Positions 1 to 64,000 of a DNA stretch of 64,000 bases are shown here, piece after piece. The translations under genes and the position numbers were made by a program. The first letter of the stretch is position 1. Every line of letters starts with the position of its first letter. The DNA is from an uncultured Eubacteriales bacterium (GTDB lineage: Bacteria; Bacillota; Clostridia; TANB77; CAG-508): positions 4,962 to 68,961 of the forward strand of contig CASEIZ010000065.1 in NCBI GenBank assembly GCA_949288185.1, written 5' to 3'. Below the pieces are notes generated by a model. It was not told where the DNA came from. It saw only the letters and a list, made by a program, of their open reading frames with translations, and did no database searches.

Positions 1-9675: not shown

Positions 9676-10143
9676 ATGAAAGTTTTAAAAGTTTTAATTG
9701 TAATCTTACTTATTTCTATTATGCTTTATATTCCAACAATATCTATGGCTGTATCAGCATCTAATGATGAAAAGATTATCAATGATCTACAGTCATTTGG
9801 TATAGAGAATGTACCAATATTACAACCAAGGACTAGGGCTAGTCAAACGGAATATAATTTTCCAGTTAATTGGAGAAATCAATCAATTTATTTGACACGT
9901 ACTAATACTAATACAGGAATAACAATTACTGCATGGAATAACGGGAGTCATACGGTTGATGTATGTATTTTTAAACAAGGAAGTACATTAGAAGTAGTCG
10001 GACCAACAAAAACAATACAACCAAACACAATAAGTACATTAAGTTGGTCATCAAATAACTTGACAAAAGAAACGAAAATATATGTATATTTTACCATGTA
10101 TGGAACATATTATAATCCTATGAATGTCGTCATAACATATTAA
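9676..10143 (+). CDS. Small secreted beta-rich protein of unknown function
   Basis: Signal peptide MKVLKVLIVILLISIMLYIPTISMAVSA. RBS AAAGGGGGA. Confidence 0.6.
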   Translation: MKVLKVLIVILLISIMLYIPTISMAVSASNDEKIINDLQSFGIENVPILQPRTRASQTEYNFPVNWRNQSIYLTRTNTNTGITITAWNNGSHTVDVCIFKQGSTLEVVGPTKTIQPNTISTLSWSSNNLTKETKIYVYFTMYGTYYNPMNVVITY

Positions 10144-10279
10144 GTAAATATTTGAAAATTTATTATATAAAAATATTAAATATAGCGAATAGAAAATATC
10201 TTGTAATCAAATAATTTTTATTGTATTATATTAAAAGAAATATAGATTGCAAGATATTTTAAAAATTTAGGAGAGAAAA

Positions 10280-10948
10280 ATGTCTAAAATTGAAATTGTA
10301 AATGGATATAAAGAATATATAAAGAATAAAGAAAAAATCGTTGTTTTAAATAATATTAATGTAAAATTTGAAAAAGGAAAAACTTATGCAATAATGGGAA
10401 ATTCTGGTAGTGGTAAAACTACATTATTAAAAATATTAGGAACTTTAGATGTACTAACTAGTGGAAAACTCTTAATTGAAAATAATGATATATTAAAGCT
10501 AGAGGATAATGAAAAAGCAACTATAAGAATGAAAAAAATTGGTTTTATATTTCAAGAGTTTTATTTGAATGAATATATGAATGTTCAAGAAAATATAATG
10601 CAACCAATGTATATAAATAAAGAATATAATAAGGTTACAAGAAGACAACGCGTAAATGAATTAATTAAAATTATGGGGTTAAATCAAAGAACAAAACACT
10701 ATCCAAAGGAACTATCAGGTGGAGAACAACAAAGAGTTGCAATTGCAAGAGCTTTAGCAAATAAGCCAGATATAATATTAGCTGACGAGCCAACAGGAAA
10801 TTTAGATAAGAAGAATGAAGAGAAAATCTTCGAAATATTAAGTCACTTAAGTAAAGAAGGAAAATGTGTAATAATCGTTTCACATAGTAACGTTGTAAAA
10901 AAATATGCTGATGTCGTATTAAATTTAGAAGAAGGAAAATTAAAGTAA
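10280..10948 (+). CDS. ABC transporter ATP-binding protein (MacB/LolD type)
   Basis: Walker A GNSGSGKTT, signature LSGGEQQR, Walker B ILADEPTGNLD. Confidence 0.9.
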   Translation: MSKIEIVNGYKEYIKNKEKIVVLNNINVKFEKGKTYAIMGNSGSGKTTLLKILGTLDVLTSGKLLIENNDILKLEDNEKATIRMKKIGFIFQEFYLNEYMNVQENIMQPMYINKEYNKVTRRQRVNELIKIMGLNQRTKHYPKELSGGEQQRVAIARALANKPDIILADEPTGNLDKKNEEKIFEILSHLSKEGKCVIIVSHSNVVKKYADVVLNLEEGKLK

Positions 10949-12268
10949 ATGAATTTTAGTACAATATTGAAATTATCTATTCAAAGAGTTATAAAAAATA
11001 GGAAAAGAAATACAATCGTTCTTATTCCTTTAATTATTATGATTATATTACTATTATTTTCAATAATAATACAATATTCAATGCAATTATATGCTAATAA
11101 TATAGGGTTCAATATTGATATGAGGAGAATTTCAGGGATAAATTATACACCTGAACAATATCAAAAAATTGTTGAAAAATTATCTTCTATGGAACACATA
11201 GATATGATAGTAGGTCAATATGATTCAAGAATAGTCGCTACAGTAACATGTGAGCAATTTCAGAATGAAAAAACAGATGGAAAAGTGTATGAAGCACCAT
11301 CAAATGATAAAACTTCTCCTGATGTAATTAAGGGAAGAAAAATAAATAATGATGACAAATATGTTATTATAATTCCAGATAAAATTTATGCAGATGGTAA
11401 CACAATTAGAACATTTGAAAATCCTGTTTTAGAAGATGAATATATAAATGGTGAAGAATTATTAGGAAAAAATGTTAGAATGAGGATACAAGGAGAAAAT
11501 AAGGAGCTTTATAAGTATTTTGAGGTTATAGGAATATATGATAGCAGTAAATATGAAGATACTCAAACTATATATATGCCCCAAACTATAATTAGAGAAT
11601 TAAACAAAGAGTTAGAAGTAACTTTTTCAGAATTTTATATGGAAGTGGTAGTTGATAAAGTAGAAAATCTAAACGAAGTAAAAAATCAACTAATAGAAGA
11701 AGGTATTTTAAATAAGAGTAAGATACAAATAGATGCTTCTGATGATAAAGAAATAAGTATCGAATATTCAAATTTTATATCTACAACCAATATCAATATA
11801 GAAACGTTGCAATTAATTAAAAATACCACATATTTTCTATTAGTTTCCTCATTTTTAATTTTAATAGTTTTATTAATAACAACAAATATAAATAAGACAT
11901 ACATATCAGCTACAGAATTAGGAATATTAAAAATAGAAGGCTATAAGAATAAACATATACAAGTAATCACAATATTTGAAAATATATTTATTTGCATAAT
12001 TGCTTTTATAATTGCTTTTATTTTATTTAAAATATTACAAATAATTGGTAATTTCATAATAGACTATTTAATACAAAAAGATACAATAAGCTTAACTTTA
12101 AACAATATTAAAGAACAGCTCTTTTTGATTAAAAGAATCCCGCAGAAAATAAATTATAATATTGTAATAATTGTTTTTTTCTTTATAATTTTAGTAGAAA
12201 GCATAAATACTTTTTTTATAAATAAGAGAGTTTTGAAAAAAAATATATCTGATATTATAAAAATATAG
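10949..12268 (+). CDS. ABC transporter permease, FtsX/MacB family
   Basis: N-terminal TM, a large extracytoplasmic domain and a C-terminal FtsX-type 3-TM domain (LGILKIEGYKNKHI). The start abuts the ATPase stop codon. Confidence 0.75.
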   Translation: MNFSTILKLSIQRVIKNRKRNTIVLIPLIIMIILLLFSIIIQYSMQLYANNIGFNIDMRRISGINYTPEQYQKIVEKLSSMEHIDMIVGQYDSRIVATVTCEQFQNEKTDGKVYEAPSNDKTSPDVIKGRKINNDDKYVIIIPDKIYADGNTIRTFENPVLEDEYINGEELLGKNVRMRIQGENKELYKYFEVIGIYDSSKYEDTQTIYMPQTIIRELNKELEVTFSEFYMEVVVDKVENLNEVKNQLIEEGILNKSKIQIDASDDKEISIEYSNFISTTNINIETLQLIKNTTYFLLVSSFLILIVLLITTNINKTYISATELGILKIEGYKNKHIQVITIFENIFICIIAFIIAFILFKILQIIGNFIIDYLIQKDTISLTLNNIKEQLFLIKRIPQKINYNIVIIVFFFIILVESINTFFINKRVLKKNISDIIKI

Positions 12269-12368
12269 TAGGTAAGTTAATTGATTCGATTCAATATAAA
12301 AAATATATTGAGAATCCAGGGAAGGAGAAAATCGTATAATCCATATTTTCATTATACGGCAAAATAAA

Positions 12369-14045
12369 ATGAAAGAAAAATTAAAAAAATATAAATATAT
12401 TTTGATTATTTTGGTAGTATCGATTATTGCATCAATTCCACTTTTCAGAAAAGATTTAGATGTGTATTATGACGATGGAATTCAACATATAGCTAGAGCA
12501 TATGCAACGTATTTATCGATTATAAATGGTGAACATACAGAAGTTTTATCTAGTCTAGCAAACGGATTTGGATATAGTTGGGATTTGTTTTATGGGAATT
12601 TTTCAACGATAGTCATTTTAATAGGTAAATGCATAACAACAACCTTCATAGGGGGATATAAATTTACTTTGTTTATAGGACTTTTCCTTTCGCGGAATAA
12701 CCATGTATTGGTTTGTAAGTCGATTAACCAAAAGTAAAGAAATAGGAAGTCTTGCAGCAATTTTATACATGTTAATGCCATATCATCTAAATGATATGTA
12801 TATTAGAAATGCTTTAGGAGAATTTTTAAGTTATATCTTTATTCCATTGGTATTTTTAGGATTGTATAAAATATTCCAGAAAGAAAAAGGCAGTTGGATA
12901 TTATGTGTAGGTACTGTTCGGTTTGATTTTGACACATATTTTAATGACTTTGTTAACAGCTATTATGGCTGGTATATATGTGTGTGTCAATATTGTAAAA
13001 TTAAAATATAAGGAAATCTTAAAACCATTAGGGATTTCTATATTATGTATTCTTGGAATTAGTGCATTTTTCTGGATACCTATGGCAGAAACCTATTTTT
13101 CGGCTGATTATGCAGTATATCAAGAAGATAGTATGGCAACTACAGAATCTTTACATGAAAGTGGATTAGATATAAAAACATTATTATATACAGATACAAA
13201 AGGAGATACAACACATGTATTCGAAGTGGGGATACCAATTCTAATCATGCTTTGTTTATCTGTATTTGCGATAAAAAAAGGAATCGACAAAAAATACAAA
13301 AAAGAATATATTTTATTTTTAATTTTAGGAATAGTATCTACGGTAATAACTATAAAGCAATTCCCATGGGGAATATTTGAAGATATTTTTCAAATTATAC
13401 AATTTAAATGGAGAATGCTATTATTTTCGAATTTCTTCTTAGCTATTATTTGTGCAATGAATATGAATGCGGTGATAAAGAAATTTAATTATAAAGACAT
13501 GATTGTCGTTTCTACCATTTGTATTTTATATGCTGGATTGCTTATACCGTTACTACAAATAAATTCGGAAATTCAGGATATTGATCAATATACCATAGGA
13601 GAAGTTACAGAAAATAAAAGAGATACCATTGTTGGAATGGGAAAAGGAGAATATTTAACTGTAAAGAGTAATAACAATAGAGAATATATAAAAACAAGGG
13701 AAGATACGGTTTATGTGTTAAAAGGTATGCGGAGAGATTGAAGAAATGAATAAGAACGGTCAAAATTTAAGTTGCAAGATAAAAATTTTAGAAAATGGAA
13801 CAATCTTGGAATTTCCATATATATATTATCCAGGATATAAAATAACCGTAAATGGTAATGAAGTAGAAAGTTTTGAAAGTGAGAATGGATTTTTAGCAAT
13901 TTCTTTACCGGAAATGTCAAGTTCAGAAGTTGTTGTAGAATATGTAGGAACAAATTTAATGTTTGTATCAAAAATAATTTCTGGAATGACATTAATCAGT
14001 ATCATGATATATGAAATTTATAAGAAAAAAATAAAAGGGGAGTAA
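12369..14045 (+). pseudogene. Large polytopic membrane protein (glycosyltransferase-39/YfhO-like topology; family not certain) read in frames 0,+1,+2,0; each break is at an in-frame CGG
   Basis: The four track ORFs 12369..12737, 12703..13011, 12923..13741 and 13746..14045 join seamlessly if the C of CGG is skipped at 12693, 12919 and 13730. The junctions read ...LFLS-GITMYWF..., ...CVGTV-GLILTH..., ...VLKGM-GEIEEMNKNG... Confidence 0.65.
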
Positions 14046-14058
14046 AAGTCCCCTTTTT
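14033..14058 (+). terminator. Rho-independent terminator
   Basis: aaagggga-gtaaaag-tccccttttt, overlapping the stop codon. Confidence 0.6.
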
Positions 14059-14154
14059 CTTTTACAAATTAAAATAGTAAAGAAAGTAGATTGCTATTTA
14101 TAGCAGAAAATGATAAAATGGAAAGGAAGAAATAAGAAAAGAAGAGGTAAAAAT

Positions 14155-14883
14155 ATGGAAAAAGTAGCAGTTGTAACAGGTGGTTCAAGAGGAATTGGGA
14201 AAGCCATTGTAGAAGCTTTGGCAAGAAAAAATGTAAAGGTAATAGCAAACTATAATCAATCTGAAGAAAAGGCAAAAAAATTAAAAGAAGAATTAGAAAA
14301 AGAAAATATAGAGATAGATATTTTTAAAGCAGATGTGTCTAAAAGAGAAGAAGTAAAAAAGATGATTGATTATACCATAAAAAAATATGGGAAAATTGAT
14401 ATACTGATTAATAATGCTGGAATTGATCAAGAAAAAATGTTTCAAGATATTACAGATGAAGATTGGAACAATGTCATGAAAGTAAATTTGTATTCCGTTT
14501 TTTGTACAACGCAAGAAGTGATACCATATATGATAAATCAAAAGAATGGGTGCATTATTAATATTTCTTCTATCTATGGAATTAATGGAGGATCTTGTGC
14601 AGTAGCATATTCTGCGACAAAAGCAGGAATAGATGGAATGACAAAAGCTTTAGCAAAAGAATTAGGACCTTCAAATATAAGAGTAAATTCAATAGCTCCG
14701 GGATATATAGATACAGATATGAATAAAAAATATTCAAAAGAAGAGAGAGAACAAATAAAGGAAGAAACACCACTAGAAAAAATAGGAAAACCAGAAGATA
14801 TAGCTAAATGCATAGAATGGCTTATAGAAGATAATTTTACAACAGGACAAGTCATTTCCATAAATGGAGGATGGGTAATTTGA
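14155..14883 (+). CDS. Short-chain dehydrogenase/reductase, 3-oxoacyl-ACP reductase (FabG)-like
   Basis: TGGSRGIGKA NAD(P)-binding motif, NNAG, and the YSATKAG catalytic motif. RBS AGAGG lies before the ATG at 14155, so the track start at 14110 is probably too long. Confidence 0.8.
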   Translation: MEKVAVVTGGSRGIGKAIVEALARKNVKVIANYNQSEEKAKKLKEELEKENIEIDIFKADVSKREEVKKMIDYTIKKYGKIDILINNAGIDQEKMFQDITDEDWNNVMKVNLYSVFCTTQEVIPYMINQKNGCIINISSIYGINGGSCAVAYSATKAGIDGMTKALAKELGPSNIRVNSIAPGYIDTDMNKKYSKEEREQIKEETPLEKIGKPEDIAKCIEWLIEDNFTTGQVISINGGWVI

Positions 14884-14907
14884 TAATTGTCTCATAACAA
14901 CAAAAAA

Positions 14908-14928
14908 CGAGGCTTTCGCGCAAAGCCT
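14908..14928. terminator. Bidirectional terminator hairpin
   Basis: gaggctttcgcgcaaagcctc lies between convergent genes. Confidence 0.6.
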
Positions 14929-14935
14929 CTTATTT

Positions 14936-15412
14936 TTATTCTTCATTATTATTTGTTGCTTTTTTCTTATAGTTTCCAGAAATGATTTTTGGAAGATATG
15001 TAATGATTTTGTATACAGCCAAACGTATCTTCTTACTCCATAAATAAGCTCTTCTTAATTTTCTAGGAGAACCTAATGAAGTTGGTTCATCATCTAAAAC
15101 TAATAATTCTGTTGGAAGTTTTTCTAAATTAAATATATAATTTTGACCATTGTTATTATCCCAATTATTATTTTCATCTCTAAAACAGAAATTGAAAGTA
15201 TTTCCTTCTCCTAATGTAATTTCAGCTTGGAATCCTAAATCTGTTTTTTCCATTACAACATCATTAACATTATCCCAATTATCACCAAATCCATAATGAA
15301 TAGACACCTCTTGAGATGCATCTTGAAATAATTTTCCTGTGTATGAAATTTTAACTCTTGTGTTTTCAACTAATTTATCAGTATTAAAAAATATATTCTT
15401 TGATAACTCCAT
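14936..15412 (-). CDS. Carbohydrate-binding-module-like protein (CBM25/53 starch-binding type) with a basic amphipathic C-terminal tail
   Basis: The pattern IHYGFGDNWDNV...FNFCFRDENNNWDNNNGQNY resembles starch-binding CBM repeats. Confidence 0.35.
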   Translation of the reverse strand: MELSKNIFFNTDKLVENTRVKISYTGKLFQDASQEVSIHYGFGDNWDNVNDVVMEKTDLGFQAEITLGEGNTFNFCFRDENNNWDNNNGQNYIFNLEKLPTELLVLDDEPTSLGSPRKLRRAYLWSKKIRLAVYKIITYLPKIISGNYKKKATNNNEE

Positions 15413-15671
15413 TTTTTTAATCTCCTTATTTATCTTTTGCTAAAAACATTATAATATTAAATTTTACATTCTTCAAGTGTTTTTTCTAAAAATAAACAAA
15501 ATATTGAAAATGTAATCATTTTGTAATTGTTTTGTAATAAATATATGAATGAGGAAGTGTTAAGATGAATAAGATATATGATAAAGAAAATCTATCCTAA
15601 ACTATATAAAGATATTGTCAAAAAAGTAAGAATATGATAATATTTAAAGAGAATGAAAAGGGGAAGATAGT

Positions 15672-17750
15672 ATGAAAGAAGATTTAATGGAGGCAAAAGA
15701 AATGGAGCCTAAAGAAGAGTTAAAAGAAAAGATACAGGAAGAAAATCATGAGGTAAAACCAATAAAAGAAGAGCAAAATAAAGAAGAAATCGTACAAGAT
15801 AAAAAAGGAGTAACTGAAAAAGTAGATGAAAAAGAAGTAGCAAAAACAGATGAATTAAATAAAACTGAAACAAATGAACAACAAGAAAAAAAAGAGAAGA
15901 AAAAAACGGAAAAGCCAAAAAAGGATATAGAAAGCCAAAAAGATTCTAAAGAAAATGTAAAAAAAGATAAAAAGAAAAAAGACAAAGAAAATCAAACTGA
16001 AAAAAAACAAACGAAAAAAGTGAAAAAAATTATTATTTCTATTGTTATTGTTGCTATTATAGCATTGGTATTTTCAACAGTATTTGCTTTAACAAACATT
16101 AATAATGAAAAAATTATTAGTGGTGTTACAATTAAAGGAATAGAGGTTTCAGGATTAACAAAGGAAGAAGCAATTGCAAAGTTGGAAACTACATATGCTC
16201 AAAAAATGGAAAATAATATCATGTTACAATATGAGGATTTTGAATCAGAATTAAATCCAACATTAATGGAAGTAAAGTATGATATAGAAAAAGCAGTGAA
16301 TGAAGCATATTCTTTAGGAAGAGATGGAAATATATTTATCAACAATTTTAACATAGTAGGAACACTAATTGGTAAAAGAGATATTGATGTAGATATGACA
16401 ATGAATGAAGAAACGACAAAACAAACCATTAATGATATTGGTACGAATTTACCAGGAATCTTGATAGAATCTAGTTATAGTGTAGAAGAGGATGAATTAA
16501 TTATAACCAGAGGTAAAGAGGGAGTTGTTATTAATACAGATACACTTTTATCACAAGTAAAAGATATGTTAAATGATATTCATGAAACAGAAAATGTCAT
16601 ACAAATTCCAGTAGAAACAAAGACACCACAAGAAATTGACATTGATAAAATCCATAGTGAAGTATATCAAGAACCACAAGATGCTTATTATACAAAAGAA
16701 CCTTTTACAGTTTATCCAGAAGTGGAAGGAATTGATTTTGATGTAGAAAAAGCAAAAGAAATAATTTCAGCTGAAGTAAAAGATGAATATGTGATAGAAT
16801 TAATTATAACAAAACCAAAAGTAACGCTAGAAGATATTGGAACAGAAGCATTTCCAGATCGATTATCTACATTTTCTACTAGATATGATGCTAGTGATAA
16901 AGATAGAACAACAAATTTAGTAATCGCTTGCCGAAAATTAAATGGAACAGTAATTATGCCAGGAGAAACCTTCTCATATAATAAAGCATTAGGACCAAGA
17001 ACATATGCAGCAGGTTATAGAAATGGAAAAATATATGAAAATGGTCAAGTAGTAGACGGATTAGGAGGCGGCATCTGCCAAATTTCTTCAACATTATATA
17101 ATGCAGCTTTAATGTCAGATATGGAAATTGTCGAAAGAAGAAATCACCAATTTGTTACATCATATGTAGATAAAGGAAGAGATGCCACAGTTGTATATGG
17201 CTTAACAGATTTTAGATTTAAGAATACAAGAACGTATCCAGTAAGACTTGTAGCATCTGCTACAGGAGGAGTTGCAACCGTTTCTGTATATGGAATAAAA
17301 GAAGCAGATAGAGAATATACATATTCATTTAGAACAGATGTTATATCAACAATACCATATACAACTAAATATGTTGAAGATTCAAGTGTAGCAGCTGGTA
17401 AGGAAGTGGTAACACAAAAAGGAACAAATGGATTAGTTTGTAAAACATATATGACAAAAATGTTAAATGGAAAAGTGGTTTCAACAAAATTACTTTCAAC
17501 AGATACCTATAGTGCAATGCAAAGAATTGTTAAGAGAGGAACATCAACAACAACTTCTAATCAAAGTCCATCTACACCTACAACAGGTTCAGAAACAAAT
17601 AATAATGAATCAACAGAACAAAGTCCAGTAGAGACACCGCCAACGCAAAAACCAGAAGAACCACAAAAACCTGAAGAACCACAAAAACCAGAAGAGCCAC
17701 AAGAGTCACAAGAACCAGAACAAGGAACACAAACAGAAACAACTGAATAG
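15672..17750 (+). CDS. VanW-family protein with a K/E-rich N-terminus, one TM, a G5 domain and a P/E/Q-rich tail
   Basis: VanW core GETFSYNKALGPRT...GGGICQISSTLYNAA...RRNH. G5-like segment VVTQKGTNGLVCKTY...VKRGT. C-terminal tandem repeat (Q)KPEEPQ x3. Confidence 0.8.
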   Translation: MKEDLMEAKEMEPKEELKEKIQEENHEVKPIKEEQNKEEIVQDKKGVTEKVDEKEVAKTDELNKTETNEQQEKKEKKKTEKPKKDIESQKDSKENVKKDKKKKDKENQTEKKQTKKVKKIIISIVIVAIIALVFSTVFALTNINNEKIISGVTIKGIEVSGLTKEEAIAKLETTYAQKMENNIMLQYEDFESELNPTLMEVKYDIEKAVNEAYSLGRDGNIFINNFNIVGTLIGKRDIDVDMTMNEETTKQTINDIGTNLPGILIESSYSVEEDELIITRGKEGVVINTDTLLSQVKDMLNDIHETENVIQIPVETKTPQEIDIDKIHSEVYQEPQDAYYTKEPFTVYPEVEGIDFDVEKAKEIISAEVKDEYVIELIITKPKVTLEDIGTEAFPDRLSTFSTRYDASDKDRTTNLVIACRKLNGTVIMPGETFSYNKALGPRTYAAGYRNGKIYENGQVVDGLGGGICQISSTLYNAALMSDMEIVERRNHQFVTSYVDKGRDATVVYGLTDFRFKNTRTYPVRLVASATGGVATVSVYGIKEADREYTYSFRTDVISTIPYTTKYVEDSSVAAGKEVVTQKGTNGLVCKTYMTKMLNGKVVSTKLLSTDTYSAMQRIVKRGTSTTTSNQSPSTPTTGSETNNNESTEQSPVETPPTQKPEEPQKPEEPQKPEEPQESQEPEQGTQTETTE

Positions 17751-17765
17751 ATGAAAATTAATTAT

Positions 17766-17797
17766 TACGCGCCAATTTTACAAAATTGGCGCGTGAA
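17766..17797 (+). terminator. Rho-independent terminator
   Basis: acgcgccaatttt-acaa-aattggcgcgt. Confidence 0.6.
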
Positions 17798-17908
17798 CAT
17801 TTCTTAGTTGTGTGAAGCAAAGCAAGCTACAAATAAGTTATATATAGGAACGAAGCAGACTTTAAAATAGCATAAATAGAAAATGTCTAAGAAAGCCTGC
17901 TATTGTTC

Positions 17909-17937
17909 TTGACAAAAGAAAAAAAAGTAGTATAATA
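17909..17937 (+). promoter_or_regulatory. Promoter of tRNA-Lys(CUU)
   Basis: TTGACA, 16-17 nt spacer, TATAAT. Confidence 0.5.
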
Positions 17938-17959
17938 ATATATGTCTAAATGAAAAAAT

Positions 17960-18035
17960 GCGCCATTAGCTCAGTTGGTAGAGCAGCAGACTCTTAATCT
18001 GATGGTCGGAGGTTCGATCCCTCTATGGCGCACCA
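17960..18035 (+). tRNA. tRNA-Lys (anticodon CUU)
   Basis: Acceptor GCGCCAT/ATGGCGC. Anticodon loop CTCTTAA. T-loop GGTTCGATCCC. CCA encoded. Confidence 0.85.
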
Positions 18036-18127
18036 CTACAATACAAAAAAGTAAATCTAAATAAATATAAAAACATTAGATTTATTTTTTTGTTTTAAAA
18101 TACAAATTATGTAAATTTTAAAAAGGG

Positions 18128-19087
18128 GTGAGAGATTTGCTAAAAATTTATAACACAAATATGGAAACAAACAAATTAGAAGAAATTAAAGAATTTAGAA
18201 AAGGAAGCTGGATTAATTTAGTAAATCCCTCCGAAAATGAAATCAAAAGAGTATGTGAAAGTATTAATATTCAAGAGGACTTTATAAGAGATGCATTAGA
18301 CTATGAAGAAAAAGCTAGAATTGATGAAGAAGATGATGATAATACAATTCTTTTTGTAATTGATGTTCCAGTAATTGAAAAAAGTGAAGACAATGATATC
18401 TATTCTACAATGCCATTAGGAATGATTGTAGTAAGAGATGACTTTTTCATAACAGTATCTTTGAGAAAAAATAAAGTTATAGAAGATTTTGAAAAAAGAA
18501 AAATCAAAAATTTTCAGACATATAAAAAGACTAGATTTATTTTTCAAATCTTTTACTTAAATGCATCATATTTCTTAAATTACTTAAAACAAATCAATAA
18601 AGAAACAGAAATTGCGGAATATATTTTAAAAAATTCTATGAAAAATAAAGAATTGTTAAAATTATTAAGTTTAGAGAAAGGTTTAGTATATTTTGCAACA
18701 TCATTAAAATCAAATGAAATCGTCATGGAAAAAACGATGAGAGGAAAAATTGTAAAGTTATATGATGATGATGAAGATATATTAGAAGATGCTATTATCG
18801 AAAATAGACAAGCGATAGAGATGGCTCAAATCTATACAAATATCTTAAATGGAACAATGGATGCTTATGCTTCTATTATTTCAAATAATCTAAATGGAGT
18901 GATGAAATTTTTAACTTCTATTACCATTGTATTAGCTATTCCTACAATGATATCAAGTTTTTGGGGAATGAATGTGAAATTACCATTTGAAAATAGTCCA
19001 ATGGGATTTATTATCATGGTACTCATTGCAGTTGTATTAACACTAGTAGTAACATGGTGGCTAAAGAGAAAAGATATGTTAAATTAA
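18128..19087 (+). CDS. corA: CorA-family magnesium/cobalt transporter
   Basis: C-terminal two TM helices with the signature FWGMNVKLPF. The start is uncertain (GTG 18128, TTG 18137 or ATG 18170). Confidence 0.85.
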   Translation: MRDLLKIYNTNMETNKLEEIKEFRKGSWINLVNPSENEIKRVCESINIQEDFIRDALDYEEKARIDEEDDDNTILFVIDVPVIEKSEDNDIYSTMPLGMIVVRDDFFITVSLRKNKVIEDFEKRKIKNFQTYKKTRFIFQIFYLNASYFLNYLKQINKETEIAEYILKNSMKNKELLKLLSLEKGLVYFATSLKSNEIVMEKTMRGKIVKLYDDDEDILEDAIIENRQAIEMAQIYTNILNGTMDAYASIISNNLNGVMKFLTSITIVLAIPTMISSFWGMNVKLPFENSPMGFIIMVLIAVVLTLVVTWWLKRKDMLN

Positions 19088-19146
19088 AAGGGATTTTGGA
19101 GACGGACGAAAAGGGAAAAATGAGTCCGTCCCCAAAATCCCTTTTT
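19087..19146. repeat. Back-to-back inverted pair of the GGGGACGGAC repeat family (21-bp stem hairpin), also the corA terminator
   Basis: aaagggattttggagacggac (19087-19107) pairs with gtccgtccccaaaatcccttt (19124-19144). Confidence 0.8.
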
Positions 19147-19247
19147 AATTGAGAATTATTGTAAAAAAGAAAAATTTTCAAATATTGTATAAATAAAAAA
19201 GAAAAAGGTTAAAATAATATAAAAATACAGTAAAAGGAGGAAAAGAG

Positions 19248-19436
19248 ATGAAAGTAATAGATAAAATCGCATTAGTTTTAATTATCATTGGTGCTATCAA
19301 TTGGGGATTAATTGCATTATTCGAATTAGATTTAGTAGCTTTAGTATTTGGAGAAATGACAATCTGGTCAAGGATTGTATATGGACTAGTGGGATTATCT
19401 GGTCTATGGGGTATCAAGTTATTATTTGATGATTAA
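19248..19436 (+). CDS. DUF378 small membrane protein
   Basis: The segment IIGAINWGLIALFELDLVA is typical of DUF378. RBS AAGGAGGA. Confidence 0.7.
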   Translation: MKVIDKIALVLIIIGAINWGLIALFELDLVALVFGEMTIWSRIVYGLVGLSGLWGIKLLFDD

Positions 19437-19522
19437 GGTTAGATGTTTTTTATATATGAAAAATAAATTTTGAAAGGGAATCTTGGATTCCCTTTTTTCC
19501 CTTTTTTCCGTATATAAAATCC

Positions 19523-19551
19523 TTGAAAAATATGTAAAAATAGTATATAAT
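19523..19551 (+). promoter_or_regulatory. Promoter upstream of the ABC-F gene
   Basis: TTGAAA (19523-28), 17 nt spacer, TATAAT (19546-51). Confidence 0.5.
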
Positions 19552-19571
19552 ACCAACGATAAAAAGTTTAG

Positions 19572-19644
19572 TTTTATTGTAGACAGAAAATCTTAAATAA
19601 GCTCAAGCTCAAGCTCAAATCAGATTTTTTCTACACAATAAAAA
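19572..19644 (+). promoter_or_regulatory. Leader hairpin with a (GCTCAA)x3 loop and U-run; candidate attenuator
   Basis: ttttattgtagacagaaaatct pairs imperfectly with agattttttctacacaataaaa. The loop contains gctcaagctcaagctcaa. Confidence 0.35.
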
Positions 19645-19674
19645 TTAAAAGCTTAAAAGAAAGGAATGAAATAC

Positions 19675-21258
19675 ATGCTAAGTGCAAATGGAGTAACCGT
19701 TAGATTTGGAAAAAGAGTCCTTTTCGAAGATGTAAATATAAGATTTGGAAAAGGAAATTGTTATGGAATAATAGGAGCAAATGGTGCAGGAAAATCTACC
19801 TTTTTAAAAGTGTTATCAGGAGAAATAGAACCAAGTAAAGGTGATGTCAGTTTAGATAAAGGAGAAAGATTATCAGTCTTAAAACAAGACCACTTTGCTT
19901 TTGAAGAATATACTGTTATGGATACAGTTATTATGGGAAATAAAGAACTATATGATATTATGAAAGAAAAAGAAGCCATTTATGCAAAACCAGATTTTTC
20001 AGAAGAAGATGGTATGAAAGCTGCAAAATTAGAAGAAAGATTTGCAGAATTAGATGGTTGGAATGCAGAATCAGATGCTGCTATTCTATTAAATGATTTA
20101 GGAATTATACCAGATAATCATTATAAATATATGAAAGAAATTGAAGCAAAAGAGAAGGTAAAAGTTTTATTAGCACAAAGTTTATTTGGAAATCCAGATG
20201 TCTTGCTATTAGACGAGCCAACCAATGACTTAGATATGAAAAGTATTAACTGGTTACAAGATTTCTTAATGGATTTTGAAAATACAGTTATTGTTGTATC
20301 ACATGATAGATATTTCTTAAATAAAGTATGTACCCATATTGCCGATGTTGATTTTGGAAAAATAAAAGTATATCCAGGAAATTATGATTTCTGGTATGAG
20401 TCAAGTCAATTAGCATTAAAACAAGCAAGAGAGCAAAACAAGAAAAAAGAGGAAAAAATAAAAGAATTACAAGAATTTATTGCTAGATTTAGTGCCAATG
20501 CGTCAAAATCAAAACAAGCAACTTCAAGAAAGAAAACATTAGAAAAAATAGAATTAGAAGAAATTAAACCATCTAATAGAAAATATCCATATGTAGATTT
20601 TAAACCAGATAGAGAGCCAGGAAGAGAAATTTTACAAGTAAAAAATATATCAAAAACAATTGATGGTATAAAATTACTAGATAAGGTATCGTTTGATGTA
20701 AAAGAAGGAAACAAAATCGCATTCTTAGCAGATAATGAATTAGCGAAAACGGTTTTATTTCAAATTATAGAAGGAGAAATAGAACCAGATGAAGGTGAAT
20801 TAGTATGGGGAACAACTATCACAAAATCATATTTCCCTAAGGATAACAACTATTTATTTGAGACAGATGAAAATATAACAGAATGGCTTAGGAAGTATTC
20901 TAAAGACCCAGACGAAACATATGTTAGAAGCTTTTTGGGAAGAATGTTATTCTCAGGAGATGAGGCATTAAAACAAGTAAATGTATTATCTGGAGGAGAA
21001 AAAGTAAGATGTGTGTTATCAAAAATGATGTTATCAGGAGCGAATTTCTTGATATTTGATGAACCAACAAACCATTTGGATATGGAAAGTATTACATCAT
21101 TAAATGAGGGAATGAAACGATTTACAGGAAATATTTTATTTACATCACATGACCATGAATTAACACAAACTGTTGCTAATAGAATTATTGATATAAAAGA
21201 AAATGGAAAAATTGTTGATAGAGAAGTTACCTATAATGAATATTTAGGGGTAGAATAA
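19675..21258 (+). CDS. ABC-F family ATPase (two ABC domains with a linker, no TM; YbiT/EttA-like translation factor)
   Basis: Two Walker A motifs (GANGAGKST, and a degenerate second one), signature LSGGEKVR, Walker B LLLDEPTNDLD / LIFDEPTNHLD, and a K/E-rich linker. The ATG at 19675 has better RBS spacing than the one at 19666. Confidence 0.85.
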   Translation: MLSANGVTVRFGKRVLFEDVNIRFGKGNCYGIIGANGAGKSTFLKVLSGEIEPSKGDVSLDKGERLSVLKQDHFAFEEYTVMDTVIMGNKELYDIMKEKEAIYAKPDFSEEDGMKAAKLEERFAELDGWNAESDAAILLNDLGIIPDNHYKYMKEIEAKEKVKVLLAQSLFGNPDVLLLDEPTNDLDMKSINWLQDFLMDFENTVIVVSHDRYFLNKVCTHIADVDFGKIKVYPGNYDFWYESSQLALKQAREQNKKKEEKIKELQEFIARFSANASKSKQATSRKKTLEKIELEEIKPSNRKYPYVDFKPDREPGREILQVKNISKTIDGIKLLDKVSFDVKEGNKIAFLADNELAKTVLFQIIEGEIEPDEGELVWGTTITKSYFPKDNNYLFETDENITEWLRKYSKDPDETYVRSFLGRMLFSGDEALKQVNVLSGGEKVRCVLSKMMLSGANFLIFDEPTNHLDMESITSLNEGMKRFTGNILFTSHDHELTQTVANRIIDIKENGKIVDREVTYNEYLGVE

Positions 21259-21290
21259 AAAGGGCTTTTGGGGACGGACTCAAAAATCCC
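21257..21290 (+). repeat. Solo copy of the GGGGACGGAC repeat family
   Basis: aaaaagggcttttggggacggactcaaaaatccc, immediately after the ABC-F stop codon. Confidence 0.7.
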
Positions 21291-21330
21291 GATTGTAAAA
21301 TCTGTTGGATATAGGAGGAAAACTGATTTT

Positions 21331-21816
21331 ATGGAAAGAGTAGATAAAGTAAATTACTATTTAGACATTGCGGAAAGTGTGGCAGAAAGAGGAACATGTC
21401 TTAGAAATAATTATGGCAGTATTATTGTAAAAAATGATGAAATTATTTCAACAGGATATACAGGAGCCCCAAGAGGAAGAAAAAATTGTATTGATTTAGG
21501 ATATTGTACAAGACAAAAATGTGAAATGCCAAGTGGAAAAGGATATGAAAGATGTAGATCTGTGCATAGTGAACAAAATGCCATTATTAGTGCAGCAAGG
21601 AAAGACATGATAGGTTCTACATTATATTTAGTAGGAATCAATAAACGAAATGGAGAATATGTAAAAGATAATGAGCCATGTTCTTTTTGCAAAAGAATGA
21701 TTATTAATGCTGGAATTGAAAAAGTATATATGAGAGATACCAAAGAAGAATATCGAATAGAAAATGTAGATAATTGGATACAAAATGATGATACAATTTT
21801 TAAAGAAAAAGAATAG
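21331..21816 (+). CDS. comEB: dCMP deaminase (ComEB-type cytidine/deoxycytidylate deaminase)
   Basis: HSEQNAI zinc motif and PCSFCKRMIINAG. RBS GGAGGA lies before the ATG at 21331, so the track start at 21268 lies inside the repeat. Confidence 0.8.
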   Translation: MERVDKVNYYLDIAESVAERGTCLRNNYGSIIVKNDEIISTGYTGAPRGRKNCIDLGYCTRQKCEMPSGKGYERCRSVHSEQNAIISAARKDMIGSTLYLVGINKRNGEYVKDNEPCSFCKRMIINAGIEKVYMRDTKEEYRIENVDNWIQNDDTIFKEKE

Positions 21817-21829
21817 AAAGGAAACAAGA

Positions 21830-24013
21830 ATGGATAAAATTATTAATACAATTGCAGAAGAATTAAATATAAAACCAAAACAAGTAGAAGCCACAATAAA
21901 ATTAATTGATGAAGGGAATACGATTCCCTTTATTGCACGTTATAGAAAAGAAGTAACAGGAGGACTAAGTGACGAAATCCTTAGGGATTTAGGAGAAAGA
22001 TTAAATTATTTAAGAAATTTAGAACAAAGAAAAGAAGAAGTTGTAAAATCAATTGATGAGCAAGGAAAATTAACAGATGAAATCTTACAAGCAATTGCAA
22101 TTTGTAAAACATTAGCAGAAGTAGAAGATATTTATAGACCATATAAGCAAAAGAAAAAAACAAGAGCGACAGTTGCAAAAGCAAAAGGATTGGAGCCATT
22201 GGCAAATATCATTATAGAGCAAAAAGAAACAACGCCAATTTTAGAAATGGCAAAAGAATATGTCAATATAGAAACTTTATCAGAAGAGGATAAAAAGAAT
22301 AAAGATAAAGTAGTTGCAACTCCAGAAGATGCTGTGCAAGGAGCTTTAGATATTATTGCAGAAGATATTTCTGATAATAGTAAATATAGAAAACAAATCA
22401 AAAGAATTTGTTATAGAGAAGCAACCATTCAAACGAAAGCTGCAAACCCAGAAGAAAAATCAAACTATGAGATGTATTATGAATATCAAGAAGCGATAAA
22501 ATATATACCAAGTCATAGAACATTGGCAATTAATCGTGGAGAAAAAGAGGATTTTCTAAAAGTAAAAATTGAAAAACCAGAAGAAAAAATCTTAGAATAT
22601 ATAGAAAGAGACATGATAAAAGGTGAAACACAATTTACTCAAATGTTAAAAGATACAGTTCTAGACAGTTTCAAAAGATTAATTGAACCATCAATCGATA
22701 GAGAAATTCGTTCAGACTTAACAGAAAAGGCAGAAGATAAAGCCATTAAAGTATTTGGTAAAAATTCAAAACAATTATTGTTAGGAGCACCAATTAAAGG
22801 AAAAACAGTTATGGGATTTGACCCAGCATATAGAACAGGATGTAAAATTGCTGTTATAGACGAAACAGGAAAATTATTAGATTACACAACTGTATATCCA
22901 ACAGAACCACAAAATGATGTAGAAGGTGCAAAAAAAGAATTATTAAAATTAATTGAAAAAGATAAGGTAGATATGATAGCCATTGGAAATGGAACTGCAT
23001 CAAGAGAGTCAGAAATGTTTGTAGCAGACATGATAAAAGAAGCGTCAAGAGATGTTCATTATGTCATTGTCAGTGAAGCAGGAGCATCTGTATATTCTGC
23101 ATCAAAGTTGGCAACAGAAGAATATCCAGATATCAATGTATCTATCAGAGGTGCCATTTCCATTGCAAGACGTTTGCAAGATCCATTAGCAGAATTGGTT
23201 AAAATAGACCCTAAAGCCATTGGTGTTGGGCAATATCAACATGATGTTAATCAAAAGAAATTACAAGAAAGTTTAACAGGAGTTGTAGAAGATAGTGTTA
23301 ACAAAGTAGGTGTTGATGTCAACACAGCGACACCATCATTACTTTCTTATGTATCAGGAATTAATAACACAATTGCGAAAAACATTGTAAAATATAGAGA
23401 TGAAAATGGAAAATTAAAAAATAGAAAAGAGTTATTAAAAGTTCCAAAGCTTGGAAAAGTGGCATTTGAACAATGCGCAGGATTTTTAAGAATATTTGAT
23501 GGGGATAATCCATTAGAAGTGACAGCCGTTCACCCAGAAAGTTATGAACCGACAGAGAAATTATTAAATCAATTAGGATTTGACAAAAATGATTTAAAAG
23601 ATAAAGAAAAATTAGAAGAATTAAGAACAAAATTAAAAAGTGTTAATGTTGTAGAGATGGCAAAAGAATTAAATATAGGAGAAATGACATTAACAGATAT
23701 TATTGAAGAATTATCAAAACCAGGAAGAGACCCACGTGAAGACATGCCAAAACCAATTTTAAGAAATGATGTATTAAAACTAGAAGACTTAAGAGAAGGA
23801 ATGGTATTAACAGGAACTGTTAGAAATGTCATAGATTTTGGTGCATTTGTAGATATTGGTGTAAAACATGATGGACTTGTTCATATTTCAGAAATGAGTG
23901 ATAAATTTATCAAAAATCCATCAGATGTAGTATCCGTAGGGGATATTGTAAAAGTAAAAGTTATCAAGATAGATCAAGAAAGACAAAAAGTAGGACTTTC
24001 CATGAAAGTTTAA
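21830..24013 (+). CDS. tex: Tex transcription accessory protein (YqgF/HHH/S1 domains)
   Basis: N-terminus IAEELNIKPKQVEATIKLIDEGNTIPFIARYRKE and C-terminal S1 domain GTVRNVIDFGAFVDIG...GLVHISE. Confidence 0.9.
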   Translation: MDKIINTIAEELNIKPKQVEATIKLIDEGNTIPFIARYRKEVTGGLSDEILRDLGERLNYLRNLEQRKEEVVKSIDEQGKLTDEILQAIAICKTLAEVEDIYRPYKQKKKTRATVAKAKGLEPLANIIIEQKETTPILEMAKEYVNIETLSEEDKKNKDKVVATPEDAVQGALDIIAEDISDNSKYRKQIKRICYREATIQTKAANPEEKSNYEMYYEYQEAIKYIPSHRTLAINRGEKEDFLKVKIEKPEEKILEYIERDMIKGETQFTQMLKDTVLDSFKRLIEPSIDREIRSDLTEKAEDKAIKVFGKNSKQLLLGAPIKGKTVMGFDPAYRTGCKIAVIDETGKLLDYTTVYPTEPQNDVEGAKKELLKLIEKDKVDMIAIGNGTASRESEMFVADMIKEASRDVHYVIVSEAGASVYSASKLATEEYPDINVSIRGAISIARRLQDPLAELVKIDPKAIGVGQYQHDVNQKKLQESLTGVVEDSVNKVGVDVNTATPSLLSYVSGINNTIAKNIVKYRDENGKLKNRKELLKVPKLGKVAFEQCAGFLRIFDGDNPLEVTAVHPESYEPTEKLLNQLGFDKNDLKDKEKLEELRTKLKSVNVVEMAKELNIGEMTLTDIIEELSKPGRDPREDMPKPILRNDVLKLEDLREGMVLTGTVRNVIDFGAFVDIGVKHDGLVHISEMSDKFIKNPSDVVSVGDIVKVKVIKIDQERQKVGLSMKV

Positions 24014-24036
24014 AGACGTGCCGATTTGGCACGTCT
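24014..24036. terminator. Bidirectional terminator between tex and the response regulator
   Basis: agacgtgcc-gattt-ggcacgtct. Confidence 0.65.
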
Positions 24037-25116
24037 CTATTGTTCTGGTTTATATTTTTCTTGTATTTCTTGTATTTCATCATAATGATTTCTTAAGATT
24101 TCCAAGAATAAATCATCTAATTCAGGATCAAATTGTGTTCCTCTACATCTTTCAAATTCTGAAATAATGGTATCTAAATCTAGAGAATTACGGTAAGCTC
24201 TTTTAGATGCCATAGCATCAAAGCTATCTGCAATCGTTGCAATTCTTGCTAAATATGGAATATCATTTCCTGCAAGTTTCCCTGGATATCCTGTTCCATC
24301 ATATTTTTCATGATGATGTTCAACAATTGGTAAGATATCATTAAATATAGAAGCATTTGATAAAATATGAACACCGATATTCGGATGTTGTTTAATTTGA
24401 GAATATTCTTCATCTGTTAATTTAGAGTCTTTTAGCAAAATACTATCTGGAACACCAATTTTTCCAATATCATGGAATAATCCACCAATTTCTAAAGTAT
24501 GTAAATCTTCATCTGATAATCCTAGTTTTTTGCCAATTAACACAGAATAAGCGGCAACTCTATCGGAATGTCCTCTTGTATATACATCTTTTGCTTCAAT
24601 TGTGTATCTTAAAGTTTTGATAGAATCTAAATATGCTTGTTCTAATTTTTCGTATGTATCAGACAATTTGGCATTTATCTCTTTAATTTCATTCATTTGT
24701 TTAATAGATTTGATACCTGACTCAATTAATAAAAGTAATTGGTCGAATTTATCACTTTTTTCACAATATCCTTGGATATCTAACCTTCTAATAGTTTCTA
24801 AAGGTGGAGCTAAATCTTTATGTCCTGTTAGTAATAAAATATATAAATCTTTATTAAATTTTCTGATTTCTTCAACAACTTGGTCTCCATGAAAAGGTGT
24901 CATGATAAAGTCTAAAATCATTAAATCAAAATGTTCTTCTTTTACAAGCTGAATAGCTTGTTGCGGGTCTGTAACACCAGTAAAATCATATCCAGAACGT
25001 TTTAAAAATATAGATAGAGAATCTACAATGCCTTCTTCATCATCCACAGCAATAATTCGATATGAATTATTTTCTATGTTTTCTGTATTTTCTACGCCAT
25101 GTAAATGTGTTCTCAT
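24037..25116 (-). CDS. Two-component response regulator with an HD-GYP phosphodiesterase output domain (RpfG-like)
   Basis: REC domain (VDDEEG..., DLMILDFIMTP, LLTGH). HD-GYP motifs GLFHDIGKIGVP and HHEKYDGTGYPGKL. Confidence 0.85.
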   Translation of the reverse strand: MRTHLHGVENTENIENNSYRIIAVDDEEGIVDSLSIFLKRSGYDFTGVTDPQQAIQLVKEEHFDLMILDFIMTPFHGDQVVEEIRKFNKDLYILLLTGHKDLAPPLETIRRLDIQGYCEKSDKFDQLLLLIESGIKSIKQMNEIKEINAKLSDTYEKLEQAYLDSIKTLRYTIEAKDVYTRGHSDRVAAYSVLIGKKLGLSDEDLHTLEIGGLFHDIGKIGVPDSILLKDSKLTDEEYSQIKQHPNIGVHILSNASIFNDILPIVEHHHEKYDGTGYPGKLAGNDIPYLARIATIADSFDAMASKRAYRNSLDLDTIISEFERCRGTQFDPELDDLFLEILRNHYDEIQEIQEKYKPEQ

Positions 25117-25371
25117 AATATCCTCCTTTTAAACTAAACTTTGAATTATTATATTCATAAAAAAAATAAAAATCAAGCTTTTTACACGATTTTATGTGTA
25201 AAAAACTCGATTTTTATGACTAGTTATTTTTTATAATTTTTGTAAAATATACAAAAAATCTAATTAAAAATACAATAAAAATAATAGGCAATTATGTGTA
25301 AATGTAAAATAATTATTTTGTTTTTTACAGAAAAAACAGAAACTATTCATAGTGTGATTTTACAAAAGATA

Positions 25372-27183
25372 TCATACTGGCAATATGATTGTAAAAGTAG
25401 TTCCTTTTCCTTCTTCTGACTCAAAAGTAATATCACCATTGAAGTGAGCTTTAATGGTAGAATATGACATATATAAACCTAACCCAGTACCATTTTTCCC
25501 TTTTGTCGTAATCATTTCCTTAAATAATTTATCTTGAACTTTTTTAGGCATTCCACTTGCATAATCTTTTACATGTATTAGAACATGATTATCTTTTGAT
25601 TCTAATATCAATTCAATATTTTTATTTTTTTCTCCATTATATGCTTGAATTGCATTAGAAATCATATTATTAATAACTTGAACCAAACTATTAATATCTC
25701 CATTAATAACGGTTTGCTCATTGGTTTTCATAGCAATATTTAAATAAATAATGGCATTTTTTAGTTCATGTTTCATTAAAATATCAACACGTTTTACTAA
25801 TTCATCAAGTGTAAAATGGACAGAAGCCGTTTCAGACAAAGTGACAGCTTGTCCTTTTACGGCGGTGATGATATCTGACATATATTCTGTATGTGTTTTT
25901 ATCTTATCAATCCAAGAAAACATATCTTTTGCAATATCATGATGGTCTTGATAAGTTACTCTTGGATCTTCGATAGAAGCATCATATTCTGATACTAAAT
26001 CGTGTAATCCTTCTGCTGCACCAGAAATAGACATAATAGGTGTTTTTAAGTTGTGAGCAATTCCACCAATTAATTGTCCAAGTGAAGCTAAACGTTCTCT
26101 TTCCATTAAAGTTTCTTGGTTATCATTAATAATTTTTAAATCGTGAATATGTTGAGAAATATCTTTAAATAAAATGAGTGTACCAAGAATAGAACCATGA
26201 GATTCAATTCCAGATATTTCTATATTAAAATATTTATCTACATTTATTACTTCTAATTGTATGGAAAATGTTTTATTAGTTGTTTTAGATTTCTTTATAT
26301 ATTCTTTAAAAAGATTATTATCTATTTTAAAATTGGTATTTTTTCCAAACATAGAGAAAAATTCTTTACCTCTTAATTTCGTATCACTTAGTCTAACCAT
26401 ATTTAGAAAAGTTTTGTTAAAATCGATAATTGTATTGTTTTCATCTAATACAATATATCCATCAGACATTCTATCAACAACTGTTTGTAAAGCAATTGGT
26501 GTAACATTTAAAAAGTTAAATTTTAAAATAGCTATTGAAAAGAATAGAACAGTTGTTGTAAAAGAGATTGGTGTTACATAAATACTCATTTCTATACCAA
26601 ATAATCCAACAATATTAATTGCTAAAGGAAAGATAACACCTAAAATTAAAAGTACAGATTGTTTTGAGAAGAATCCTGTATTTTTAATAGAGTATCTAAT
26701 CAAGTAAAATACACCAACAAAGATTAAGGCATAAGTGTACAAAGAATGTATAGGGAAATATGGTCCAAAAACCGTTTCAGAATTTAGGACAGCATATTTT
26801 ATATAGAACAAATGATGAAAATCATTTGTCCAAAGAATTAACAAGGTCAAAATTGGTATAATAAATAATAGTAAATATTTTTTAGTAAAGGTAATCTTTG
26901 TTTTGGCAAATGTTAATCCAAATGCTAGGAAAGCAATCGGCAAAAAACAAGTTCCTATATATACAAAATAATCAAAGTAAATAGGTTCAATATCATAAAA
27001 CCTAGGAATAATAATGGATAACATTTGTCCAATACAACAAATTAGTAAACAAATAATAATTGCGATAAAGCACCAATGAATTTGTTTTTTCTTTTTTACT
27101 TTTACATTGATAAATAATAATGTAAATAACAATAAAGTAGATATTAATAAAGCAACTAAAGCGGCATTACCAACTAATACCAT
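25372..27183 (-). CDS. Sensor histidine kinase: N-terminal 7-TM domain, PAS-like domain, HisKA and HATPase
   Basis: About 7 hydrophobic helices in the first ~225 aa. H-box GGIAHNLKTPI, N-box ISNAIQAY, G-boxes DYASGM / GTGLGLY. The RBS is embedded in the last NRPS codons. Confidence 0.85.
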   Translation of the reverse strand: MVLVGNAALVALLISTLLLFTLLFINVKVKKKKQIHWCFIAIIICLLICCIGQMLSIIIPRFYDIEPIYFDYFVYIGTCFLPIAFLAFGLTFAKTKITFTKKYLLLFIIPILTLLILWTNDFHHLFYIKYAVLNSETVFGPYFPIHSLYTYALIFVGVFYLIRYSIKNTGFFSKQSVLLILGVIFPLAINIVGLFGIEMSIYVTPISFTTTVLFFSIAILKFNFLNVTPIALQTVVDRMSDGYIVLDENNTIIDFNKTFLNMVRLSDTKLRGKEFFSMFGKNTNFKIDNNLFKEYIKKSKTTNKTFSIQLEVINVDKYFNIEISGIESHGSILGTLILFKDISQHIHDLKIINDNQETLMERERLASLGQLIGGIAHNLKTPIMSISGAAEGLHDLVSEYDASIEDPRVTYQDHHDIAKDMFSWIDKIKTHTEYMSDIITAVKGQAVTLSETASVHFTLDELVKRVDILMKHELKNAIIYLNIAMKTNEQTVINGDINSLVQVINNMISNAIQAYNGEKNKNIELILESKDNHVLIHVKDYASGMPKKVQDKLFKEMITTKGKNGTGLGLYMSYSTIKAHFNGDITFESEEGKGTTFTIILPV

Positions 27184-27187
27184 AATA

Positions 27188-30100
27188 TTAACCTCCTATA
27201 AGCCCAAGTGCTTTTAAATAATCTAAATATTTAAACAAATAGGTTTTATCAATTGTGCACCATTTAAAAGACAACTTGGTCAAAAATTCATTTGTAAAAT
27301 CATTATTTAATATGACATTTGAATCATATATTAATTTTTTATTTGTATCAAAATCATTAATAATTCCAGATAAATCATTTTCATTGTTTACCAATGTTTG
27401 ATTTACTTTTTCGATAAATTGATTTTCAGGTAAAATATCAATATTAATTCTATATTGTTGAAAAATAGAAATCATTTTTTCCATAGGAATGTGATTACTA
27501 TTATATACATGTAATACGGTATATGGATGACTATATTTTACAATTCTAACAATAGCATCTGCCACATAGTCAACAGGTGTAAATTCACAATAACCATCTA
27601 ATAGATAATCTGGTATAGCACCTAATTTAATAAAGGTAATAATTCTATTTACAAAGGCATTTTCTGAAATATTAATTTGAAATTTACCATCAGAATAACG
27701 ATTGGTGATATTACCTAATCGAATGATTGTACCTTGCAGTTTTTTCTTTTGAATCGCTTCTAGAATACATTTTTCAGCCATGAATTTTGTATATACATAT
27801 ATATTTGAGATATCCTGTTTAATATATAAATTAGATTCTTTAAATGTGGTTTTTTCTTCTACAGAAGAATCAGAAAAACTACCTTCTGAAAAGACATTAC
27901 CAGAAACACTTAATGTTGATAAGTGATATAGAGGAATCTGTAAATTACTACAAAAATCAATAATATTATTGACACCATTGATATTAATTTTATCAAATTC
28001 AGTTGATTTTCCATAATGTTTTACAATGGCTGCACTATTAATCACACAAGAAAGATTTTTGGTTAATTTTTGAAAATCCTCATCAGCAATTCCTAAGTTT
28101 TTAAGAGTAATATCTCCACGTACCATTTTAATACGAGAACCAATTAAATTATGATATTTGTTTCCAAAATAGAATTGCATAATTTTATATAATCTATCTA
28201 TATAAGAAACATTATTTTTATTACGGACTAGGCAATAAATGGTTGCATCTGTCATATTTAGTAGTTTTTCTAAAATATGAATACCAACAAAACCTGTAAC
28301 ACCAGTTAAAAGTACATTTTTGACATTGGTTTCTCTAAAAGTTTTCAAAATAGGTAATGTATTTATTTTTAAAACTTCATCTATTTTAGAATAATCATAT
28401 GATTTGATAGCTAATTTTGCTTTGTCATCATCACGAACACCGATTTTTTCTGATAATTTCTTTATTGTAGAATGTGAGAAAATATCAGAATAAGAGATAT
28501 CTAGTCCTTGTTTAAAAGCTTGAATTTGTAGTTTAATCGCAATTAAAGAATCTCCACCTAATTCAAAGAAATCATCATTAATTCCTATTTTATCAATATT
28601 TAGTAAATCTTTCCATAAGTCAACTAGTTTTTTCTCAAAATCATTTCTAGGTGCTTCATAATTTGTATTTTCTTTAATTTTTACAGATGCCAAATATTTT
28701 TTATCAATTTTTCCATTGGCTGTTAGAACAAATTTCTCCAATTGTATAAAATGATTTGGAATACTATATAAAGGTAATTTCATAGATAAGAAATTACGTA
28801 AGTCATTGATAATAATCTTATTTTCAGCTGTGAAATAGGCAACTAAAGATTTTGTGTTTTTGCTTTCCTTTACTAAAACAATACATTTTGTAATAGAAGG
28901 ATAGTTTAAAATACAATTTGATATTTCACTTAATTCAATTCTGTGTCCATTTAGTTTAATTTGATTATCATCTCTTCCAATAAAAGAAATATTGCCATCA
29001 GGTAATCGTTTTACAACATCACCAGTTGTATACATGATTTCATCTTCATGGAATGGAGATGGTATATATTTTTCTTTTGTTAATGTCTTTTTATTTAAAT
29101 ACCCTTTTGAAACATTGTCACCAGCAATATATAAAGTTCCAGGAATACCATTTGGTACTAAATTTAAGTCTTTATCTAATATATATCCATGTAAATTATA
29201 TAAAGGTTTTCCGATAGGAATAATGTTATATTTTTTACAATTTGATGGTGTAACTTGAAAAGCAGTTGAACAGATGGTGGTTTCTGTTGGACCATATCCA
29301 TTAACGATTTTCATAGAAGGATTTAACTCAAAATATTTTTGTATAATAGATGTTTTGATTGGTTCAACACCGATTAATATTTTTTCTAAATGTGTTTTCT
29401 TATTATTTTGAGATAAGATAACATATACTTCATTTAAAATATTTGGAGGAAGATATGCCATCGTAATTTTTTCATCTATTAATGTGTTACAAAAATCAAA
29501 TATATCTTCAATGGTTTCATATTTATATAAATAAAGAGTAGCACCATTTAACAATGTAAAGAAGAATTCCCATATACTAACATCAAAAGCAATACTTGTA
29601 CTTGCTAAACAAATATCATTTGTACTAACAGAATCACTATATAATTTGTTAAAACTATGGATAAAATTATTCAAGTTTTTATTCATCACAATAACACCCT
29701 TAGGATTTCCTGTAGTTCCAGAAGTATAAATACTATAAATAGGATCATCAGGTAGTGTGTGAACAGAAATATCAGTAGCACTATATGTATTTAAATCAAT
29801 GTGATTCATATGTACGGTTTGTACTGGTAAATCTAAAGTATATGCATCTGTAATTAATAATGCTGCCTTAGAATCTTCTAGGATATAGCCAATCCTATCC
29901 TCTGGAAAATTCTTAGAAATTGGTAAGTAAACAGCACCACATTTCATGATAGATAACATGGCAACAATTAAGTTTGTAGAACGATTTAATAAAGTGGCAA
30001 CATAATCTCCTTTTTGAATACCTTTTTTTATTAAAAAGTTACTAAATTGATATACTTTATCTTTTAATTGTTTATAGGTTAAAGTATTTCCATTATCATT

Positions 30101-33100
30101 AAGAGCAATAGCATTTGGGTGTTTTCTTTCTTGCTCTTCAAATAATTCTATAATACTCATATCTTTTGGATATTCTAGTGATTGATTGTAGCAAGTTTTT
30201 AATATAGTATCTTTTTCTTCATCAGATAACATAGATACATCAGAAATTTTCATATCTATATTATCAGTAATACAATCCAATATTTGGATATAATATTTTA
30301 AGAAATCTTGCATAAATTTCTCACTATATAATTTTGTTGAATATTCCAAATTTAATCTATAAAAGTTTTTTTCAGGTGTGATTTCTAACATAAAGTCAAA
30401 TTTTGATGTGTTGGTGTTTGGTGTATAGATATCTGTATGTAATTTTCCAAAATCAAGTTCTATTTTTTCTTCATTTTGAAAAACAAACATCGTATCAAAT
30501 AATAGATTCCTTGATAAATCCCTAGGGATATCTAATTCTTCCACCAATTTATCAAATGGATATGCTTGATGTTCAAAATCTTCTAAACAGTGTTTGGTTA
30601 TTTCATTAACAAATTCCTTGAATGTCTTCGTAGAATCTATTGTATTGAATAATGCCAAAGTATTAACAAACATACCAAGCGTATGACTAAATTCCTTAAC
30701 TGTTCTATTGGCTACAGGTGTTCCTACAATAATTTCATTTTGGTTGGTATATTTATATAAAAGAATATAATATACACATAACATAAATATATATGGAGTC
30801 GTATTTAGTTGACTGCATAAAGTAGATATTTTACCAATATCTGAAATATAACTTTGCACACGATTACCTGTATTAGAATAGGTAGAAGGTCTTGGATAAG
30901 TTGTTGGCATGTTAAGCACAGGTATATCAGAAGAAAATTTAGATTTCCAATAGTCTTTATCAGATTGATAAAGTTTGCTATTAAAATAGTTTTCTTCATA
31001 TACGGTATAGTCTTTATAATCAAAGTCCTCTGTAGAAAGTTCTTTACCATTATATAATTTGCAAAGTTCATCTGTAAAAGTGGCAATAGAAATTCCATCA
31101 CAAATAATATGGTGAAAATCTGTAAATAAGATAGATTTACCATTATTAAATCTCACTAATTGAACTCTAAATAATGGTGCTGTGCGTAAATCAAAAGGTT
31201 TTAAAAACTCATTAAATAAAGTATCTAAATGACTATATTCATCATCTAAAACTTCAAGTTTCATTTTATAATTTGGTAATATTTTTTGTTTAACATCATC
31301 ATCTTCAATAACAAAATAAGTTCTTAAAGCATCATGAGATGCAATTAATTGATTAATAGATGATTCTAATTTCTTTATATTTGGGACAGCATCAAAAAGA
31401 ATGCCACCAGGTGTATTATACATAAGAGAAGAGGGGGCTTTTTGAACTGTATAAAAGATTCTTTTTTGAGCAGATGTCAAAGGATAAGCGTCAGAAAATT
31501 TGGCTTTATATACAGGAATTACCATATTTTCTGAAGAACGAGCTTCTATATAATGGCTAAGAGAAGCAATGGTTGGGTAAGAGAAAATATCCTTTATTCC
31601 TAGATTGATATCAAAATCAGAACTTAATTTTGTAATGATTTTGATGGCAATTAGAGAATCTCCACCTAATTCAAAAAAGTTACTATCAATACTGATATTC
31701 TCAACACTTAAAAATTCTTCGAAAACAGAAGCCAATGTTTTTTCTAATTCTGTTTTTGGAGCTATATAGATATCATCTACGACAATTTCTGGTAATTTTT
31801 TTGTATCGATTTTACCATTAACAGTTAATGGTAATGCTTCCATAAATACAATATGAGTAGGTATCATATAATGTGGTAAGCGTTTAGCAAGTGAATTTTT
31901 AATCTCTGTAGCATCTTCTTGTGAAGAAACAATAAAGCTACAAATGGTATCAATGTTATGAATTTTTCTTACAATTGTTACACTATTATGAACATCAGGT
32001 AATGTTTTTATCGCATTATTAATTTCTTCTAATTCAATTCGTAAACCTCTAATTTTTATTTGAAAATCATTTCTACCAATATATACGATATCACCATTGG
32101 CAGTCCATTTTGCTAAATCTCCTGTTTTATATAAAAGTCCTTTTCCAAAAGGATTTTTTACAAATTTCTTATTGGTTAATTCTGGATTATTGATATATCC
32201 TAAAGAAACACCATCACCTGCAATACATAATTCACCAACAATACCCATAGGGCATAAATTTAGGTCTTCGTCACAAATATAAATCTGCACATTAGGAAGT
32301 GGTTTTCCTAAATTAATATCTTGAGAATCGGTAATATATTTGCAAGTACAACAAGAAGTAGTTTCACTTGGACCATATCCATTATATATTTTTGCATTTG
32401 TAAATTGTGAAACTTTATCAAAAAATTTAGGGTCTAGTACTTCTCCTCCTAATTGAATCGCTTTTAAATGTTTCAAACAACCAGATGTGGTATTGTTTGA
32501 AAGTAATAAATCCATTTTAGAAGAGGTAATTAGCATAAATTCACAATTCTCTTTGTTAATTAATTTACTCATAGGAATTGGATTTTTTGATTGTTCTTCA
32601 TTGGCCAATATCAATTTTTTACCAGATAATAAAGCAATCCAAACTTCAGCTGCAAACATATCAAATGCGACAGAACAGATACTTAAAAAATTAGAAAGTG
32701 AGTCTGTGTGCATAGAATATTTGTAGCCATTTACGAGATTAATCATACTAAATCTTTTAATTAAAACACCTTTTGGCAATCCAGTTGAACCAGAAGTATA
32801 TACAACAGATAAAGAATCTGTAGGTTTATCTTGAATTGGGATTTCTTGGTTAGATAGTTCTTCCCAATTTAATGTATCTAAATATACGGTGTTTGCAAAA
32901 TCTAAATAATTTACATCATAAGCTGTCAATAATAAAGGAGATTTTGCATTTGTAAGCATATATTGAATTCTATCACTTGGTAAATCCTTTTCAATTAGCA
33001 TATATGTCATGTTGGCTTTTAATATAGCTAACATAGAAATAATCGTGTTGGCAGAACGATTTAGCATAATACCAATCACACTATTTTTAGGTAAGTTTAA

Positions 33101-34600
33101 AGATAATAGATAATTGGCTAATTTGTTAGACAATACATCTAAAGCTTTGTAAGTATAGGTTTCATCTTCAAAAATCAATGCTAAAGAAGATGCATTTTTT
33201 TCTACTTGTTTTTTGAATACCTGTAAAATGCTCTCATTTCTATCATAATCTAAATTTGTATGGTTAAAATCTTTTAAAATCAACTGTTTTTCTTCTTTAT
33301 CTGTGATTTCTACATTTGATAAAGGAATTTCAGGATTTTGTAAGACGAAATCTACCATAGATAAAATGCGAGAATGCATATGAGAAATATCTTCTTCATT
33401 AAATTTATTGATTTGGTAATCATAGAAAATATCTAAAGTTCCTGTATTATCCATATCATAGAAATGAACTTCTAAGGAATCTAAAGTATGACCACTTTCT
33501 ATCCATTTTGAGTAATAATGCACATCAGAAGATTTTCTTTCATCTCTTGCATTTTGATAAGAAAGTACCAAATCATAAGGACTTTCTGTAAGATTATGTT
33601 TTTGCTTAATATACTTTAATAATTTATCATAAGGATATTTTTGGTGTTTAAAGATAGACATTTGCATACCAGCTACTGTTTTTAGAAATTCAGAAAAAGG
33701 TTGTGTCTTATCAATGTCTACTTTAAATGGAATGGTACTAATAAACATACCAGATGTACGTTTTTCTTTTACACCACTTCTATTTAAAACAGGAGTACCA
33801 ATAATAGGAGAAGTGGCATGATTTATTTTAGATAAATATAGAGAATAAATTGCCATAAAAAATGTATAAACAGAGCAATTTGAAGCTTTACATAAATCTA
33901 AAATTTTTGTATATATATCATTAGATAATTTGAAAATTTTTCTTTTTGCTCTTGTATCTAATTCATGTTTATTTTTATTAGAAATATAACAAACATCAAA
34001 TTCATTATCAAAAAGTGTATGCCAAAATGCTTCATCTTTTTGATAACGAGATGAAGATATATAGTTTTCTTGTGAATGAATATAATCAATGTAAGAAGGG
34101 AATTTAGAATCATCTATTTTCTCATTTTTTAGAAGTGAAGAATAAAAGTCCATAACTTCATTGATTAATAGACTCATATTCCATGCATCAGCAATTAGGT
34201 GATGTAAAGTGGCATTAAATCCACCTGTGCCATCTGGTAATTGGAACATGGTAAAAGAAAATAGAAAAGAATGAAAAAGAACAAATGGTTTTTCTACAAT
34301 TTTTTTATTAAATTCAGTTACTTCATCTGAGTTTTTTAAAGAAACCAAATCAATAGATAAATTAGAAAAATCTTCTACATATTGATAAGGTGTACCATTT
34401 ATCAATTTCAATTTTAAATGTAAAGAATCGTTTTTTTGTGCATATAAATTTAAAGCTTTTTCTAAAAGAGAAAAATTAACTTTATCTTTGATGAATACAT
34501 AACCACCAATATTGTTAAGATTTGAATTACTGAAAAATAGTTCTGTATCCCAGATATTCTTTTGTGAGCTTGTTAATTCATAAATATTATTTTCTAACAT
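27188..34600 (-). CDS. Dimodular nonribosomal peptide synthetase, C-A-T-C-A-T-R (terminal thioester reductase)
   Basis: C1 HHLIADAW (aa ~146). A1 YTSGSTGLPKGV / NGYGPSETT / YKTGDLAKW / GRNDFQIKIRGLRIE. T1 GGDSL (Ser at ~31655-57). C2 HHIICDGIS (~31109-14). A2 YTSGTTGNPKGV / NGYGPTETT / GRDDNQIKLNGHRIE. T2 GGDSL (~28547-49). R domain LLTGVTGFVGIHIL and YVYTKFMAEK. The likely start is the ATG at 34600, preceded by GGAGGA. The track start at 34639 lacks an RBS. Confidence 0.9.
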   Translation of the reverse strand: MLENNIYELTSSQKNIWDTELFFSNSNLNNIGGYVFIKDKVNFSLLEKALNLYAQKNDSLHLKLKLINGTPYQYVEDFSNLSIDLVSLKNSDEVTEFNKKIVEKPFVLFHSFLFSFTMFQLPDGTGGFNATLHHLIADAWNMSLLINEVMDFYSSLLKNEKIDDSKFPSYIDYIHSQENYISSSRYQKDEAFWHTLFDNEFDVCYISNKNKHELDTRAKRKIFKLSNDIYTKILDLCKASNCSVYTFFMAIYSLYLSKINHATSPIIGTPVLNRSGVKEKRTSGMFISTIPFKVDIDKTQPFSEFLKTVAGMQMSIFKHQKYPYDKLLKYIKQKHNLTESPYDLVLSYQNARDERKSSDVHYYSKWIESGHTLDSLEVHFYDMDNTGTLDIFYDYQINKFNEEDISHMHSRILSMVDFVLQNPEIPLSNVEITDKEEKQLILKDFNHTNLDYDRNESILQVFKKQVEKNASSLALIFEDETYTYKALDVLSNKLANYLLSLNLPKNSVIGIMLNRSANTIISMLAILKANMTYMLIEKDLPSDRIQYMLTNAKSPLLLTAYDVNYLDFANTVYLDTLNWEELSNQEIPIQDKPTDSLSVVYTSGSTGLPKGVLIKRFSMINLVNGYKYSMHTDSLSNFLSICSVAFDMFAAEVWIALLSGKKLILANEEQSKNPIPMSKLINKENCEFMLITSSKMDLLLSNNTTSGCLKHLKAIQLGGEVLDPKFFDKVSQFTNAKIYNGYGPSETTSCCTCKYITDSQDINLGKPLPNVQIYICDEDLNLCPMGIVGELCIAGDGVSLGYINNPELTNKKFVKNPFGKGLLYKTGDLAKWTANGDIVYIGRNDFQIKIRGLRIELEEINNAIKTLPDVHNSVTIVRKIHNIDTICSFIVSSQEDATEIKNSLAKRLPHYMIPTHIVFMEALPLTVNGKIDTKKLPEIVVDDIYIAPKTELEKTLASVFEEFLSVENISIDSNFFELGGDSLIAIKIITKLSSDFDINLGIKDIFSYPTIASLSHYIEARSSENMVIPVYKAKFSDAYPLTSAQKRIFYTVQKAPSSLMYNTPGGILFDAVPNIKKLESSINQLIASHDALRTYFVIEDDDVKQKILPNYKMKLEVLDDEYSHLDTLFNEFLKPFDLRTAPLFRVQLVRFNNGKSILFTDFHHIICDGISIATFTDELCKLYNGKELSTEDFDYKDYTVYEENYFNSKLYQSDKDYWKSKFSSDIPVLNMPTTYPRPSTYSNTGNRVQSYISDIGKISTLCSQLNTTPYIFMLCVYYILLYKYTNQNEIIVGTPVANRTVKEFSHTLGMFVNTLALFNTIDSTKTFKEFVNEITKHCLEDFEHQAYPFDKLVEELDIPRDLSRNLLFDTMFVFQNEEKIELDFGKLHTDIYTPNTNTSKFDFMLEITPEKNFYRLNLEYSTKLYSEKFMQDFLKYYIQILDCITDNIDMKISDVSMLSDEEKDTILKTCYNQSLEYPKDMSIIELFEEQERKHPNAIALNDNGNTLTYKQLKDKVYQFSNFLIKKGIQKGDYVATLLNRSTNLIVAMLSIMKCGAVYLPISKNFPEDRIGYILEDSKAALLITDAYTLDLPVQTVHMNHIDLNTYSATDISVHTLPDDPIYSIYTSGTTGNPKGVIVMNKNLNNFIHSFNKLYSDSVSTNDICLASTSIAFDVSIWEFFFTLLNGATLYLYKYETIEDIFDFCNTLIDEKITMAYLPPNILNEVYVILSQNNKKTHLEKILIGVEPIKTSIIQKYFELNPSMKIVNGYGPTETTICSTAFQVTPSNCKKYNIIPIGKPLYNLHGYILDKDLNLVPNGIPGTLYIAGDNVSKGYLNKKTLTKEKYIPSPFHEDEIMYTTGDVVKRLPDGNISFIGRDDNQIKLNGHRIELSEISNCILNYPSITKCIVLVKESKNTKSLVAYFTAENKIIINDLRNFLSMKLPLYSIPNHFIQLEKFVLTANGKIDKKYLASVKIKENTNYEAPRNDFEKKLVDLWKDLLNIDKIGINDDFFELGGDSLIAIKLQIQAFKQGLDISYSDIFSHSTIKKLSEKIGVRDDDKAKLAIKSYDYSKIDEVLKINTLPILKTFRETNVKNVLLTGVTGFVGIHILEKLLNMTDATIYCLVRNKNNVSYIDRLYKIMQFYFGNKYHNLIGSRIKMVRGDITLKNLGIADEDFQKLTKNLSCVINSAAIVKHYGKSTEFDKININGVNNIIDFCSNLQIPLYHLSTLSVSGNVFSEGSFSDSSVEEKTTFKESNLYIKQDISNIYVYTKFMAEKCILEAIQKKKLQGTIIRLGNITNRYSDGKFQINISENAFVNRIITFIKLGAIPDYLLDGYCEFTPVDYVADAIVRIVKYSHPYTVLHVYNSNHIPMEKMISIFQQYRINIDILPENQFIEKVNQTLVNNENDLSGIINDFDTNKKLIYDSNVILNNDFTNEFLTKLSFKWCTIDKTYLFKYLDYLKALGLIGG

Positions 34601-34753
34601 TTTGTCCTCCGCGATTTTAAATACATTCATCATGCTCAATTATATAATTCCATTAAAAAAAAATCAACTAAATATTGTAAAATATTGTCGTCATATTAGA
34701 TAATTTGTTACAAAGTAAAACGATGAGATAGAAAATGATGTTACCTTTTTTAG

Positions 34754-34973
34754 TTTTGAAATTTTTACAAGCAAGGTGGTATGTATTATTTTTTGAATTA
34801 TTTCCTCGGCTTGCTACATAATTTATAACTTCTAAGTTTTAAATAAACGAGCCTCTCGCTGCTCGCGCTTCCTTATTTATTTAAAACTAAGAATTTATAC
34901 AATTATTCCACGGCACATTCGTCAATGAATTCAAAAAATAATACATACCACCTTGCTTGTAAAAATTTCAAAA
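34754..34973. repeat. Long palindrome: perfect 46-bp inverted repeat arms (34754-34799 / 34928-34973) around a 128-bp partly self-complementary spacer
   Basis: The reverse complement of the left arm ttttgaaatttttacaagcaaggtggtatgtattattttttgaatt equals the right arm exactly. The centre is GC-rich (cgagcctctcgctgctcgcgcttcc). Confidence 0.9.
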
Positions 34974-34991
34974 TTTAAATATTGTCATGTC

Positions 34992-35020
34992 TTGAAAAAT
35001 AAAAAGAATAACGATACAAT
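34992..35020 (+). promoter_or_regulatory. Promoter of the acyl-CoA ligase gene
   Basis: TTGAAA, 17 nt spacer, TACAAT. Confidence 0.45.
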
Positions 35021-35041
35021 GAAGAAAAAAGGAGGGAGCGT

Positions 35042-36769
35042 ATGGGAGATAATGAAAATAGAAAGGTGTATGAGCCAAGAGTTATAAAAAATTATAGGGA
35101 GATGATAGAATATTCTGTTAAAAATTATGCAGATAAAGTAGCCTATAAGTATAAGAAAAACGGAGATTTAAAACATGTAGAATATGTAGAAAAGACATAT
35201 GAACAAGTAGGAAAAGACATAAAAGCATTTGCGACAGAATTATTAAATAAAGGTTTAGAACATAAAAAAATTGTAGTTATCGGAAATAATCGATATGAAT
35301 GGTGTATTAGTTATTTGGCAGTTACAAGTGGAAATATGATTATTGTCCCATTAGACAAAGCGCTTCCAGACAATGAAATAGAAAATTTGGTAACAAGAAG
35401 TGAGGCAGAAGTAGCTATATTTGATAAAAAATATGTAGAGGTTATGAAAAAACTAAAGAACGATACAAATGTAAATTTAAAAATGTTGATTTGTATGGAT
35501 GACATAAAAGACAAGGATATAGAAAATTTTTCACAGTTATTGCAAAAAGGTGAGGAATTAGTAAAAAATGGAGATGACCGTTATGAAAAAGTAGAAATCA
35601 ATCCAGAAAAAATGTCTATAATGTTATTTACATCAGGAACAACCAATCTCCCAAAAGCGGTTATGTTATCTCAAAAAAATATATGTGCTAATTTGTCAGA
35701 TTTTGCTTCATGGGTAAAGCTATATCCAACAGACACATTACTTTCTTTTTTACCAATTCACCATACATTTGAATGTACTGTAACATTTCTTTATGGATTC
35801 TATAGTGGTTGTACAGTAGCTTTTTGCGATGGATTAAAATATATTCAAAAAAATCTGGCAGAATATAAAGTTTCCGTATTTGTTGCTGTTCCGTTAGTAT
35901 TAGAAACTATGTATAAAAAGATTCAAAAGGCGATTCATGACCAAGGAAAAGATAAATTAATCAATATGATGATAAAATTATCCAATGCACTTTTGAAATG
36001 TAAAATAGATTTAAGAAAAGTCATTTTTAAACAAATATTAGATAATTTAGGTGGAAATATTCGTTTAGTGCTATATGGATCAGCTCCTATGGACAAAGAA
36101 ACAATTGTAGGCTTTAACAATTTTGGAATTGCTCTAGTACAAGGATATGGATTGACAGAAACATCACCAGTTATTGCAGCAGAGTCAGATAAAGAGAAAA
36201 GACCAGGCTCTGTAGGCCTAGCTTTACCTAGTCTAAATGTAAAAATAGAAAATCCAGATGAAAATGGTGAAGGAGAAATTTTAGTAAAAGGACCAAGTGT
36301 CATGATGGGATATTATCATAATGAAGAAGAAAACAAAAAAGTATTTGTTGATGGTTGGTTTAGAACAGGAGATTATGGATATATAACAGAAGATGGATTT
36401 ATCTATGTAACAGGTAGAAAAAAAGATATAATTGTTTTAAGAAATGGAAAAAATGTATATCCACAAGAAATTGAAATTTTAATAAACAAACTTCCTTATG
36501 TAACAGAATCTTTAGTTTATCAAAGAGAAAAAGATAAAACAGATACGATGTTATGTGCTAAAATCGTATATGATAAAGACATCATAAAGGAAAAATTAGG
36601 AGAAAAAACAGAAAAAGAATATAAAGATAGCATTTGGAAAGAAATAAAAGAGATTAATAAACAATTGCCAGTATTTAAACATATAAAACAAATCACGATA
36701 ACAACAGAGCCTTTAATAAAAACAACAACACAGAAAGTAAAACGTTATGAGGAATTAAAAAGAGTTTAA
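35042..36769 (+). CDS. AMP-dependent synthetase / long-chain fatty acid-CoA ligase (FadD-like)
   Basis: LFTSGTTNLPKAVMLS, GYGLTETS, WFRTGDYGY and GRKKDIIVLRNGKNVYPQEIE. RBS AGGAGGGAG. Confidence 0.85.
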   Translation: MGDNENRKVYEPRVIKNYREMIEYSVKNYADKVAYKYKKNGDLKHVEYVEKTYEQVGKDIKAFATELLNKGLEHKKIVVIGNNRYEWCISYLAVTSGNMIIVPLDKALPDNEIENLVTRSEAEVAIFDKKYVEVMKKLKNDTNVNLKMLICMDDIKDKDIENFSQLLQKGEELVKNGDDRYEKVEINPEKMSIMLFTSGTTNLPKAVMLSQKNICANLSDFASWVKLYPTDTLLSFLPIHHTFECTVTFLYGFYSGCTVAFCDGLKYIQKNLAEYKVSVFVAVPLVLETMYKKIQKAIHDQGKDKLINMMIKLSNALLKCKIDLRKVIFKQILDNLGGNIRLVLYGSAPMDKETIVGFNNFGIALVQGYGLTETSPVIAAESDKEKRPGSVGLALPSLNVKIENPDENGEGEILVKGPSVMMGYYHNEEENKKVFVDGWFRTGDYGYITEDGFIYVTGRKKDIIVLRNGKNVYPQEIEILINKLPYVTESLVYQREKDKTDTMLCAKIVYDKDIIKEKLGEKTEKEYKDSIWKEIKEINKQLPVFKHIKQITITTEPLIKTTTQKVKRYEELKRV

Positions 36770-36774
36770 TAGTT

Positions 36775-36815
36775 AAAAAAGGGATTTTGGGGACGGACTC
36801 ATTTTTCCCTTTTTA
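36775..36815 (+). repeat. Solo copy of the GGGGACGGAC repeat family
   Basis: aaaaaagggattttggggacggactcatttttcccttttt, directly after the ligase stop codon. Confidence 0.75.
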
Positions 36816-36865
36816 TTTTGACTAAAATCGAAAATATTGTAAATACTATTTTTGAGGTGATTTTA

Positions 36866-37999
36866 TTGAGAAGAGCCAAGAAAAAAAGTACTGGTAAAAA
36901 AATTATTATTACCACTATTGTTTTATTAATCATATGGTTATTAGGATTTTATATATATGTTACATATAATAATATAGAAATTTATGACGCAAATTATACC
37001 GCAGAAAAGACACAATCCACAATAGAGGAACAAACTGTGGAAAAAGTAGAAGAAGAAAGCAAAAATGTGGCAGATGTTATTGAGGAAACAGTCGAAAGTG
37101 TTGTAGGAATTTCAAAATTAAAAAATGCAGGGACATCTATTTTCTCGAATAGTACAGAAAGTCAATTAGGATTAGGAACAGGCGTGATTGTCACAGAAAA
37201 TGGATATATTTTAAGTAATGAACATGTAACAGGAAGTAAATATAGTAAATGTTATGTGACATTAGAAAATGGAAACAACTATAATGGAACAGTTGTATGG
37301 AGTGATTCAAATATTGATTTATCTATTGTAAAAATAGAAGCAAATAATTTAAAATATGTTACATTTGCAGATTCAGATAATATCAAAATAGGAGAAACTG
37401 TGTATGCCATTGGAAATCCAATTGGTTTTGAATTTAGAAGAACCGTTACTTCAGGAATTATCAGTGCAAAAAATAGAACAATCAAAATAGAAGAAGAGGA
37501 AAATGTATCTTATATGACAGATTTGATACAAACAGATGCAACAATAAATCCAGGGAACAGTGGAGGACCACTAATTTATCCAAATGGACAAGTGATTGGA
37601 ATTAATACAGTTAAAATATCTTCCGCAGAAGGAATTGGTTTTGCGATTCCGATTAATATTGTAAAACCAATTATTGAAAGTTATCAAAACACAGGAGATT
37701 TTCAAGAAGCTAAAATTGGGATATATGCCTATGATACAGAAGTGATACCATATTTAGAAACAGGAACTAGTACTAGTTTTCAAGAAGGAATTTATGTAAC
37801 AGAAGTAACGAAAAATGGACCGTCAGATACCGCAGGAATAAAAGAAGGGGATATCATTACACAAATAGATGATGTAGAACTAGAAACGATGAATGACCTA
37901 AGAGAATACATTTATACTAAGAAACCAAATGATGAAGTTACATTAAAAATTAATAGAGGAAAAATAAAAAGAGAAATTGTTGTAAAATTAGGGAAGTAA
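36866..37999 (+). CDS. HtrA/DegP-family serine protease with a PDZ domain
   Basis: Catalytic motifs SNEHV, DLSIVKI and GNSGGPL. The PDZ segment contains GIKEGDIITQIDD. TTG 36866 follows GAGGTGA, and the track start at 36818 abuts the repeat. Confidence 0.85.
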   Translation: MRRAKKKSTGKKIIITTIVLLIIWLLGFYIYVTYNNIEIYDANYTAEKTQSTIEEQTVEKVEEESKNVADVIEETVESVVGISKLKNAGTSIFSNSTESQLGLGTGVIVTENGYILSNEHVTGSKYSKCYVTLENGNNYNGTVVWSDSNIDLSIVKIEANNLKYVTFADSDNIKIGETVYAIGNPIGFEFRRTVTSGIISAKNRTIKIEEEENVSYMTDLIQTDATINPGNSGGPLIYPNGQVIGINTVKISSAEGIGFAIPINIVKPIIESYQNTGDFQEAKIGIYAYDTEVIPYLETGTSTSFQEGIYVTEVTKNGPSDTAGIKEGDIITQIDDVELETMNDLREYIYTKKPNDEVTLKINRGKIKREIVVKLGK

Positions 38000-38304
38000 A
38001 AAGGGAATTTGGGGACGGACTCATTTTTCCCTTTTTTAAAATTGATAATTCAAAAATATAGAATATAAAGTCATTACACAATTTTGTATAAGCTAAATTT
38101 TCATAGAAATTTTAAAAGAAAAAAATGGAGCCTCTTTCATTATGGCTTTGTGATACAAAGCCAAATGAACATCCCTCATTTTTTTCTTTAACAATTTCTA
38201 TATTCAAATTTAGATACGCAAAATCGTTTCATTTTTTTATATTCTATATTTTTTTGTTCTAGTAAATGAAAAGGGAAAAATGAGTCCGTCCCCAAAATCC
38301 CTTT
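37998..38304. repeat. Palindromic element of about 307 bp bounded by inverted copies of the GGGGACGGAC repeat (37998-38037 forward, 38268-38304 reverse)
   Basis: The arms are mirrored. caaaaatatagaatataaa (38051-69) matches tttatattctatattttt (38236-56). The inner ~55-nt arms are about 80% complementary. The central hairpin is tcattatggctttgt-gata-caaagccaaatga. Confidence 0.8.
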
Positions 38305-39363
38305 TCACTCTGTTAAAAATTCTTCCATCAAGTCATACTTTCTAGAATAATCTTTTGTTTCTTCATTTGAAAGATAAACTTCTGATGTATTTGTTTTTAA
38401 AAATTCGATAATTTCATAAACATCTATCCAGATTTCATTAGGACTATCTACTTGTGATTCATCAAAGATAAGTTGTATGCCAAAATGGAGATGGGCAACA
38501 TTTATATTATTTACATTTTCTTTTATGCTATATCCAGTCATTCCTAAATATCCGATAACATCACCAGCTTTAACAGTATCTCCTTTTTCTAGACCTTCTA
38601 CATAAGGATGGTCTTTTCGTAGATGAGCATAATAGTAATATCGCTTTCCATCAAAGCTTCTAATACCGACACGCCAACCACCATATTGATTCCAACCAAG
38701 TTGTTCAACAATACCAGATTCGACTGCTATAATGGGTGTTCCGATACTTCCCATTAAATCATTTCCTAAATGGGTTCTTTTAAATCCGTAAGATCTAGAA
38801 TTTCCAAAATCTTTATAATGTGTAAAATAATAATTTTTGGCAATTGGTGAAAAAGCTTTTAAACCATACTTTTTTTCAAAAACTTTCTCATTATTTTCAT
38901 TCATTGTTTCGATAGCATAATTACCAATAAATCCACTTAAAATAGCGGAATAAGCTTCTAAATAATAATCATAAAAGGTTAAAGTAGATGTAAGCTCTTC
39001 CATTGTTTTACCATTTTCTAAATTTTCTACGATTTTATTTAAATCACTTGATTGAAAATTTTTAAAGTTTCCACCATAAATACAAGCTAGATAGGCTAAT
39101 AATTCAATCCAATTATATGTGATTTCTTCATTGTTATTATGAGAATTGATGTCTAATTCAGAAGTTAGTTTTAAAACATTACAAGGAACAGTAAAATCTA
39201 CCCATTTTATATAATCTTCTTCACTATCAGCATTTACTTCAATGGATTGTAAATGTTTTTGGCTGAAATAAAAAATGAGAGTGGAAGATAGAAAGATAAC
39301 TAATATTAGTAGAGATATACATATGATACAATTCTTTTTTATATGTATCGATTTCATAATCAA
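38305..39363 (-). CDS. M23-family (LytM-type) peptidoglycan metalloendopeptidase, membrane-anchored
   Basis: HLGNDL, YAHLRKD and AHLHFGIQL motifs. N-terminal TM. Confidence 0.85.
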   Translation of the reverse strand: MIMKSIHIKKNCIICISLLILVIFLSSTLIFYFSQKHLQSIEVNADSEEDYIKWVDFTVPCNVLKLTSELDINSHNNNEEITYNWIELLAYLACIYGGNFKNFQSSDLNKIVENLENGKTMEELTSTLTFYDYYLEAYSAILSGFIGNYAIETMNENNEKVFEKKYGLKAFSPIAKNYYFTHYKDFGNSRSYGFKRTHLGNDLMGSIGTPIIAVESGIVEQLGWNQYGGWRVGIRSFDGKRYYYYAHLRKDHPYVEGLEKGDTVKAGDVIGYLGMTGYSIKENVNNINVAHLHFGIQLIFDESQVDSPNEIWIDVYEIIEFLKTNTSEVYLSNEETKDYSRKYDLMEEFLTE

Positions 39364-39587
39364 TCAAAACACCTCTTAAAAATATATGAGAATAAAATGA
39401 AAATCATGACGACACTCGTGCAAAGAAATTAAAAAGAATGTTATCAAATGTTCTATAAATATATTTACGAAATCGAAAAATTATATTAAAATAAGTGTAA
39501 AGGGTTTCGTTTATGAATTGTAAGAGATAGCCATACAATGTAATGATAAATAGTATAGGAATAAAATTTTAATAAGGAGTGAAAATA

Positions 39588-40049
39588 TTGAATAGATATA
39601 TGGAATTAGCAAAACAAAATGCAGAAGATGGAATAAATAGGGGAGAAGGAGGACCATTTGGTGCAGTTATTATAGATAAAGAAGGACATATTATTTCAAA
39701 TGGAAACAACCAAGTCATAAAAAATAATGATCCAACAGCACATGCAGAAATTGTTGCGATTAGAGAAGCATGTAAAAAATTAAATACATATGATTTATCA
39801 GATTACATATTATATACGTCTTGTGAACCTTGTCCAATGTGTTTATCAGCAATTATTTGGGCAAATATAAAAGAAGTGTACTATGGTTGCACAAAAGAAG
39901 ATGCTGGAGAAATTGGTTTTCGAGATGATATGATTTATGATTATTTAAAAGGCAATAAATCTAATTTGATTGATTTGAAAAAAATGGATAGAGATGAATG
40001 TTTAGAAGTATTTAAAAAGTATAAAGAAACAGATGGAATTATTTATTAA
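39588..40049 (+). CDS. Guanine deaminase (GuaD-like CDA-fold nucleoside/nucleotide deaminase)
   Basis: GGPFGAVI, DPTAHAEIVAIREA and CEPCPMCLSAIIWA closely parallel B. subtilis GuaD as I recall it. TTG 39588 lies 8 nt after AAGGAG. Confidence 0.75.
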   Translation: MNRYMELAKQNAEDGINRGEGGPFGAVIIDKEGHIISNGNNQVIKNNDPTAHAEIVAIREACKKLNTYDLSDYILYTSCEPCPMCLSAIIWANIKEVYYGCTKEDAGEIGFRDDMIYDYLKGNKSNLIDLKKMDRDECLEVFKKYKETDGIIY

Positions 40050-40168
40050 ATCTATTAATATGAATAATATTGAAATCATATATAGAATAGATAAAGATGA
40101 GTTAAGTAAAAGGAAGATAGCATATCTTCCTTTTACTGGTAATTTACATGTTACTAGTCCAATATATA

Positions 40169-40738
40169 TTATTGCAAAATGTTTTCAGCTCTTGCCTTCA
40201 AAGAATCGTCTTTTTCTATATAATAGTGTAGTCCATACACTAATTCTATTAGTGTATCTCTATCATCTTGTGATAGATTTTCTGTTTCTAAAACAGTTAA
40301 TATCATATCATAGAAACGTATACTAGATTCTGATAGTTCTTCATTTATATCTATTTCTTGGAAACCAGAATTTTCTTCTTCTATTTGTTTGGTTACAGAA
40401 TCAAAATCTTCATAATATCTATTCATAATACTTCTAACTTTATTGTTAAAATTTTCCTGAGCAATAGCTTCTTCTTTGAATTGAGTATCTTTAGAATTCA
40501 TGTTAGCATCATATCCTTCTATTGAAGAACCAACTTGATTTACATGGTCTTTAAAAAATTGTTCTTTTTCTGCTAATGCTTTTTCTCTTGCTTCCTGGTT
40601 AGCTTCTTCTATCATCTCATCATTAATTTGAGGTAAAATTGTAGCCATATATCCACCAGAAAATAAACCAATGATTATGAAAGCAATAATGAATATAATA
40701 GAAATAGAAACAATAATGAGTATTTTTTTCTTATTCAT
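40169..40738 (-). CDS. Membrane-anchored protein of unknown function (N-terminal TM, acidic coiled extracytoplasmic part)
   Basis: ORF with an RBS, last gene of the sigma/anti-sigma operon. Confidence 0.6.
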   Translation of the reverse strand: MNKKKILIIVSISIIFIIAFIIIGLFSGGYMATILPQINDEMIEEANQEAREKALAEKEQFFKDHVNQVGSSIEGYDANMNSKDTQFKEEAIAQENFNNKVRSIMNRYYEDFDSVTKQIEEENSGFQEIDINEELSESSIRFYDMILTVLETENLSQDDRDTLIELVYGLHYYIEKDDSLKARAENILQ

Positions 40739-40787
40739 AAAATCACCTCTTTCTCAAAATAATTATAAAATAGTTAAGTATAAATAA

Positions 40788-42011
40788 TTATTTTTTTACC
40801 AATTCTATAAAAAACTCTTGGCCATTATATATGAAATGTAAATATAGTTCATCTGTCATATTATATTTCGTTAATTCAAATGAAAAAGTGGCTTTAACTG
40901 ATAAATTTTCTTTGTTAATTACCATTGTATTTCCTTCAATTAAACTGAAATCTTGATAAAATATTTCATCATTAGAATTTTTTATATAGACATCTTCAAA
41001 TAAATCTGGAGAAGATAGGCTTTCATCATAATTATTCTTTTTCCTTTCTGCATTAATGATATCTGTAATTTCTTGACTACTTTTTCCTTCTTCTCTAAGG
41101 TTATTTGCCAGTTTTTTATAATAAGAATCTTCATAGTCTGAGTTCAATTTGGCTTCTATTTGAACAGTAGATGTTGTGTTGTAAACAGAAACATTGTTTA
41201 TTATTACATCTGTATGATTACTTTCTTTAGGTGTATATAATGAAACTTCTCTATTATAAAATTTTTCGGGTATGTTTAATTCTATTTTCCAATGGCAGTT
41301 TAATTCTTCATCATTTATCATAAGATTCCTAATATTAATATATAATTTTTGACTTTTCGGATAACCATTTGAATAGAAATTATATATACAATTTGCTTCT
41401 GAATAATTTTCGCTTATTGTAGAGTAATAATTTAATCCACTATTTATATAATGAGAATTAAAATTGCCAAAAGTATCATCTAAGTGATTATTTGAACAGT
41501 ATTCATCAAACATAGATTGTTCATTACAGTATAAGATATTTTTATTTTCGTCACTAATTAAAATATTTTTGAAACTGATATCAGCAGATGTTTTATTCAA
41601 ACTTTCATCTAATTGAAGAGAAAAGTTTATTCCCAAAATATAATCATCCATCACAACTTCTGATACTTTCAATTTAATATTATCAGATTCTATGTAGTTC
41701 ATATTAGAATTTAAGATATAATCATTATCTATAGCATTTTGAATACTTTTACTATCACCAAAGAAGAATTTAGTAACAAAGTTTTTTATATCTTTTGCAT
41801 ATACAACTCCACTTGTTAAAAGTATGATGCACATTCCATATATGATAGCTTGTCTGAATTTTGTTTTAGGCTTGTAAGAATTCTTTAAACTTTGGCAGGT
41901 TAATTGAATATTATTTTTAAAACCTATAGGAATATCCCTATTAGAATTAAAGTAGGAATAACATAAATTATCGATGTTATCATTCTCGGAACTATTTGCT
42001 CTGAATTTCAT
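40788..42011 (-). CDS. Anti-sigma factor-like membrane protein (DUF4179-type)
   Basis: Overlaps the sigma gene 3' end. A short cytoplasmic N-terminus, a single TM (AIIYGMCIILLTSGVVYA) and a large extracytoplasmic domain. GGAGG lies 7 nt before the ATG at 42011. Confidence 0.6.
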   Translation of the reverse strand: MKFRANSSENDNIDNLCYSYFNSNRDIPIGFKNNIQLTCQSLKNSYKPKTKFRQAIIYGMCIILLTSGVVYAKDIKNFVTKFFFGDSKSIQNAIDNDYILNSNMNYIESDNIKLKVSEVVMDDYILGINFSLQLDESLNKTSADISFKNILISDENKNILYCNEQSMFDEYCSNNHLDDTFGNFNSHYINSGLNYYSTISENYSEANCIYNFYSNGYPKSQKLYINIRNLMINDEELNCHWKIELNIPEKFYNREVSLYTPKESNHTDVIINNVSVYNTTSTVQIEAKLNSDYEDSYYKKLANNLREEGKSSQEITDIINAERKKNNYDESLSSPDLFEDVYIKNSNDEIFYQDFSLIEGNTMVINKENLSVKATFSFELTKYNMTDELYLHFIYNGQEFFIELVKK

Positions 42012-42531
42012 CAGAAAACCTCCTTCCTTCATAATATTTTTTGATTTTTTCTTTTCCTCTTTTTAATCTACTTTTTACAGTATTAACATTTATCTTTAGA
42101 ATTTTAGATATTTCGCTACAGGATAACTGACTTCCATATTTTAAAGTAATAACTAAGTTTTCTTCATAGTTTAAATTTTTTAAGGCCAATTCAAAATCAA
42201 TTTTATTGTCGATATCATTTATACAATAGGAAGAGCTAAGTAACACATCAATTTCATTCTGATAATTGCTATTTTTAGACTTTTGCTTATATATTTTATT
42301 ACATTCATTTATAAGAATTCTAATAGCCCATGTTTTAAAATATTGATAATTTCTAATTTTATGGATATTTTTGTAAATATTGATAATCGTATTTTGCGTT
42401 GCGTCATTTATATCATCTATATTTTTTAAGCGAATGGAAGCTATTCTGTATAAATCATTTTCAATTGTTTGGATTAATTTCGTAAAGCTCTGAATATCAT
42501 TATTTTTAGAATTTTCAATTAAAGTTTCCAA
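41992..42531 (-). CDS. ECF-type sigma-70 family RNA polymerase sigma factor
   Basis: Region 2 (DDINDATQNTIINIYKNIHKI...FKTWAIRILINECN) and region 4 HTH (LSCSEISKILKINVNTVKSRLKRGKEKI). Confidence 0.85.
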   Translation of the reverse strand: METLIENSKNNDIQSFTKLIQTIENDLYRIASIRLKNIDDINDATQNTIINIYKNIHKIRNYQYFKTWAIRILINECNKIYKQKSKNSNYQNEIDVLLSSSYCINDIDNKIDFELALKNLNYEENLVITLKYGSQLSCSEISKILKINVNTVKSRLKRGKEKIKKYYEGRRFSDEIQSK

Positions 42532-42631
42532 TATGAACTAACCTCCTTCATATATTAGATATTCTAAATTAGAAAAATGGGTTCATAAATTAGCTATTTT
42601 ATAAAATTTAAAGGGATTATAAAAATAGAAG

Positions 42632-44140
42632 TCAGACTTCTATTTTATTAAATTTCATTAAAGCTAATTTAAAAAGTAAAATGAAATATATTAGATATAT
42701 CATCATAGAATGCCATAAATTTATTCCACTAATACTTGAAGTGTTTCCAAATAAATAGATACTAAAATCCCAATTATTTGTTATAAAAAATCTTGTTACA
42801 ATTGATAAACTTTCTACTTTTGACCATTCAACAAGTATTGTATTTGTGAATAAAAATGCAATTAAAGTTAAAATCATGGACATAGCAATATTTTTATTAA
42901 AAGTCCCAATGAATATACAAAATAGTATGACAATTATATACATAGGAATTTTTGTGATTCCTACTAATATGATGTAAGTAAATAAATTCATAGTAAATAC
43001 TTGTTCATGAATATAATCATAACCAATATAATCTAAGGCATAACTATCAAATCCAAAAATAAATCCACCAACAAAATACTGAATCATGACAATAAAAATC
43101 ATAGAAATAATTACAGTAAAGATACAAGCGAATATTTTAGATATCAGAATTGAGCTTCTTTTATGTGGTTTAGATAATAGATTTTTTATTGTTTTTTTAC
43201 TAATTTCTTCTGTTATGATAGTAGAAGAAATGTAAATAGCAATAATAATGATAATCAAGTCAAAGTGTTCAAACGTTCTTATAAAGGAAATTCTTGCATC
43301 AATATTATTATCGTAAATTAGATTGTTTTCATTTGATATATCATATTCAATATTATTTTCTATGGCATATTTACATAGTTGCATTCTAGCTGTATATTCA
43401 TTTATATTTTTATCAACAAAAGTTTGTGATTCGCCATATGAATTTGATTGAAATAATTGTATGCTGTAATAATTACTTTTATATTGCTCTAAATATTGGT
43501 TTTGCATATTATAGTCGAAGTTTATATGATTATCTAACCTTAAAAGATAAAGTTCTATCTCAAAATTTATTTCTTGAATTTCTTTATCTAAAAGTGTATC
43601 GGTATTTTTTCTTTCTTCTAAATTTTTAATTTTTAAATTAACAAAATTTTTCCAGTTGTTTGAATTTAAAGCTTTTACATACTCATTATATTTAAGTTTG
43701 GAATTTTCATACAGATCTAATGTTATTTGTGTATGGGGGTTATACTCATAATCATTAATATTATATAAATAAGTTTGTATATCTAAATTGTAATCTGTGA
43801 AAACATTATTTACGATATGACTAGTGGTTTCTTCTTTTAGTGCATATCTTTGCCATGAATTTTCTTCAAATGTATTGTATAATTTATAAAAATCAATTGA
43901 TACTCTTTGATTAATGTATTCTTCTATATTGTCCGTCATTTTTTCTAAGGCTGTTTCCATACCTGTAATAGAAACATCTTTTGTATCACTACCAAAAGAA
44001 GATATTTCATTTTGATTAGGATTAATATAGTTGTAAACGATAATTGCTATTATTGAGAGAAATAATAAAAAATAGATACTTTTCCTTTTAAATATTTTTA
44101 TTAATTCACTTTTAATTAATTTAATCAATTTTATTCTCAC
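42632..44140 (-). CDS. ABC-2 type transporter permease with a large extracytoplasmic loop
   Basis: N-terminus LIKSELIKIFKRKSIYFLLF and C-terminal 5-6 TM helices. Overlaps the ATPase gene stop. Confidence 0.7.
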   Translation of the reverse strand: MRIKLIKLIKSELIKIFKRKSIYFLLFLSIIAIIVYNYINPNQNEISSFGSDTKDVSITGMETALEKMTDNIEEYINQRVSIDFYKLYNTFEENSWQRYALKEETTSHIVNNVFTDYNLDIQTYLYNINDYEYNPHTQITLDLYENSKLKYNEYVKALNSNNWKNFVNLKIKNLEERKNTDTLLDKEIQEINFEIELYLLRLDNHINFDYNMQNQYLEQYKSNYYSIQLFQSNSYGESQTFVDKNINEYTARMQLCKYAIENNIEYDISNENNLIYDNNIDARISFIRTFEHFDLIIIIIAIYISSTIITEEISKKTIKNLLSKPHKRSSILISKIFACIFTVIISMIFIVMIQYFVGGFIFGFDSYALDYIGYDYIHEQVFTMNLFTYIILVGITKIPMYIIVILFCIFIGTFNKNIAMSMILTLIAFLFTNTILVEWSKVESLSIVTRFFITNNWDFSIYLFGNTSSISGINLWHSMMIYLIYFILLFKLALMKFNKIEV

Positions 44141-45026
44141 CTACCTTTTTGATAAAGGCTTCCTCAGATGTTAATTTTTCTTCTTGCAGTGAATAAATTT
44201 GATATTTATTTTCTATAAGTTTTTGCATTAGTTCTGTAAGTTTGTCCTTTGAAATATATACTCTTATTTTATTATCTTTTATAATCTCAAACTTATAATC
44301 AGAAATTATTTTTGCTAGATTACCAATGTAATTTAATTCTAATATATAAGAACTTATATTAGATATAGTCGTAAAGTTTTCAATTGTATCATCTGCAATA
44401 ATTTTTCCATTTTTTATAGCAATGATTCTATTACATAAATTGTCGATTTCAGTTAAATTATGACTAGATATAAAAATAGCCATTCCTTGTTGTGATAATT
44501 TTTTAATCAAATTTCGTATTTCTATGATACCTTCAACATCTAATCCATTTGTTGGTTCATCTAAAATTAATAATTCTGGCTCATTAATGATTGCTTCAGC
44601 GATTCCTAATCTTTGTCTCATTCCTAGTGAATAGTTTGAAACTTTGTCTTTTATTCTGTTTTCCAATCCTACTATTTTAATAACCTCATGTATTCGGTCT
44701 TTAGAGATATTTTTATAATTATTTGCTATTATTTTTAGATTATCATATCCAGATAAGTACATATATAAGTCTGGATTTTCAACAATAGAGCCGACTTTTT
44801 CTATTGCCTTAATAAAATTTTTTTCAATATCAAATCCGTTAATAAAGACTTTACCTTCAGACAATTTCATTAATCCCAAAATCAGTTTTATAATGGTTGT
44901 TTTTCCAGCGCCATTGGGCCCAATAAATCCTACAATATCACCCTTGTTTATTGAAAAAGAAATATTTTCAACAATTATTTTGTTTTTTATTTGTTTTTTT
45001 AAATTATTACATTTTAATATTTCCAT
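44121..45026 (-). CDS. ABC transporter ATP-binding protein
   Basis: Walker A GPNGAGKTT, signature YSLGMRQR, Walker B LILDEPTNGLD. Confidence 0.9.
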   Translation of the reverse strand: MEILKCNNLKKQIKNKIIVENISFSINKGDIVGFIGPNGAGKTTIIKLILGLMKLSEGKVFINGFDIEKNFIKAIEKVGSIVENPDLYMYLSGYDNLKIIANNYKNISKDRIHEVIKIVGLENRIKDKVSNYSLGMRQRLGIAEAIINEPELLILDEPTNGLDVEGIIEIRNLIKKLSQQGMAIFISSHNLTEIDNLCNRIIAIKNGKIIADDTIENFTTISNISSYILELNYIGNLAKIISDYKFEIIKDNKIRVYISKDKLTELMQKLIENKYQIYSLQEEKLTSEEAFIKKVGENKID

Positions 45027-45041
45027 TAGAAATCCCCTTTT

Positions 45042-46005
45042 TTAAATATTTTTAATATCTTTGTTTTTGAATATAATCATCAGTAATGAAAATATTAATA
45101 ATAAACTTATAGAAGAAATGACGATAGATTGTTTTATTAATATATCAGTAGTAAAAAGATATTTACTTATATCCCAATGATAAATAAATAGATATTGAGT
45201 AATATTATTAATTAGAAATTTTATGGTGGATATAATGTATAATCCTAAAGAAATTAATATATTTAAGGCTATGTTGTTAGTAATAATGCCAAATAATAAA
45301 CTTATGCAACTTAGTAATAAGTACATAGGCAATTTTGCCAAAGTCACTGTTAACATATATTGTAATAAATTCATAGTTTCTATAGATTGTGAAAAATGAT
45401 TATATCTTATAGCCTTTAATGAATAACTTTCAAATCCAAACAATAAGCCTCCAAGTATATATTGAAAAATTAACAAGAATGTTATTGTTAGTATGATAAT
45501 CAATATATTTGTTAGTATTTTAGATAATAATATTTTTATTCTCGAATGAGGTTTAGTTAATAGATTTTTAATTGTACCATTATGAAATTCCTCAGAGATA
45601 ATAGTACATGACAAATAAATGATAATGAAAATAATAATAATATCAAAATTATCAAATATTTTCATTAATAAAATTCTAGCATCTAATGGGATGGGAGCAT
45701 TACTATTTTGAGAATTTAATAAGATATTATATTCAATATTATTTTCAATAGCATATTTTTCTAATTCTATTCTTTCAACAATATTTTCATATCCTTCATC
45801 AAGATTTAGTTCATTATAATTTTCTAAAAAGAATGTATCAGTATTATATGCTCTTTTATATTGAGTACTAATATCTACATTTGAAGTGGTAAATCTTTGA
45901 AATAAATTGTAGCCGACAATAATGAGAATGCCGAATAATGAATAATATGTATATATTTTTTCGCTTAAATATTTTTACTAATTCATTTTTGATTAATTTT
46001 AACAT
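45042..46005 (-). pseudogene. Shorter paralogue of the ABC-2 permease, broken after codon 24 at an in-frame CGG (45933-45931)
   Basis: The ATG at 46005 follows AGGGGA. MLKLIKNELVKIFKRKNIYILFII-[CGG]; the +1 frame continues GILIIVGYNLFQ... into ORF 45042..45665. Spacing matches the paralogue (KRKSIYFLLFLSIIAIIVYNY). Confidence 0.7.
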
Positions 46006-46149
46006 TTAAAAATCCCCTATAAATATTTAGTATTTCAAATTATTTATATATTTTCTCCTATATATAAGATAACTTAAAAAAGGTATTTGGGTGCAAGTTT
46101 TATAAAAAAGTTCTTAAATTACTTGCAAAGACAATTTAAGAACTTCTAA

Positions 46150-46226
<77 letters not shown>

Positions 46227-46401
46227 ATACATAATATTATAACTGTTTATCGTTAATTTTACAAGAGTTTTTTATTATTTTATAATTATTATTGCAAAAA
46301 ATAGTATTTATAAAGTATTTTACATGAAAACATTAAAAAAATATAAAAAACACTTGCAAACTAGAAAAAAATATGCTATTATATATAAGCATGAAATAAA
46401 T

Positions 46402-46477
46402 CGAGGTGTAGCGCAGTTGGTAGCGCGCGTGGTTTGGGACCATGAGGTCGCAGGTTCGATCCCTGTCACCTCGACCA
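46402..46477 (+). tRNA. tRNA-Pro (anticodon UGG)
   Basis: Acceptor CGAGGTG/CACCTCG. Anticodon loop TTTGGGA. T-loop GGTTCGATCCC. CCA encoded. Confidence 0.9.
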
Positions 46478-46480
46478 GAA

Positions 46481-46520
46481 GAAAGAACTGGGCTGATGAT
46501 AGTCAAGTTCTTTTTTTATT
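46481..46520 (+). terminator. Terminator after tRNA-Pro
   Basis: aaagaact...agttcttt hairpin followed by a T-run. Confidence 0.55.
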
Positions 46521-46552
46521 TCTTGTAATTATATACAAGGAGAAACAAAACA

Positions 46553-47236
46553 ATGAGGATTTTAGAATTTATTTTAAGTAAAAAAGAATATTTAGAAGAT
46601 TTCATTACAAGAAGTACATATCATTCAAATGCTATTGAGGGTAGCACACTTACCTATGCGGAAACTTATGCTATTCTATACAATGATAATAGCTTTAAAA
46701 TCGAAGGAAAAGAGCCAAGGGAAATATATGAAGCTATAAATCATAAAAAAGCATTAGAATTAGTTTTTAAGAATTTACAAAGTAATGAAGAATTTAATGA
46801 AAGATTTATAAAGGAATTAAATGAGACGATAAATAGAGATATTAAAGATACAGAAGGTTATCGAATTGTGCAAGTATTTATTCAAGGTAGTGAACATATT
46901 CCACCTGAGCCTGAAAAAGTTCCAAATTTAATGATGTATTATATGTATAATTATAATCATGATGAACAAGATATTTTTACTAAAATTGCTAAATATCATA
47001 TTGATTTTGAAAAAATACATCCTTTTGAAGATGGAAATGGAAGAACAGGTAGATTGCTTATAAATTATGAATTGCTAAAAAATGATTTACCACCTGTTGT
47101 TATAGCTAAAGAAGATAGGGTAAAGTATTTTGAATTTTTAAGAAATAATGATAGTAATGGCTTAGCTGAATGGCTAAAATATTTATCTACTAGAGAAGAA
47201 GAAAGAATGGAGAAGTTTGGATATAAACAAGTATAA
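46553..47236 (+). CDS. Fic-family protein (AMPylase type) with an N-terminal inhibitory-helix-like motif
   Basis: Fic motif HPFEDGNGRTGR. The N-terminal SNAIEG fits the (S/T)xxxE(G/N) motif. Confidence 0.85.
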   Translation: MRILEFILSKKEYLEDFITRSTYHSNAIEGSTLTYAETYAILYNDNSFKIEGKEPREIYEAINHKKALELVFKNLQSNEEFNERFIKELNETINRDIKDTEGYRIVQVFIQGSEHIPPEPEKVPNLMMYYMYNYNHDEQDIFTKIAKYHIDFEKIHPFEDGNGRTGRLLINYELLKNDLPPVVIAKEDRVKYFEFLRNNDSNGLAEWLKYLSTREEERMEKFGYKQV

Positions 47237-47260
47237 TACAAAAAAGAAGGAGTGATAATT

Positions 47261-47626
47261 TTGAACATATATGTTGCACATTCAAATAAATTTGATTATA
47301 TAAAAAAATTATATGAACCGATTAAAAATGCTAAATCTTTATCAATACATAATTTCTTTTTTCCTCATGATGAAGTAAATAAGTTAGTAAAAACAAAAGA
47401 GATAATAAAAAATTATGATTTAGTTATTGCAGAAGTATCTTTACCGGCTACAGGACTAGGTATAGAATTAGGTTGGGCAGATGACTCAAGCACGCAAATA
47501 TTATGTATACATGAAAAAGGGTCAAAAATTAGTTCATCTTTGAAATTTATAACAAATAATTTTATTGAATATGATAATTCAAAAGATTTGATAGAAAAAA
47601 TAGAGAAATTTTTAAATAGTTTATAA
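47261..47626 (+). CDS. Nucleoside 2-deoxyribosyltransferase-like small Rossmann-fold protein
   Basis: N-terminal IYVAHS strand and ATGLGIELGWA (a conserved Glu in a GxxxExGxA context, as in NDT-family proteins). TTG start 8 nt after AAGGAG. Confidence 0.4.
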   Translation: MNIYVAHSNKFDYIKKLYEPIKNAKSLSIHNFFFPHDEVNKLVKTKEIIKNYDLVIAEVSLPATGLGIELGWADDSSTQILCIHEKGSKISSSLKFITNNFIEYDNSKDLIEKIEKFLNSL

Positions 47627-47652
47627 ATTAATTAGAAAGGAGATAAGATAAA

Positions 47653-48072
47653 ATGAGAAATTTATTAGTAGTTGCAGTAATGATAAAATGTAAAGATAAA
47701 TATTTATTCATAAAACAAGATAAAGTAGGGGGTGCTTTTTCAGGTTGTCTACTTACAGTTGGTGGAAAGATAGAAGAAAATGAAACTCCAGAAGAAGCAA
47801 TAAAAAGAGAAGTATTAGAGGAAGTGGATATAAAATTAGATAAAGTAATTCCTTTTGATTTTGATAGTGAAATAACAATGTATAAAGGAGAAGAAACTCA
47901 ATTAATTTCACTAAGATATACATCAGAAGTTAATAATTTTTATGCAAAACCTGGATCGGATGCTAAAGAAGTATTTTGGCTAAAAAAAGATGAATTACTA
48001 AAATATAACCAAAATCCAATGACAAAAAGATTTTTATATAAACTAGGTTTGATATCTAAAGAAGATATATGA
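47653..48072 (+). CDS. NUDIX hydrolase
   Basis: Nudix box GGKIEENETPEEAIKREVLEEVDI. Confidence 0.85.
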   Translation: MRNLLVVAVMIKCKDKYLFIKQDKVGGAFSGCLLTVGGKIEENETPEEAIKREVLEEVDIKLDKVIPFDFDSEITMYKGEETQLISLRYTSEVNNFYAKPGSDAKEVFWLKKDELLKYNQNPMTKRFLYKLGLISKEDI

Positions 48073-48077
48073 AAGAT

Positions 48078-48100
48078 TACTGCATTCAATTTGCATTCAA
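48078..48100 (+). repeat. Direct repeat A (TTACTGCATTCAAT-TTGCATTCA), left copy
   Basis: Matches 51691-51714 at 23 of 24 positions, with one inserted A in the right copy. Confidence 0.75.
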
Positions 48101-48149
48101 AAAATGTCGAAGTGCTAGAAAATAGGTGATTCTCAAAAGCAAATTCTCC

Positions 48150-48161
48150 TCACCTCGACCA
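48150..48161 (+). repeat. 12-bp copy of the tRNA-Pro 3' end (TCACCTCGACCA)
   Basis: Identical to 46466-46477. A G+C-rich 12-mer in an AT-rich background. Confidence 0.6.
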
Positions 48162-48252
48162 TACGATAGCAATTTTGAGGGAACTCAAGGAAATTGCAAA
48201 AGTCTGAAAGGGTATTAATCAATGGATTTTGGTTAATACTCTTTTTCTATGC

Positions 48253-48296
48253 AGTTCTCAAAAATTCTATAAAAAGTTCTAAAATAGTTCTAAAAT
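48253..48296 (+). repeat. Four tandem 11-bp iterons upstream of the rep gene
   Basis: agttctcaaaa / attctataaaa / agttctaaaat / agttctaaaat. Further TGTTTTAAAAA-like copies lie at 48300-48352. Confidence 0.7.
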
Positions 48297-48420
48297 TTAT
48301 GTTTTAAAAAAATTTTAGGTATATAAAAAATGTTTTAAAAAGTTTTAAAAAACTGTATAGGACTTAAATATGCTCTTTCATCAAAATTAAAGACAATAAA
48401 AGTCTTAGAAAGGATGAAAG

Positions 48421-64000: not shown

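Follow-up and report, generated by a model that had tools for sequence, protein, structure and literature searches.

Reductase-terminated dimodular non-ribosomal peptide synthetases (NRPSs) of gut Clostridia were reportedly described as a family by Guo et al. in 2017, with BGC0001686 and its product N-octanoyl-Met-Phe-H as an example, and ruminopeptin is said to have been described by Schneider and Balskus in 2018. In the published view, these peptide aldehydes target proteases of the host or of microbes, and discussions of their natural role have centred on protease inhibition. Wide distribution of the family and its transcription in human stool samples have been reported. N-octanoyl-Met-Phe-H is the product of a Clostridium NRPS (BGC0001686), ruminopeptin is an N-acyl Leu-Glu aldehyde, and family members with the domain order C-A-T-C-A-T-R (condensation, adenylation, carrier, reductase) give N-acyl aldehydes (PMC8518294); N-acyl dipeptide aldehydes made by this type of NRPS are also covered in PMC12327764. 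AusA of S. aureus (A-T-C-A-T-R) likewise releases a dipeptide aldehyde by reduction; as AusA lacks a leading C domain, the aldehyde then closes to a pyrazinone. To our knowledge, no kinase lies adjacent to AusA.

Three groups of signalling systems are also relevant here. In agr (AgrBDCA) and comQXPA of Firmicutes, a single hypervariable block takes in the signal genes and the membrane sensor of the adjacent histidine kinase, the core of the kinase and the response regulator are conserved, and each species has several specificity alleles, which are shared across species. The Rpf/DSF system of Xanthomonas consists of an acyl-CoA ligase (RpfB), a crotonase-type synthase (RpfF) of a lipid-like diffusible signal, a multi-pass hybrid membrane kinase with REC and HPt domains (RpfC) and a REC-HD-GYP regulator (RpfG). 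Finally, in the alpha-hydroxyketone systems CqsA/CqsS and LqsA/LqsS, a small-molecule synthase stands beside a multi-helix kinase that binds a lipophilic ligand in its membrane domain; we know of no comparable allelic cassette structure in these.

The locus analysed here lies in a 64-kb stretch of DNA (the window) from the genome of an uncultured gut Clostridia lineage with ~26% GC (Table 1). The NRPS open reading frame extends over 27188-34639 on the minus strand, but translation begins at the ATG at 34600, which a GGAGG precedes by 5 nt; an identical protein on record begins at this ATG, and homologues are ~2470 aa long. The Pfam content (two Condensation, two AMP-binding and two PP-binding domains and a terminal NAD_binding_4/Epimerase) together with the motifs confirms the dimodular C-A-T-C-A-T-R architecture, with its core motifs complete, that a sequence-only reading of this DNA had proposed. 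Both A domains contain the A3, A5, A7 and A10 motifs, and A8, in the pattern used, matched in A1 only. In full-length alignments with thioester reductases of known structure, the R domain scores 196 bits with 6vtj and 119 bits with AusA R (4f6c), and its Y-x-x-x-K motif is conserved as YVYTK. Judged by its sequence, with a nucleotide-binding motif and a Tyr/Lys pair, the terminal domain is an SDR-type thioester reductase; this part of the earlier proposal, as well as the presence of both T-domain serines (Ser982 and Ser2018), is borne out. The T-C-A-T-R half also aligns end to end with the AusA model, and C2 scores 299 bits with the AusA internal C domain. The AusA equivalog model (NF047350) was rejected as an assignment for the whole protein: the score of 1539.6 bits is below its cutoff of 2500, and only model positions 900-2369 matched.

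Table 1. Features of the NRPS-kinase-regulator locus in the window; motif positions follow the numbering of the 2470-aa NRPS protein.
Feature	Coordinates	Strand	Basis
NRPS gene, C-A-T-C-A-T-R, 2470 aa	27188..34600	-	Pfam domains, motifs, exact protein record
C1, N-terminal condensation domain, aa 1-440	33281..34600	-	Pfam; HHLIADAW at 133
A1 adenylation domain, aa 441-945	31766..33280	-	Specificity code DMALQGGSCK
T1 carrier domain	31511..31765	-	Pfam; GGDSL at 979, Ser982
C2 condensation domain, aa 1031-1475	30176..31510	-	Pfam; HHIICDGI at 1163
A2 adenylation domain, aa 1476-1985	28646..30175	-	Specificity code DVWYLGGICK
T2 carrier domain	28421..28645	-	Pfam; GGDSL at 2015, Ser2018
R, terminal thioester reductase, aa 2061-2470	27191..28420	-	NAD_binding_4; TGVTGFVG at 2099; YVYTK
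Promoter-like site for NRPS operon, TTGATT-17-TATAAT	34639..34667	-	Block conserved in 7/7 close relatives
Sensor histidine kinase, 603 aa	25372..27183	-	Pfam HisKA_7TM, PAS, HisKA, HATPase_c; AF2 model
Kinase 7TM sensor	26494..27183	-	Pfam, AF2
Kinase PAS	26134..26493	-	Pfam, AF2
Kinase DHp + catalytic domain	25375..26133	-	Pfam, AF2
Hypervariable cassette of the window's species: NRPS + kinase 7TM, PAS, part of DHp	25750..34600	-	L102 comparison
Hairpin + T run between kinase and regulator	25168..25215	-	
Promoter-like site downstream of kinase-regulator hairpin	25148..25176	-	
Response regulator, REC + HD-GYP	24037..25116	-	Pfam Response_reg + HD_5/HD; HDIGK ... HHEKYDGTGYPGK
GC-rich hairpin terminator between regulator and convergent tex gene	24014..24036		
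Acyl-CoA ligase-like gene, 575 aa, divergent	35042..36769	+	Pfam AMP-binding / AMP-binding_C_3

The closest genomes are uncultured Clostridia/Bacillota MAGs, whose sample labels suggest animal guts, and many related loci are of human gut metagenome origin. The suggested membership of the gut Clostridia peptide-aldehyde family is upheld, the architecture with its leading C domain and terminal reductase, the gut Clostridia origin and the expected N-acyl dipeptide aldehyde being those of the published members; the window's lineage differs from them in being uncultured and of very low GC (25-33%). A riboswitch was not found in the NRPS leader, nor was a PPTase or an MbtH found within the 64-kb window. 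The lack of the latter two had thus been stated correctly, but the cluster is not minimal: the kinase and the regulator encoded directly downstream, its invariant partners and the most informative part of the locus, had been overlooked.

Regarding the product, a neutral or hydrophobic residue is predicted at both amino acid positions. The specificity code previously read by eye for A2, D-V-W-N-L-G-G-I-C, has to be corrected at position 4, which is Y and not N, while its other residues stand. Since the leading C domain is intact, an N-acyl dipeptide aldehyde is the most likely product, as predicted, whereas the pyrazinone that had been proposed alongside it requires a free N-terminal amine and is therefore unlikely if C1 acylates. 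The neighbouring FadD-like ligase, also pointed out before, does encode an AMP-binding protein, but it is present in only 6 of ~55 assessable metagenome loci and is thus an optional accessory rather than a conserved cluster member. Wherever present, it adjoins the NRPS 5′ end, and in locus L099 it has the same orientation as the NRPS and lies directly ahead of it, with ~11 nt between the stop-to-stop ORFs; it is a possible source of the acyl starter.

The kinase ATG lies 4 nt past the NRPS TAA, and its ribosome binding site (GGAGG) is located within the last NRPS codons. From this gap and this ribosome binding site, the kinase is co-transcribed with the NRPS; most of the related loci that were inspected one by one have a gap of 0-23 nt. 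The AF2 model of the kinase displays seven helices, a PAS fold, DHp and CA, and its H-box reads GIAHNLKTP. The regulator possesses the complete HD-GYP motif set, with both HDIGK and HHEKYDGTGYPGK, and in NCBIfam it comes closest to "response regulator c-di-GMP phosphodiesterase", with a score below the model cutoff; by Pfam and sequence it consists of REC and HD-GYP only, with no DNA-binding domain. Kinase and regulator are separated by a terminator-like hairpin and a promoter-like site, so that their pairing rests on synteny. Furthermore, neither a GGDEF protein nor a c-di-GMP riboswitch was found within the 64-kb window, which counts against the signalling module proposed below.

The association between NRPS and kinase was assessed from both directions. 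All nine homologue lineages of the NRPS that were looked up, with identities between 96% and 40%, have a kinase and a REC-HD regulator downstream, and the NRPS-kinase-regulator order is kept in locus L021 in a completely different neighbourhood. In the reverse search, 80 metagenome loci were fetched using the kinase N-terminal 350 aa only; of these, the 77 that extend 1.2 kb or more upstream all have an NRPS R domain ending no more than ~90 nt from the kinase start. The pairing is therefore invariant in all assessable loci. Most loci occupy one common syntenic chromosomal position beside tex, and hence the linkage is partly due to vertical inheritance. An HtrA-type protease is a frequent neighbour and is 95-99% identical between alleles, without co-variation.

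Among alleles of one species, the DNA of the flanks, the kinase core and the regulator is 95-100% identical, as against 50-75% for that of the NRPS and the 7TM sensor, which switch together with the A code. For instance, the four alleles L031, L065, L096 and L059 of a sister species have flanks 95-100% identical, fall to 50-75% from the NRPS start to approximately kinase aa 222, and carry four different A1 codes; L065 and L096 have C1 in common and then diverge, their NRPS segments being mosaic. In two other pairs (L045 and L063; L030 and L085), divergence is confined to two islands, A1 and the kinase sensor, with ~4 kb of 93-100% identical DNA between them, and the A1-sensor association is complete among the contigs sampled (7+3 in one species). 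The window's own species has a second allele, L102, with different A codes: its DNA identity to the window is 52-69% over 26230-32400 and 97-100% between 25749 and ~24670, and the kinase CA domain and most of its regulator sequence are 100% identical. The right-hand boundary of the cassette is graded (~26170-25810), while the left-hand one is probably the NRPS start, as in the four sister-species alleles. Overall, allelic differences affect 31-60% of positions in kinase aa 1-230, 11% in the PAS and 1% in the core, and those in the sensor are scattered through the membrane helices of the AF2 model, not through the loops alone. The block of NRPS and 7TM has also been transferred between species: when L030 is compared with L071 and L085 with L047, identity is mostly 93-100% over the NRPS and the initial 400-600 nt of the kinase gene, with part of module 2 at 76-88%, but it is only 64% between the kinase cores, and the flanking DNA shows no alignment. 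The boundary at the end of the sensor recurs in independent species and in these transfers.

Co-variation was then quantified among pairs with a kinase-core identity of at least 90%. The 7TM identity exceeded 85% in 117/117 pairs with the same A1 code and was at or below 85% in 60 of the 63 pairs with different A1 codes. A partial Mantel test of 7TM identity against A-code similarity, controlled for kinase-core identity, gave r = 0.48 for the A1 code and r = 0.55 for the A2 code, values reached by 0/5000 permutations in either case. On the other hand, NRPS and sensor are physically adjacent, and some co-variation is therefore expected by linkage alone. Across species the match is not one-to-one: in different species, 7TM domains with no more than 55-66% identity accompany Pro-like, Thr-like and Val-like A1 codes. 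There is also one 7TM allele (90-93% identical) that is paired with two related codes.

Since the sensor part changes whenever the amino-acid choice changes, the product probably serves as a signal between cells that is specific to the strain. We propose, with a probability of about 60%, that the locus is a signal-synthase/receptor module with an N-acyl dipeptide aldehyde as the signal and the cognate kinase as its sensor; that the product is indeed the ligand of the kinase is suggested by the sequence co-variation. We infer the product structure, the direction of signalling and the c-di-GMP output along the following lines. The NRPS would join an acyl donor (acyl-CoA or acyl-ACP, which the ligase may supply where present) to amino acid 1, add amino acid 2 and release the N-acyl dipeptide aldehyde by NAD(P)H-dependent reduction. 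The kinase, translated from the same mRNA, would recognise this lipophilic product through its seven-helix membrane domain and phosphorylate the REC-HD-GYP regulator, altering c-di-GMP hydrolysis. Synthetase specificity and kinase sensor would co-diversify as exchangeable pherotype-like alleles around a constant kinase core and regulator. We found no description of the NRPS-kinase partnership, the allelic cassettes or a signalling role in the searchable literature.

The hypervariable block of NRPS and sensor is the "pherotype" signature of agr/comQXP, with the same conserved kinase core and regulator and the same sharing of alleles across species. Unlike in those systems, the signal would be NRPS-made and not a ribosomal peptide, the regulator output is an HD-GYP enzyme instead of a DNA-binding domain, and an autoinduction circuit is not evident in a locus with a REC and HD-GYP regulator and no leader riboswitch. 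With Rpf/DSF the locus shares a multi-pass membrane kinase, a REC-HD-GYP regulator, an acyl-CoA ligase beside the synthase and, putatively, a lipid-like diffusible signal; it differs in having an NRPS as synthase, a kinase of plain 7TM-PAS-HisKA-HATPase build and a Gram-positive anaerobe as host. A synthase beside a multi-helix kinase is the arrangement of CqsA/CqsS and LqsA/LqsS as well, although with different chemistry and another synthase family.

Other explanations have to be weighed against the signalling module. The locus may be a stand-alone protease-inhibitor cluster, whose ligase-primed NRPS makes an aldehyde against host or competitor proteases, with kinase and regulator co-inherited or answering another cue. 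The NRPS architecture and the family literature agree with this, as do the constant position of the ligase at the NRPS start (co-directional in L099), the nearby HtrA-type protease and the vertically inherited part of the linkage. However, it leaves unexplained that the kinase sensor domain alone switches with the A code, within species, in the islands and across species; most loci have no ligase, the HtrA does not co-vary, and the regulator, being devoid of a DNA-binding output, cannot serve as a classical cluster regulator. We thus regard this explanation as rather unlikely, although action on proteases could be the main or an additional role of the aldehydes. Alternatively, a recombination hot spot for NRPS domain swaps could drag the 7TM along, or phage or immune pressure on its exposed loops could make it diversify independently, with no ligand-receptor relation. 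Indeed, the sensor adjoins the NRPS 3′ end, the C-terminus of the R domain often diverges too, NRPS segments are mosaic and the mapping of codes to 7TM is imperfect across species. This is quite improbable given the nearly identical DNA between the two islands and their complete association, the recurrence of boundaries at one functional junction and the differences throughout the membrane helices.

The third alternative concerns the product itself: with C1 inactive or no donor available, a non-acylated dipeptide aldehyde would give an active dihydropyrazinone or pyrazinone, comparable to aureusimines and AI-3-type pyrazinones. The T1-C2-A2-T2-R half aligns full length with the AusA model NF047350 (1540 bits), pyrazinones from NRPS clusters of the gut family are reported in the literature, and some relatives have NHxxxD in C1. 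We nevertheless consider this very improbable. The HHxxxD[AS]W of C1 is conserved in nearly all family members, the second His is kept wherever the motif aligns, and C1 resembles N-terminal C domains that use acyl or aryl donors supplied in trans, with 103 bits for that of MxcG and 67.5 for that of EntF compared with 52 for the AusA internal C domain. By PDB similarity, on the other hand, C1 does not group with starter C domains of known structure. The reported formation of N-acyl aldehydes by C-A-T-C-A-T-R members (PMC8518294) also speaks against a pyrazinone.

Beyond the locus itself, we give even odds to the broader proposal that N-acyl dipeptide aldehydes are an unrecognised class of gut Clostridia signals, with matched pherotype cassettes and an effect on c-di-GMP turnover, their primary role being kin-specific communication and protease inhibition being secondary or parallel. 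If the signalling module is confirmed, its kinase would be a native bacterial receptor for N-acyl dipeptide aldehydes, and the fast diversification of A domains at a fixed chromosomal site would be accounted for. The natural allele pairs (the window and L102; L030 and L085) would represent ready-made specificity experiments. Finally, Gram-positive quorum sensing would be extended by a 7TM kinase and by a lipid-like signal of non-ribosomal origin, and small-molecule clusters of the gut would be tied to the c-di-GMP control of behaviour.

The longest ORF of the region, in a very AT-rich window (about 26% GC), encodes the NRPS, which starts at an ATG preceded by a GGAGG motif. Its 2470-aa product has an exact record in an ENA metagenome scaffold, and most relatives of the same architecture are about 2470 aa long. 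Pfam assigns Condensation, AMP-binding and PP-binding domains, two of each, and a terminal NAD_binding_4/Epimerase domain. The last 410 residues align lengthwise with solved thioester reductases (6vtj, 196 bits; AusA reductase 4f6c, 119 bits) and keep the Tyr-x-x-x-Lys pair. The C-A-T-C-A-T-R order proposed in the sequence-only reading is confirmed, its quoted motifs were all found, and the gene encodes an intact assembly line. The closest solved structure to the R domain is the PCP-R didomain 6vtj, well above the staphylococcal AusA R; 6vtj presumably comes from the NRPS of an archaeal rumen methanogen, and the match hints at gene flow between gut anaerobes.

The closest genomes are uncultured Clostridia/Bacillota MAGs with isolate names suggestive of animal guts, whose NRPS is 89-97% identical to that of the window, with one at 60%. 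Metagenomic proteins with the same domain set number in the hundreds and are about 2400-2540 aa long. Published products of this type include N-octanoyl-Met-Phe-H, made in E. coli from the Clostridium NRPS cluster BGC0001686, and ruminopeptin, an N-acylated Leu-Glu aldehyde (PMC8518294); the work of Guo and Schneider is summarised in PMC12327764 and PMC8210680. Taken as an NRPS alone, the window enzyme is a further member of this known family.

The locus had been described as a minimal cluster of NRPS and divergent acyl-CoA ligase, a description that overlooked two genes downstream of the NRPS. The sensor kinase is translated from the same message as the NRPS, with its start 4 nt past the NRPS stop and its GGAGG within the final NRPS codons. 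In its AlphaFold model (mean pLDDT 72), seven helices at the N-terminus precede a PAS fold, DHp and CA. The regulator gene follows after about 250 nt; its product combines a receiver domain with a complete set of HD-GYP motifs (HDIGK and HHEKYDGTGYPGK), and no DNA-binding domain was found in it. A hairpin followed by a T run, together with a promoter-like site, separates the two genes, and a GC-rich terminator follows the regulator. Judged by synteny, kinase and regulator would form a signalling pair. No riboswitch or leader RNA was detected at the NRPS, the Rfam scan returning tRNAs only, and neither a c-di-GMP cyclase nor a c-di-GMP riboswitch occurs within the 64-kb window. When the other large ORFs of the window were scanned against Pfam, no PPTase, MbtH or GGDEF protein turned up, which bears out the earlier remark that no MbtH or PPTase was in view; as the 64 kb hold no PPTase, priming of the NRPS must come from elsewhere in the genome.

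Features of the NRPS locus and its surroundings (window positions, or residues of the NRPS where marked aa)
Feature	Position	Strand	Description
Mobile-element-like ORFs	100-5100	-	Resemble IstB/DnaA, DnaB_2, TraG/TraD; window edge
Deaminase-like ORF	21268-21816		Cytidine/deoxycytidylate-deaminase-like
Regulator	24037-25116	-	359 aa, REC-HD-GYP
Kinase	25372-27183	-	603 aa; HisKA_7TM, PAS, H-box, ATPase domain
NRPS	27188-34600	-	C-A-T-C-A-T-R, start ATG at 34600
Longest ORF	27188-34639	-	Contains the NRPS
R domain	27191-28420	-	Terminal reductase
C1 motif	aa 133		HHLIADAW
Carrier motifs	aa 979, aa 2015		GGDSL, both serines intact
C2 motif	aa 1163		HHIICDGI
R-domain motif	aa 2099		TGVTGFVG
Palindromic element	34748-34979		Nested, ~230 nt
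Ligase	35042-36769	+	AMP-binding / AMP-binding_C_3
HtrA-type serine protease	36818-37999	+	Trypsin_2, PDZ
Deaminase-like ORF	39579-40049		Cytidine/deoxycytidylate-deaminase-like
ECF sigma/ABC-2 group	40788-45665	-	Includes a 414-aa protein without Pfam match
ECF-type sigma factor	41992-42531	-	
ABC-2 type transporter	42632-45665	-	
Mobilisable-element segment	~46150-54300		Fic, NUDIX, RepA_N, Mob_Pre relaxase, HTH regulator
tRNA gene	46153-46226	-	
tRNA gene	46402-46474	+	
DAO-Rieske gene	59044-60540		

The association of NRPS and kinase was followed from both sides. In the genomic context of nine homologue lineages, from 96% down to 40% NRPS identity, the next gene after the NRPS always encodes the same kind of kinase, with a REC-HD regulator further downstream (9/9), and the NRPS-to-kinase gap is 0-23 nt in most of them. 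For instance, locus L021 keeps kinase and regulator despite unrelated neighbours on both sides (recombinases, a GH94 enzyme). Conversely, when the metagenome collection was scanned with an alignment restricted to the N-terminal 350 kinase residues, 80 loci were obtained; an NRPS reductase domain ends at most about 90 nt from the kinase start, on the same strand, in all 77 that carry at least 1.2 kb of upstream sequence, the other three having only about 200-300 nt. The sensor kinase is the true partner of the NRPS. Since an HtrA-like protease and tex are both frequent neighbours, most of these loci sit at a single syntenic position within a low-GC clade (25-33% GC), at which the NRPS falls to 34-45% identity while Tex is still 72-89% identical. 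Locus L097 seemingly has one module only (C-A-T-R) before the kinase, and the NRPS frame of L078, L088, L090, L092 and L093 is interrupted close to the 3′ end; such variants could be pseudogenes or assembly frameshifts.

Specificity codes were read by aligning the two A domains to a GrsA segment that yields the DAWTIAAIC code with its published numbering, and family-wide by column mapping on a MAFFT alignment. Both approaches, the latter with 97 family sequences, give DMALQGGSCK for A1 and DVWYLGGICK for A2. The A2 code of the sequence-only reading thus stands at all positions but the fourth, which is Y and not N. Many different codes occur in the family. Some look like the canonical Gly, Val, Thr and Pro codes of the Stachelhaus table, and several, both window codes among them, could not be assigned. 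Substrate assignment is tentative for both A domains: G at 301 and 322 in both pockets may suggest large side chains, and the A1 pocket, with Gln at 299 and no Trp at 239, might accommodate a side chain that is long and neutral, for example Met or Leu. As for C1, nearly all family members retain HHxxxD, with the second His present wherever the motif aligns. C1 scores higher with the C domains of MxcG and EntF, which are N-terminal and take in-trans donors, than with the internal C domain of AusA, and C2 shows the reverse; against the PDB, C1 reaches 100 bits with TycC6 and 48-65 bits with solved starter domains, similarity scores that are ambiguous between starter and LCL types. Motif retention and the MxcG/EntF-type scores, which are similarity scores and not a phylogenetic placement, would favour N-acylation. 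For the NRPS itself, the chemistry put forward in the sequence-only reading is reasonable.

The codes were then compared with the kinase, divided into 7TM (aa 30-230), PAS (aa 231-350) and core (aa 351-603). In many locus pairs the core is 99-100% and the PAS domain 96-99% identical, the 7TM domain is only 55-66% identical, and the A1 codes differ. Among pairs with kinase cores at least 90% identical, all 117 that share an A1 code have 7TM domains more than 85% identical, whereas 60 of the pairs with different A1 codes lie at or below 85% and 3 above it. For 37 loci left after dereplication, a partial Mantel test that controls for kinase-core identity relates 7TM identity to code similarity for A1 (r = 0.48) and A2 (r = 0.55), and for neither did any of 5000 permutations reach the observed value. 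Allelic differences affect 31-60% of positions in kinase aa 1-230, 11% in the PAS domain and 1% in the core. In the kinase variants P0166-P0175, 7TM (93-97%) and core (91-95%) are close to those of the window; they differ mainly in the PAS domain (75-82%), which may be a further variable module.

Some of this co-variation would arise by hitch-hiking, the adjacency of NRPS and sensor being enough by itself to produce part of it. Across species, codes and 7TM alleles do not correspond one-to-one. In the DNA profiles, the two-island pairs and the recurring breakpoint make pure hitch-hiking less likely. In L031, L065, L096 and L059, all of one species, the flanks, the kinase from PAS to CA, the regulator and all downstream DNA are 95-100% identical; DNA identity drops to 50-75% over the stretch that begins with the NRPS start codon and ends near kinase residue 222, a breakpoint that recurs. 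In two within-species pairs (L045 and L063; L030 and L085) divergence is limited to two islands, one in the A1 domain and one in the kinase sensor, which in L045 versus L063 extends to the C-terminus of the R domain; the ~4 kb between the islands are 93-100% identical. Between species (L030 and L071; L085 and L047), kinase cores are 64% identical and flanks unalignable, and the NRPS with the initial 400-600 nt of the kinase ORF is mostly 93-100% identical, falling to 74-88% over part of module 2. The signalling core stays constant, and the specificity of the synthetase and the sensor of the kinase are passed on, exchanged and diversified together.

The species of the window is itself polymorphic for this cassette. 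The kinase homologue P0227 has a core 93% identical to that of the window kinase and 7TM and PAS domains at 49%. Its contig, L102, comes from a sample with an accession near that of the sample holding the exact window NRPS. The DNA of L102 is 100% identical to the window from ~25749 through the CA domain and the spacer, 98-100% through the regulator to ~24670, and 52-69% over 26230-32400, that is, the sensor and all of the NRPS carried by that contig. The L102 codes, (DIF)QIAGIFK-like and DAFFLGVTFK, differ from those of the window. Being nearly identical outside and divergent over sensor and NRPS, L102 identifies the cassette in the window as one of several alleles. In this comparison the breakpoint is gradual and extends from the PAS domain across DHp to the beginning of the CA domain.

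The proposed partnership of ligase and NRPS proved weak. The ligase scores best with long-chain fatty-acid-CoA ligase models, below cutoff, and was detected in 6 of ~55 assessable metagenome loci; missing from most, it was rejected as a core cluster gene. Whenever there, it abuts the NRPS 5′ end, and in L099 it is co-directional and directly upstream, with about 11 nt between the stop-to-stop ORFs. In such loci it might feed the acyl starter, but most lineages dispense with it. The HtrA protease adjoining the ligase was rejected as a matched target of the product, being 95-99% identical between cassette alleles and showing no co-variation with them. Between the divergent ligase and NRPS promoters lies a palindromic element, single-copy in the window, whose outer arms (52 nt, 96% complementary) enclose a second pair of 24 nt each. 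It is found in L002 and L003 (the latter with a further nested insert of ~130 nt), diverged in L004 and L006 and cleanly missing from L007 and L008, and looks like a MITE-like insertion.

Other neighbours were also noted. Deaminase-like ORFs lie on both sides of the locus, one overlapping the tex start. The ECF sigma/ABC-2 group, whose 414-aa protein is possibly an anti-sigma factor, does not accompany the NRPS in other lineages. What looks like an integrated mobilisable element, with two tRNA genes beside it, stands between the NRPS region and the DAO-Rieske gene, which in several other loci is close to the cluster, just past the HtrA gene. The ORFs at the window edge are probably a portion of another mobile element or of a prophage replication module.

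In the mechanism we propose, the NRPS product, most likely an N-acyl dipeptide aldehyde whose two residues are neutral or hydrophobic, would be the ligand of the kinase 7TM domain, and phosphotransfer from the kinase would control c-di-GMP hydrolysis by the regulator; ligand, product structure and output are here inferred from sequence. In agr specificity groups and comQXP pherotypes, a variable block comprises the signal and the receptor part that reads it, and the window locus shares this population structure, with a variable synthase and sensor block and a constant core. In gene logic it resembles the Xanthomonas rpf system (ligase, synthase, multi-pass kinase, REC-HD-GYP regulator); however, because its kinase is not a hybrid kinase and its synthase not a crotonase, the locus does not classify as rpf. 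Searchable literature gave nothing relevant on peptide aldehydes or NRPSs combined with a histidine kinase, HD-GYP or pherotypes, and no description of the NRPS-kinase linkage was found in the accessible literature, which does not extend to Guo 2017, Schneider & Balskus 2018 and Donia 2014. As a whole, the locus is best seen as a polymorphic signal-synthase/sensor cassette that feeds a predicted c-di-GMP phosphodiesterase and combines two known kinds of system. The natural allele pairs make this cassette model directly testable.
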